Below are positions 1 to 64,000 of a DNA stretch of 64,000 nucleotides, piece by piece. Below the pieces are notes generated by a model, which worked only from the letters and a program-made list of their open reading frames with translations, made no database searches and was not told the DNA's origin. Numbering within the stretch: the first letter of the stretch is position 1; every line of letters starts with the position of its first letter. The stretch is taken from contig NW_024704742.1 of assembly GCF_018977255.1 (NCBI RefSeq), forward strand, positions 69,814,001 through 69,878,000, in the 5' to 3' direction. The position numbers and the translations under genes were made by a program. This DNA is from Callorhinchus milii (taxonomy: Eukaryota).

Positions 1-361
1 TTCCCAGCGGAGCTGGGAGTTGGATTCGGGAGGGGTGGGGTCTAGGGGTTGGGGGGGAACCAACCGACCGAAGACATGGTCAAAGAGAAAGGACTTGAGA
101 TGGACTTTGAAGGAGGCGAGGTGAGGGAAGGACCTTGAAGGACATAGAGGGACTCCAGGATGGAGTTCCAGATACTCTGAAAGCTTGACTGCCAATGGTG
201 GACCAAAATCAAAATTAACAATGGGTTAGAGAGAAGAGTAGTTCAACTTATTGACAAAGAGTCACAACCAAACAGTAAATCTCTCCTCTACCCACCTTTC
301 AGATGTCAAGTTCAGCTGCTATGGATTCCTTAATTTTAAAAAAAAGTGAGTAAAATATGAA

Positions 362-680
362 AAAGTCCTGTTACCTCCTGTTTTATTCTTACAATGAATT
401 TTTACTTTCTGTTGCAGATGAGTCAAGTGTAACAATGTCTGATACCAGTAACTACATGGTCGAGATACCCGTATTGTGGTTAGTATATCCATGAATATCC
501 AAGGACCCGAAAGACAATGGAAAATGTGTGCAGTGATTTTAACAAAATGGTAAACACTTGTACTAAATACAGTGAAGTGCTTCTAAATACAATTATCATC
601 ATTCATCCACATGTTTCAGTTGTTGGTTAGTGCATTGTAGAAAAAAAAGGGAGTAACAGGACTTTGTGAACACTAGTGTA
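362..680. mobile_element. Probable Tc1/mariner-type MITE relic
   Basis: Inverted ~36-bp arms AAAGTCCTGTTACCTCC..TACAATG (362-396) and CATTGTAG..GGGAGTAACAGGACTTT (633-665). The right end finishes AGTG-TA; the left terminus is degraded. Confidence 0.5.
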
Positions 681-2185
681 GTTCATTCATGACTCACACT
701 CCTGTGTGCACTCTCGCACAATATCAAGCAATATAAAATTCATTTGCAATAAGAGAACTGGGAAGAAAAAAACAATGGAAAGTCATTTCCATCCTTGCAA
801 AGTAAATTTCACCTGAAGAACACAAACTTCCTCCTTGTATCTGCATGTTATGTTAAATTTAACATAACATGCGCCTTGGGACGTCCTCCCAATGTGAAAG
901 GCCCTACATAAACGTAAACCTGCATTGCGTGTATTGAAATTATCCAGAACATCGCCAAAATGATCACTGAAATGCAAGTGCATGCAATTGCACTGAAACT
1001 CCAGCAGGTGGCACAAATTAACATTCACGCCCCAAGTCTGCAATGGGCAGTGGTGTGATTGGAGAGATGAAAGCAGTTTATTCATCTTTGATCGCAGAGG
1101 TAGAGACGAGGTCAATCAATAGAGATTGCAGCTTATTTTGCTGTATCTATTTGCACAATTTACTTAAAAGGTTCCCCGACAATGACTGAATGTCAACAAA
1201 ACCGCAGCCATCAACTTTGGCTCCTGCCATCGACCAACTATTTCATCAACCAAGGAGACACTACACTACCTTAGTGTTATGTCTGACCCTCGGGCCTCTA
1301 AGCCTTTCATCCAGTCCTTGACGAAATCCCCTTTCACCCATCTCCGTAACATGGGTGGCTTCCATCTTTAGCTCACCCCCAACACAACCTAAACCCTGAC
1401 TTGGTTTCTCTAACTCCAATCTCCTTGTTTTACCAGCTCAATCCTCCACGATCTGCAGATTCCCTGCTCTTTGGAACTCTCCCAATAGGTCTTGGCTTTG
1501 TCTCCTCTCTCCCTGCCTTCAAATCTCTCATTAAAAAAAGCATGATTCTCTGTTACTGTGCATTTAGTGAACACACCTGAGTTTTCCTCCGTGCTCGATG
1601 GAGCCCGGAGCACCTCTGTTGACACAGTTCTTTGCACTTGACAGGTATTCTCTATGTGCACATTTTTTTCAAGCAGCTTTCATGCAGTGTCTGATCCGTT
1701 CATTCCAAAGGCATTTTCGAAGGATGAACTTCCAAGGACCGTCCCAACTTAGTGTTGGTCATGTGGCGGGGTGGTAAAATTTGTTCGGCCGGAGTGAAAA
1801 CAGCTCCCTAATTACTTGTCAAGGTGATGCAAATCTCACCCCACCCATCCCCAGCAGTGAACTTGCTGACTTCAAATGAAAATTGGTGTGAGACAAGGGA
1901 CCACGTTGGTGAAGACCTCCACAAGACTGTCCACCTGTCAATTTTTTTTACTAATAAAATGCTTGTCATGATCTGAATCTGTGCAAATACTACCTTGGAC
2001 TTGGGCTGGGACAGCACCATCACTGTGTGAGCAACGACCAAAAGAACAAGAGGCCCCCCCACCCTCCCCCCAACCCACCCACCCACACACAATGTGGACA
2101 ATTTAACAAAGGCAGGTACACTCTCTCAAGGGTTAAGTCTGCAGCAGCGACTTACTATGTCTAAGCACGGATTTGTTGTACTTAC

Positions 2186-2354
2186 GCCATAACCATCTGG
2201 TAGTCCGAGGAGTTGAACACGTAGCCTCCGATAACCCACATGATGTCATCACTGACCACAACCTTGTGGGAAGCCCGTGCCAGACCAGGCACCTTGTGCT
2301 CCTCCCGACCCCAGAAGGAGTGATTGCTCGGCACTGGGAACGAGCAGTCAGGAC
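2186..2354 (-). CDS. ATRN: Attractin coding exon 6 (start of kelch region), 169 bp; gene continues beyond the left edge
   Basis: Acceptor ctccctcag, donor gtaagt. Translation PDCSFPVPSNHSFWGREEHKVPGLARASHKVVVSDDIMWVIGGYVFNSSDYQMVM(A). Confidence 0.95.
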
Positions 2355-3244
2355 CTGAGGGAGTTTAGATTAACAGTATATGCTCTCAACAATGGTATGA
2401 CTGTATGGAAAGCACAATGGAAAAACCTCAAATAAACACCGCAGAGGCTTACTTACAAGAAAAGTCATGCTGTCAGTGTCTAATACAGGGGCAAAAAGAA
2501 CAACATTTGTTTTTGGTAATATTAAACCTTCACTAATAAACACCTGCAGAACGTATAACCTTCACTGAGAAAATACAGGGGTATCCAACAAACGTTTCTA
2601 AACAGACATGAAACAGAATCGGAAATACCATCACAGCAAGCGGCCATTGAACCCATTGTGTCTGTGCTGGTGCTTACTCCCCCACTGGAGCTCTCTATTC
2701 CCCTGCTCTTTCTTAATCATATTTGTCTAGTTTTCGCTCCACCACTGGAGCTCTCTGCTTTAATCCCATAATATTTGTGCAATCCAATGGACCTGACCGC
2801 TTTAATCCCAGTCCCCTCCTCCTTCCACATCATATCTGTGCTCCCACCCCGATGTTGTGCTCGCTCCCCGAATGGAGCTGTAGAGTCTAATCCCATTCCT
2901 CTGCTCACGGATATCCACCACTTTTAAATGCTTTATGGGCTCAACTACGACAGACATTTATGGTAAAGCATTTTACATATTAACTGCCCACTGTGTAAAA
3001 CAAATTTTGCTTCTAGCATTCCCCGTTTTTTTGGTTAATCAATTTATGGCCTTGAGTTACTGAATGGAAATAATCTCTCTCTACTAAGCTGACCAGAAAC
3101 ATGCCTAGTTTAGGAGATCATTCTTAGATTCCCTCCCACTGGTCCCAGCAGAAACTTTCATGGTCACATTAACCTGGAGCAAATCAAGGAGTGGGTCCCT
3201 ATTATGAATGAACACTGGATCAAAAGTTATCAAACTGCACTCAC

Positions 3245-3450
3245 CCTGCCAGCCAGTGTTGCACCAGCAGCTCTGCGTGTCGTTCAGGTCACAATTCCCG
3301 CGTACAGGATACCCACACTCGTCTGTGCAGTAAGGGATGCTGCAGGATTCTCCTTTCCAGTGCTCATTGCACACACAGTACACGCTGCCTTTGACATGAT
3401 CCACGTGGCACACGCCTTGCTCTGAGCAGTCGTTCGGACAGGCATTGATG
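3245..3450 (-). CDS. ATRN: Attractin coding exon 5 (EGF-like repeats), 206 bp
   Basis: Lies within ORF 3105..3458: INACPNDCSEQGVC...CVCNEHWKGESCSIPYCTDECGYPVRGNC...CWCNTGWQ(G). Acceptor gaacag, donor gtgagt; phase fits exons 4 and 6. Confidence 0.94.
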
Positions 3451-3999
3451 CTGTTCACATCGTAAAAGAAGTCTCATCACTACTGGGGTCATTGGCGTTT
3501 TTCATGCACATCTTTCAAATGTCAGTCATTTTAACCTCTATAGTTGGGAGCGCTGCTTATCCGCAAATCTTGTGTCCGCTAATCTGCATTGGCGCCGAGA
3601 AGCAGAAGTTCGGCTGAAATGCTGGTGAGAATCTGATCATTCAGCATCATTTCAATGGAGTCCTTCAAAAGGTTACAGAGGATTCCAGCTCCCAATTGCA
3701 ATACACTGTCATTGTCAGATTCCTACATAGGACTCAAAATGACTCAAGCTCACAGAGTCTCGGAAGATACTCCAATCAGTGCAGCGCTGCATTGTGAGAG
3801 ATATCGTCCTTCGGATGAGACATTAAACCGAAGTTCTGCCTCTGCCTGTTCAGGTGGATGTTAAAATCCCACAGCACAATTTGAAAAACGAAGGGAATTT
3901 TCTCCTTGTGTTCTGACCAGTAATCCAGCTCATTCACCTCGAGCATGTTGGTGGGAATTATCTGTCACATTTGCTTATGTATTTTAAAAAATCATTGCA

Positions 4000-4298
4000 T
4001 ATAATTATCCTTGCATTTGATATTGCGCCTTATAGCATGAATGAAATGTCTCAAAGCACATCACAGAATACATTGTAAAGTGAATTGATTGTATTTTGTG
4101 GGTGAAACGCGGCAGCCAATTGCGCACAGCAGTGTCCCACAAACAGTTGTGGATTGAGTGACCGCATTTTAATTATTCTTTGGAGTGATTATTATCCTTG
4201 GAAAGCAATCCGCCAATTGACTAGCAACCGGATTCCTTCTTACTGCTAGGTAAACAGAGGTGTGTGTGGAGTAAGGAAACTTGCCTTTGGGACTCCAC
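4000..4298 (-). mobile_element. Older tRNA-headed Deu-type SINE (internally deleted head)
   Basis: ATCCTTGCATTTGATAT tail, Deu core, GGAGTAAGGAAACTTGCC and GGACTCCA end. Confidence 0.8.
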
Positions 4299-4489
4299 CA
4301 GAAGCACTTTGAGATGCACTACAAAAAAGCAAGTTCATTCATATAAAACAGCATCAGTACAACTGGAGATTTCTCTGCAAATTTTCTTTCTCTATGCATA
4401 GTATCATAAGTTCAAACCTTACAAAATGTACACACTCACTGCACTTTACAGTGAAGTCCTTTGAGATGTTCTCCTGATGTCAAATGCAA

Positions 4490-4700
4490 TAATAATAATA
4501 ATAATAATCCTTGCATTTGATATAGCGCTTTTCACGTTGGGAGGACGTCCCAAAGCGCTTTACAGAACACACTGTAAAGTGAATTGACTGTGTTTTTGTG
4601 GGCGAACGCGGCAGCCAATTGCGCACAGCAATGTCGCACAAACAGTCGTGGATTGTAAATGACCAATTTTTTTGGGGGGGGTTTTATAATAATTATTATA
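4490..4700 (-). mobile_element. Young Deu-type SINE 3' half
   Basis: (AAT)n tail, GGAGGACGTCCCAAAGCGCT and Deu core. Confidence 0.85.
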
Positions 4701-6288
4701 ACCTGTATTTCTGATTCAACAAAGTAAGCTTCAGATAGCATTCACTAACAATAGACTTCTTGCACAGGCTCATGTTTCAGTATAAACCAGCCTGCCCCCC
4801 TGGACTTCACTCTAAATGAAAGCTATGTTACTAAAGGAAATCAAGACAATGGGAGTAATTTCAGGCTCTGTTTCACAACAGGATTCACTAAGAGAGACTC
4901 TAGGCATAGGCAATTCATTGGAATTCGCTCTAGATATAAGGGTATGCCTAGTGCAGGTAAGTGCAGTGACTATTTCTAAGGAAATGAGGCAATTGACACT
5001 AGAAATATCCGCAGAATGAACCTTGAGGGTAATAATTATCTGGCATTTGATAAGTGCATTCATCAGGTTGTCAAGTTACCTTAAAGCACTTCACAGGATT
5101 TTCCTGCAAAGTTTAGTGACTGTATTTTGTAGGCAAACACAGCAAGCAATTTGCACACAAAAACGTCCTGCAGACAGTCATAAAGGGAATAACCAATTTT
5201 ATCTGGAGAATTGCTGGACAGGTTATTGGGAGAAAGAAACTTTTCTCTTTTCCGTAGTGTCACAGGATCTTTAACATCCACCTGAACAGGCAGACAGTGC
5301 CTCGGTTTTAACTTCTCATCTGAAAGACAGTACCTCCGACGATGCAGCGCTCCAAGGACACTCCTAGGGATCAGCGAAAAGCTCATAGTCCCTCTATGGG
5401 ACTTTGCGGTCTCGCTCTATTACAAATAATTAAGACAGGAAACAAAAAACAACTTGCATTTATATAGCGGCCCTCATGAAGAGTAGCGTACCAGAGCACT
5501 TGACAGTGACGGAGCACGGCGCTGAGCTGGGGGGAGGTGGTCGAAGGCACAGTTGAAAAAAAAGGTCTTCAGTTGCAACCTGAAGATGCGGAAGGAGAGG
5601 GCAAGGCAGAGGGATAGAGGGAGAGTCTTCCAAAGTTTCGGGGCACAGTGGCTGAAAGTGTGGCCATCGATGATGGAATGCAGTTTAAGGAGGCCAACAG
5701 TAACTACAGGAATATTTGCAGTATGAGAGCGGATCAGTCAGTGAAAATCAAACACAGCAGTTCGTCATTAAAAGGTCAAGCTGTTTGTTATGAGAACAAG
5801 TACCAAATTCAACCACCCTCCTTAGTAACCGGTTCTAGCAATCTACTTGCTTTGTGTCAGCCCTAAATATGACCTTCACAGCCCTGCCCTACAGTGACAA
5901 TTACCATTCCTGCCCTCCACTTCTTAAGCTGCCTTGAGGTTGCAGTCTATGTTACTGTGTGCCACTTGGCTGTCGCACTATAGCTACTTCTGCCCAGCTA
6001 CACTGCATAGCCCTTCTGTATTCAACATACAATTGTGTAAAAAATAAGAGCTAATCATAATAATCCTTGAATTTGATATAGCAGCTTATCATGTTGTCAC
6101 AGGATATTAATGTAAATTGGAGTGACTGTAATTTGTGGGAGAAACACGGCAGTCAGTTTGCGTACAGCAGTGTCCCACAAACAACCATGCAGAATGGGTG
6201 GCCAATTTTATTTGGGGGGATTTTTAGCCAGGAAATAAATGCACCTCTACAGCGTTCGCTTTAAATTCCATGATGACAATCAGAGTAT

Positions 6289-6910
6289 CAACAACAACAG
6301 GATTCCATTTATAAAGCGCCTTTCACGTCAGGAGGACGTCCCAAGGCGCTGCACAGTTGGGTCATGACCCGAGCAGGGGGAAATGGTCAGGGTGAGGGGA
6401 GGGAGGGAGCGAGGAGGGGGAAATGGTCAGGGTGAGGGGGGGGGGGGGGGGGGGGAAATGGTCAGGGGGAGGGGAGGGAGGGAGCGAGGAGGGGGAAATG
6501 GTCAGGGTGAGGGGAGGGAAGGGAGGGAGCGAGGAGGGGGAAATGGTCAGGGTGAGGGGAGCGAAGGGAGGGAGCGAGGAGGGGGAAATGGTCAGGGTGA
6601 GGGAGCGAGGGAGGGAGCGAGGAGGGGGAAGAGAGTCGAGAGGGGAGCTGAAGGCTCGGTCAAAGAGAAAGGTTTTGAGACCGGCCTTGAAGGAGGAAAG
6701 GGAGGAGGCGGCGAAGGCACTGGGGATGGAGTTCCAGAGCCTCGGGGCTGAAGGCCCGACCACCGATGGTAGGGCGGTTGGGGCGGGGGACGTGGAGCAG
6801 ACCAGAGCCAGAGGAACGGAGGGTACGGGCAGGTAGGTAGGGGGATAGTAGGTCGGAGAGGTAGGAGGGAGCGAGGCCGTGAATGGCCTTGTAGGTGAGG
6901 ATGAGGATCG
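6289..6910 (-). mobile_element. Young 5'-truncated L2 3' end with G-rich VNTR and 9-bp TSD
   Basis: (CAA)n tail at 6289, APRLWNSIP..SLSSFKAGLKTFLF C-terminal motif, TCAGAGTAT at 6280-6288 and 6911-6919. Confidence 0.9.
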
Positions 6911-8060
6911 TCAGAGTATTGACATTTGTCCCATAAAAGCCTGGGTTGGTGGTGTATCAACCTCTGTGAGCCACCCACATGAATGGCCACTGTCTTCCTT
7001 GTTTCCCCCACACCATTTAATATCCCTCTTCCTCAAGCTTTTCAAATATACTCGCTTCTCTCTGCAGTTGTCTCGCTAGCTTAACTGTCCACAGACTCCA
7101 ATTGATCCAAAACTCCAGATCCTCACCCTCACTATTACCTTAGTTCTCGCCTGGCTCCCAGCAGATTGATTTCAAGTTCCTTGCCTTCAGCTATCAATGC
7201 TTTCAAGCCCCAAACAACACCCCATTTTTCCGAACTCCTCTGAACCCACTCCTCTGCTTGCCTTAGTCAGGCCCATTTCCTGCCTTCCCTGCTTCACCGA
7301 GATTTTAGATTCTATGCCATTAACCTCTGAAACTCCCTCTCTCTAATCCTCTGTCTCGCCCCAACTCTGTCTTCAAATCCTTCTTTAAAACCTACTTCTT
7401 CGACTGCAACTATGGTCATCCACCTGTTTCCCACTTGCTCAGTGGCCAACCCCCAACAATGTAAAGCACTCCATGATATTGTCCTATGTGAAGGGCGCAA
7501 AACAAATCCAAGCTGCTGTTATGGCATTCTAAACCATTTCTGTCCTTCCTTCCGTCCCATCCATCAGATGAGATGTTAAGCCGAGGCCCTGTCTGCTCAT
7601 TCAAATGAACATTAAAGATCCCATGACACTGTTCGAAAAGAGAAGGGAGTACTCCCCACGTCTTGGCCAACAATCCCTTCAACAAAATTGGTCATTCGCT
7701 TGGGGGCTGTTTGTAGGATGTTACTGTGTGCCACGTGGCTGTCGCACTTGACCACAAAACAACAGTTACCGGATTGAACACAATATCCTGTGAAATGTTT
7801 TGGAATCTCCACCCAATGTGGAAGGCACTGCACCAAATGCAAGGATTATTTATTAGTTCCAATGGGCTCCAATGAAGGGGCACAAATTAAAGTTAATTGC
7901 AAAAGGTATTATTGGGCAGATTAGGAAAAAAATCCTACAAGGTGTGTAGTCAGAAAATGGGAATTCTCTGCCATGAAAGCTTAATAATGAATGGATAATA
8001 AGCTGAGCTGTAACATTCTATGATTCTTTGAAAAACGTCAGACTGTATTATAATAGGTAA

Positions 8061-8348
8061 TTAATAATAATCCTTGCATTTGATATAACACCTTATCATG
8101 CCAAAGCGTTCACAGAATATTTTGTGGGCAAAATGTGGCAACCAATTGCGCACAGCAGTGTCCCACAAACAGTCGTGGATTGAGTGAACAATTTTTTTAA
8201 AAAAAATTTGGAGTGACTATTACCCCCAGAAACCGATCTGCCAAGCGACTGACATCCTATTTATTGCTGAGGCATGTGGGGTAAGGAAATTTGCCTAAGG
8301 TTCCGCTTGCAAGGTGAGTGCTCTAACCACTACCCGATAGGACTCCAC
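8061..8348 (-). mobile_element. Older tRNA-headed Deu-type SINE
   Basis: Same tail, core and head motifs as the other copies. Confidence 0.8.
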
Positions 8349-11300
8349 AAGGGCCTCCATTTTAGAGGTCTTCAGAAAATTAAAGAACAATGAGCTACAC
8401 ATTAATGTCAATAGCAACAATTCCTGCCAGCAGCGAGCAACATTTAAATTTTAATAGCAGGTGTCACACGGGGAGCGGCGGCAGGACAGCGCAGGGAGGA
8501 GACTGCGCCTACCTACCCAGGTACTTAAGCACGAGGCGGCAGGGAGTGCAACTCGGGGGGGGGGCGGAGCGGGGGAACCGCTGACGTCATAGTTTAGTTT
8601 TCAGGAGAAAAACAAACCTCTGCGCCCCCCCCCCGCCAGGGCTCACATCAGGGCCCACCATGGTCCTGTTGGGTTGGCTGCCCCAGCCCCAGCCTATGGG
8701 ATAATGCCATCCACCTGACCGCTCGCTCCCGGTCCCCGCGTGCGCACTATGGCTGCCGCTTTGACCCGAGCCCCCTCCCCCCCCCCTCCTCTCTCCCACC
8801 AAACCCTCCCCCCTCTGCATCTCTCCCGCTCTGTCCTCCTCTCTCTTGGTCCCTCTCGCCTTCTATCCCCACTTGACCCTCCCACAACCTCCCTCTGTCC
8901 AGTCTGGGAATCCTCCGCCCGGCTCACCGTGGCATCGGCGTTGGCTGTCCAGCAGCAGCCACACCGACTGCCCCATTCCCCACCACACTCGCCAGCCAAC
9001 CCGGACACAGACCCGGGGACCCAACCTCTCTTCCCTCATCCCCATTCCCCCCACCCCTGCCTCACAACCTGGACCCCCCTCCCACACACCCTTCTGTCGA
9101 TTCAGAGAAGTGATTCCAAAATATTTCTAACCCCCTGCAGATTCCCACAGCAGTGCCACTGCAGAGATACAGATGGACTTTAAAGATGTTTCTAAACTTC
9201 CAAACTTGTTATATTTGCTGCCAACAATTCAAAGTCAAAGCCAAGATTGACTGGGGTAAGTTAGAAGGGGAAACCAATAGTTTGGGAGAGTGACAAGACA
9301 TTAAAGATCCCATGACATATGGAGCAAAGATGGAGTTGAGGAACAGATCAGCCATGATCTGATAGCATGGCAGAACAGGCTCGAGGGGCTGAATGGCCAA
9401 CTCCTGTTCCCCTGTTCCTTTGACATTATTCGAAAAGAGAAGTTTCTCCTGGTGTCTTCCTGATATGTTGATCACACACTTCATGGTGGTTTGAAAGACT
9501 GCTGCAAATCAGCTACTCTATTTGTCTAAAGGTGAATAGTCACTACACGTGACAGCAATATGTGAAGCAATCTGGGACATTACAGGTGCTATGTCAAGTA
9601 CAAGAATTATTTGTTGTAAAAAATACATCAGCATAGAAATAAGACGCCTCCTTGTGGCTTAACCACCAAGCCACCACCACCTCCATGTTCTGAGCACCAG
9701 AGGCTCCTAAACGTTCCTGCAGTATTTATGGTTAGGGAGAGTGAGTGGAAAATCATCTTTGAACTGCGATCACATGGAAGAAACACAAATATACAGCCAA
9801 TTCACTTTACAGTATATTATTATCACTATTACTTAGGTCAAGCCAAGGGACTTCAAGACAATTTTGAACCTCACTGTGTCTATGAGGCAGTATTTCTAGA
9901 ACCTCCTTCAAATGGAGGGGCGAAGGGAGATAAGAGAGGTCCACTCAAAGCTGAGAAGGATCCAAGAACATGTTCCAAGTTCACCCTTCACACAAGTCTT
10001 GGAGTTATTAGTAATTATTGCAGTAGACACAAGTCCTTCTCAGGCAACAGAATATCAAAATCGAGTCCACCCTCTGTTGCAGTCTCTAGTCCAGTTCCTG
10101 AGCCTCGTGGGTCCAAAGGGACACTTTTAATGATAGACCATCATCGGCAGGACTTGGATGGACAGACTGGGGCAGGAATTCTCTCCACTCAGCTCTTGTT
10201 AACCCTACAAACCAAAGCCCTAACAGTTCCTAGCTGGACAAGCAATGAAGGTCAGTGCTTTGCCTTTGGGAGCGGGGGAGGGGCGGCAGAGGGAAATGGT
10301 AAATGAGACAAGTTAGTGCACAAAGCGGCACTCGTTGGTGAAAATACCACAAGGAAGGAGAACAATGGGGAATGATCGGTAGATGACACGCTTACCTCGT
10401 GCTGACCCGGTAGGAGATTAACAGCCGCTATAATCAGTTTTAAGATTAACTTGTAATCTACACTGGAGAGCTGGGAGGAGCAACTTTAGCTCTGCTTTCA
10501 TTTCTACTGGAGAGAGGATGCTGTGCTGCATATTGAAGGACACACCAGCATCTTGGGACATCCTCCCAACACGAAAGACGCTATATAAATGCAATGTGTT
10601 GTTGTTGTTGTTGAAGAGAATGTTCTATTCTGTAGATTAATATCCTTGTTGGATTAAGAGTCAATCACTGCACTACTCACTGCCAACACAAACCACTGTG
10701 AGTACCCGGGAGTTAACCACAACTTGCATTTATATAGCAACTTTTACATGGATAGCATCTCGGAGTTAATGGCAAGCCTTACTGTTAAATACAACACCTT
10801 CACAGGATTTTACTGTAAAATGTATTAACTGTGTATTTTGAACACAGCAGCCAATTTGACTCAGCAATGTCTCACAAACAGCCATGAAGTGAGAAACCAA
10901 TCCTATTTGGGGGATTGTTGGCCAGGACACCAGGAGAAACTCTCTTCTCTTTTGAATTGTGCCAAAGGATCTTTAATGTCCATCTGAACAAGAATACGGG
11001 TCCAAGGCTTAAACCTACAATTTTCAGATTGAGATATGAGAGTACACGGAAATTTTATACTGAAAAATTTCACTGACACAACACAAATCCCAATATTCCT
11101 CATCACTCATTACTAACCATTGGAAATAATCTAGTGCTGTTTACACTATTATAATCCATCATAATATCAAAGACCTCTCACCAGGTCACCCCGTGAACCC
11201 ACAATCTTCCAACCCAAAGGCAAGAGTGCTACCAACTAAGACAGGCTTTGTTGCCACAACGAGTCACAATGAGTTTTGAATGTATTTTCTCCTTGAACAA

Positions 11301-11639
11301 ATAGTCAAGCTATGGAGGAGTTAACTTGAAAGAGGTCTTTGATGTCAAACAGTGTTACAACAAGATAAACTAGTGAAAGATTACTTCCATTGGTCAAAAT
11401 AAACAGCAAAGGCACACGGTTTAGATAATGCAATAATATAACTAATGTTAAAAATGTAAAAGAATTAAACAGGAAACTGGGAAGTATGGTTTAAATGTGA
11501 AATTTTCTGCCACAGACCATAGTTGAGTCCATAGATTATTTTGAAAAGCAAGTAGATAGATGCCTGAAGAGGAATATTAAAGTAGTATTGGGATTAAATT
11601 TAGGAGAAGAACAGGCCTACTTTTGTGCTTTTTTGTGAC

Positions 11640-11942
11640 AACAATGTTCTATAAACAGCCATGAAATGAATTACTTATATTAAATGGGGGATTGATGCCA
11701 AAAACCCCAGGAGAAACTCCTTTCTCTTTTCAAACAGTGCCATGAGATCTTTAAAATGACCACCTGAACAGGTAGATAAGACCTCAGTTTGATGTCTCAT
11801 CCTAAGGACAGCCCCTGTAACAATGCAACACTGTATTGGAATGGCAACGTAGACTATACAAGTTCCAAGTCCTGGTGTGGGGATTGAACCCACAACCTTT
11901 TTGATTCCGAGGGGAGAGTGCTACCAATTTCACCGGCTGACA
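11640..11942 (-). mobile_element. Second SINE family, SacSINE1/AmnSINE-like (other copies near 3730-3970, 5060-5390, 30400-30620, 42530-42950, 49550-49890, 55770-56380)
   Basis: Minus-strand head GGTAGCACTCTCCCCTCGGAATCAAAAAGGTTGTGGGTTCAATCCC, then GGATGAGACATCAAACTGAGG and GTTCAGGTGG...TAAAGATC. Confidence 0.7.
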
Positions 11943-12247
11943 TGCCAAATGCCATTGAGCAGCCTTGCTTAATATACACAACACGGGACTTGGGGATGTG
12001 TGGGCGGGGGGGGAGGGGTGCGCTCACACAGGGATTTTCACCAGGGGCAAACATTCTTCAGTTTAACATCTCTTGTTCAACCTATTGACCCAGAGGAGAG
12101 AATGCTGCCAAGTATTAGCATTCAAAGTACTGTGAAACTGTACAGTGTTCGGTCTGGTATTGTTGAGTAGAGTGAGCCAAGTGACATTAATATCAGTGCC
12201 ATCCAGCCTGGATTCAGACAGAATCAATATTACAACTTAGGACTTAC

Positions 12248-12376
12248 TTGTACGTAATGTTAAATCCAGTCAGGTTATAGGCGGCGTCACTAAAAAAGTG
12301 CAGCAAGGCATAGCCTGATCGTGAAACCACTTCAGGCATCGTCTCGTTCCCGTTCTTTTCAGGCACAATTAAACCA
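12248..12376 (-). CDS. ATRN: Attractin coding exon 4 (CUB end), 129 bp
   Basis: Polypyrimidine tract plus cag acceptor, donor gtaagt. Translation GLIVPEKNGNETMPEVVSRSGYALLHFFSDAAYNLTGFNITY(N). Confidence 0.96.
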
Positions 12377-13875
12377 CTGGGGGAGAGAGAAAAAATACAC
12401 ACAGAAAATCAACCTTTTGGAAATTTCAATGCACACACCATGGCAGACAAGCCCCTGTAAAAGACGTTAGATTGTCACAGAATATTTATAGAGATACTTT
12501 GTAAACTAACAATTTCTGAATGCTAACTGGCTAACATGTAGGCAGGTACTTAAAAGCAAGGTGAAATGGCAAAATAATAATAATTTAGTCACTCAATCTA
12601 CGACTGTTTGTCAGACACTGCTGTGAGCAATTTGCTGCTATGTTTCGCCCACAAAATAGTCAATTCAACTTCACAGTATCTCCTGTGAAACGCTTTGAAA
12701 CGTCTCAATGCTGTGTTAAGGCACTGTATCAAATGCAAGGATTATTATATTATTATTATTTCGATTGCAAGCACTTACTTGCCCTGCTCTGTCACGCTGC
12801 TCTGGTGAGACCAGTTACTGGGAGGAGTGGTAACTGACACTCTGCCCCAGCCTGTGAATGGTCTGAGCCACACAACTGGGCAAGAATACTACTACAACAA
12901 CAACAAACAGCATTTATATAGCACCTTTCACGTCACAACTGGCAACTGTGCTGATACATTATCAAATGGTTATAGAGGACGTGGCTTTAGCTCCAGAACC
13001 AATATTGTGTTCTTTTTTTTGTCAGCCCAGTGTGGCGATACATGCAAGCGATGTGGAAATTCCAGAGAAGTTTACACTCTCTACGTGCTTACCTAATTCC
13101 AGAAAGTATTAGGCACAGGTGCAGAACCATAATATCACATTTGGGGGCACCCACCACTATGTCCCACCAGTTGGCCCAGTGTTCACGACGACAGGTGCAA
13201 CGCAGAAGGTCACCAAGCGTGTCCACCAGCACAATATCATCTGCAAGCAGGAGCACCACAATGCTGTCAGAGGCTTAGAACCAAGTCATTCCCCTGAGGT
13301 CTCTATACCTTAGCTCTGGGACGCAGTTCAGTGGGGAAGGTGCTATATATAAATGTAAGTAGTAGTTGTTGCAAAGCTATACCTAATACTTCCTGAAATT
13401 AGGTAAGCAGGATTCGCTCCTTCAGGGAAGGAGTGCACATCCCATTCCAATAATTATCTCAGGAATCTCCATGAATTGGTGCAGGAACTATCTTTGGCGT
13501 GGATACTCTTAAGCATGGTAATAAGTTTCTGCATGTGTCAGACACCTGGATGACCCACAAAATAATGGCTGGTTATGGAAGCCTACAAATATAATAATCC
13601 TTGCATCTTTCATATTGGGAGGATTACTCAAAGTACTTTGCAGGATTTGACACTTCTGATTTTGAATTATAGTCACTGTATTTTGAAAGCAAAAATGATG
13701 GTGTTTGAATCCAGGTAATAGTTTCCTGCAGTTAACAGAAAATGCCTTTGACAGAACATACCTGCCCTAGAATTCCTTTCCTGGATTGCTAATTTTTAGC
13801 CATCCTGACATCATCTTTCAATATTTATTAAATGAGAGAACATGACCAATGGTCCTTATTCTGGACCATTGGACC

Positions 13876-14190
13876 GAGTCCCATGGCATAGTTAGCACGC
13901 TCGCCTCGCAAGTGAGAGGACCCAGGTTTGTTTTCTGGGTAGGGTGAATCCTTACTCCACACGCCTCTGTTTACCTAGCAGTAAATAGGAATCCAATTGT
14001 TAGTCGATTCATGGATCGCTTTCTAGGGATAACAATATCTCAAAAATAAATTGGTCCTCAATCCACGATTGTTTGTGGGACATTACTGTGCACAATTGGT
14101 TTTACAATATATTCTGTGAAGCACTTTGAGACATCTCAATGACATGATAATTACGCTATATCAAATGCAAGGATTAGTATTACTATTATT
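13876..14190 (+). mobile_element. Older tRNA-headed Deu-type SINE
   Basis: Head CTCGC-CTCGCAA-GTGAG, core TGTTTGTGGGACATTACTGTGCACAATTGG, tail CAAATGCAAGGATT. Confidence 0.8.
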
Positions 14191-14619
14191 CATACACGAG
14201 AATTCAAGCAACACATCTCCTCCCTCAAAAGTGTAAACTCAAGGATGGGAAACAGCTTCAGAACATTTAGCTCTGTGCAACTATTGACGATTTAGAGATA
14301 TTCAGGGAAAACAACAGAAAATATGCACTGTCAGTCATATGTAGAGTTGGAATTAATTCTTATTCCAGTGTTTACCTTCACAAAATGAATACACATCCAC
14401 AGGGGAGGAAGAAGCGGAATAGTTTTGACGGGTAGATTGAAACAGAACACAGTTTCTCTGAATCCAAGTCTTCATAATGTTTATAGTGTGGTCTGCAGAA
14501 TCCCAAGAGGGATAGTTCACTCCAGTAAAATTAATACAACACCATTACGTCCCTGGCAATAAAGAGAAGGATTTCCAACACCAGAAGAATTATGACCCTG
14601 GTCACCAGGGTTAAACAAT

Positions 14620-15745
14620 GGCTTGGAATCCACCTTCATTAACTAATTAACGGCTTCAGCTCCAGCCCCCGCACCATCACGTGTGGCGTCCATCAGGGCT
14701 CTGTCCTTGGTCCCCTCCTTTTCAACGTGTACATGCTCTCTCTTGGTGACATCATCCGTAGATGGGGTCAACTTCCACATGTATGCGGATGACATCCAAC
14801 TCTACCTCTCCGACTCCATCTCGACTCCAAGACTACTGCTGTCTTCAGACTGCCTGTCGCACATCAAGTCTTGGATGAGAGCAAACTTCCTCCAGTTGAA
14901 TGTCAACAAGACTGAAGCCCTTCTGCTTGGCTCCCATTAGTGCCTCCATACCTCGGGCGCTGACAGCTTCACCCTTCATGAATGCACTTTACACCTCACG
15001 GAGCCAATACCGAACCTCGGAGTCCTGTTCAACCCTCAACTGGCCTTCACCCCTCACATCTGTGCCATGATCCACTCTGCCTTTCCCCATCTCTGCAACG
15101 TTGTCCAGCTCCGCAACTGTCTCTCACCCCAGGCCGCCGAGACCCTCATTCATGCATTCATCACATCCAGACTCAACTACGCAAACTCCCTGCTTGTTAG
15201 CCTCCCCAATTCCTCCCTCAACAGGCTACATACAGATCATCTTGTGTCCTCTCCCGCACCAGGCTCCACAAACTCATTGCCCCCATCCTCGCCCAGCTTC
15301 ATTGGCTCCCCATCACACAGAGGATACAGTTCAAGATTCTGGTCCTCACTTTCAAAGCCCTCCACAGCCTCACTCCTCCATACCTCTGTGACCTCCTAAC
15401 CCCCTACCAATCTCTCCGCTCCCTCAGCTCAGCGGGATCCAGCCTGCTTTACGTCCCACCTTGCCCGGCCCACCATTGGCAGATGGGCCTTCAGTCTCTC
15501 TGCCCCCACCCTTTGGAACACGATCCCACAATCTCTCCACCTCGCGCCCTCCCTTGCTTCCTTCAAGACCCACCTCAAGACCCTCCTCTTCAACCGGGCC
15601 TTCAGTCACCCTCCTCCCCTATCTCCCCGCCCTCCACCTCTCCTGAACCCAAGCACCAGTTCTGGTGCAGATCCCTGACTGTCCAGCGCCTTGGGACTTC
15701 CTCCTGATGTAAAAGGTGTTATACAAATGTAATTTGTTGTTGTTG
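14620..15745 (+). mobile_element. L2 LINE fragment (RT to 3' tail)
   Basis: [34 protein letters not shown] and (TTG)n tail. Confidence 0.9.
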
Positions 15746-16780
15746 ATTGGTTTGTAGAAAGGTAAGATGCTTGCAGGGAGTTCCTGGTATTTGCCATTCA
15801 CCTAGTGAGGGCTCAAACGACGATTGTCGGATGTCAAATAACCAACTAGTGACTATCCTTCTTGAGGGGGAAGTAAGCAGCTGACCTGACTTCAAGGTAA
15901 CTTTTCCCCATACTACATGCTTCAACTGCAGACAAACTGTGGAGAGATCCCCTTAAGGATCATGACAATTAATGAACAAACAGTATGAGGGATCCAGGAA
16001 GTGTAAAAGGACATTAGGTTAAGGACACAGCGTGTGGTTATTGTGGTAGGTTTGGAGTATATTGAGTTGAGACCCAAATAAACTAAGTACTCAACAGTAC
16101 TTTGGAGCACTTATTACACAGACCATTGCAGTTCAGCTTCATAACCAAAACCACCTGAGACATTCACTCCACAGACATTCACAAACCATTCCAGTACACT
16201 GGCTGCTTTTGACACCGGAGCCATTTATCTGAACAATCACTTTAAACATAATCCTGAAGTAATTCAGCAACCCGAAGCAATAGCTTTCCAGAAAAAAAAC
16301 TATTCATTATAATATATACAATTAGGTTAGCAAGAGCTGTGCACTCAGCAACATAACATGCAGCTATCTTGGTATGAATTGCAGAACTGGGATTTGTTAG
16401 CATTCCCAGAACAATAAACAGGGTTTAATTCTTCTGGTATTGGAAATCCTTCTAATAACTGTCAGTGCGACAGGCGTCTCAATCAAATATACCAAAAAAA
16501 AAGGACATCTTAAGCAACGAGTAGTGAAGTAAATTATCTTGCTTATGCATTTTACCACGGTCATAAAAATTGAGATGCATTGAAAACGTGCACTTATAGG
16601 GCATCTCGTTCCAAAATTTCTTTACAGATTCAGTTATACACAGTTACAGTGTGAATCCCATTTCAATGCACACACGTTAAAAATGGCCAACTTCCAGGTG
16701 ATCAATGTCATTGCTGGCATCACCTCATCCTTTGAAATGATGACAATCCAGTCACTCAGAAGCCTTTTTGAGCAATAACC

Positions 16781-17138
16781 ATAATCATAATAATAATTCT
16801 TGAGATTTGATATAGAGCCTGATCAAGTCTTTGAGACGTCTCACAACGCTTCACAGAATATATTGTAAAGTAAATTGACTGTACTTTGTGGGCGAAACAC
16901 GGGCAGCCAATTGTGCACAGCAGAGTCCCATAAACATCCGTGAATTGAGTGACCACATTTTTTTTTGTTCTATTTTTTTGGAGGGATTATTATCCCTGGA
17001 AAGTAATCAACCAACTCCCCAGGTCCTACTTACTGCGAGTTAAACAGAGACGTGGAGTAAGGAAACTTGCCTAAGGTTTTACCCTGGCCAGGAATCGAAC
17101 GTGGGTTTTTTCTTGCTTGTGAGGCAAGTGCTCTAACC
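16781..17138 (-). mobile_element. Older tRNA-headed Deu-type SINE
   Basis: Tail, core, head and B box (GGAATCGAAC on plus) all recognisable. Confidence 0.8.
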
Positions 17139-20100
17139 TAAATAAATTAATCCGAAAGGCACCTGAACTAAATTTTAGGGGTCTCAAACTCCCCTACCTA
17201 CTTGGTTTAACACTTGACAAAGTGCTAAGATTACACCATTGCAGAAGATATTTGGATATACTCAACTATCCAAAATTTATCGTTGCTCAATAAAGTAACT
17301 CACTGGCTGAAACAAGACAACTCCAATCATTCAACTTCGTCACTTGTTCTTTCATTAGCAGATCCCAGATCGAGCAACTAAATTCCACTTCATCACACGT
17401 ATTGCACGAGTCAGTTTGGACATGCCATAAATCTTTACTGCCCTCATTAGCTCACCTTATTACACCAAAACCACTGGAGACAAAATAAAACCACTGCTAG
17501 ATTATACAGTGAAAAGACAATTATAAAAACCTCAAGGCTGCAATGTTCACAACCCTCAATTGAAGCAATGAAACAAATTTCAATAAACTGGAGAATTAGA
17601 GGCTTCCTTATAAAATGCCAGGTCAATGTATTAAAAAAAGTTAAAGGACAAAGAACATTACCAAGGTGAACCAAAGAAATTTCACAAAGGGTTTATTCAC
17701 CGCAAGGTGACCCCCCCACCCACCATATGCACCAAACTGTTTCTACAGTGCTTCCAGGATCATCATACGGCTGGTTTTTCAAGTCAATTACACACTGCAC
17801 TAATGGTTTGTTAAACGATGTTGGGAATTGCAAACTAAAAAAAAGAGCTGCCGCTCTTTGTCCTTGAGATAAATAAGACAGGAATACTGGTATACGGAAT
17901 AATACAATATTATACAAAATTTGTACAGTGCCTTTCACTTCGGGAGGACGTCCCGAGGTGCTGGACAGTCAGGGATTTGGACCTGAGCTGGGGGTCGGGA
18001 TCGGGGAGGGCGGAAAAGGTAATAATCCTTTAATTTGATATAGCGCCATATCACGTCTTTGAGACATCTCAAAGCACTTCACAGAATGTACTGTAAAGTG
18101 AATTGATTGTATATTTTGTGGGGGAAACGCGGAGTAAGGAAATTTGCATTTCGCCCCGCCCAGGAATCGAAACCAGGTCCTCTCCTTGCAAGGTGAGTGC
18201 TCTAATCACTGCACTACAGGACTCCACAAGTGGAACTGGATATGAAACAAAAATCTTTTATGCAACAAGACATTAAGAGCAATCCATCTCATGTAGTGTC
18301 AGAATTTTATAGCAGAGAAGGAGCTCATTACACATACTTTCCATGCATGCTTTCTGAAAGGGCTATCTATCTAATTCCACTGCATTGCTCAGTCCCCATA
18401 CTGTTGTGTATTTTTCAAATAATAATCCTTAGAATATCCTGTGCAGCGCTTTGGGACATCCTCCAAACATGAAAGGAGCTATTTCAAATCAGAGTTATTA
18501 TCATGTCTAGACATCTTAAAAGCATTTCAGAGTTCTCTGTAAAGTGTAGTAACTGTGTACTACACAGTTTAAGTGCTCTGAGATGCTGGCCTGCGTGGAG
18601 GGCACTATATCAGTGCAAGTTGCTGTTGTTCTTGTGTATTCTACAGCCAATTTGTGGCAATTTAATGTGGCAGTCAATTCGTGCATAGCAATGTCCCACA
18701 AACATCCATGAAGTGAAAGTAGCTGAAGGCTTAGCCACAGTGGGTGGGGGATTTGTACCAGGACAGGCTGAGCCAAGCAGAAGAGTGGAGAAGTCGCAGA
18801 GACAGGGAGGTACTAGACATAAGGGCTTTATAGATGAGGGCAAGACCGTGGAAGTCAATCTGTTGGGAGCCAGGGATTCAGTGGAGCCTGGAATGAATGA
18901 TGTGTGGAGTTTGGTATGGGCGAGGATGCAGGCAGCGGAGTTCTGAATCAGCCAGAGCTTATGGGACAAAGGTCCCATTCAGGCTCTATGAGGTGGAGTG
19001 GGCATCAATTAATATTAATGATAATTTAAAGCCTTATCACATCAAGATGTCTCAAAACGCTTCACGGGATATACTGTACAATGGATTGGCTGTGTATTTT
19101 GTGGGCAAAATTAATTTAAAACCATGCAATAGTTTAATAAGGGGAAACAATTTCAGATAAATGGAAACTTGATAAGTCCCTCAAACATATGATGAAACTG
19201 TAGGTGTCTGGTTTCTGGTTTGTACAACATTCTAATATGATGTTTTATTCTGTTCTTAGACTGAATCTCTACACTTAATGCAGAGACTTGAAAATTTGGG
19301 AGTGTTTCCGCTGGAGCATAGGTTAAGGAGAGATGAATGGGAGAGGTTTTCAAACTAATTTAACAGGATAAAATGAGAAACTGTTCATCAGGGAGCAAGT
19401 AATGAGGCCCTAAATTCAAGAATATCACAAGAGAAATGAAGATCATTAGAATGCCTTACCATAAATGATGATTGTAGATGAAACCATAACAGAATTTAAT
19501 AGTGAATTGGATAAATAAAAGAAAATATTAAAGAGTGGGGGGTGGGCAGGAAACAGTGGGGATTTAGATTTGATGCCTCCTTTGGGGGAGCTGGTGCCAG
19601 CACTGAGAGAATAGGCTAAAATTCTAATAATAATCCTTGTATTTGATATAGCGCTTTACCATGTCGTCAAGGCCTCTCAAAGCGCTTACCAGAATATACT
19701 GTTAAGTGAATTGACTATTTTTTGTGGGCGAAACGCGCGACAGCCAATTGCACACAGCATTGTCCCACAAACAGACATGTATTGAGTGATCAAAAATATT
19801 TTTAAGGGATTATTACCCAGGAAAGCGATCAACCAATCGACTAACAACTGGGTTCCAGTCAGGAAACTTGTCCAATACGCCTCAGCATTCCACACTGTCC
19901 CCGACAATGTACCCAACTCAATGATTCTATAATGACTATAAAGTGCATCCCTATGTTTGATGTGCAACGCCAGTCACACACTGCTGTAACATTCTGAACA
20001 GTCATTACTGCAAGGGAAGAATATTACAGGATTTGGGAGCAAGCAGGAGATTGGGATTAGGTCAGGTGACTCATTTGAAGAAAAAAATACCAGTGCAATC

Positions 20101-20233
20101 TTGATGGTGTCAAACTTTTCGGTTAAAGGGTTTCATGATTCAAGGTGAATCAAGAAAAAGATTTACAAAATAACTGGGGAATTCAGGATTCAAAATCTAA
20201 AGTCAAATTAACCATGTAAGAAAGTGTCCTTAC

Positions 20234-20347
20234 CTGAATGCTGCCAATAGTGGAGCATAAACTGAGTCCCCATCATACACATATAAATGGTCCCAGCTGC
20301 ATTCTGTAGCAAAGTGATTGAATCGAAGCCTTAATATAGTGTTGGGC
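20234..20347 (-). CDS. ATRN: Attractin coding exon 3 (CUB), 114 bp
   Basis: Acceptor tttgttcag, donor gtaagg. Translation PNTILRLRFNHFATECSWDHLYVYDGDSVYAPLLAAF(S). Confidence 0.96.
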
Positions 20348-20938
20348 CTGAACAAATATAGAAAAGGAAATCAAGACAAGTCTTCAATGCTTCAAATAAA
20401 ACCTGCTTACAACATGCATGTAAATGAGCTGCGTGATTGAATACAGAGACATACAGAAAGGCTCCTAGGTTAGGGAATCGTGAATGAGAAAGTAAAATCA
20501 GTCAAATAGCTGTTCAGACAACCTCCTGATGGTGTGTGTATGTGTGCACAGGATTGGATTCAGTGAAATGGCCCATCACTTGAGATGTGATAATACAGCA
20601 TATATAACATCAAAACATCTCAAAAGCGCTTTATGGGAGACAGTAAAGCCTCACCACCGCTGTGAAACAAATGACCAAATTAACTGTAGGATTAGTGTTC
20701 ATCAACAAAGAAAAATAAGAGCATTTATTTAAAATGAAAGGGGAAAAGAGAAAAGAACAAATAGTTTCAAACTTGGAGAGATTTACATAATAGCGCAACA
20801 CGAAAACAGGCCATTCGGCTCAACCAGTCCATGCCAGTGTTTATATTCCACAAGTCTCCACTCACTCATTGTTCCCTCCAATACCCTTCTAATCCCTTCT
20901 CCCCTGTGCATATTTAGCTTCCTCTTACATGTTAAGAG

Positions 20939-21125
20939 CAGTGGTGACCAACCTATGGCCCGCGGGTCGGAAGTGTCCCGCCAAACATTCGCACTGTCTA
21001 GGTAAGTCCATGTTCAATCAATAGTGTGCTTCCATTTATTTATTTATTAATTTATAGAAAAATCATGAAATATTCAATCAAGAAAATGTATATTAGTGGC
21101 TGACCAAAAAGGTTGGCCAGTAGTG
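20939..21125. mobile_element. hAT (Charlie-like) MITE relic in intron 2
   Basis: Imperfect TIRs CAGTGGTGACCAACCT / AGGTTGGCCAGTAGTG, subterminal TGGCCCGCGGG, and flanks TGTTAAGAG / TGTTAGAG resembling an 8-bp TSD with one indel. Confidence 0.7.
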
Positions 21126-21199
21126 TGTTAGAGGAAGTCTATTTGAGGTTTTTTCTAAAAAGTCAACAACACCGATAAAGCACAGCCTGGAATACTTAC

Positions 21200-21283
21200 T
21201 GTCCTTCAATAAGCCAGGTACATTTTGTTTTGTACTTGTAGTTACCAGGTCCATCAGTCAGATACCCAGAGGGACCCGACAAT
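21200..21283 (-). CDS. ATRN: Attractin coding exon 2 (CUB domain start), 84 bp
   Basis: Acceptor ctttacag, donor gtaagt. Manual translation (K)LSGPSGYLTDGPGNYKYKTKCTWLIEG(Q). DGPGNY and IEGQ favour ATRN over ATRNL1. Confidence 0.96.
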
Positions 21284-21796
21284 CTGTAAAGCACACAAAG
21301 AAAGAGGCAATCAATAAAAAGAATGAACTGGCTTTGCATTTTTAAATGAACTGGTGAAACAATACTACTAATAATAATCCTTACATTTGATATAGCACCT
21401 TATCACGTCGTTGAGACTTCTCAAAGCGCTTTGCATGTAGATTAAGGAAACTTGCCTAAGGTTCTGCCTCACCAGGGAAAATTGAACACTGCTCCTCTCG
21501 CTTGGGAGGCGAGCACGCTACCCACTACCCTATGAGACTTCACAAAACAACTGGGAAACAGTAGCCTAGAAACCTTTTGGACATCTTAAAAATAAAGCAA
21601 AGCCTTGGAATTGATAGTGAGGCTAGAATACTGAAACATCTTAAAGAGCTTCATCTTGTTGTCAAGTGTGACAACTCTATTTCCAAATGCAACAGTGAAT
21701 TTGCATACCACAAGATCCCACCAGCAGCTATAAAATGAATGACCAGTTTATTTGGAGGATTGTTGACCATCTATCAATGGTAAGCAATGTGGTTTT

Positions 21797-22425
21797 ACAA
21801 CAACAAAATTACATTTGTATAACGCCTTTCACATCGGGAGGACGTCCCAAGGCGCTGGACAGACAGAGTTACGGACCTGAATTTGAAATGTCCTCCCAAC
21901 ACGTACAATCCGACATTACATTTGTAAAGCGCCTTTCATGTCAGGATGACAATCAGGGATTAGGACCTGAGCGGGGGGGGGGGGGGGGGGGCGGGGTTTG
22001 GGATCAGGGAGGATGGAGGTCAGAGAGGGTAGGAGGTTGGCTGAAGGCACAGTCGAAGAAGAGGGTCTTGAGGCGCACCTTGAAGGAGGTGAGTAAGTGA
22101 GGCAAAGGGAATGTGGGATGGAGTTCCCGAGGGTGGGGGCATAGGCTGAAGGCCCGACCGCGGGACATGGAGCAGGCCAGAGGCTGCTGAGTAGAGGGAG
22201 CAGACAGGGTTAGCAGCTCAGAGAGACAGGAGGGGGCAAGGCCATGGAGGGCCTTGAAGATGAAGACAAGAATTTTGAACTCGATCCTCTGAGGGATGGG
22301 GAGGCAGTGGAGCCGGGTAAGAGTTTGTGTGATGGGGTCACAGAGCCTGGAGCAGGAGAGGACACGAGCTGCAGAGTTCTTGTGATCTGTAGCTTGTGGA
22401 GGGAAGAGTTGGGAAGGCTGACAAT
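21797..22425 (-). mobile_element. L2 3' fragment(s)
   Basis: NSAARVL..RLHCLPIPQRIEFKIL..FKVRLKTLFF, with tails near 21797 and 21915. Confidence 0.85.
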
Positions 22426-25400
22426 GTAAGGTTCTATATACATTTAAACTGTTGTTATAGCGAGATAACATTTTCAGCTGCCTTACATATTCTGTCAATG
22501 AGAAATGATAAAAGTTAGGAAATAATGCTTGGCATTACTGCGCACAGGACATTTTACAGCTGTTGCTAACAACTCATTATCTCATACTTTGCAGAGCATT
22601 TGAGGGAGAGTATAGCACAGATTTACAAGGATGTTACCAAGGAAGAGAGATGCAGCCATCAAGAAAGACTGAACGAGTTGGAACTTTTCGCTCCAGAGAT
22701 GATTGAGAGGGGACTGGAGCTGTTTAAGATGATGAAAGGATTTGATAGGATGGACTGTTTCCACTTGTAGAGACAATATAAAAAAGCACTTTATCAAACC
22801 AAAGTATTATAATTCTTGCATTTGATAAAGCTGCCTTTCAAGTAATTTCACAGGAAATATTTTGACATGTAGTGATTGTGCATTTTATATGTGAAAACTG
22901 CAGCCAATTCAGTACAGCAGTGTTCCACTACTTCCACTATGAAGTGAATGACCAATTTTATTTTGGTGTATTGCCAGCAAGGCCTTCGGAAGTAACTACC
23001 TTCTCTTTTCCAATAGTGCCATGGGATATTTAACATCCACCTGAACAGGCATAACTCACCTCCCACAATATAACATTATATTGGAGTGTCAGTCAAGATT
23101 ACGAGAGATCAAAGTCTCAACATGCAGTTCCTGACACAGCCTTCTGAGGCAAGAGTGATATCAACTGAGCCAGGCTGACACACCTGTATCAAGCTATTGA
23201 GCAGCAGCAGGAAAGAAAGCAACAAGGACCTTTATATCTTTGCATTTGCTATAGCTTTCACATTGCAGAGACAACAACAAATTGCATTTATATCACGCCT
23301 TTCACATTGGAAGGCCGTCCCAAGGCACTGCAAGCAGATAAAAACAAAGATCTTGGGGTAGAGCAAAGGAGGTGATATTGAATTTGTGACCCATCTTGAG
23401 AACTGAGTACATTTCTTGATATTGTCTAAAAATAAGAACATCTTGGCATTGTAGTGGGTACAGCAAAGAGAATTAGCTTACTGATTCACAGCAGCAATCT
23501 GGGAAGTGAGTTAGGAGAAGTAACAAAAGCCAGAAATGTTCACACTGAAAAGGCTCAGGGAAGATCTTAGTAGAAATACCGAAGATCTAGTCGGGCACAA
23601 ATAATTTAACAGGTGTGTTGAGAAGAATGAGGAGACTGACTTCAAGCTCAGAAAAGGAAGGACACAGTTCAGATTTAATTTACTTACACAGAGAGGGGTG
23701 AATACAATACAATTTTACATTTATATATTGCCTTTCACATTTGGAGAATGTCTCGAGGTGTTGGGACAGATAGACCAGGGCAGTGTTGTCAAACCCAAAT
23801 TTGTACTGAGCCACGTGTACTGAACCACACACCAGTTGAAAATGTAACAACAGAGACCCACGTGTGAGTATCCAATTCCCACTACGAAGTCAATCAAAGA
23901 GATATGCAGCAAACAGCATTGTCGTAGTGGAATCACCACAACAAAGTCTTGTATATATGCATGTCGAACATGCTGGACTTTTCGAATATTCCACACTCAA
24001 TTGCAGTGATGATTATGCAACAATTTGTTAATTTTCAAATGTAACTTTGTAAACTTGCCATTGACACTTGTACAGTTTTATATGCAAGCTGCTAGTATTT
24101 ACCCAACTCACATTTACATTCAAAGAAAGTAGAGACTTCGTGAGTTATATTCATCTAAATACAGGGAAAACAGTTCCTGGGAATTGTGTGATAATATACA
24201 AATCTATGTCATTATATAACATTTGAGTATACTTGTTTGGTTTGATTATTCAGATGAGTATTATTTCAGATAATTATTTCAATTGAATATGCAAAAAGCC
24301 TGACTAGAGAAAGTTTAACTCATATATATAGCCTTAAATAGCCATGTACACACACATCTCTTTAAGCAAATTATCAGCAGGGATAATAATAATCCTTGCA
24401 TTTGATATAACTCTTTTCACATCTTCTAGACGTCTCAAAGCACAGAATATACTGCAAAGTGAATTGATTTTATATTTGTGGGCAAAACATGGCAGTCAAT
24501 TGCGCACAGCAGTGTCCACAAACAGCCATGGATTGAAGTGACTAATTTATTATTGTTTTTTTTCATCTGAGATACATGCTTTCTGCAACACCGTCCTTCA
24601 AGCCCTCTGCGTTGCCCCTTCCTTATCTTCGGATCGCACCTGAAGACCTTCCTCTTCGACCGTGCTTACGGAAGTCTGCCCCCAGCTCAGGATCGTGCTG
24701 TCACTATCAAGCGCTCTGGGTTACTACCCTGCATGAGGGGCGCTGTGTAAATGCAAGTTGTGCTGAAGCTGAGGTGGGCCACACCAAGACCCTTCGTGAA
24801 CCATATGTGGTCCATTGCTCTTGGGTTTGTTATTGCAGGTCCACGATTTGCACCCAAGCTGGGAATGGAGGCCGGAAAAGATGGCCAAAACTGTGGTCAG
24901 AGGTCTTGTGACGGACCTTGAAGGAGACAAGGAAAAGGTGGAGACGAAGGGACTCCGAGATGGAGTTCCAGAGAGTGGGAGCAGATACGCTGAAAGCCCG
25001 ACTGCAGAGGGTGGAGTGGGTGCTTGAAGCAAGTCAGTGCCCGCTGAAGGAAGGGAAAAGCCAGGCTGGTAAGGTTTGAGGAGGGTGCCGAAGTAGGGTG
25101 GGCAAGAACATGCAGAGATTTAGAGGTTAGGATGAGGATCTTTCACTGGGGGTTGGGGAATGAACGGATTCCTGGATAGTCTTCAGCTCTTGAAGGGAAG
25201 GGGTGGGTAGTTCAGCCAGCAGAGAGTTGATGTAATCGAGCCTGGACGTGATGAATGCATGGATTAGGTATGCCCAGGGAGGCGGTGGAGATAGAGACTG
25301 TAAGCAAATTCAACTGGAGGGAATTTAACAGCAATTTGACAAATAATTGAATTGGAAGCAGCGTTTTTTATTTAAAACTAGTTTGGGCCATAGTGATCCT

Positions 25401-27034
25401 TCATAGTCCTGAACATTACAGGTCTCAACTTCAAGCAAACAGGTATTGAGCAACAAGTCCCTAAAAAAGTGAAGTCCGTAACACTTTCTCTTTGCCACCA
25501 TTCTAACAAAGAAGGTTTCAGAACATGCTCCGACTTTATAAATAGAACATTGTAATAAGAAAACTGATTAAAGTGAAATGGCCTCGCACTCCAGCATAGA
25601 AAGGCTGCTGTCTTACACCATAACTATTCCTCAGTCTATCAAGGAACAGTGAATCTTTTGTTGCTGTACAAAGCCCGGCTTTAAGAGAATCATTTCATGC
25701 CTCACCGTCAAGTCCAGATAAATAGCTCTTGTGCGGCAGTAACCAGAGTCTCTCACTTGACATTTTTCATGGAACTTTTATTAAGATCACATGCAAATCC
25801 AGCCTTTCTCCCCAGTCAGTTCTTTGGAGGCATTGGGAATAAAGTGCGAGACATAACCCTCCCCCTGCTCCAAAAGCAAGCCTACTTACTTGCAGTGACA
25901 GGTTCAGTTGTGAGCAGTCTTTCCCAGCACTCAGGGCTACTCAGAACAAATGCTTAGTGAGTATTCTTGATAAGTTTCATAGTAGACTTAGTACAGTAGT
26001 TAGTCCCAAGCACTTCAATATCTGTTTATATTAATAATAATCCTTGCATTTGATATAGAGAATTATCACATCGTTGAGATGTCTCTAAGTGATTCACAGC
26101 ATATATTGTAAAAAGTGAATTAACTGTATTTTGTGGGTGAAACACAGCAGCCAATTGTGCACATCAGTATCGCATAAACATGGATTTAGTAACTGAATTA
26201 TTATTATTTTTAGATTTTTGAAAAGCAGTTGTGGATTTACCACATTATTAATAATATGAATTATTATTATTAATAATGTGGGAATCCCACAACATCTTTT
26301 TTTTAAAGAAAGGTCAATCAGCAGAACGGGAACATTTCTCATCCCTGAATGCATAGCCCTGCTGTTCTCCTGGGGATCAGTCACAAAAACAAACCCAGTG
26401 AACCTAAAGGAGGTGTTCCATGCTGTTCAGTGCCAAAAAACCTCTTTGCAGCCTCCAACTATTTTCACTAGATATACATTTGCTAGATTTTAATTTTACC
26501 ACAAATTGACTGCCGTGATCACCCACAAAACACAGTCACTACAGTTTATAGTATATCTGTGAAGCAATTTGAGACTTCCTCCTGATAGGAAAGATGTTAT
26601 ACCAAATGTAAGAATTTTCTATTCCTACCATCCAGGAATAAAAATTGGCTGATGTCTGACAGGCAATCTGTCAAAAACAGCTGTGGTCTTTGGATCAAAG
26701 AAGAGAAAGACAGAAAGTTTGGCGTAGTCTGCCTAAATGTGGATGTGCACCCATGTCCACAGGTGATATCAGTGGTGTAATGCGTGTGTGGGGGGAGGGG
26801 TGTAGCACACTGATAGTAAAAAAAGCAGGACTGAAAATAGAGCCATGTGAATGTCCAGGAATGGGAGGAGATGCCATTGTAAGAGACAAAATGAAGATCC
26901 CAGCTAGGTAAGCGTGAAAGACTATGGAGAAGATCGGAGTGCTCAATGGTGTCAAATACGGCAGGAGATCGAGGGGAACAAAGGAGCAAAGGAAACCCCG
27001 GTCACAGATGGAGAGAAAGTCATTGGTGACTTGG

Positions 27035-28640
27035 ACAACAACAACTTGAATTTATATAGCGCCCTCCACGCCGGACGGCGTCTCAGAACGCTTTACAGTT
27101 TAGGATCCCAGGGCTGAGCCAGGGGGAGGGGGAGGAAGGTGACCGAAGGCGCAGTCGAAAAAAAAGGTCTTCAGCAGAGACCTGAAAATGGGAAGGGAGG
27201 GAGCGAGACGAAGGGAGTGAGGAAGGCAGTTCCAGAGCCTCAGGGCATAATGGCTGAAGGCACGGCCACCAAGGGTGGAGCAGAGGACTCGGGGGACGAG
27301 GAGGAGGCCAGACCCGGAGGAACGAAGGCAACGATGCGCCAGAGGTGGAAGAAAGCGGTGCTGGTGAGGGACCGGATGTGGAGGAGGAAGGATAATTGGG
27401 GGTCGAACCTGACGCCTAGGTTGCGTACGGGTTCAGAGAGTTTTAGGGGGAGGTCGGGTAGGTGGAGGAGATGAGAGCCGTGAGATTTTAGACGTTGACG
27501 GGAGCCAAAGAGTATGGATTCCATCTTGTCAAAGTTCAGCTGAAGGAAGTTTGCACTCATCCAGCCCCTGAGGTCTGACAGGCAGGCTGACAGAACATCA
27601 GGGGACTGAGGGTTGCAAAGAAAGGTGGAAAAATAGAGTTGGGTGTCATCTGCATACATGTGGAAATGTACCCCATGTCTGCGGATGACATCACCAAGAG
27701 GAGCATGTAGATCAGAACGAGGAGGGGGCCAAGGATGGATCCCTGGGGTACCCCGCAGATAACCGGGTGAGAGCGGGAGGAAAAGTCGTTTGTGAGATGT
27801 ACTGCTGGTGGTTTGTGAGGTAGGACTTGAACCAGGCGAGTGCGGTCCCACTGAGGCGGATGACGGAGGAAAGGCGGTGGAGGAGGATGGCGTGATCGAC
27901 TGGGTCAAACACGGCGGAGAGGTCCAGGAGGACAAGGAGGCAGAGGGAGCCCTGGTCACAGATAGAGAGGATGTCATTTGTGACTTTCACAAGCGCAGTC
28001 TCTGTACTGTGGGCAGGGGGGAAACCACACTGGAGGGGTTCGAAGAGGGAGTGGGAGGAGAGGTGTGCGCGAAGTTGGTTTGCAACAACACTTTCTAGAA
28101 CTTTTGAGAGGAAGGGTAGGTTAGAGATAGGGCAGTAGTGGCTGAGGTTTGAGGGATCTAGGGAGAATTTTTTCAGGAGGGGGGTGATGACAGCAGTTTT
28201 AAGGGAGGCAGAGACTGATCCGGAGGGAGGGACTGGTTAATAATGTCAGCAGAGGGGGAGTTGGGTGACCAGTAAGTTGGTGGAGAGGGGGTCGAGGCAG
28301 CAGATGGTGGGTTTCATGGAGGTGATGGTGGGTGAGAGGGAGGAGGAAGAGATGGGGAGGAAGGAATATGGAATGGGCGTGGTGGTAAGAGCAGATGATG
28401 AGGAAGGTGAGGAGAACAGAGAGGGCATGGTGGAGGGTGACAAGAGGCAGGTGGATGAGGCTGCCTGGCGGATGTTAAGTATTTTAGATGAAAAGAAGTC
28501 CATGACCTCCTCGCACTTGGTATTTGATACGAAGATTGAGGAGACCTGAGGGGGGGCACGGAGGAGGTAGTGGGTGGTGGAAAAAAGGATTTTAGGGTTG
28601 TATTTAGCTCCAAGATGATGTTGGAGTAGAAGGCCGTTTT
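27035..28640 (-). mobile_element. L2 LINE fragment with RT (an older L2 piece adjoins at about 26600-27030)
   Basis: [39 protein letters not shown] and (CAA)n tail at 27035. Confidence 0.9.
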
Positions 28641-29155
28641 TGGGACCAGAACAGTCTTGGTGCTGTAGGTTGAAATCATATTAGAGGGGTTCAAAGGAGA
28701 GTGGTTGGAGAGAAGTTAGGAGGCAACAACACATTCTAACAGTTTGGAAGGAAAGGATATATTGGAGATGGGTTAATTACAAGAGAGCATGGAGAAGTCT
28801 AGTGAAGTTCTTGACAAAATTAATATATCTTGAACATGCACGAGAAAACATGCAGTGAGACGTTTAATGCCTCATCCAATATCTGCACCTCCAAAAGTGC
28901 CATACTACTCCAGTACTATATTGGAGCATCAGCTTAGACTATGAGTTTGAGTCCTAATGTGGAGCTTGAATTGACAAACGCCTGATGCAGAAGTGACCAA
29001 TTTAGCCAGGCACCAAAGGATCACATACCTCTATTTTTTTGTTCTTCAAAAAAAAATGATGAACTTTGACTGTAAATGGCTACCATGCCATCTGAGGTGC
29101 ATTATACGGCAGTACTGTCTTGGGGAATTTTAGCATCAAAACCATGATCTGAAAT

Positions 29156-29510
29156 TATAATAATCCTTGCATTTGATACAGCGCTTTATCACGTCGTTGA
29201 GATATCTCAAAAGCGATTCACAAAATATACTGTAGAGTGAATTGACTGTAGATTTTGTGGGTGAAACACGGCAGCCAATTGTGCACAGCAGTGTCCCATA
29301 AACAGTCGTGGAGTGAGTGACCAAATTATTATTATTATTTTAAAGGGATTATTACCCACGGAAATCAATTAACAACTGAATTCCTATTAACTGCTAGGTA
29401 AACAGAAGGTGTAGAGTAAGAAAACTTGCCCACGATTTCGCCCCACCCATGAATCGAACCCGGGTCCTCGAGCTTGTGAGGCGAGTGCTCTAACCAATTT
29501 GCTACAGGAC
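29156..29510 (-). mobile_element. Older tRNA-headed Deu-type SINE, full length
   Basis: Tail at 29156, core, B box GAATCGAACCC, head ending GCTACAGGAC. Confidence 0.85.
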
Positions 29511-29914
29511 ATGAGTTATAAAAAAAATTTGTTGACCTTGTGCTCTCAATTTTGAGCATTTGGCTTCTCTGTGGATTTCCTCAATCAGTTTTTTGTTACA
29601 CGCTTCCTTTTTTTCATCCCTGAAGCCACACTGGCAGAAGAAACTGCTCCCCATCGATCGTCCAATTGCCTCTGGCTTAATCGTCACATCTCTGATCAGT
29701 TATGCCTTTTTAAATTGTGGCTTTCTCAGGGGGCAGATTTCTTTTTATAAACCATTTACAGACACTGTGTCTACAATTTTAGATTCCTCTCATCTTTTAT
29801 GGCTTAAGGCTATTTATTTTCAGAGCGCAAAATATTTGAAAAAATTTAAACCTCAGATGTTGTATGGGCCTGAGGACTTGGACTGTGAGAGCGAAACAGG
29901 AGGGCAATGGTTAC

Positions 29915-30180
29915 ACAAGAACATAACAAATTGCTAGACAAAAGAAGAGAAAGATCCATTCAGTTCGCCTTCCACCATCCTGGCAGTCGCTTGTCATGTC
30001 GTGTCCCAAACTGTATATTATATCCTGGGATATTATTTTCCAACAGAAATCTATCTAATTTGTTTTTAAAACAAACAACACTTTCTGCTTCCACCGTCTC
30101 CCTAGGCAGCCTGTTCCATACGTTTAGTACTCGCTCACTGAAGTAGTGTTTCAGCAGATTTGATTCGAATTTAAGCCCCC
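29915..30180 (-). mobile_element. CR1-clade LINE 3' end (related tail at about 43120-43233 on +)
   Basis: YFSERVLNVWNRLPRETVEAESVVCFKNKLDRFL is the typical CR1 ORF2 C-terminus; TTATGTTCTT tail. Confidence 0.85.
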
Positions 30181-33100
30181 CTTCGATTGCAGGCCACATC
30201 CTCTGGTTCGAATGTTCAGTACACGATAAAACAGCTCATCGCGGTCTGCATTATCTGTACCTTCAGAATCTTACAGACCATTGATCCAGATCTCTCCTTC
30301 TCCTTTCACCACCGTGAGCAGCTAATTTGTGCACATTTATGTCCCACAAAAAGGAGCAGTGAGTACTTTCAACATAGAATCCTTGAACTTTACCACAAAA
30401 TATATCTGAACTCTGAACTCACAATCCAGGCTGACACTCCAGTGCAGCTCCGGGGGGAACGAGGCACTGTGGGAGGGAGCGTCCTTCACATGAGACGTTA
30501 AACTGAGGTCCTGTCAATGCCTGTCCAAGTGGATGTTAATGTTCCCCTGGCGCAATTCATAACGAGAAGAGAATTTCTCCCAGTGTCCTGGACAATAATC
30601 CCCCAGATAATAATTGGCCATTTACTTCATGTAGCAAATTGGATTCTTATAGCATATTGGTTTGATTTCCTGCCAGGGCGAAACGTTGGGCAAGTTTCCT
30701 TACTCCACAAGCCTCTGTCTACCTAGGAAGTAAGTAGGAGCCCGGTTGTTAGTCGATTGGCAGATCACTTTTCCGAAATAATAATCCCTTCAAAAAAATA
30801 ACAATTTGGTCACTCAATCCAAGACTGTTTGTGGGACACTGCTCTACACAATTGGCTGCTGTGTTTCGTCGCCTAAATATACAGTTAATTCACTTTACAG
30901 TATATTTTGTGAAGCACTCTGAGACAACTCAAAAATGCAATAAGGCTCTGTATGAAATGCAAGGATTATTATTGTACTGTGCACAAATTGGCTGTCGCAA
31001 CAAACAGTCACTTCATTCTTACAATAAATCCTGTGAAGTGCTTCGTGATAATAATAATAATAAGCCTTGCATTTAATAAAGCGCCTTATCATAACATTGA
31101 GAAAATAGCATTTCACAGAATATGTTGTGCAATGGAACGACTATATTTTGTGAGCAAGATGCCCTCCCGACATGAAGGGAAAAATTGCAAAGATTAATTT
31201 ATTATTATCAATTAAGTCTGCCCTGTTTGTTTGATCCCATTCTACTTCCCCCACAGCCCTCAGCATTCCTCCTCTTCAAAAATCAAATTCCCTGATAAAG
31301 AACTCTGCTTCAGCTACAACTTGGAGCACAGAATACCACATTCCAACCACACTGTGTGTATTCCTGTCATTCCCAAGCAAAAGCAAAGAAACCACTTATA
31401 AAAGTTTTATGGGTTAGCTCTCAAACATGAAGCCACATGTGCAGCATGCAAAGCAGAATGTGAAAGAAAATCAACAAATATCGACAAACATTGACAAAGA
31501 AAATCGCTCCTGTGATAAACTGAATAATAATAATAATAATCATTGCATTTGATATTGCCCCATATCACATTGTTGAAACATCTCAAAACGCTTCATAAGA
31601 TTTACTGCAAAAGTGACTATTTTTGTAGGCAAACATGGCAACCAATTTACAAACAGACCATACACAAACAAACACACACACACACAAACACAATTTGGAA
31701 AGAGTTTCTCCTGGAGTCCTACACAACAAATTCCAGATAAATTGGTCAGTCACCCCCTGTTTGTAGGACATAAATGTGCACAAATTGGCTGCTATGTTCA
31801 CCTACAAATACAGTCAGTACATATTACAGAAAACTCTGATGCACTTTGAAACGTTTTGGCGTGACAAGATGCTATATCAAATGCAAGTATGAATAACTCA
31901 AACCCTTCAACAAGCCGGTTACACACTTAAGGTAATGATTGTGCATTTTGTACAAGAAAACTTATACAGCAAAACAACTAAGAGTAAATTTGTGCTCCCC
32001 TCCTGACCCCAGTCAAGCTTTCAGATGTCCACTTGAGCAAATTTAAAATGATTTTCTTTCATTTACTGCCCTCCAAGATGAAGATAGATACACCAAAATA
32101 TGTTAAGTGGTTAGAATTATCAGAAAAAACACCCTTAAGCACTGAAGCAGCACAAAGCCGGGCAGTAAAAGACCATTTAAATCAAATCTATGCTTGTGAC
32201 ATTGCAAAGATGGAGCAATGGCACCAAATTGATTTGACTCACATTGGTCGCCAATGGTGATATGAATCATTTTTAAATTTCAGCTTCTCCGCTCAAACTC
32301 AATCAGAAATAAGCAAGACGTGGCTGTAAATACACCTTCAGAAAATCAATTCACACAATAATTGTACTGTATAGTAGCTATACTGTTTGAACTTGCAACA
32401 AAGTGCTCCAAATTTAGTTTGATAATAGCCTATCAACCAAATTGCTTTGATGCTGCAGTTCAATTTAACACTAAGCTACAATAATGTCCTTCAGTGTTCA
32501 ACATTCCTATTTAACCAATCTGTTTTCTTTTTTTAAAAATCTAACAGCAAAAACACAGAAGAGCACAGCTTCAATGTGCAACCAACAATTTGGCTAATTG
32601 TGTGAAGCTCTGGCATTAGCCAGGCTCAGAGTCTCACCCCTGGGTCAGAAGGCCGTGGGTTCACACCACACAATAGGACATGAGCCCAGTCTAGGCTGGC
32701 CATTTCAGTATGGTCGGGGGGTGGGGGGAGACTGAATTATCAGAGGTTCAGCCTATCAAAAATATCTTTCAGTTGAAAAAGTAAAGAGTTTCCGTCAACC
32801 TGGTCTATGACATACACAAACAAAAAACCACTATGCTTGAGTCACCCCCCCCCCTCTTACCCAATTTCTTAGAATTTAGGCACGGTTAACAAGAAGTTTT
32901 TTTTTGGTCAGTGGGTGTCTGACACAAGCGGAAACCCATCACCATGTGCTTAAGAGTATCCAAACCAAACTAAGAATTCCATGCATTTATCATGGAAATT
33001 CCAGAGATAAATGGAATGCGTACTCTCTCCTGGTTCTTGGCAAGAGGCAAGACTTGAGGACCCCAGTGTGTATATTGGATTACCGCTGGACTCCAGCAAA

Positions 33101-36100
33101 AATCGTACAAGCAAATGTTTGCCTAGCTAGGGCCACTCCTGGCAGGGCTTTGGCTTTCAAGGTTATCAAGTGTGTCACCTTGGAGCTAACTCAACCCTAA
33201 ATAGACCCTGTTTACCTCCCTCATCCCCTCAGGATAACCACTGGTTGTCCATGAAAAATAACTAACACAGGTTTTAGCCATCACAGATAGCAGGTACCAA
33301 TAACTTTTTGCCAGCCATATGGGAACACAACAGTATCAGCATATGAGGTGGGAATTTCTTCAGCATATGCTTTGACTTCACTTCCACATTCGAGAGCCCT
33401 GATGCGGAAAAGCACGCATAATCCATATAAGAACCCTTGCATTTAAAACAGCGCCTCCACATAATTGCTGCCAAGTGTAGTACGGTAGGCAAATACTTGG
33501 GGATATTTTGTCCATTACGCACTGTGCTGTATATACCTGTAAAGTTCTTTAAGAAACATTGCCTGCCTCCACCACCACCACCCCTTGGGCCACCAAGACC
33601 CTCAACCACATTTGGCCAACGATCTGCTCGCTGGACTCTTCAACTCTTCCTTAAACAGGATGCAGACTATCCACAACTTTGCAGGCTGTGTCCTTGTCCA
33701 CACCTGCCTCTGCAAGCCTCTCACTCCCATCCACTGCTCCATTGGCTCCCTATCCCCCAGCGGATTGAGTTCAAGATTCTCATTCTCACCTTTAAATCCA
33801 TCCTTAGTCTCGACCCATGCTACATCTGTGACTTCTTTTAAACCTAACAGCCCAGCCACTTCCTTTGCTCAGTGAGCACAGGCCTGCTTTGTGTTTCCTT
33901 CTCAATCCAACCATCCACAGGCAAGCATCCAGCCATTCGGCCCCCACTCTTTGGAATTTCATCCCGGAATCCATCCAACTCATTCCCTCCCTTTATTCAA
34001 GGGGAGTTTCAGTTATCTTTCCCTTCCCCTTGGCTCCCAATCCCAGCTCGGTGCCCATCCAACAAAAAATTGCATTTATATAGCAACTTTCACGCAGAGA
34101 GCATCTCAAAGAGCTTAACAATGGCGGAGCTTGACACCGAGCTGGGGAAAACAGAGATGACCATAGGAAGAGGAACGACGAGGAAGGTCGACAAGGAAGC
34201 TCTTTAGATGCAACTGAAGCTGGCAAGGAGGGGGCAAGTTAGAGAGCTTAAGGTCTCTACGGTAGATTCCTGCTTCAAATCTACTGCAGTGAAATATAGC
34301 TTCAATGCGACGTTTTCCATGATAGCCATTCTGTCCCCATTGAAGTATGATTGTCAACAGTGGTTGAAACCACAGTCGATCATGGCAGAGTACTTTAAAA
34401 CATCCTCCCATGGTGAAAGGCGCTGTATAAATGTTAATTGTATTGCACTGTAATATATTGTGATGTCATAGAAAAATATGCAAGTTCTTTTAAAGTTTTG
34501 AAAACATTAACAGATAAATTAACTCATTTGTCACATACATGATTGGCTTCAAATACAAGCACCTCAAAGCGATGCCACCCACCCATACATCAGAGAGATG
34601 ATGATTTTGTAGGCTCATGAATAATAGATGCAAAGGAATCAGTGAACCTTTCTGGATGAATTTTGTGTTCATTAAAACAGAAGCACTTCCCTTGTTTCAG
34701 CCTCATGCGATTAGGCACAGCCCTTAGCTAACACAGTAAAGTTCATTCCTGCTTCAAATCTACCGCAGTGAAATATAGCTTCAATGCGATGTTTTCCATA
34801 ATGCGTGATAGCCATTCTTTGCTCATCAAAGTGTGATTGTTAACAGTGCCAATGCAGAGGGAATCTGTGATGCTCCAACAATTGTTTGGGTCAATTGACT
34901 TTAGCTGCCAATTCCAACCGTAAGTGGTATGCATGGAACACTTAGTCTGATTTGGATACTGTTAAGCACGGCAATGGGTTTTCACATGAGTCAACAACAA
35001 GCTGACCAAAAAAAAATCCCCTGGTTAAATTGGTCCTTCATGTGATGGTGGTTTCTGTGTAGATGCTACAAAAACCTCTCTCTATGTGAGAAGAATTACA
35101 TTTGCGCTTTGTGGTGTTCGATATAGTATGGCAATGGAAAAATGCAAGTGCGTTCTTTCTAATGGAGCAGGTTTTGTGGCAAAAATGGGTGTTTCCACCC
35201 ACTTTGGTGTGACGATTGGGGGTGAGAAGACCAGCTCCTCACTCTCAGCACTTCCCCTTCGGGCAGCAGAAGTGTAAGCCCTTCTCTTTCTTCAATCCAT
35301 TCTGTGGAATTTTAGGAATAAACTCACTTTGGTGAAACTAACACATCCTAGCAGAGGTCAACGAAATTGACACAATGATCAGAATTTTAACAACATGCTC
35401 TAAATTTATAAATTGTCTTTGATGTAGGACCAACAATTCAAAGCATTTGAAGCATATCAATGAGAATCAGCAAGGTGAGGGGAAATGTGAGAGGTTCAGT
35501 AAAGCCACAAACATGTTTTAAGGTTTTGAAGGCAGGGAGTGAAGGTGCAAGAAAAAGCGGTTTAGGAGGGAGTGCCAGAGAGTTAGGAGGGAGGGAGAAA
35601 GGGGAGTATGAATCTCAAATCTCTCTCAAATGCAAGGATTATTATTATATCAAACACAGCACTAGGATACAAAGCAGTAGCTGAAGTAAATAACCTTTTT
35701 CTAAGAGAGAGCAGAATCTTAAGAATGTAATGTAAGAATGTCATCCCATTGAGTTTACTATATCATTCTATTATCTCATAGAAGCTCTTTATCCTTCTAA
35801 TCCCATTTACTTGCTATTCCTCCACATCCCTAGCAGTCTCCAACTGAAACCACTTCAATGATTTTGCATCAATGTGATCTTCTAGGGCAGTGCATTCCAC
35901 ATTCTCTTCAATTAATGTTTTATGTGCTCTTAATAAACCATAATATGTTCATTTGCTAATAAAAATTGAAAAAAAATTCAGTAGCTTTCCAAAATCACAA
36001 TAAGCCTTGCATTTGATGAATATAAGCCTTGCCTTATCGTGTCATTAAGATGTCTCAAAGCTCTTCACAGTATATATAGTAAAGTGGATTGACTGTATTT

Positions 36101-36297
36101 TGTGGATGAAACACAGCGGCCAACTTAAAAAGAACAAGTCATTGAAACGTTCCAAACTGTAAAGTGGCTGTTTTGTTGACAATCACAGCAGCCAATTTAC
36201 ACACAGCAATGTCCCACAAACAGCCACTCAGTGAGTGACTTATTTGGGGGATTGTTGGCTAAGACACCGGGAGAAACTCCCTTCTCATTTACTACCT

Positions 36298-36913
36298 CAC
36301 CCCTCAGGCCGCTGAAACTTTTGTTTATGCCTTCATCACCTCCAGGCTCGAAATTGCAAATGCTCTGCTTGTCGGCCTTCCCAACTCCTCCCTCCACAGG
36401 CTGCAGATAATCCAGAACTCTGCAGCCCGTGTCCTCTTCCGCACCAAACTCCGTGACCCCATCTCCCCCACTCTCCCCGACTCCATTGGCTCCCTATCCT
36501 TCAGAGGATCCAGTTCAAGATCCTGGTCCTCACTTACAAAGCCCTCCATGGATTCACCCCACCCTAACTCTCCGACCTCCTAACCCCCTACCAACCCTCC
36601 TGCTCCCTCAGCTCAGCCGGCTCTGGCCTACTCCACGTCCCCCAACCCACCCGCCCCACCATTGGTGGGAGAGCCTTCAGCCACTCTGCCTCCAACCTCT
36701 GGAATTCCATCCCTCAATCACTCCACCTCACCCCCTCCTTAGCCTCCTTCAAGTCCCGCCTCAAGACCCTCCTGTTCGACCATGCCATCGGCCACCCCCC
36801 TTCCCCTCTCCCCACCAACCCCTGCTTGGGTCTGAAATGCTGTACACTGTCCAGCGCCTTGGGACGTCCTCCCAACATGAAAGGTGCTACACAAATGTAA
36901 TCTTGTTGTTGTT
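36298..36913 (+). mobile_element. L2 3' fragment inserted in a SINE
   Basis: CAGATAATCCAGAACTCTGCAGCCCGT through to the (TTG)n tail; SINE sequence resumes as GAATAGTGCCATGGGAT. Confidence 0.85.
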
Positions 36914-37337
36914 GAATAGTGCCATGGGATTGTTAATGTCCACCTCAACCAGCAGACAGGACCTCAATTTAATGTCTCAACCATTCATTCAAACAGTGGT
37001 CAGCCTGTATTTACTCAAACAGACCATTATGCATATCTGCTTTGTCGTTGTTAAGGGAATTTATTTTATAAAGTTGAAATGTGGACGGGACAAAATGAAT
37101 GGCCAATTAATTGGTTTGGTTTTGGTGAATTTGAATGTGGAGGAATATTGTCCAGGACACAAAGGGGATATAGTCTAACAAATTAGAGAGAAGTTGGTTA
37201 GAAATGAACTCAGAAGACATTTCTGGACATATAGGGCTTTGTGAACATGGCATGCACTGGCCCAGTTGGCATTAGATGTAGAATCGCCTGATAAAAAACA
37301 GTTGAGAAGTAGGGGTAGAACCAGAACAAATTACAAC

Positions 37338-37418
37338 CGTTCTGATGAAGGGTCGTGGACCCGAAACGTTGACTCATTTTTCTTTCTCCATAGATGCTGC
37401 CTCACCTGCTGAGTGTTC
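37338..37418 (+). mobile_element. Penelope-type terminal fragment with minimal hammerhead motif (left part; right part at 40556-40620)
   Basis: CTGATGA-A-GGGTC-GTG-GACCC-GAAAC-GTT, followed by sequence homologous to the arm of the 54665-54871 element. It resumes as TGTTCCCAGCGACTTCTGC after the L2 insertion. Confidence 0.7.
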
Positions 37419-38168
37419 AACCTCGCGACTTCAACATCCACTTCACCCTCTCCTGCTCCACCTCCTCTCTCAACCTCTCTCTCCACATCCACCCTGCTAC
37501 CCACACCCACGGTCACCCACTCGACCTGGTAATCACCCAGGGCCTCAGCGTCCCGGATGTCACCAGGCCATCTCTGACCACCATTTCATCTCCCTCAACT
37601 CCCATATCCCTCTCCCCACTGCTTCCAAACCTACCACCATCTTCTACCGTCCTAGAAGAAGATCTCCCCGTAATCCCTCTCCCCTGCCCTGGAGTCATCT
37701 GAACTTCTCCCCCTCTGGCCCACCTCTTGCAACAACCACTCACTGACTCAATCTTCTCCACAGCACCCTCTTCACCACACTCGACGTCCTTGCCCCCCTC
37801 ACCTCCCTCACCGCCTCCTATTTCCGATCCTCACCCTGTTTCACCAGCCACCTCCGTTTGCTTAAGGGCCAGGTGAGGTCTGCCGAATGCAATTGGCTCA
37901 AATCCGGCCTAACGGTCCACCGCCACATCTGGCTGGACCTCATCAAGACCTACCACTCCTCTCTCACCTCAGCCAAATCGTCCTTCTATTCCAGGTTAAT
38001 CCTGGAGGCAAAGGGCAACCCCAGACTCCTGCTCTCCACCACTAACCGGCTCCTCCACCCTCCCCAACAAGCCTCGCAGATACTTTCCTCTGACTCTCAC
38101 TGCGAGAAAATGCTGGACTTCCTCGAGTCCAAAATTGAGGGAATCCGCTCAGCTGCCACTACCCTCCC

Positions 38169-38482
38169 AGTCCTGTAGCTCAGTGGTTAGAGCACTCGCT
38201 TTGCAAGTGAGACACCTGAGTTCAATTCCAGGCAGAGGGCGAAACCTTGGGCAAGTTTCCTTACTCCACACAGAGCCTAATAATAATCCCTCCAAAAAAA
38301 AACAATAATAAATTGGTCATTTTCAATCTACGACTGTTTGTTGGACATTGCTGTGCGCAATTGGCTGCCGCGTTCGCCCACAAATATACAGTCAATTCAC
38401 TTTACAGTATATTCTGTGAAGCGCTTTGGGACGTCCTCCCGACGTGAAAAGCGCTATATCAAATGCAAGGATTATTATTATA
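38169..38482 (+). mobile_element. Young tRNA(Ala-like)-headed Deu-type SINE
   Basis: A box TAGCTCAGTGG, anticodon arm CTCGC-TTTGCAA-GTGAG, B-box-like GAGTTCAATTCC, Deu-like core GCTGTGCGCAATTGGCTGCCGCGTT, L2-like tail and (ATT)n end. Confidence 0.9.
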
Positions 38483-39866
38483 ACTTCCACTCCCTCCCTA
38501 TCCCCACTCCACATAATTACCCATCCGACAATTATCCATCCCTCACTCCACACCTTTGAGCCTGTCACCCCCTCCTCTGTCTTCAACACGGTAATTTCCA
38601 TGAAATCCACCAACTGCTCCCTGGACCCCATCCCCACCCCTCTCCTTTAAACCCCAGCTCCACCTCCTTGCCCCACTACTCGCCGACATCATTAACCTCT
38701 GTCTGTCATCTGGCACTGTTCCTTCCCCCCTCAAAACAACCACTATCACCCCCACCTTGAAGAAACCTTCCCTCAACCCATCACAGCTGTCTAACTACCG
38801 GCCCATCTCAAATCTCCCCATCCTATCCAAGGTCCTTGAGAGAGTCATTGCCTCCCAGCTTCACTCTTTCCTCTCCTCTCACTCTATGAACCCCTCCAAT
38901 CGGGTTTCAGTGCTGCCCACAGCACGGAATCTGCTCTGGTCAAGGTCACAAATGACATCCTGACCACGTGTGACCAGGGCTCCCTCTGCCTCCTCGTCCT
39001 CTCGGCCGCCTTTGACACCGTGGACCACTCAATCCTCCTGCACCGCCTCTCCTCCCACCTCAACCCTTAAGGTTCTGTCCTTAGCTGGTTCAGATCCTAC
39101 CTTTCACACCATATCCACTTCGTCGCGGCAAACGGTTTCTCCTCCACCCCCCGTACTGTCTCGTGCGGTGTTCCTCAGGGTTCTGTCCTCGGTCCCCTCC
39201 TCTTCACCCTCTACATGCTCCCCTCTTGGTGACATCATCCGCAGACATGGGGTAAATTTCCACATGTATGCGGATGACACCCAACTCTACCTCTCTGTCT
39301 CCACCCTCAACTCCAGGAATATTGGCGTCCTGACCAACTGCCTGTCTGACATCAAGTCCTGGACGAGGATCAACTTTCTCCAACTCAAAGTCAGCAAGGC
39401 CGAGGCCCTCTTGATTGGCTCGCGCCAGCATCTCCACACCTCAGGCGCTGGCAGCATCAGCCTCCGCGGCTGCACACTCAACCTGGGTATCCTGTTTGAC
39501 CCTGAATTGTCCTTTCTCCCCCACATCCGCGCCACGACTGACATTGCCTACCACCACCTCCACAACACTGCCAGACTCCGCCACTGCCTCACCCCTCAGG
39601 CTGCCGAAACCCTCACCCACACATTCGTCACATCAAGGCTCGATTACGGGAACTCCTTCCTCATCGGCCTTCCCAACTCTTCCCTTCACAAGCTGCAGAT
39701 CATCCAAAACTCTGCAGCTCGTGTGCTCTCAGGCACCAGGCTCCGTGACCCCGTCACTCCCACCCTCGCCCGACTCCACTGCTCCCCATCCCCCAGAGGA
39801 TCGAGTTCAAGATTGTCGTCCTCACCGTTAAGGCCATCCATGGCCTTGCCCCCTCCTACCTCTCTG

Positions 39867-40195
39867 ATAATAATAATAATAATAATAATCCTTGCATTTG
39901 ATATAGCGCTTTTCACGTCGGGAGGACGTCCCAAAGCGCTTCACAGAACACACTGTAAAGTGATTTGACTGTATATTTGTGGGCGAACGCGGCAGCCAAT
40001 TGCGCACAGCAATGTCCCACAAACAATCGTAGATTGAAAATGACCAATTTATTATTGTTTTGGGTTTGGAGGGATTATTATTAGGCTCTGTGTGGAGTAA
40101 GGAAACTTGCCCAAGGTTTCGCCCTCTGCCTGGAATTGAACTCAGGTCTCTCGCTTGCAAAGCGAGTGCTCTAACCACTGAGCTACAGGACTCCA
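39867..40195 (-). mobile_element. Young tRNA-headed Deu-type SINE inserted in L2
   Basis: Near-identical reverse complement of 38169-38482, with short duplication CTGAT at 39864-39868 and 40201-40205. Confidence 0.9.
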
Positions 40196-43100
40196 GCAGA
40201 CTGATCTGCTGACTCCCTACCAACATGCCCGCTCCCTCCTTTCATCGGGCTCCGGTCTGCTCCATGTCTCCCACCCGACCCGCCCTACCATCGGTGGCCG
40301 GGCTTTCAGCCTCTCTGTCCCCACACTCTGGAACTCCATCCCATGGTCCCTTCGCCTCGCTTCCTCCCTTGGCTCCTTCAAGGTCAGTCTCAAGACCCTT
40401 CTCTTCGATCGTGCCTTTGGTCTCCCTCCCACCTCTCTGCCTTCCCTCACCCGTACACCACCCCTCCCCCATGCTCGGGCCCCAACACCTGACTGTTCAG
40501 CGCTTTGGGACATCCTTCCAACGTGAAAGGTGCTCTATAAATGTAAGTTTGTTGTTGTTCCCAGCGACTTCTGCTTTTGTTTCAGATTTCTAGCATCTGC
40601 AGTATTTTGCATTTTGTTTTACATTATAACAGTAGTTTAGTTCCACAAAAATCGGAGACTGTTATACCCTGATTATACAGAACACCCGCATTATTATTGG
40701 AGTTGAGGTGCATATCAGCAATGATCTAATAGGATGGCGCAACAGGTTTGAGGGACTGAATGGCATACTCCTTTTCCTATATTCCTATGTTCCGTAGCAC
40801 AGTGGTAGCAAGAGAACCCGGGTTCGATTCCCAGTAAATAGGAACCCTATTACCCCCAGTTTCCGGAAGTAATGATCCTTAAAAAAAATTGGTCACTCAA
40901 TCTACAACTGTTTGCAGGACACTGCTGTGTTCAATTGGTTGCTGTGTTTTCGCACAAAATACATAGTCAATCCACTTTACAATATATTCTGTGAAGCGTT
41001 TGAGATATCTCAACGACATGATATGGCTCTGTATCAAATGCAAGGATTTATTTTATTATTATTGATAAAAGACCTGTGCTTCATCAAAGCATGTTTTAAT
41101 GGGGTCCAACTAGACTCAGAAATTGATGAAGGATGAAGAAATAGGATTAAAAGATCATCTGCCGTGAATTGAATCAACAGAATGGACTCTTCTGTTCCTG
41201 CGTAACAGAGGGTTCCTTGCTCTTCTTTGAATTTATGCCAAGAGATCTGCAACGCATCGTACAATCAAACCAACGAGAGCGATTATACCCAGTAAACCCA
41301 GGTCAGTATGGGTTTAGCAGGTCACAGAAGTCGGGAGGAGCAAGCCTTTGAAAGCAAGGACGAGGATTTTGAACTCTATCCTCTGGAGGCCAATGGACCC
41401 AGGCGAGGGTGGGGTGATAGGGTCAAAGAGCATGGAGTGGGAGACGATATGAGCTGCAGAGTTCTGAATGATCTGTCACTTGTGGAAGGAAGAGTTGGGA
41501 AGTCCAACAAGCAGGGAAAGAAAGAAATGGAAGGGCAGAGAGGACAGATAGTATTGTAAACTACCACAAACAGATTGACAGTTGTGTGAACTCAACATAG
41601 AGCCTAGAAACCCTATCATGCATCAATTAACATTTCAACTCATACTTCGGGATTTACAGGCCAGATTACATTAGATATAAAAACTCAGCATCAAGCTAGC
41701 TTTTGGAAGAACCTGGAATGGCTTTATGAGAAGCAGAATCTCACTCATTTGGTCAAAAGTTGCAAGTTCCTTAAGGGAAATGGTTTAAATTTTTATACAA
41801 TCTTTTGCAGAAGGATGCCTTCCAAGTGCTTTCTGCCATTTGCAGAATACTGCATGTACTGCACAGAGACGTAATGCACAACAGAGGAGCAGACACCCCT
41901 CTCCAGAGGAAAGGCAAAACAAAACTGCATGGCCTTGTTACAAGGTAGTTCACATGGCCAACTTACAGCTGATAGGATCCCAAAGACCGGGCAACAGTCT
42001 GTGGGGTATGATTTCACCCAAATTTTCACCCCACAAAATGCATAGTCAATTCACTTCACAATATATTCTGCAATTTGAGTTTGAAACTTCAATGACCTGA
42101 TAAGGCGCGATATCAAATGCAAGCATTATTATAAGATGAGGGTAAATGTGAGAGGTTCAACAAAGCCAAACATTTTGTAAGATTTTGAAGGCAGGGAAAG
42201 AAGATGCAATAAAAGAAAAAAGGTTTTTGGGAGGGAGTGCCAGAGAATCGGGGGGAGAGGGGAAGAATCTCAAATCTCTTTCAAATACAGGGATGAATAG
42301 CATATCAAACACAAATATTCTTTATATTAGGCAAAAAGGAGATTAATCTGGATAGCCAGCACCAGGATACAAAGCAGCAGCTGAAGTAAACAGCCCTTTT
42401 CTAAGAGCAAGCAAAGTCTTAAGAAAAAAGGGAAAGGCCGCAAGACTGTTCAGCACCTTGGGACGTCCTTCCCACGTGAAAGGCACTTTGCAAATGTAAT
42501 TTTGTATTGTATAGTCTCTAAGATGAGACGTAATTAAGAATACTTGCATTTGTTATTGCGCCTTTCACATCTCAAAGCACTACACAGGATACATGTCAAG
42601 TGTAGTCACTGTGTGTATTTATAGGCAAACATGGCAGCCAAGTTGACCACAGCAATCTCCCCAAAACACAGGCATGAAGTGAATGAGCAATTTTTTCTGG
42701 GGATTGTTGGCCAGGACGTAGGGAGAAAATCTCCCTCCTCTTTTCAGTTAGTGCCAAGAGATCTTTAACAATCACTCGACCAAGCAGACAGGACCTCAGT
42801 TTAATATCTAATCAGAAAAACAACAGCTACCACAACAGTTCTCCTGCAGCTGTATTAGTGTCAGCAGATATTGTGAGTTCCGAGGCCCAATCTGAGGCTT
42901 GAACCCAGAACTTTCTGATTCAGGCGAGAGGCGAGCCAGGCTGACACCATGCTGAGGTCTCGTCTGTTCAAGTAAAAGGATTTCATGGTGTAATTTCAAG
43001 GAGGGTGCATGTCACTAATCATAACACAAACAAAATTAATCCTAAACATAGACTAATCGGTCATTCAGTAAAATGTCACTTATTGGACAGTGTAGACAGT

Positions 43101-46100
43101 GTAGGAAATAATATCTCAGGATGCAGTATATAGTTTGGGACACGACACGTCATGCGACTGCATGACTGCATGGTGGAAAGTGAACCGGATGAACCTTGGT
43201 CTTCTTTTGCCTAGCAAATTCTTATGTTCTTATGGTTGTATGGTACTATAGGTTGTAGTTTGTTGCAGATTAACTGCTGTGTTAGTCAAGTCACAGCACT
43301 TCTGAGTAGTTGGATAACTTACAAGTGTAATTTTCAATACAGTGGCTGCAAATTTCGGCTCCAACTCCAGTAAAAGGTGCTGAAAGGATTTTAGATAATT
43401 CCAAAATCTAAACAATTCTCATCAAAATGAAGATGATATAATACAGTGATAATCTAAATGGCGAAACCCGAGGATCAGAGATTTTATATATCATCAAAGA
43501 CCAAACAAGTCGTATGAACCTTTGACACATCAGTGGTGAAGCTACATTTAGAGTACTCATTATATTTACACTTAGTATTTCTACTATATTTAATAATAAT
43601 CCTTACATTTGATAGAGCCTTATCACATCGAATGTGATATTCATTCGATGTGATAATGTCTCAATTCACCAGATACACTCATCTACAGCAGTATTATGGA
43701 GGTGAAGATTAATTAATGTATTTACGATTTATTTCCCTGATGTAGGTTCTGTCCCTCAATAAACAAAATGGGTGAGAAGGTATCACAAAATAATAGAAAT
43801 GGCATGGTCTGAGGAAGCAGTAGATTTAGATCCAATCCCATTATCTTTTTCTATACTTAATTCTTAAATCCTAAACCAGGACCATTCTGAAAAAAATAAC
43901 TTTCCTAGTAACCATTTATCCATTTACGAAAAACAACTATGTGTTGACCACAAGAACAATACACAGTATTGAATTTTGCGTGCATTTTCCGAGCTACTGA
44001 CAACCACCACTGAAAGGAGCATTCAATATCAGAAAAGGGTCACAAACTAGAAATGTCACTCATTATGGTGTCAAACCACAATCACTGATAAGAGGTTAAA
44101 AAAAACTATATACTGTACAATCCAATGTGTACAAAGGATCTCTAATGATCGATAGATATACATGCAAGCATGTAACACAATCTACATAATGCAAACATTA
44201 TCCTGCAATAAAGAGCTCTTTTCAAATGCAGTTTCTTATTATCAAGGGTTCTGTACAATAGCTGTCAGAAAGCTACATGGTACTATCTAGATTTGGGCAG
44301 TTTAGGAAGTCATTCTCCTGTTAGTTCTGGCGTATGGTCGATTTCATGACTTGGCACATTCTTTGTAGTGCAAACCATCACAAAAGAACAATAACAATAC
44401 TCCCTCGTAACTATCAACTTGCCTGAGAGAAACATGTAGACAATCCATTCCAGCAACCAAATAAATCCACTGCTTTAAGCAGCAAAGCAAATTTTAGCTC
44501 TCTTTAAATTGGGGTGAAAATAATAATAATAATCCTTGCATTTGATATAGTGCCTTAAATGCCAGTAAGACATCTCAAAGCACTTCACAGAATATACTGT
44601 AAAGAAAAGTGCTGTAATCTCAGCTACACTATGTGTAAAATCCCATGGACACTATTCAAAAAGACATTAGCTAATCACTTCCGGGCTGACTAGAACCTAG
44701 TCTGGAGCCCTGTTATATCACAGTGACAGAGGACTATAAATCCAGTGGCTCAGTTCCCACATGTTAAAAAAGACAACATCTGCCAATGTCACTTCCTGTA
44801 CGCAACATGCACAGCATGGAACTGACATCAGATGTGACCGAATCACCCAGAAATCAGCCATTTGTAGTGTGGGACCAGCCAGCAGACAGGAAGCAAGCAG
44901 CTGGCTATGTGCAGTGAATAGGATCTACATTTTATTAGCACCAGAAGCAAAATCCTCATCCTAACAAAGCACCTTATAATTGGGATCTGTTGCATTTGTC
45001 CACAAATACATAACTACTGAACATAATTTTGTAAGGATTGTTCATTACTTATTAAACATCTAAATGCTAGGAACTAAAATAGATAATTAAGCATAACAAG
45101 GCTATTCCACTTGGACCGATCAAACCACCATCTATGCAGCTGTACATTACATCCTCCATAAACAATGTTGTCAGTCACACTTTCTGCCAAGATAATCTAT
45201 TGCACTATTCCTTCCACGTGACTGAAATCAAAAAGAAAGACGTATTCAACACAATGACGAAATAAGGGGAAGTCTACAGCTGGTGAAACTAGTTTGAGAT
45301 GCTACTTTGAACTCACCTACACAGTTAAAAAATTCTGAAAATATTTTGTTCCTTTACAAAATACATAGTCATCATAACTTCACAGTATATCCTGTGAAGT
45401 ACTTCGAGATTACCTCCCAAACTGAAAAGATGCCATATCCAATGTAAAGATTATTACATCTACTCAAAACTGGAAGCGAAAACCACAACCCAGTTATGAA
45501 TAATACTCAAAAACAAATTACATTTATGTAGCGCCATTCACGTCAGAAGGACGACCCAAGGCGTGACTCATGTTTGATACATCTTTCACATCACGTGTCA
45601 AGAAACTTCCCAGGATATACAGTAAAGTGGAGGGCCTATCTTGTGGGTAAACTCGGCACTGCACTGGAGTGTCAGCATATGTTCCAAGTCCCAACGTGGG
45701 GCTTGAACCAACTCAGAGACAAGAATGCTACTAACTGAGACAGACTGACAAAATGAGTTCTTCAAACAAGGAATCCTTAACTACTGGAACCCTTTTGGCC
45801 CCTTCTACTTAGGAACACCTTCTGGCAAATGAAGGAAGGCTAATATAAACTGTAAGTCTCCGTTAGCGGCCTTCACACTTTGGAGGTTGAGGGAGAACTA
45901 TAGAATATCATATGACAGCATTTGCTTTAAAAATATATCAACACTCTCTGATGACGCAGTCGATAAACTGTCACCTGAATCTCAGAGAGAGAGAGGAAAA
46001 ATGACTCCTACCACCTCACCTTCGCTTCATGTTATGTTATATCAGGACCTCTGACAATTATCTTCAATTTGTGTCCTCTGGTTGGCGAACCACTCGCCAG

Positions 46101-46994
46101 AGGAAACAGTTCTTGCTTATTTCATAGAGTTAGTTCATCTTTATTTCATAGGTTAAATTCATAGTTAAAAATCCCGCACAGCACTTTGAAGCGCTTTGAT
46201 GCCATGATAAGGAAAATCAAATGCAATTATTAGTATCCTCCTCCTCAAACTCAGCAACTTTCTCAGGAACGAGTGTGAAACCTTTGTCTTGCTGCTATCC
46301 CACGGAACATGCTTCCAGGAGCCATGGAAACAACCAGTCAACTTCATAAAGCCGCTGAAATGAAGCACTTTTCAACAGGATAGTATTTTCTTGGAGCACG
46401 TCAGCCAAGCGAGACTGCGACTGCATTCATGACCTGTCCTGACCGCTCCTGTAGGGGCCCTATACACATTCCTCAAGCGGTCCCCGCTTGTTCCCTTGGA
46501 TTCCTTTGGACTTGATGCATAATCGACTCGCCTGGCAAGCTTTACAGGCGGGGATCGCTTCCCCATCTGTCTCAGTCCATGACCTAACCCTAACCTTACC
46601 AGCTTTCTCTCCCACCACCCCCCCCCCACACCGCCCTCCGAGTTCACTTTGCTGAATAAATTCCAAAAGATAAGGAAATCACCAGCAAAAATACCCCAAA
46701 GTAGCATCAAAACGAGCACAGAATGAACGAGAATATAAAAATAAATGAGACTTTGGAAATTAAAATCAAGCACATTCCATATAATGACCATTCAATATCT
46801 GGTCAACAATAAACAAGGTTCCACTTATTACTGTTCGGTAACAACCAGTGTACGGCCAAGAGCAAAAAGAACAGAGTATGGCAGCGTGCTGAAATCCTTC
46901 AACAATACACACTTCTACACACTTTGATTTTTTTTGCACTTTTATAAAAACTAAATTATTCAAAATAATTATTCAACTATTATTTTTCTTATAT

Positions 46995-47348
46995 TATTGA
47001 TAATAATCCTTGCATTTGATATAGAGCCTTACATTGTCATTGAGACGACTCAAAGCACTTTACAGAATATACTATAAAGGGTATTGACTGTATATTTTGT
47101 GGGCCAAACTCAGCAGCCATTTGCACAAAGCAGTGTCTCACAAACAGTCGTGGAATGAGTGACCTAATTGTTATTTATTTCTTTGAAAGGATTATAATCC
47201 CAAGAAAACAATCTGCCAAACATCTAACAACCAGGTTCCTACTTACTGCTAGGTAAACAGAGGAGTGTGGAGTTAGGAACCTTGCCTCAGGTTTTGCCCT
47301 GCCCAGGACTCAAACCCAGGTCCTCTCACTTGCAAAGCGAGTGCTCCA
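46995..47348 (-). mobile_element. Older tRNA-headed Deu-type SINE
   Basis: Same family motifs. Confidence 0.8.
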
Positions 47349-47644
47349 TTGAAAGACAAACCACACTCATTCTGTTGATATTCTAGAAATCTGTTAGGCG
47401 TCTGTCCATTAGACCTACTCTACAATATGCTCACACACAATTCTTACAGTGGGAAACATGTTTTACTTTTATTTGGGCAGGTCAACTGTTTTGAGACTGA
47501 CAATATCCAGTCTTGCACATTCATATCATCCCATTGTCCCCCTCTCCAAAAGCTCTCTATCCTGATCTGCCCCTGGTTTGGTGGACAAGCTTTTAGCCAT
47601 TCTGTCCCCTCTATCTGGTAACATGTTGTTGAGCACTCCGAGGT

Positions 47645-47970
47645 AATAGATAATTATAATAATCCTTGCATTTGATATAGCACTTTTCACATCTTCTGGA
47701 CATCTCAAAGCACTTTACAGAATATACGGTAAAGTGAATTGACTGTATATTTGTGAATAAAACGCAGCAGCCAATTGCACACAGCAATGTCCCACAAACA
47801 GTCGTGGATTGAAGTGACCAATTTTTTTTATTATTGTTTTCTTTTCTTGAGGGATTATTATCAAACATGTGGAGTAAGCAAACTTGCCCAAGGTTTCACC
47901 CCGGCGGGAATCGAACCCAGATCTCTCACTTGCGAGTCAAGTGCTCTAACCACTGAGCTACAGGACTCCA
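47645..47970 (-). mobile_element. tRNA-headed Deu-type SINE, full length
   Basis: Head CTCTAACCACTGAGCTACAGGACTCCA, B box GGGAATCGAACCC, core and tail. Confidence 0.85.
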
Positions 47971-48639
47971 CTGAGGACTTCACTGAGCTACTGGTAAGCT
48001 GCCCCGAGTGAAGGGCACTCTATAAATGCCAAGCAGTTGTTGTTGGTACTCAATCTCAAAGTCCTCGGCCTCGCACCCGCTCACCTGATCTTTAAAGTCC
48101 ACCTTAAGACCTTTCTTTTGACCTTGCCCCTCTTTCCTCAGTTCCCCCCTACCCCCAGCTTGGGTACGTGAAGCATAAGGAGATGTCCTCCCAACATGAA
48201 ATCCGCTGTATAAATGAATCATTTTTTAAAAATATGGAACACGATAGATATGAATTAACTTATAGCAGGGAGACTGAAAAATGGGAATCTGGGGGTAACA
48301 GCTATCAGCTTTAATGTTCACATTGTGATGTGAAACAATTCAACAAAACTAAGAAAACAGAAGTCTACTGAAGATTTGAAAGGCTCTGATCAGTTCCATA
48401 TGTGGAACATTATGAGCAGCTGTGTTCACCACACCACAAAAATATACCCTAAGGAATAAACTTCTTTATACTCAGAGTTAAAAATATTTGGAATAAATTT
48501 ACCAAGCAAAAAGCAACAGAGGCAAACACTTGGGGTTATTCAAAACAGTTTGATTCTGCTGTAGAAAAGCCACACTGCTTTTTCATTCCAAGTTCAATGA
48601 AAGAGCCCCTAAAAATTGTTAAAAAGCATCCCTTCGACT

Positions 48640-48990
48640 GTATTGGAGTAGTGTAGTGTTTAGCACGTGCGCCATACAGGCAAGGGAGCCGGGTTCAATT
48701 CCCGGGCAGTGCAAGCCCTTAAGACAAGTTTCTTACTCCACACACCTCGGTTTACCTTGCAATAAGCAGGAACCCTGTTGTTAGTTGATTGGCAGATCGC
48801 TTTCCGGGGGTAACAATCCCTCCAAAAATAATCAAAATTTGGTCCTTCAATCCACGACTACTCTGCACAATTGGCTGTCGCCTTTCGTCCACAAAATACA
48901 GTCAATCTACTTTACAATATATTCTGTGAAAAGTTTTGAGACGTCTCAACAATGTGATACGGCACTATATGCAAAGATTATTATTATTTC
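48640..48990 (+). mobile_element. Older tRNA-headed Deu-type SINE (many further partial copies occur throughout the window)
   Basis: GGGTTCAATTCCC B box, TTACTCCACAC, core and ATT tail. Confidence 0.75.
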
Positions 48991-50917
48991 CCTGGCTATA
49001 ATACTTTCACCTTGCTTCACTTTTAAACACAGTGAAGAAATTAAGAGAATTTTTCCACTGTGCTTCGAAAAAGTGTGTCTGGACACCTGATGCCTAAAAC
49101 AGTTTCCACAGTGACAGCTTGAGTTAGTTTTAAGGCTACGCTGACACATTCACTTTATAGTGCATACCAGATGATGGACATCACAATAACAAATGTGTTT
49201 GTTCAAAGGTAACATTTCCACAGGCCATGATTCATTACTAAAACATCTGAGACGTAACAGAAATTACTGGGTAAAGAGAAACCCTTCTCAGCCTCAAGTT
49301 ATTGTTCAACTCTCTAATTATTAACTATTAAAGATCAGCCCCCGTAGCAGCCAGGCAGCTTTTTGCTAAACAAATATTCAGAGTAACGCATTTATTTTGC
49401 TGACCAGCAGTTACAAGTTGAATGAATTTGCGAGAATAAGTATGATATCTGGAAGAAAAAAAACAATAAATTGGTGGGGAGGGGTGGTGAGAGAGAAAAA
49501 ACAAAACAACAACTTGCCTTTACATTGTCCCCTTATCATAATCTTTGCATTTGATACAGCACCATATCTGATCATCGAGATGCCCCAAAGAGCTTCGCAG
49601 AATACACTGTGAAGTGCAGTGACTGTGTATTTTGTGGGTGAAACATGGCAGCCAATTGTGCACAGCAACGTCCCACAAACAGCCAAGGAGTGAGTGACCA
49701 ATTGTATTTGGGGCAATGTTAGGCAGGGTATCTGGAGAGAGAAACTCCCTTCTCTTTTCAAAGAGGGCCATAGGATCTTTAACGTCCACCTAAAGAGGCC
49801 AAAGGGCCAACGGTTTAACATCTCATCCGAAGTACGGCATCTCCAATTATGCAGGGCTCCCCCCGAAGCTCCACCAGCCTAGACTATACAAGTTTAAAAA
49901 TCAGACGTGGTAGATTCTGCTGTTACCCGAAGTGTTACCGATTATGCACTATATGTATATTCAAAATGATTGTCGACCCTTCCCCTGAGTTAGATTCCAA
50001 GCTTAACCAGACTAATGGCAGATGAGATGAGGAAATAATGCACAACTGTGATGGGGAGATGCCACTAAAGCTACAACCAGAAGAAAACTTCTTCTGTGCA
50101 CTGTGTTCCAAATACAATCAGAAATACAACAAATCAACTGATACAACTTTCACAAAGTATGAATGACTCACAACATTAAAAAAGTTTAAACATTCTTCCA
50201 TGTCCATTGAACTTTCCGCAAGACTTTTAATGTTACTGGAGACCCGGCACTTCCGAACCCATTGATAGTATTTTTTTAAAATCAGGGTTAATAGAATTCT
50301 GCACACGTGTAACTAAGTACGAACCTCATTCAGCTCAATTATAAAACGCAACCATTTAGAGAAGTAACAAGTTAGGTTTTCTGGTTTGCTATGGCCAAAA
50401 ACAAACTACTTCCTTAGCTAATAGGATGGTTGTTAACATGAAGGGAGTCATGAGAAATATAGAATTTGAGCTTGAAAAGCAAAAATCCACAAACGTTTTT
50501 ATATAAATGGAATTCATATTAAAAATTAAGTTTTTTTTAATAATTGGAATCCACTGTCTGAAAGGGCGGCGGAAGTAGATTCAATAATAACATTAAAGGT
50601 GAATTGGATATTTACTTTTTAAAAAAACATTGCAAGGCTATGGGGAAAGAACGAGAGAGTGGAACTAAATTTACAGCTTTTTCAAAGAAAAAAAGAACAG
50701 ACACAGGCACAGAACTAATATTTGTTAGATCAGGGTATTAAGGGATATGGGGCAAGGGTACTGGACTTGAGGTACAGATCAGCCATGATCTTATAGAATG
50801 GCAGAACAGGCTTGACCGGCTGAATACTCCTGTTTCGATGCTGTAGGATTCCATGATTCCATGGTTCAAAACAATATCCATAACTTTTGAGTGAACAGAT
50901 TTTTCATTCAGATCAGT

Positions 50918-51187
50918 TAATAATAATAATCCTTGCATTTGATATAGCGCTTTTCACGTCAGGAGGACGTCCCAAAGCGCTTCACAGAACACACTGTAAA
51001 GTGAATTGACTGTATATTTGTGGGCGAACGCGGCAGCCAATTGCGCACAGCAATGTCCCACAAACAGTCGTAGATTGAAAATGACCAATTTATTATTGTT
51101 TTTGGTTTTGGAGGGATTATTATTAGGCTCTGTGTGGAGTAAGGAAACTTGCTCAAGGTTTCGCCCTCTGCCTGGAATTGAACTCAG
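50918..51187 (-). mobile_element. Young Deu-type SINE, 5'-truncated in the tRNA head
   Basis: Nearly identical to the 39867 copy up to the B box. Confidence 0.88.
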
Positions 51188-52567
51188 TTATACAATATCA
51201 ACAATCCTTATAATCCTCACAAAGTTAAGATGTCTCAATGCAATTCTGAAATATTTGCTGTTAAGTATAGTGACGATCTATAGCAAAATGCAGCAGCCCA
51301 TACTTGCACACAGCAAGGTCCCTCCAACAAGCATGATTAACCAATCTGATCCAGGATTGTTGGCTGTGAAACCAGGAGATACGCCCTTCTCTATTTTAAT
51401 CGTGTTGTGGGATCTTAAACATCCACTTGAACAAGCAACAACAAAAAATTATAATAATGTTATATAATCCTTGCATTTGATATAGCGCCTTATCACATCG
51501 TTGAGACATCTCAAAACCCTTCACTGAATATACTGTAAAATAAATTGACTGTATATTTTGTGGGTGAAATGCAGCAGCCAATTGCACACAGCAGTCATGG
51601 ATTGAGTGGCCAAACTATTATTATTTATACTTTTTTGACATAATATGTATAACATTTTATAGTTATATAATTATAATTATACTTATACGTCAACTTTCAT
51701 GTCAGAAGGATGTACCAAGGCGCCAGATGGTTATGGGTTGCCAAGCTGGGAGTTGGAATCAAGAGGTTGGAGGGGAAGTGGGTGTGGGTGCAGGAGTGTG
51801 GTCAAAGGCACAGTCAAAGAGGAAGGACTTGAGACGGGCATTGAAGGAGGCAAGGGAGGAGTCGAGGTGGAGGGATGGAACCTCATTATAACACTCGAGT
51901 ACTAAGTACACTGGAGTGCCAGTGGGGCTTGAACTTACAGCTTTCTGACTCAAAAGACAAGAATGCTACCAATACAGCCAAGAAGACTACTGCTATCAAG
52001 ACTGAGATTAGTTACCTCATTTATGTGAAATAACTATTTACATCAAACAAGATTACCTCGAGTCTGGAAAAGCACAAGATCCTATTACTACAAAAGTGGC
52101 CAATTCATTAGAATTAAATGTTCCCTGGAATAGGAATAACATTTCTGTGTATATCTGAATGCTGGAAATTGCCTGTAAATGCCATTAGATATAGAAAATG
52201 TTCTACCGGACAGATTAGAAACGCTCTATTTACTTTCGTCCAAGAACCTCTCAACAACAACAACGTTGAAGAATCAAAGAATCACTACATTGGAGAAAGC
52301 CATTTAGGCCGCTGATCCCAAACTAGTGCTACTCAATCCACAACTGCTTCTGTATCACAGCTGTGCACAATTCGCTGCTGCATTCCACAGTCGTTTACAG
52401 TCACCCCACTGTACAATGTATTTTGTGAAGCACTTTGAGATGTCTCAATGATATGATAATGTAATCCATATCAAATGCAAGGATTACTATTTTTATTTAG
52501 CCAGTTAGACTCCAGCAGTAACCCCAATACACCCCAAGCTTTGCTTCTTGCCAAGTTTTGCTGAAAT

Positions 52568-52965
52568 ACTCAGGGTTCTGTCCTCGGTCCCCTCCTCTTC
52601 ACCCTCTATATGCTCCCCCTGTGGTGACATCATCCGCAGACATGGGGTTAACTTCCACATGTATACGGATGACACCCAACTCTACCTTTTCTCTTCTACC
52701 CTCAACTCCACGACCACCGATGTCCTGACAGCTGCCTGTCCGACATTGAGTCCTGGACGAGAGACAACTTTCTTCAGCTCAACGTGCGCAAAACTGAGGC
52801 CCTCCTGATTGGCTCACGTCAGCGCCTCCGCATCTCAGGCGCTGACAGCATCAGCATCCAAGGCTGCACTCTCCACCTCTCAAAGCGGTCAGGAACCTCG
52901 GGGTTCTGTTCGACCCTGAGCTGTCCTTTCTCCCTCATATCCGCACCACAACTGGCACCGCCTTC
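52568..52965 (+). mobile_element. L2 RT fragment
   Basis: [21 protein letters not shown] and KTEALLIGS. Confidence 0.85.
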
Positions 52966-54664
52966 CATACAGCGCCTCATCATGTCATTGAGACGTCTCA
53001 AAGCCCTTCAAGAATATACTGTAAAGTGAACTAACTGTATATTTTGTGGGTGAAACCCGGCAGCCAATTGTGAACAGCAGTGTTCCACAAACAGTCGTGG
53101 ATTGGGTGACCAAATTATTATTTGAATCAAAGTATGTAAACTACTGGGCACGAGGCTTAATTTACTACACTTTCATGACTGGTACCAAAGACTAACATAA
53201 GCCTTCTAATGTTTAAACTGAAAATAATTAAACTATTAGTCGTCAAAATACTCAAACAATGTTAATAACTCACTCAGACCTTGTATTGGTTTATTATGGT
53301 GACCCATGTATGCAAGTAGGTAAATAATCTCCTATCAACTCATCTGTCACAGAAGCTGACGGTAAAAGTCATATATGAGATCCCTTCAGAGATGTCCCTT
53401 TTCAAGAATGAAAAGCTTGTACTTGTATGTCTGTACAAAGCTTCATTCACTTATGTCTCAATAGCCCTGGAATTAATACTTGGTAAAATCTGAATTCTTG
53501 CTGTCTCCTTACTTGTGATGAAAGCTTAAAGGTTTCAACTTCAAAAATATATATAAACAGAAATCGCAAGTCACAAATACTGTGCAAAAACAGAAGTTGT
53601 GTTCCCAGCGACTTGTTTTTGTACTGTTCTGTAGATTGCCTCCCAAAACTCAGATTACCCAAGACTTCAAAGCAAAGTGAAACAGCAGTTTTGTGCAAAC
53701 TATACACCAACTTCCCGCCGCATTAGAAACAAATTTATGTAGCACCTTCCATAACGGGGAGGACATCTCAAAGCACCTCACACAGCTGACTTGTCACCTG
53801 AACTGGGGAGAATGAGAACGGCAGAGGTAGCCAAAGCACAAAGGTCAAAGAGATTTGAGGGTAAAGAGGAAGGGTTGAGCAAGGTGGAGGGACTCCACGA
53901 TGGAGCTCCAGTGAACGGGAGCAGAGTTGCTGAAATCTTACCCATCAACGTTGAGTCGGAGTGGATAGGGGACGTGAAGCAGGTCTGAGCAGAGGTAGTG
54001 GCTGGGGCAATAAGATTCCAGGGCACAGATCTAGGATGGAGCTGTGCATTTTGTAGGTAGACACAGCAGCCAATTTTACCTGGGGGATTTTTGGCCAGAA
54101 TAACCAGGAGAAACTCTCTTCTCCTTTTGAATGGTGTTATGGATTATTTAACGTCCACCTAAACTGACATACTAGTACCGTTTTAACGTCTTATCTTCCA
54201 TTCTGTGAGGTGCTCTCTCCCCTCTGGGTTAGATGGTTGTGGCTCAAGCCCCACTTGAGGAATTACGCTCATAGTCCAAGCTGACCCTGGGGGAGCGCTG
54301 CATTGTCAGAGGCCAAAAATCTTCATCCCGCTGAGGGATGGAGAGCAGGAGAAGACAAGAGTGGATGGGAATGATGGGCTCGCAGAGCATGGTGCAAGAA
54401 AGAACACAGGCTGGAGAGCTCTGGATAGTTTGCAGCTTGTGTAAGAAGATGCTGGGGAATCCAGCAAGCAAGGTGTTAAGAGTAACCCAGCAGAGAAGGG
54501 TCTCAGCAGCCTGGAAAAAGGTCAAGAGGAAAAGTGGGAACATAGGCAATAATCAAAAAAACAAAGATCACAGACCCACTTGAATGCATAAAACCTGCAT
54601 GAGTTTCTTTCCAAATTCTTTTAAGCTTTGACCATCTCTTTTTGTGGCTGAGTATCAAGAAATT

Positions 54665-54871
54665 ATAAACAAAACGCAAAATAATACAGATGCTGGAAAT
54701 CTGAAAGCAAAAACAGAAGTCGCTGGGAACACTCAGCAGCTCAGGCAGCATCTATGGAGAAAGCAAAGTGAATCAACATTTCGGGTGCATGACACTTCGT
54801 CAGAACTCAGTTTCCTTTCTCCATAGACACTGCCTGACCTGCTGAGTGTTCCCAGCGACTTCTGTTTTAGT
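54665..54871. mobile_element. Palindromic Penelope-type element with 12-bp target-site duplication
   Basis: 54-bp inverted arms at 54710-54763 and 54815-54868 (3 mismatches). TATCAAGAAATT flanks it at 54653-54664 and 54872-54883. The loop holds a degenerate CTGACGA...CGAAA motif on the minus strand. Confidence 0.75.
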
Positions 54872-54961
54872 TATCAAGAAATTGTGTTTTGTTAATTTGT
54901 TATCAAAAGTTGAACGTAGAAAGCAATGGTAACAGGTTGAATTTGGAGAAGGCAAAGGGGC

Positions 54962-55043
54962 CATACTAAATCTACATCTACTCTCATACTAAATCTACGT
55001 CTACTCTCATACTAAATCTACGTCTACTCTCATGCTAAATCTA
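54962..55043. repeat. 23-bp tandem repeat, about 3.5 copies (CATACTAAATCTACRTCTACTCT)
   Basis: Units start at 54962, 54985, 55008 and 55031 (partial). Confidence 0.9.
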
Positions 55044-56089
55044 AACCAGGATACTGAGCCCTTGAAGAAACATGGGATGACGATAAAGGATAAACAAATA
55101 ATGCTTTTTGTAATAAGAAAATGAATATGCATCCCCGAATTTACAGAATTCTGGTTTATAAAAATATAAACAAAATATGCAGTCAATTCGCTTTACAGTA
55201 TATTCTGTGAATCGCTTCAAAGACGTGATAAGGCGCTATATCAAATGCAAGGATTGTTATTAGTATTATTATAGTGTCAGACATACAAAATCAGTTTAAA
55301 CACTAAGTGATTACCAGCTCTAAGACTTCCCCATTCTCTCCCGGAGTTTAATATCAGAGACAATGCCAATCTGACAAATACAAGTACAGTGCTGGAGGGA
55401 AGAACTACATTTAGAGGTGACACCTTTAAATCCAAAGTCACCTGTTCAGATAAATGTTAAAGATCCAACAGACTATTGGAAAAGTGGAGATTCTCCTACA
55501 GTCAACAAGACAAAATTGGTCATTCATGCCCCAGCTGCTTGCGGGACATTGCTGTGTACAAATTGGTTGGTGCATTTGCCCACAAAACCCACTATACTTC
55601 ACAGTGAAATCCAGTGAAGGGCTTTGAGATGTCTCAAAATTAAAGGCAATGAACAAAATACAGGAATCAACAATTATCACAGACAAAGAAACTTGTATTG
55701 GAAGAATACACAGAGGAGCAAATAGCCCATCCAGCCTGCTTCCACCCAACCACCAAACCGGTTGTTTCCATTGGCCTGACTCAGTTGGTAGCACTCTTCC
55801 TGCTGAGACATATGGGCAAGCCCCACATCAGGGCTTCAAACTCACAACCTCGTCTGACACTCTAGTTAAAGGGGGAATGAAAAAGAGTGGGCAGTGGGCA
55901 GTCTCTTCAGAAGTGCTGTCTTTCGGATGAGAAATTAAACCAAGGTCTTGTCCGTGCCCTGTTAAAGATCACCTGAGATGCTTTCTGAAAAGAGAAGGGA
56001 GGTTCTCTCATCGACCTTTCTGGCCAAAAATCTCTCCCAGGTAAACACTGTCACTCACTCTGCAGTTGTTTGCGGGGATGTTGCTTTGC

Positions 56090-56311
56090 TCTTCTCTTTG
56101 ACCGAGCCTTCAGCTCCCCTCTCGACTCTCTTCCCCCTCCTCGCTCCCTCCCTTCCCTCCCCTCACCCTGACCATTTCCCCCCTCCTCGCTCCTTCCCTC
56201 CCCTCACCCTGACCATTTCCCCCCTGCTCGGGTCATGACCCAACTGTGCAGCGCCTTGGGACGTCCTCCTGACGTGAAAGGCGCTTTATTAATGGAATCT
56301 TGTTGTTGTTG
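56090..56311 (+). mobile_element. Young L2 3' end (VNTR subfamily) inserted in a SINE
   Basis: Near-exact reverse complement of 6289-6670 with fewer VNTR units. Confidence 0.85.
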
Positions 56312-56577
56312 ATGGACTGCCGTGTTCGCCCACAAAATACCTAGTCAGTCACTTTAAATTCTGATATTGTAATCAAAAGCTTTGAGACATACCCCCATGA
56401 AAGCTATAACATAAAACGCAAAATATCATTATCGACGCCGACCTTTTAAACCTCTTCCACACCCAACTGAGCCTGCCTCAGTCAGTCCAGCCCATTCCCT
56501 TCCCTCTGACAATGGGATGGGAGGAATGTAATAATCATAAATAATAATAATCCTTGTATTTGAAATAGCACCTTATC

Positions 56578-56720
56578 ACATAGGAACATAGGAATTAGGA
56601 GCAGGAGTAGGCCATTCAGCCCCTCGAGCCTGCCCCGCCATTTAATAAGATCATGGCTGATCTTCTAACCTAACTCCATCTGCCCGCCTTATGCCCATAT
56701 CCCTTAATCCCTCTATCCTT
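56578..56720 (-). mobile_element. CR1/HER1-type 3' tail (other copies about 9320-9420, 40700-40790, 50735-50860 on +)
   Basis: GATCAGCCATGATCT...GGCTCGAGGGGCTGAATGGCCTACTCCTGCTCCT with a CCTATGTT repeat tail. Confidence 0.8.
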
Positions 56721-56909
56721 TAGAAATCAATCTCAGTCTTGACATCATCAAGATGTCTCCTCTTCGACTGTGCTTTCGATCTCCCCGTTTCCCCCTCTGC
56801 CCTCCACCCTCCACATCCCTCAGTTTGGGTCTGTAACTCTGTATGTTCAACGCCTTGGGACATCCTCCCAACATGAAAGGGGCTTTACAATTGTAATGTT
56901 GTTGTTGCT

Positions 56910-57403
56910 GTCTCAAAGTGCTTCACGGTAAATACTGTAAAGTGGATCAACTGAGTACGCGTGGGCGAAATGTGGCAGCCAGTTTGCACCCAGCAACGTT
57001 CCCACAAACAGGCACGGGGTGAGTGACCGATATTTTAATTCGGACGATTGTCGGCCAGGACACCGGGAGTGAGAAACTCCCTTCTATTTCCGAATTGTTA
57101 GCATGCACCCGAATGGGCCGCAGGCGGAGAGCTCGGATCACCGTCTCATGCAAAGGACGGCACCTTCTGATAATGCAGCACCAAACCCCCCCACCCCCAG
57201 CACTGCACCGGAGCACCCGCTTAGACAACCTGATCCGAGTCGTGCCGATGGGGCTGGAACCCACCACCTTCTCACCAGAGGCGAGAGTCCCACCACTTAG
57301 GCGGGTGGACACTCCACGGTTCAATGCCTCACCCGAAGGACGGCGCCTCCGACAGTGCAGCGCACCCCCAGCACCGCGCGGGAGGGTCAGCCCAGACTGT
57401 GTG
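56910..57403 (-). mobile_element. Two abutting SacSINE1-like copies next to the CpG island
   Basis: Two CTGCA-TGTCGGAGGCGCCGTCCTT-type modules (about 57140-57180 and 57320-57360) plus a Deu core at 56960-57020. Confidence 0.65.
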
Positions 57404-57412
57404 AGACCAAAC

Positions 57413-57797
57413 CACCCCCACACACCCACCCCACACACCCCCACACACACACACACACACCCCCACACACCCACACACACACCCCACACACACACACCCC
57501 ACACACACACACCCACACACACCCCACACACACACACACACCCACACCCACCCACACCCCCACACACACACACCCACACACACACCCCACACACACACAC
57601 CCCACACACACACCCCCCACACACACACACACCCCACCCACACCCCCCACACACACACCCCCCCACACACACACCACAACACCCCCCACACACACACACA
57701 CACCCCCCACACCACACACACCCCCCCCACACACACACACACACACCCACACACACCCACACACACACACCCACCCACACACACACACCCCCACACC
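57413..57797. repeat. Cryptic (CA)n/C-run low-complexity tract
   Basis: About 385 bp made only of C and A; source of the spurious HT/VC-rich ORFs. Confidence 0.95.
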
Positions 57798-57914
57798 CTC
57801 CCGGATCAAATGTGCGAGTCGGGCTGAGAGCCAGAGAGGCTGTGCTGCTGCCCTGCCACAGGCCTGGGCTCTGCCGCCCCCCCTCCCCCCCTCCCGGCCG
57901 CCGGGGTTACTCAC

Positions 57915-58192
57915 TTGAAGCGGCCCCCGCAGTGCTGGCACTGCTCGCCCACCCAGCCGGCCTGGCACACACACTGCCCGCTCTCGGTGTCGCAGGCGCC
58001 GTGCGCGCAGCCCCCGTCCCCGCACTCCTTGCCCTCGGCCCCGGGCGGCCCGCACCGCGGCAGCGCCGCCAGCAGCAGCAGCAGCAGCGGCGGGAGGAGG
58101 GCGCCGAGCGGCAGGAGCCTCCGACGGGGCGAGTAGCAGGACTTCGGGCCGCCATGACCCCGGCGACTCGGCTCTCGCTCCTCCGCCGCCAT
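57915..58192 (-). CDS. ATRN: Attractin coding exon 1 (signal peptide + first EGF-like domain)
   Basis: ATG at 58192 in strong context (GAGAACATGG). Translation MAAEERE...LLPPLLLLLLAALP...KECGDGGCAHGACDTESGQCVCQAGWVGEQCQHCGGRF resembles attractin (GWVGEQCQHCGGRF). Ends in phase 2 at donor GTGAGT and is GC/CpG-rich. Confidence 0.93.
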
Positions 58193-58250
58193 GTTCTCAA
58201 CTCCACAGCCAACACACAAACCAACCCCACCGCGCGCCGCACCGACACAC

Positions 58251-58420
58251 CAGGCACTGCGCCTGCGCCACACTCGGACACCCCCAGGCACTGCGCCTGC
58301 GCCACACTCAGACACCCCCCCCAGGCACTGCGCCTGCGCCACACTCAGACACCCCCCCCAGGCACTGCGCCTGCGCCACACTCAGACACCCCCCCAGGCA
58401 CTGCGCCTGCGCCACACTCA
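58251..58420. repeat. Minisatellite, 5 copies of ~34-37 bp CAGGCACTGCGCCTGCGCCACACTC(A/G)GACA(C)n (last copy partial)
   Basis: Units start at 58251, 58285, 58322, 58359 and 58395 and differ mainly in C-run length. Confidence 0.95.
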
Positions 58421-58599
58421 CTGACAGCTGGGCGCCAGCGGTCGCACTGCGCATGCGGGGCTTCAGAGTGACTCCCCTGACACTGACGTCACTTGGGCTG
58501 TTTTTGGCCATTGACCACTTGCAGAAACCCAACCCCAGTGTGAGCTCCATCCTAACCCGACACCGCCCGACACAGGGATCTCCCACACACAGACCGTCA

Positions 58600-58880
58600 G
58601 AATGGAATGCACTCTCTCCCTGGAGGGACACATCCTGTTTACCTAATCCTGGAAAATATTAGGTGCAGGTTGGCAAGAGCCATGGCCTGGGGACTGGTAA
58701 CTGCTGGAGTCTAACCAACTAAACCACATCGCTTGCCATTGATATTGCAAGCTTTCCCACTGTCCAGCCAGGACCACCCCAACCATCAGCGCTTTGGTTT
58801 GCAGGGTTAACAGGAGCTGAGTCGGATGACTCTCTGCCCCCAGTGACTGGTCTGCCCTTCCAGGTCCTGCTGATGATCCA
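58600..58880 (+). repeat. Unclassified dispersed repeat (copies also about 10140-10250 -, 13050-13120 +, 13377-13556 -, 32905-33180 +, 34930-35010 -, 52500-52556 -, 60900-61160 -)
   Basis: Shared blocks GGAATGC(A/G)CACTCTCT-like, TTACCTAATTCCAGAAAGTATTAGG, GTAACTGCTGGAGTCTAAC and GCTTTGGTTTGCAGGGTTAAC. Confidence 0.7.
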
Positions 58881-59087
58881 GGCTGGGCTGTGCTGTCATT
58901 AGCAGTGCCCTGGAGTACTCCCCAGCTCAAGAACCTGACTACCGAGACTGCTACAGAGGGCTGGCTCGATTCCGCCATTCTGACAAGCAAGTTAGCTTGG
59001 AGCAACTTCAGCTCCAAGGAGACCCCACTTACCTCTCCACCCCAAGGAGAATCACACTCACAGCATGACACTGACTGTCACGCTCAT

Positions 59088-60715
59088 AACAACATCATCA
59101 AAATTACATTTGTAAAGCGCCTTTCTCATCGGGATGACGTCCCAAGGCGCTGGACAGACAGAGTTTCGGACCCGAGCTGGGGGTCGGTGTCGGGGAGGGC
59201 GGGGGAGTGGGGGAAGCAGGGAGATCGAAAGCACAGTTGAAGAGGAGGGCTGTGAGATGGGTCTTGAAGGAGGCAAGGGAGGGAGGGGGTGAGGCGGATG
59301 GACAGCGAGATGGAGTTCCAGGGTGTGGGGGCAGTGGCAGAAGGCCCACCCGCCAATAGTGGGGCGAGCGAGGCGGGGGACATGAAGCAGGCCAGAGCCC
59401 GCTGAGCGGAGGGAGTGAGCGGGATGGTAGGGGATTAGGAGGTCACAGAGGTAGGGTGAAGCAAGTCCACGGAGGGCTTCGAAGGTAAAGACCAGGATCT
59501 TGAACTGTATCCTCTGTGTGATGGGAAGCCAGTGGAGTCGGGCGAGGATGTGGGTGATTGGGTCATGGAACTTGGTGCGGGAGAGGACGTAGGCTGCAGA
59601 GTTCTGGATGATCTGCAGCCTATGGAAGGAGGAGTTGGGGAGGCCGACAAACAAGGGGTTTGCATAGTCAAGCCTCGATGTAATGAAAGTATACTGTGTT
59701 GTGAGACAGTGGCGGAGCTAGGCGATGTAGTGGAGATGGGGAAAGGCAGAGCGGGTCATGGAGCAGATGTGGGGTAGAAACAAGTTGAGGGTCAAACAAG
59801 ATGCCAAGGTTCTGGATTGGCTTAGTGAGCTGGAATGTACATCCATGGAGGGTGATGCTGTCAGCGCCTGAGGTGAGGAGGCGCTGATGGGAGCCAATCA
59901 GGAGAGCCTCAGTCTTGTTGACGTTCAACTGAAGAAAATTAACTCTCATCCAGGACTTGATGTCTGACAGACATTCTGTCAGGACAGCAGTGGTCCTGGA
60001 GTCAAGGGTGGAGGAGAGAGATAGAATTGGGTGTCATCTGCATACATGTGGAAGTTGATCCCATGTCTGCGGATGATGTCACCAAGAGGGAGAATATAGA
60101 TATTGAAGAGGAGGGGACCAAGGACAGAGCCCTGAAGAACCCCACGCGAGATGTTGCGGGGTCTAGAGGAGAAACTGTTTGTGGAGATGAAGTGGAGGCA
60201 ATGTGAGAGGTACTATCTGAACCAGTCAAGGACAGAGCCATGAAGATTGAGGTGAGAGGAGAGGTGGTGGATGAGGATAGAGTGGTCGACAGTGTCGAAG
60301 GCAGCAGAGAAATCAAGGAGGACGAGGAGGCAGAGTCGCAGGTGGACAGAATGTCATTTTTCACTTTGACCAGGGCTGTTTCTGTGCTGTGGGTGGCACG
60401 GAAACCTGTTTGGAGGGGTTTGTGAAGGGAGTGGCGGGAGAAGAAGGAGCGAAGCTGGGAAGTAACGACTTCCGGTATGGGCCGGAGAGGGAGGGGGTGA
60501 TGTGGAGGGGGTAGCAAATGGAATGGCAGAGGCAGCTGAATGGATACCCTCGGCTTTGGATTTGAGGAAGTCCAGAATCGCCTCGCATTTGGCATTTAAG
60601 GTAGAAAAGTTAGTTGAGGGTCAAACAAGGTTATTTAAAGTGCAGAAGAAGGCCATTCAGTGTATTGGGATTGTGAAGGGAGTGGCGGGAGAGGAAGGAG
60701 AGAAGCTGGGAAGAC
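59088..60715 (-). mobile_element. L2 LINE fragment (RT to tail), rearranged at its 5' side
   Basis: QTGFRATHSTETALVKV, FLQLNVNKTEALLIG, IIQNSAAYVL..LHWLPITQRIQFKIL and tail at 59088. Confidence 0.9.
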
Positions 60716-61728
60716 AAGTTAGACAAGCCCTCACATGAGTACTTCTATGTTTTACTCTATTTCTGTTTGATCATTTGTTTCACCAGTGGCCGTGGCCAGT
60801 TGGACCTTCGTAAGATGTGACCTTTTGAGGAATTCTGGTTTTCACTCTGTATTCCTCAACTTGCCACTTATATACAGGATGGTCTTCTTCTTTAATAAGT
60901 ATAGTTAAACTCCAGCAGTTACCCCAGTGCACACTCTGAGGTCCCCAAGCCTTAGCGTTTGCCGACCTATACCTAATACTCTCTGGAATGAGGTAAACAG
61001 GATGTGTCCCTCCAGGGAGAGAGTGCGCATTCCATTCCAACAATCTCTCTCTGGGATTTCCAGGTGTAGGTGGGATACATGGAGTTCTCAGTTTAGTTTG
61101 GATACCATTAAGCATGGTGATGGGTTTCCACATGTGTCAGAGACCCAGCTGACCAAGGGTAAATCTCGACCCAGGTTGAATTTCTCCCTGCCTGAGTCCA
61201 GTAAACTCCAGGTAGTAATGTATAACTTGCCATCAGGAGGGATCTCTGAGCTTCTGTCACCTTCTTTCTGCCTCTGGATCTTGCTCTGCTCAAGAGCTGG
61301 ACAGCTGGGGAATCCAAATGTACGAGATATGAGTTTTATTTATGATGTGCTCCTAAAGCAATAAAAAGAACAAAAAACATTGCAGATGGTGTATGACCAG
61401 AGCCTGGTTGAATTGACAATGAAGAAACACACAGATGGTACCTCACTTTAATGCTTCATCCAAAGTACGGCATCTCTGACAATCTAGTGCTCCCTTACCA
61501 TCAGTCAGCCAGACTCCACTCACAAAAGCACTGTGTAGGCTTTAATGTGTGGTCCAACAGAGACTGAACATTCACAAATAATAATCCTTTAACAATAATA
61601 ATCCTACAATAATAATCATAATCCTTAAACAATAATAATCTATGCTTTAAATAATAATTGTTAAACCGTTAGAATTCTTAAATAAATACCAGTGTCCTGG
61701 CCGATGAATCCCTCAAATAAAATTGGTA

Positions 61729-61893
61729 TTGACCGTGCCTTCAGCTCCCCTCTCGACTCTCTAAACCCTCCTCGCTCCTTCCCTCCCCTCACCCTGACCA
61801 TTTCCCCACTGCTCGGGTCCTGACCCAACTGTCCAGCGCCTTGGGACGTCCTCCCGACGTGAAAGGCGCTCTATAAATGAAATCTTGTTGTTG
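61729..61893 (+). mobile_element. Young L2 3' end (VNTR subfamily) inserted in a SINE
   Basis: Same 3' sequence with one VNTR unit; TGGT on both flanks. Confidence 0.85.
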
Positions 61894-63712
61894 TGGTCGC
61901 TTACCCCATGGCTGTTTGTGGGACAATCTACTTGTGTGCAAACTGACTGCCGTGTTTTGCCCACAAACGTGAAGTTCTGAGATGTCTTGCTGAAATGATA
62001 AGGCACTAAATCAAATGCAAGAATCATTATTATTTTATTATTAATAATCCTTAATAATAATTATCCTTACCTGATATACTGCTATATTTGATATATAGCA
62101 CCTTTCACATCGGAATGATTCAAAGCACTTCTCAGGATTTATTGAAAGTACAGTGATAATGTATTTTGTTGACAAATGCGGCTGCCAATTTCTGCACAGC
62201 AATGTTGTTGGACAGGACACTGGGAAAAACTCCCTTTTTTTAATTGTACCGCAGGATCTTTAACATCCACCTGAACTGGCACAACTGAGAGCTCGGTTTA
62301 AAGTCTAATTTGAAGGTCAGTACTGCTCACAACGAAGTGCTCCCCACCCTCTCCTTACTGCAGTTCCACGGTATAGCTGTCTGTGGGAACCTTGCTATGT
62401 TTTCCTTCAATAATAATAGTAATCCTTGCATTTGATACAGTACATACAACATCAAGTTATCTTTCAAAGACTTTCCACCTAAAATGCAGTTAGCCTCTGT
62501 ATTTTGTGGATGAACTCAGCTTCCAATTTGCGCACAGCAATTTCCCACAAACATCCGTGAAGTAATTTTGTTTTCTCTTTCTCTGGGGGATTAATGGCCA
62601 AGGCAACCGTGAAGCAATTTCAGATGTTTCAACAAACTAAATGCTGTATTAAGTGCAACACGTATTATTGTTATTATTATTACTGGTATCAGTCAGCCAA
62701 TCTGCCCCCGCTCTCTGGAACTCCATCCCAGAGTTCCTCTACCTCAGCCCTGACTCATGAAGCCTGCCTTAAACAACAACTTGCATTTACATTGCATCCT
62801 TCATGTGGGGCAGGGTCTAGGAGCACTTAACAGTGGTGGCGCCTGATGCCCAGCCAGAGGAGGGAGGAGATGACTGTAAGCACGGTTGAAGAGGAAGGTT
62901 ATCAGTCTTGATCTAAAAGAGGGGAAGGAGGAAGCAAGGCAGAGGGGTTGGGGGAGAGTGTTCCAAAGCTTAAGATCACATTGAACATGTTTTTGGTCAT
63001 CTTTCAACTCCTCCCTCGCCAGCTTTCAGTGCCAGTCAGCTGTGTGAAGCACTCCCGACGTGAAAGGTGCTGTATAAATATACAACAACTTGTGTTTAGA
63101 TAGCACATTTTACACAGGGTAGCATTTCGGAATGCTTAAAAAACGTAAATGTTTTTGTCAGCTGTTATACATCCAAATTGTTTCCTCCTTGAACCTCTTT
63201 CGCTATATCTGCTTCACTCTTTGATTTTTTTCTTTTTTCATTTTTGTATCAAAACAGTCATTATTTTGATGTAAAACATGCCTGTGGTTTAACAGCGACC
63301 CCTGGTGGCCAACCGCGAACACTGGCAACAGTTTCAGTCAAGGTGACAAACAGTAATAATAATCCTATAATACTAAAAATACAGTCACTACACTTTCCAA
63401 TATATCCTGTGAAGTACTTTGAGACATTTTCACCCACAAAATACACACTCAAGTCACTTTACAGTATACTCTGTAAAGCGCTTTGAGATGTATCGAAGAT
63501 GTAATAAGGCACTATATCAAATGCAAGGATGATTATTATTATAAATTTGCAGGTGTGTTCACCTAGAGATACACAGTCTATGCTTTACAGTTTAGAGCAT
63601 TAGACCCCCATTCTCATTGGGTCTCCTTGGAGCTGAATTGGCTCCAAGGTGATATGAGCGGCTCCGCTACTGTCTCACACCGCAGGCCGCTGAATACACG
63701 CTTTCATTACAT

Positions 63713-64000
63713 CAACAACAACAACAAGATTCCATTTATGGAGCGCCTTTCACGTCGGGAGGACGTCCCAAGGCGCTGGACAGTTGGGTCAGGACCCGAG
63801 CAGGGGGGAAATGGTCAGGGTGAGGGGAGGGAAGGGAGGGTGCGAGGAGGGGGAAATGGTCAGGGTGAGGGGAGGGAAAGGAGGGAGCGAGGATGGTGGA
63901 GAGAGTCGAGAGGGGAGCTGAAGGCACGGTCAAAGAGAAAGGTCTTGAGACCGGCCTTGAAGGAGGAAAGGGAGGAGGCGGCGAAGGCACTGGGGGATGG
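63713..64000 (-). mobile_element. Young L2 3' end (VNTR subfamily), runs off the right edge
   Basis: (CAA)n tail, stem-loop, two VNTR units; matches 6289-6730. Confidence 0.88.

Follow-up and report, generated by a model that had tools for sequence, protein, structure and literature searches.

We analysed a 64,000-nucleotide stretch of Callorhinchus milii DNA, referred to here as the window, which contains a hammerhead-like motif in an intron of ATRN. The motif is very probably the minimal hammerhead of an endonuclease-bearing (EN+) Penelope-like element (PLE), carried on a short and likely inert retro-copy that lies antisense to ATRN and was interrupted by a later LINE insertion. We refer to this retro-copy as copy 1 and to a second copy in the same intron as copy 2.

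The motif and its copies in ATRN intron 1

The preliminary description of this DNA had given the letters CTGATGA (37342-37348), A (37349), GGGTC-GTG-GACCC (37350-37362), GAAAC-GTT (37363-37370) and GACTCA (37371-37376), and all of these are present as claimed; in copy 1, stem II is followed by GAAACGTT up to 37370 and then by GACTCA. Positions in the family are numbered from 0 at window position 37339. The features of the window are as follows.

37339..37418, plus strand: copy 1, the first 80 nt (0 to +79) of a short PLE end-piece, by family match; it starts at the G of stem I
37339..37341, plus strand: 5' strand of stem I, GUU, with its partner GAC at 37371-37373; where the family has 4 bp, this copy has 3
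37342..37349, plus strand: core CUGAUGA and an extra unpaired A, the latter typical of PLE minimal hammerheads as far as these are described in PMC4209133
37350..37362, plus strand: stem II, 5 bp closed by a 3-nt loop; pair 10.1-11.1 is G-C in subfamily I and A-U in subfamily II
37363..37370, plus strand: GAA, palindromic ACGU and U17; stem III possible only in a dimer
37419..40555, plus strand: later LINE insertion (reverse transcriptase (RT) fragments, GTT-repeat end) that splits copy 1, with TGTTC at both junctions
40556..40616, plus strand: rest of the copy 1 tail (about +75 to +136)
54806 down to about 54670, minus strand: copy 2, a complete short end-piece (0 to +136) with damaged stem II and palindrome
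54805..54868, plus strand: inverted 5'-truncated partner of copy 2, a 64-nt arm and the source of the TGAG claimed earlier
54872..54883, with the other at 54653-54664, minus strand: target-site duplication (TSD) of copy 2, 12 bp exact, score 24 versus 20 for the 99th percentile of random flanks
21284..57914, minus strand: ATRN intron 1 (GT...AG), which holds both copies

Copy 1 differs from the family majority at 4 of 80 nucleotides, none of them in stem II or at the 11 invariant core positions; the base at core position 7 is a CpG-decayed C. Position H17 is a U, and the core CUGANGA...GAAA...UH is present. Hammerhead numbering places the predicted cleavage between 37370 and 37371, a position that fits the cut after U37370 (GUU) put forward in the preliminary description. 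Stem I of copy 1 had been called partial, and it is, with 3 bp versus the 4 bp of the family. Copy 1 breaks off at 37418 because the LINE, about 3.1 kb in length, inserted into its tail; RVT_1 matches to this LINE (E=0.004-0.005) were below the cut-off. No TSD is claimed for copy 1, the best candidate matching at 9 of 11 positions with a score of 14, less than the 95th percentile of random flanks (16). Three tRNA-like heads (Rfam tRNA, 37-44 bits) were noted at 38173-38235 (plus strand), 40126-40188 (minus) and 47896-47967 (minus); they look like an abundant tRNA-derived SINE, and the LINE interrupting copy 1 contains the first two.

Taken by itself, the copy 1 site is weak, and chance could account for it. 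A loose descriptor (core plus 5-bp stem II) gave one match in the window versus a mean of 0.125 in 200 shuffles, 11.5% of which contained at least one match. An Rfam scan of the window returned 11 matches at E<=10, with no hammerhead family among them; a match to an Rfam hammerhead is not a defining trait of the minimal form. Single-strand folding gave a stability no greater than that of shuffles, and the minimum free energy (MFE) fold of copy 1 was not the hammerhead.

Both copies had been placed in ATRN intron 1, and the exon boundaries agree with the exon 4 identity on this point: on the minus strand the last base of exon 1 is 57915 and the first of exon 2 is 21283, and the peptide encoded by exon 4 matches at 100% identity a protein that UniRef names Attractin, Callorhinchus milii. 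A PDB sequence search with the ATRN exon gave 0 matches. With the gene on the minus strand, the orientations originally described hold: antisense for copy 1, sense for copy 2. A domesticated intronic hammerhead combines sense orientation with an intact monomer fold; copy 1 is antisense and copy 2 is damaged. Copy 1 is likely to be inert and, as a lone stub, would have no role of its own.

The claim that stem II of copy 2 is damaged also held, two of its five pairs being broken; in addition, C28 of the palindrome is changed to T. Copy 2 and its inverted arm form a hairpin of -116 kcal/mol (z -14.9), and the TGAG of copy 2 is the end of this arm, joined by microhomology. Copies in the window are single or inverted, and the tandem arrangement of at least two complete hammerheads that defines retrozymes is absent from it. 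Two short inverted pieces of the same PLE tail form a third, tiny fold-back relic without a ribozyme at 53577-53621, and a short tandem repeat with a unit of roughly 22 nt adjoins copy 2 at 54960-55035.

The PLE family and its ribozyme

Genomic pattern counts were made from exact matches only and are hence lower bounds. The 29-nt core pattern of subfamily I gave at least 518 matches and the pattern of subfamily II at least 208, with 0 for each reversed control, and these numbers therefore remove the doubt over chance at the copy 1 site. A 22-mer from the tail gave at least 4156 matches (control 0), and a 22-mer from the upstream region gave 468. The claim of a minimal type I hammerhead in a PLE terminal repeat is borne out by the presence of the core, the unpaired A, helix II, a short helix I and the palindrome.

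The majority sequences of the two subfamilies differ at 7 of 61 positions, none of which is in the core. Five of these sites are in the ribozyme: two form pair 10.1-11.1 (G-C to A-U), two are in loop II, and one, at the base of stem I, turns a wobble into a Watson-Crick pair (U-G to U-A). The remaining two are tail bases. When subfamilies were assigned by independent diagnostic sites, pair 10.1-11.1 was G-C in 45 of 65 copies of subfamily I and A-U in 15 of 17 of subfamily II. Covariation had been proposed as a check on the motif, and the alignment gives an invariant core across the two subfamilies and one compensatory pair change in stem II. We consider this signal modest but real, reflecting a single compensated event at one pair between two subfamilies. 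A structure test on 8 hand-picked rows adds little, as 28-34 of 500 shuffles reached the observed values. Subfamily II made up 36 of the 94 copies picked by tail matches in the first 18 Mb of contig C1 and none of 45 loci picked by the endonuclease. Two loci, L191 and L192 (G000:C1, about 10.03 and 10.10 Mb), are 99.9% identical over 700 nt and represent either a recent segmental duplication or an assembly duplicate.

Stem I of the family is AGUU/GACU, with 4 bp in both subfamily majorities, and long copies read CCCCAGTT before the core. The preliminary description had reconstructed an ancestral 6-bp stem I, TGAGTT/GACTCA. This was rejected: none of the 26 long copies has TGAGTT, 2 of all 109 core-picked copies do, and the TGAGTT of copy 2 is an inversion junction. 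The proposal that the palindrome AACGTT serves as stem III stands in part. The inner ACGU, which is found in both subfamilies and forms no helix III in the monomer, could pair in a dimer, whereas the outer A and U are core bases, which by standard numbering we take to be positions 14 and 17.

Decay was compared between core and tail in 98 copies of subfamily I and 36 copies of subfamily II. For subfamily I, changes in core and tail were similar at CpG sites (41/158 versus 48/179, p=0.90) and at other G/C sites (7/146 versus 89/1393, p=0.59), with 14/577 versus 79/1926 at A/T sites (p=0.078). At A/T sites of subfamily II the core changed less than the tail (4/192 versus 48/681, p=0.009); this difference could reflect some constraint on the core, but the tail rate of subfamily II is inflated because its tail is heterogeneous. 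Copies thus decay neutrally, like the adjoining DNA, with the A/T count of subfamily II pointing the other way. Among the 94 tail-picked copies, 58 cover the core; all 11 core bases are intact in 21 of these, and in 7 stem II and the palindrome are intact too. The intact core of copy 1, at 5% divergence, is therefore unremarkable. Selection on the ribozyme probably acted in the master elements, as the subfamily majorities vary at no core site.

The preliminary description had also proposed a link to Penelope RT/GIY-YIG elements, and this link is present. Long copies run upstream through an untranslated region (UTR) into the end of a GIY-YIG ORF. Conversely, the motif or tail was found downstream on the same strand, within 650 nt, in 45 of 54 distinct loci picked by the endonuclease, mostly at 220-330 nt from the end of the GIY-YIG ORF in these 45 loci. 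In locus L237, RT motifs are followed by a Cys linker, GIY-YIG and the hammerhead, all in a single, broken run. Locus L268 is a near-complete copy with a hammerhead at both ends, as expected for a PLE with a terminal repeat (pLTR) at each end; its order is a truncated terminal repeat with hammerhead, a tail running into the ORF start (an arrangement common to L260 and L261), RT, GIY-YIG, UTR and a second hammerhead. From these loci the layout of the element is terminal repeat (with hammerhead), tail, ORF (RT, Cys linker, GIY-YIG), a UTR of about 250-300 nt, hammerhead and tail. L268 (G000:C6:15512441-15515632) carries internal deletions, stops and frameshifts, and its 5' terminal repeat is truncated at -43, just keeping the TATA-like word.

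Domain searches gave matches of low score. Pfam GIY-YIG was matched by 2 of 6 fragments (E=0.006 and 0.017) and Pfam RVT_1 by 1 of 4 fragments (E=0.0057), in each case below the curated cut-off, and 5 of the 6 fragments outside these matches had no relevant Pfam match. No relevant NCBIfam match was obtained for 5 fragments, and a PDB sequence search with an RT fragment gave 0 matches. In the Atlas, an RT fragment was placed with RVT_1/HTH_animal clusters (0.94) and a GIY-YIG fragment with eukaryotic GIY-YIG clusters (0.95). A Cys motif precedes GIY-YIG in L050 (as CxxCxxC) and L055. RT and C-terminal GIY-YIG follow in order in L237 and L268, but in a broken ORF, and no intact ORF was found among the loci examined. 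By its sequence features the element is an endonuclease-bearing PLE, and the Cys linker, a trait of the Neptune/Nematis type as characterized in the relevant part of PMC8557442, points to that type.

Several open frames were noted along the way. A 913-aa frame at G000:C4:58468298 was rejected as a PLE ORF, as it is a GIY-YIG end fused to a LINE. A LINE lies in frame behind a PLE GIY-YIG end at L091:582-3062 (minus strand), giving a chimeric open frame of 826 aa from stop to stop that could pass as one protein to gene callers. The tail contains an ATG at +55 (window 37394 onward; L268:924-1100) whose frame is open beyond +136, and the apparent start of the main ORF, near +165, is preceded by an acceptor-like pyrimidine tract; either a 5' UTR intron or an upstream ORF is suggested by this arrangement. 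Two further acceptor-like sites in the tail are possible cryptic splice sites in sense copies such as copy 2.

A shared 5' boundary at the ribozyme edge

Breakpoints were mapped in 94 distinct rows, obtained from 95 of the 100 tail matches listed first on contig C1, among 4156 matches, with both arms of an inverted pair counted as separate rows; an inverted partner was found nearby in 51 of the 94. The 5' ends cluster at the ribozyme edge, 48 falling at -5..+5, 34 at +8..+48 and 12 at -8 or beyond (p=5e-14 versus a uniform spread over -5..+48). The 3' ends form two clusters, with 44 at +94..+108, 43 at +127..+136 and 7 elsewhere. No row begins at the cut product (+32) and 3 begin within 3 nt of it, so a cleavage product as template was rejected. 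This shows that the integrated copies derive from uncut RNA, in agreement with in vitro work on the anole element PAc.

A second set was picked on the exact core and consists of 109 distinct copies from 110 places, 26 of them long and 83 short. Of the short copies, 74 extend no more than 2 nt beyond position 0; identity to the element upstream is seen in 58 of 83 at 0, in 42 at -1 and in 33 at -2, and is at background at -3. In contigs of run X9, whose kind is unclear and which are perhaps not independent, 81 loose ends fall at the same base. Contigs of three runs guessed to be RNA cover the piece, although contigs cannot give strand, ends or level. In 52 long copies of subfamily I and 4 of subfamily II, the boundary itself carries an Inr-like CCAGTT, and a TATA-like word lies upstream at -30..-24. 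The short copies share no upstream flank, the longest common run being 4 nt in 820 pairs among 41 non-inverted short copies. A cap-derived extra G was unsupported (17/54 versus 17.0 expected, or 8/25 versus 6.6 without inverted arms).

The shared 5' boundary likely marks a transcription start. Transcription would begin from the Inr-like CCAGTT at the 5' edge of the ribozyme, with the TATA-like word about 29 nt upstream. The RT would prime within the tail, on uncut RNA, as shown for PAc. Reverse transcription from the tail nearest the 5' end of the RNA would run off after 100-136 nt and leave promoter-less stubs such as copies 1 and 2, and that from the downstream tail would give longer ORF-bearing copies; the ribozyme itself would cut only as a dimer or with the help of protein. 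We give the combination of an RNA start at the ribozyme edge with run-off from the first tail a little better than an even chance on the basis of the breakpoints. The chances are balanced for the general form of the proposal, in which the hammerhead of vertebrate Neptune-type PLEs makes up the first 36 nt of a transcript from a TATA-Inr promoter and the stubs of 100-136 nt are run-off cDNAs. If this proposal is true, a cut would remove the cap and could route the RNA between translation and use as a template, and the stubs would record, as fossils and to the exact base, where transcription starts and the two sites at which reverse transcription begins.

Other origins of the 5' boundary are less probable. 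The upstream sequence, with a branch-like CTTA, a pyrimidine tract and CAG, is compatible with a 3' splice site, so the boundary could be a splice acceptor and the short copies could come from spliced RNA. The bases of the short copies at 0, -1 and -2 (G 58, A 42 and C 33 of 83) resemble an exon-end consensus. There is precedent in D. virilis, where the Penelope intron is described as ending at the 5' end of helix I (PMC4209133). Splicing would predict a common upstream exon, however, in conflict with the unrelated flanks of the 41 non-inverted short copies; no spliced joint at the boundary was seen among the joints listed for the three RNA-guessed contig sets, which is weak evidence, and on balance we consider a splice acceptor unlikely. 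A similarly low probability attaches to an RT stop or template switch at the ribozyme fold, rather than an RNA end. This would accommodate the 5' ends scattered within the ribozyme, the frequent inverted partners and the microhomology at junctions such as that of copy 2. On the other hand, an RT moving 3' to 5' should meet the fold at about +36 rather than exit at 0, and the boundary is identical in two subfamilies and at TATA-Inr spacing. A transcription start at the boundary is itself challenged by the Penelope promoter of D. virilis, reported in PMC2377424 as internal and TATA-less.

The short pieces might also constitute a non-autonomous SINE- or retrozyme-like family with its own master, instead of PLE by-products. 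They far outnumber long copies, judging by the tail and upstream 22-mer counts, and have defined ends, and retrozymes have been proposed as PLE derivatives (10.64898/2026.07.22.740005). Short and long copies nevertheless carry the same diagnostic bases in both subfamilies, the short copies are without the upstream promoter-like words, and the copies examined are single or in inverted pairs; a separate master is therefore quite improbable. Least credible of all is a working intronic ribozyme acting on ATRN RNA, like the domesticated intronic hammerheads of amniotes. Copy 1 does keep every core base and a perfect stem II, and copy 2 is in the sense orientation with a stem I lengthened by its long hairpin. 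Against this, copy 1 lies antisense, with a stem I of 3 bp, no monomer stem III and an MFE fold other than the hammerhead; copy 2 has lost two stem II pairs; the in vitro assays described in PMC4209133 showed no cleavage by monomers of this type; and an intact core is common by chance at this level of divergence.

Relation to known systems

The comparisons made here draw on parts of the cited papers. Our literature search, from which supplements were outside the scope, found no report on this PLE family or on 5' ends piling up at the ribozyme. The kind of motif is already published, and copy 1 is one of thousands of decaying stubs; as an antisense stub of a published kind it matters little in itself. 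The role of the PLE hammerhead is called unclear in PMC8557442, and it is on this role that the breakpoints of the family bear, as they predict an exact transcription start.

Minimal type I hammerheads (min-HHRs) were described in the pLTRs of metazoan PLEs by Cervera and de la Pena (2014; PMC4209133), who found them scattered singly, by the thousand, through the genomes of fish, coelacanth and frog. Features in common with these include such dispersal, the core, the unpaired base before stem II, a 4-bp helix I, a palindromic 15.2-16.2, the lack of a helix III loop, opposite-strand pairs and covarying families. The family described here differs from them in its 5-bp stem II (7-8 bp in Schistosoma), in the U at position 17 and in the A-U of subfamily II in place of G10.1-C11.1, and no chondrichthyan is named in the part of that paper considered here.

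With the non-LTR retrozymes (10.64898/2026.07.22.740005) the family has in common a type I hammerhead and a relationship to PLEs, and one chondrichthyan is included there; the definition of those elements, however, requires a tandem array containing two or more complete ribozymes. The pLTR of Pen2a_Av from Adineta vaga (Arkhipova et al. 2013; PMC3846280) is alike in having an Inr-like word with a putative TATA some 20 bp upstream, an inverted pLTR and TSDs of 9-10 bp. It differs in that the account considered here connects these words neither with a hammerhead nor with clustered 5' ends, and an antisense template was also considered. Likenesses to the Neptune/Nematis EN+ PLEs (Craig et al. 2021; PMC8557442) extend to the RT with C-terminal GIY-YIG and Zn-finger-like linker, partial tandems, an inverted 5'-truncated partner and an optional tail of 30-40 nt.

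A further related system is the Poseidon element PAc from Anolis carolinensis (Frangieh et al. 2024; PMC11167929), in which the tail is set by two internal start sites of reverse transcription, the template RNA is uncut and the hammerhead cleaves only with protein. The ORF of PAc starts at stem II; in our family the main ORF seemingly starts near +165, with a short frame from +55, and the Cys linker before GIY-YIG is a Neptune/Nematis trait, unlike PAc. Common to both are two clusters of 3' ends 30-40 nt apart, a tail that is the start of the element body and the lack of ends at the cut site. In having two groups of 3' ends and no ends at the cut site, the family matches the behavior of PAc.

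Follow-up and report, generated by a model that had tools for sequence, protein, structure and literature searches.

Within the 64-kb window analysed here (the whole stretch of 64,000 nucleotides), a discrete hairpin with a hammerhead-like loop occupies positions 54653 to 54883, and it raises the question of whether such a structure is the debris of a known retroelement, a mobile element in its own right or an RNA feature put to use by its host. Sequence comparison identifies the insert as the truncated 3' pseudo-LTR of an endonuclease-positive Penelope-like element (PLE) with a Neptune-type linker, present in two copies placed back to back. On the preferred reading, to which a probability of roughly 0.85 is assigned, two head-to-head truncated PLE 3' ends lie in a 12-bp duplication and are likely the product of two-ended priming, their cDNAs having been joined at a 3-base overlap.

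Anatomy of the hairpin and its hammerhead motif

Inverted arms at 54710–54763 and 54815–54868 differ at 3 of 54 positions and enclose a 51-nt loop. The 12-mer TATCAAGAAATT is found at only two places in the whole window, starting at 54653 and 54872, and bounds the insert as the left (54653–54664) and right (54872–54883) copies of a 12-bp target-site duplication on the plus strand, the spacing between both copies being 207 nt. The dimensions given in the earlier note for the arms, their mismatches, the loop and the duplication are all exact, and its proposal of a single insertion event with target-site duplication is supported. Beyond the 54-bp core arms the inverted repeat reaches about 68–70 nt, with 7 differences in 68, and folding gave z-scores of −13.7 on the plus and −14.7 on the minus strand, none of 200 shuffles being equally good.

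On a ruler whose zero is the T preceding the hammerhead core, the long arm (54666–54807, minus strand) is a pseudo-LTR copy running from −3 to +137, which matches the end of locus L059 over 142 nt (91.5% identity), and the short arm (54805–54872, plus strand) is an inverted pseudo-LTR copy running from +31 to +98, with 91.2% identity over 68 nt, which carries neither the hammerhead core nor a tail. The unpaired left stretch of 39 nt at 54666–54704 (minus strand), missed in the earlier note, is the PLE "tail" of about 38 nt and is present on the long arm only; its assignment draws on the 3' ends of relatives, which are bimodal at about +100 and about +135 in both samples described below (sets A and B). 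The alignments of the two arms overlap at 54805–54807, where a 3-nt microhomology common to both marks the inversion junction, and because these are the self-complementary bases of hammerhead stem I, the hammerhead core sits at the apex of the hairpin.

The motif CUGACGA..GAAA..GUU reads on the minus strand of the window from 54807 to 54771 and, judged by its sequence, by pair probabilities, by comparison with the family majority and by the motif types in the available text of PMC4209133, represents a degenerate minimal type I hammerhead. Its parts, all on the minus strand, are the core CUGACGA (54803–54797), stem II (54795–54783), the GAAA (54782–54779) and a cut site predicted from the motif between 54775 and 54774. 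The degeneracy noticed earlier is confirmed: the conserved core bases CUGACGA, GAAA and GUU are all kept, two of the five stem II pairs are broken, stem II is predicted not to form (pairing probability at most 0.016), the palindromic stem III stub is disrupted by a CpG change, and stem I pairs with probabilities of 0.72–1.0 in the predicted fold. With the minimal hammerheads of metazoan PLEs, as set out in the available part of PMC4209133, the window motif shares a type I core with an extra base before stem II, a palindromic stub in place of stem III and dispersed single or opposite-strand copies, but it differs from them in its broken stem II and palindrome and in a stem I that continues into the long hairpin. 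Single minimal hammerheads are described in the same source as giving no in vitro cleavage, and self-cleavage of the window copy is unlikely on the predicted fold.

An Rfam search with the window element returned no match to a hammerhead family; a match to plant MIR2118, which scored 33.6 bits where the gathering score is 85, was rejected, as it reflects no more than the long hairpin. Elsewhere in the genome, locus L012 (G000:C2:62209780-62209983) has the stem I junction of the window copy but a tail on the opposite arm and an apparently intact stem II, and thus carries a minimal hammerhead at the tip of its long hairpin.

The parent Penelope-like element

Both arms are about 91% identical to an actual copy of the pseudo-LTR repeat, and this repeat is linked to coding sequence at many loci. 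At L059, GIY-YIG coding remnants lie upstream of the same end, together with an inverted arm and a duplication; at L245, the frame coding for the endonuclease continues into the hammerhead; and 27 of 30 distinct endonuclease-bearing loci (19 top matches and 11 chosen for long frames) continue downstream into this pseudo-LTR. A 470-aa frame at L251 contains reverse transcriptase (RT) motifs, a thumb and GIY-YIG and has 184 homologs, some of them with RT and GIY-YIG Pfam domains and the best ones from sharks and rays. A Pfam search of the frame itself recognised no domain, a PDB search with it gave no match, and the Pfam GIY-YIG scores on decayed copies are weak and fall under the curated cut-off. 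Of the two possibilities raised in the earlier note, the inverted, truncated Penelope pseudo-LTR insertion is borne out by arms that map to a pseudo-LTR linked to RT and GIY-YIG.

The linker between RT and endonuclease reads CX4CxxC and is intact in six of eight aligned homologs, the first linker cysteine being lost in P0001. Neptune-type PLEs, in the available text of PMC8557442, carry a CX2-5CxxC linker before a C-terminal GIY-YIG, and the parent frame resembles them in having RT, thumb, linker motif and a GIY-YIG with an inner CxxC in the same order; unlike Neptune, the linker motif is degenerate in the examined copy. A CX4CxxC linker marks Neptune or Nematis, and the element is termed Neptune-type by this motif, with Nematis as a possible alternative. 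No shared sequence was found beyond the tail among 90 copies and hence no full-length 5' end; neither a full-length element nor a transcript start was found among the sampled copies. Three gene models from sharks and rays (P0004, P0009 and P0109) carry the names of unrelated host genes and consist largely of the PLE frame; they are probably annotation chimeras or exonised elements.

The window insert has an already published layout and is neither a retrozyme nor a novel mini-element. Insertions of Pen2a_Av, in the accessible portion of PMC3846280, and the general layout in that of PMC8557442 show head-to-head pseudo-LTRs as here, a 30–40-bp tail on one end as in the window copy, variable target-site duplications of about 8–16 bp as in the window family, and an overlap where the arms join, again as in the window copy. 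The window copy departs from the Pen2a_Av layout in having no ORF between the arms and in that both copies end inside the pseudo-LTR, which leaves a compact hairpin. An inverted-pseudo-LTR PLE insertion with a one-sided tail was already described in PMC2377424, as far as its available text goes. Non-LTR retrozymes, in the accessible part of bioRxiv 2026.07.22.740005, are likewise non-coding, hammerhead-bearing and derived from pseudo-LTRs, but they form head-to-tail families with a consensus unit, whereas the window copy is head-to-head with a private junction.

Host intron and presence in other genomes

The host gene is encoded on the minus strand, and its exon order (signal peptide/EGF, CUB, EGF, Kelch) fits attractin as read from the sequence; its residues would point to ATRN rather than ATRNL1. 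The first coding exon of this attractin-type gene (57915–58192, minus strand) combines a signal-peptide-like start with an EGF domain, domain matches place CUB exons on the same strand near 21,200–21,290 and 20,230–20,340, and further exons match CUB, EGF and Kelch/attractin propeller domains with weak Pfam scores. The element is situated about 3 kb into an intron 1 of roughly 36.6 kb, with its hammerhead in pre-mRNA sense. As intron RNA it is predicted to form a hairpin of about 68 bp, so that the long hairpin in host pre-mRNA anticipated in the earlier note is reproduced by folding. According to the available text of PMC5625713, lizard Penelope is heavily A-to-I edited, and elephant shark brain has about 200,000 editing sites, 81% of them in repeats whose families are unnamed there; by analogy, incidental ADAR editing of the intronic hairpin is plausible. 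Processing by Drosha/Dicer, which the earlier note also considered, finds no support.

In three further samples of the species (X1, X2 and X6), contigs cross one or both insert junctions, and the insertion is therefore not private to the assembly. In a relative (organism D), the match of a 527-nt contig to the left flank stops at 54663 and cover at an equal depth begins again near 54905, leaving no more than 59 nt unaccounted for, as against 241 if the site were filled and 22 if it were empty; the joint itself is not displayed, and the pattern indirectly suggests that the orthologous site is empty in organism D.

Intron 1 also holds two stubs of the same Penelope-like end, one at 37339–37432, untailed and with an intact-looking hammerhead starting at ruler −2, and a short, tailed one at 40556–40619; both are oriented like the short arm and could thus pair distantly with the long arm. 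A tiny palindrome at 53579–53627, in which two short fragments from near the +100 end of this same repeat are combined, is possibly a minimal two-armed insertion. Other features of the window include a 23-bp tandem repeat of about 3.5 copies at 54962–55043, which is polymorphic, samples X1 and X2 being one unit shorter; tRNA-like matches at 38173–38235, 40126–40188 and 47896–47967, probably tRNA-derived SINE heads; and GC-rich tandem units of about 31 nt at 58260–58440, just upstream of the host start codon.

Family-wide footprints and the route of integration

Four loci per 200 kb of arbitrary sequence correspond to about 20,000 copies genome-wide (5,400–51,000), and two-armed copies make up about a third. 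Relatives were drawn in two samples: set A comprised 90 of the 178 exact matches to the hammerhead motif, taken in listed order with one match skipped because it was already inside the arbitrary stretch, and set B comprised 90 of the 923 matches to a downstream motif, likewise in listed order, with three listed places skipped as second arms of loci already taken. Among the 178 distinct copies sampled in sets A and B, 62 are hairpins, of which 54 could be used for tail classification and 8 were dropped as unclassifiable. The tail is on exactly one arm in 51 of the 54, on neither in 3 and on both in none (P = 3e-12 against independence), and within the 51 one-tailed hairpins it belongs to the shorter arm in 29 and to the longer in 22. 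Solo copies comprise 54 tailed and 56 untailed.

The 5' ends in set B (n = 90) lie at −6 to +3 in 38 copies, at +4 to +54 in 24 and upstream in 28, a pile-up whose bin was picked post hoc and whose ends are blurred by a few bases through local alignment. The bin at the cut site (+28 to +34) holds a single end out of 90, on which grounds the idea that the ribozyme cut sets the ends was rejected. Exact flanking repeats of at least 8 nt accompany 15/30 hairpins in set A and 17/33 in set B, against 8/600 mismatched flank pairs in the control; about half of unselected hairpins retain a detectable duplication, and 24 of the 30 best full-length matches have duplications of 8–16 bp. Non-majority variants outside CpG that are common to both arms of a copy number 32 (shuffled mean 6.8, maximum 19 in 2000), and 278 of 310 variable sites are unshared between arms; the shared variants, mostly subfamily markers, could have arisen by gene conversion. 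Many junctions in set B contain several additional bases instead of microhomology.

From these genomic footprints only, we infer two-ended priming, in which both ends of one staggered target cut would prime reverse transcription. One target end would begin at the outer start site, copy the tail and run to the 5' edge of the hammerhead, which is probably the 5' end of the RNA, and the second would begin about 38 nt further in, acquire no tail and halt earlier; the two short cDNAs would then join via the 3-base overlap, and gap filling would yield the 12-bp duplication. For the stop of the long cDNA, CCAGTT at this edge may be read as initiator-like or as splice-acceptor-like, and both readings fit. 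Capture of a host exon at the possible splice acceptor was rejected on inspection, solo copies holding few extra bases between duplication and hammerhead. The start of the short arm (+31 to +34) adjoins the predicted cut (+30), which may be chance. In vitro work on the anole PLE Poseidon PAc (PMC11167929) found two RT start sites that bound the tail, matching both 3' ends observed here, and found hammerhead cleavage to be dispensable, just as the hammerhead cut does not set the ends in the window family; the study is silent on inversions and strict one-arm tails. It also found the RT start site to be the same for top and bottom strands, which counts against the two-ended reading.

The same PLE origin could also have been followed by inversion through fold-back self-priming, of the cDNA or on an antisense RNA (PMC3846280), with endonuclease trimming leaving one tail, a course of events that we consider unlikely. 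Its appeal is that the junction coincides with stem I, whose self-complementarity makes it a natural place for fold-back, that both arms of a copy derive from one source, and that self-priming and endonuclease-mediated resolution are published proposals (available portions of PMC3846280 and PMC8557442), the trimming of one tail off a two-tailed intermediate, as proposed in PMC8557442, predicting an identical asymmetry. Plain cDNA fold-back, however, cannot tail a copied shorter arm when the template arm is untailed, as in 29/51 hairpins, and one-arm tails so distributed thus argue against simple fold-back and fit two-ended priming; fold-back needs the added trimming step, with which it can explain the tails. 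The numerous junctions with several extra bases rather than microhomology further weigh against it.

Two other explanations fare worse than fold-back. An independent, non-autonomous hairpin element with fixed ends (retrozyme- or MITE-like), which would be transcribed and copied in its own right and use the hammerhead to process its RNA, is scarcely credible: all 40 candidates scored against the full-length query cover most of it on a single strand, yet they had been chosen by likeness to that query, and the uniform look of the 30 best matches, among which the inner junctions nevertheless differ, proved to be a selection effect that disappeared under motif-based sampling. In the motif-sampled copies inner breakpoints scatter from −13 to +99 (set A) and from −193 to +108 (set B), and the ribozyme-bearing mini-element that the earlier note had entertained, with the sharing of fixed ends among copies as its mark, is left unsupported, as the tail switches arms and breakpoints vary, the outcome that the note itself had named as speaking against such a family. 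Target-site duplications are common among relatives, vertebrate retrozymes derived from pseudo-LTRs do exist (available text of bioRxiv 2026.07.22.740005), and L012 shares the junction of the window copy; against this, the tail of L012 is on the other arm, 5' ends at the cut site are almost absent, no tandem array is present at the locus and stem II is broken. Co-option of this copy as a regulatory RNA hairpin in intron 1, whether as an edited structure or a microRNA precursor, is very unlikely despite a very stable predicted hairpin in pre-mRNA sense, its presence in the three other samples (X1, X2 and X6) and the massive A-to-I editing of lizard Penelope (accessible part of PMC5625713), since an arm divergence of 7/68 does not fall below the family median of 6.7% and so does not point to selection for pairing, copies of this kind should exist in the thousands, and the site appears, on indirect evidence, to be empty in organism D. 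The window copy is most likely inert debris.

Neither the strict one-arm rule nor the 5' pile-up was found in searches of the literature on Penelope twin priming and mechanism, hairpin small RNAs and shark hammerheads, although subscription papers and bioRxiv supplements may cover them. A single copy, as one of thousands in the genome, means little, and it is the family statistics that constrain PLE integration, with strictly one-armed tails, either arm tailed, and a 5' stop at the hammerhead edge, not at the cut. Hairpins of this kind will tend to be taken for microRNA precursors, MITEs or novel ribozyme elements. The odds appear even for a broader proposal, namely that PLE hairpins record integration, the two ends of one staggered cut priming on a common source RNA with an obligate use of two different start sites and the polymerase running off the RNA 5' end at the 5' edge of the hammerhead, and that, as a by-product, several thousand intronic double-stranded RNAs would feed ADAR in cartilaginous fish. 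If true, the two-ended-priming reading would make the hairpins a record, across the whole genome, of a step in PLE integration that is still unsolved.
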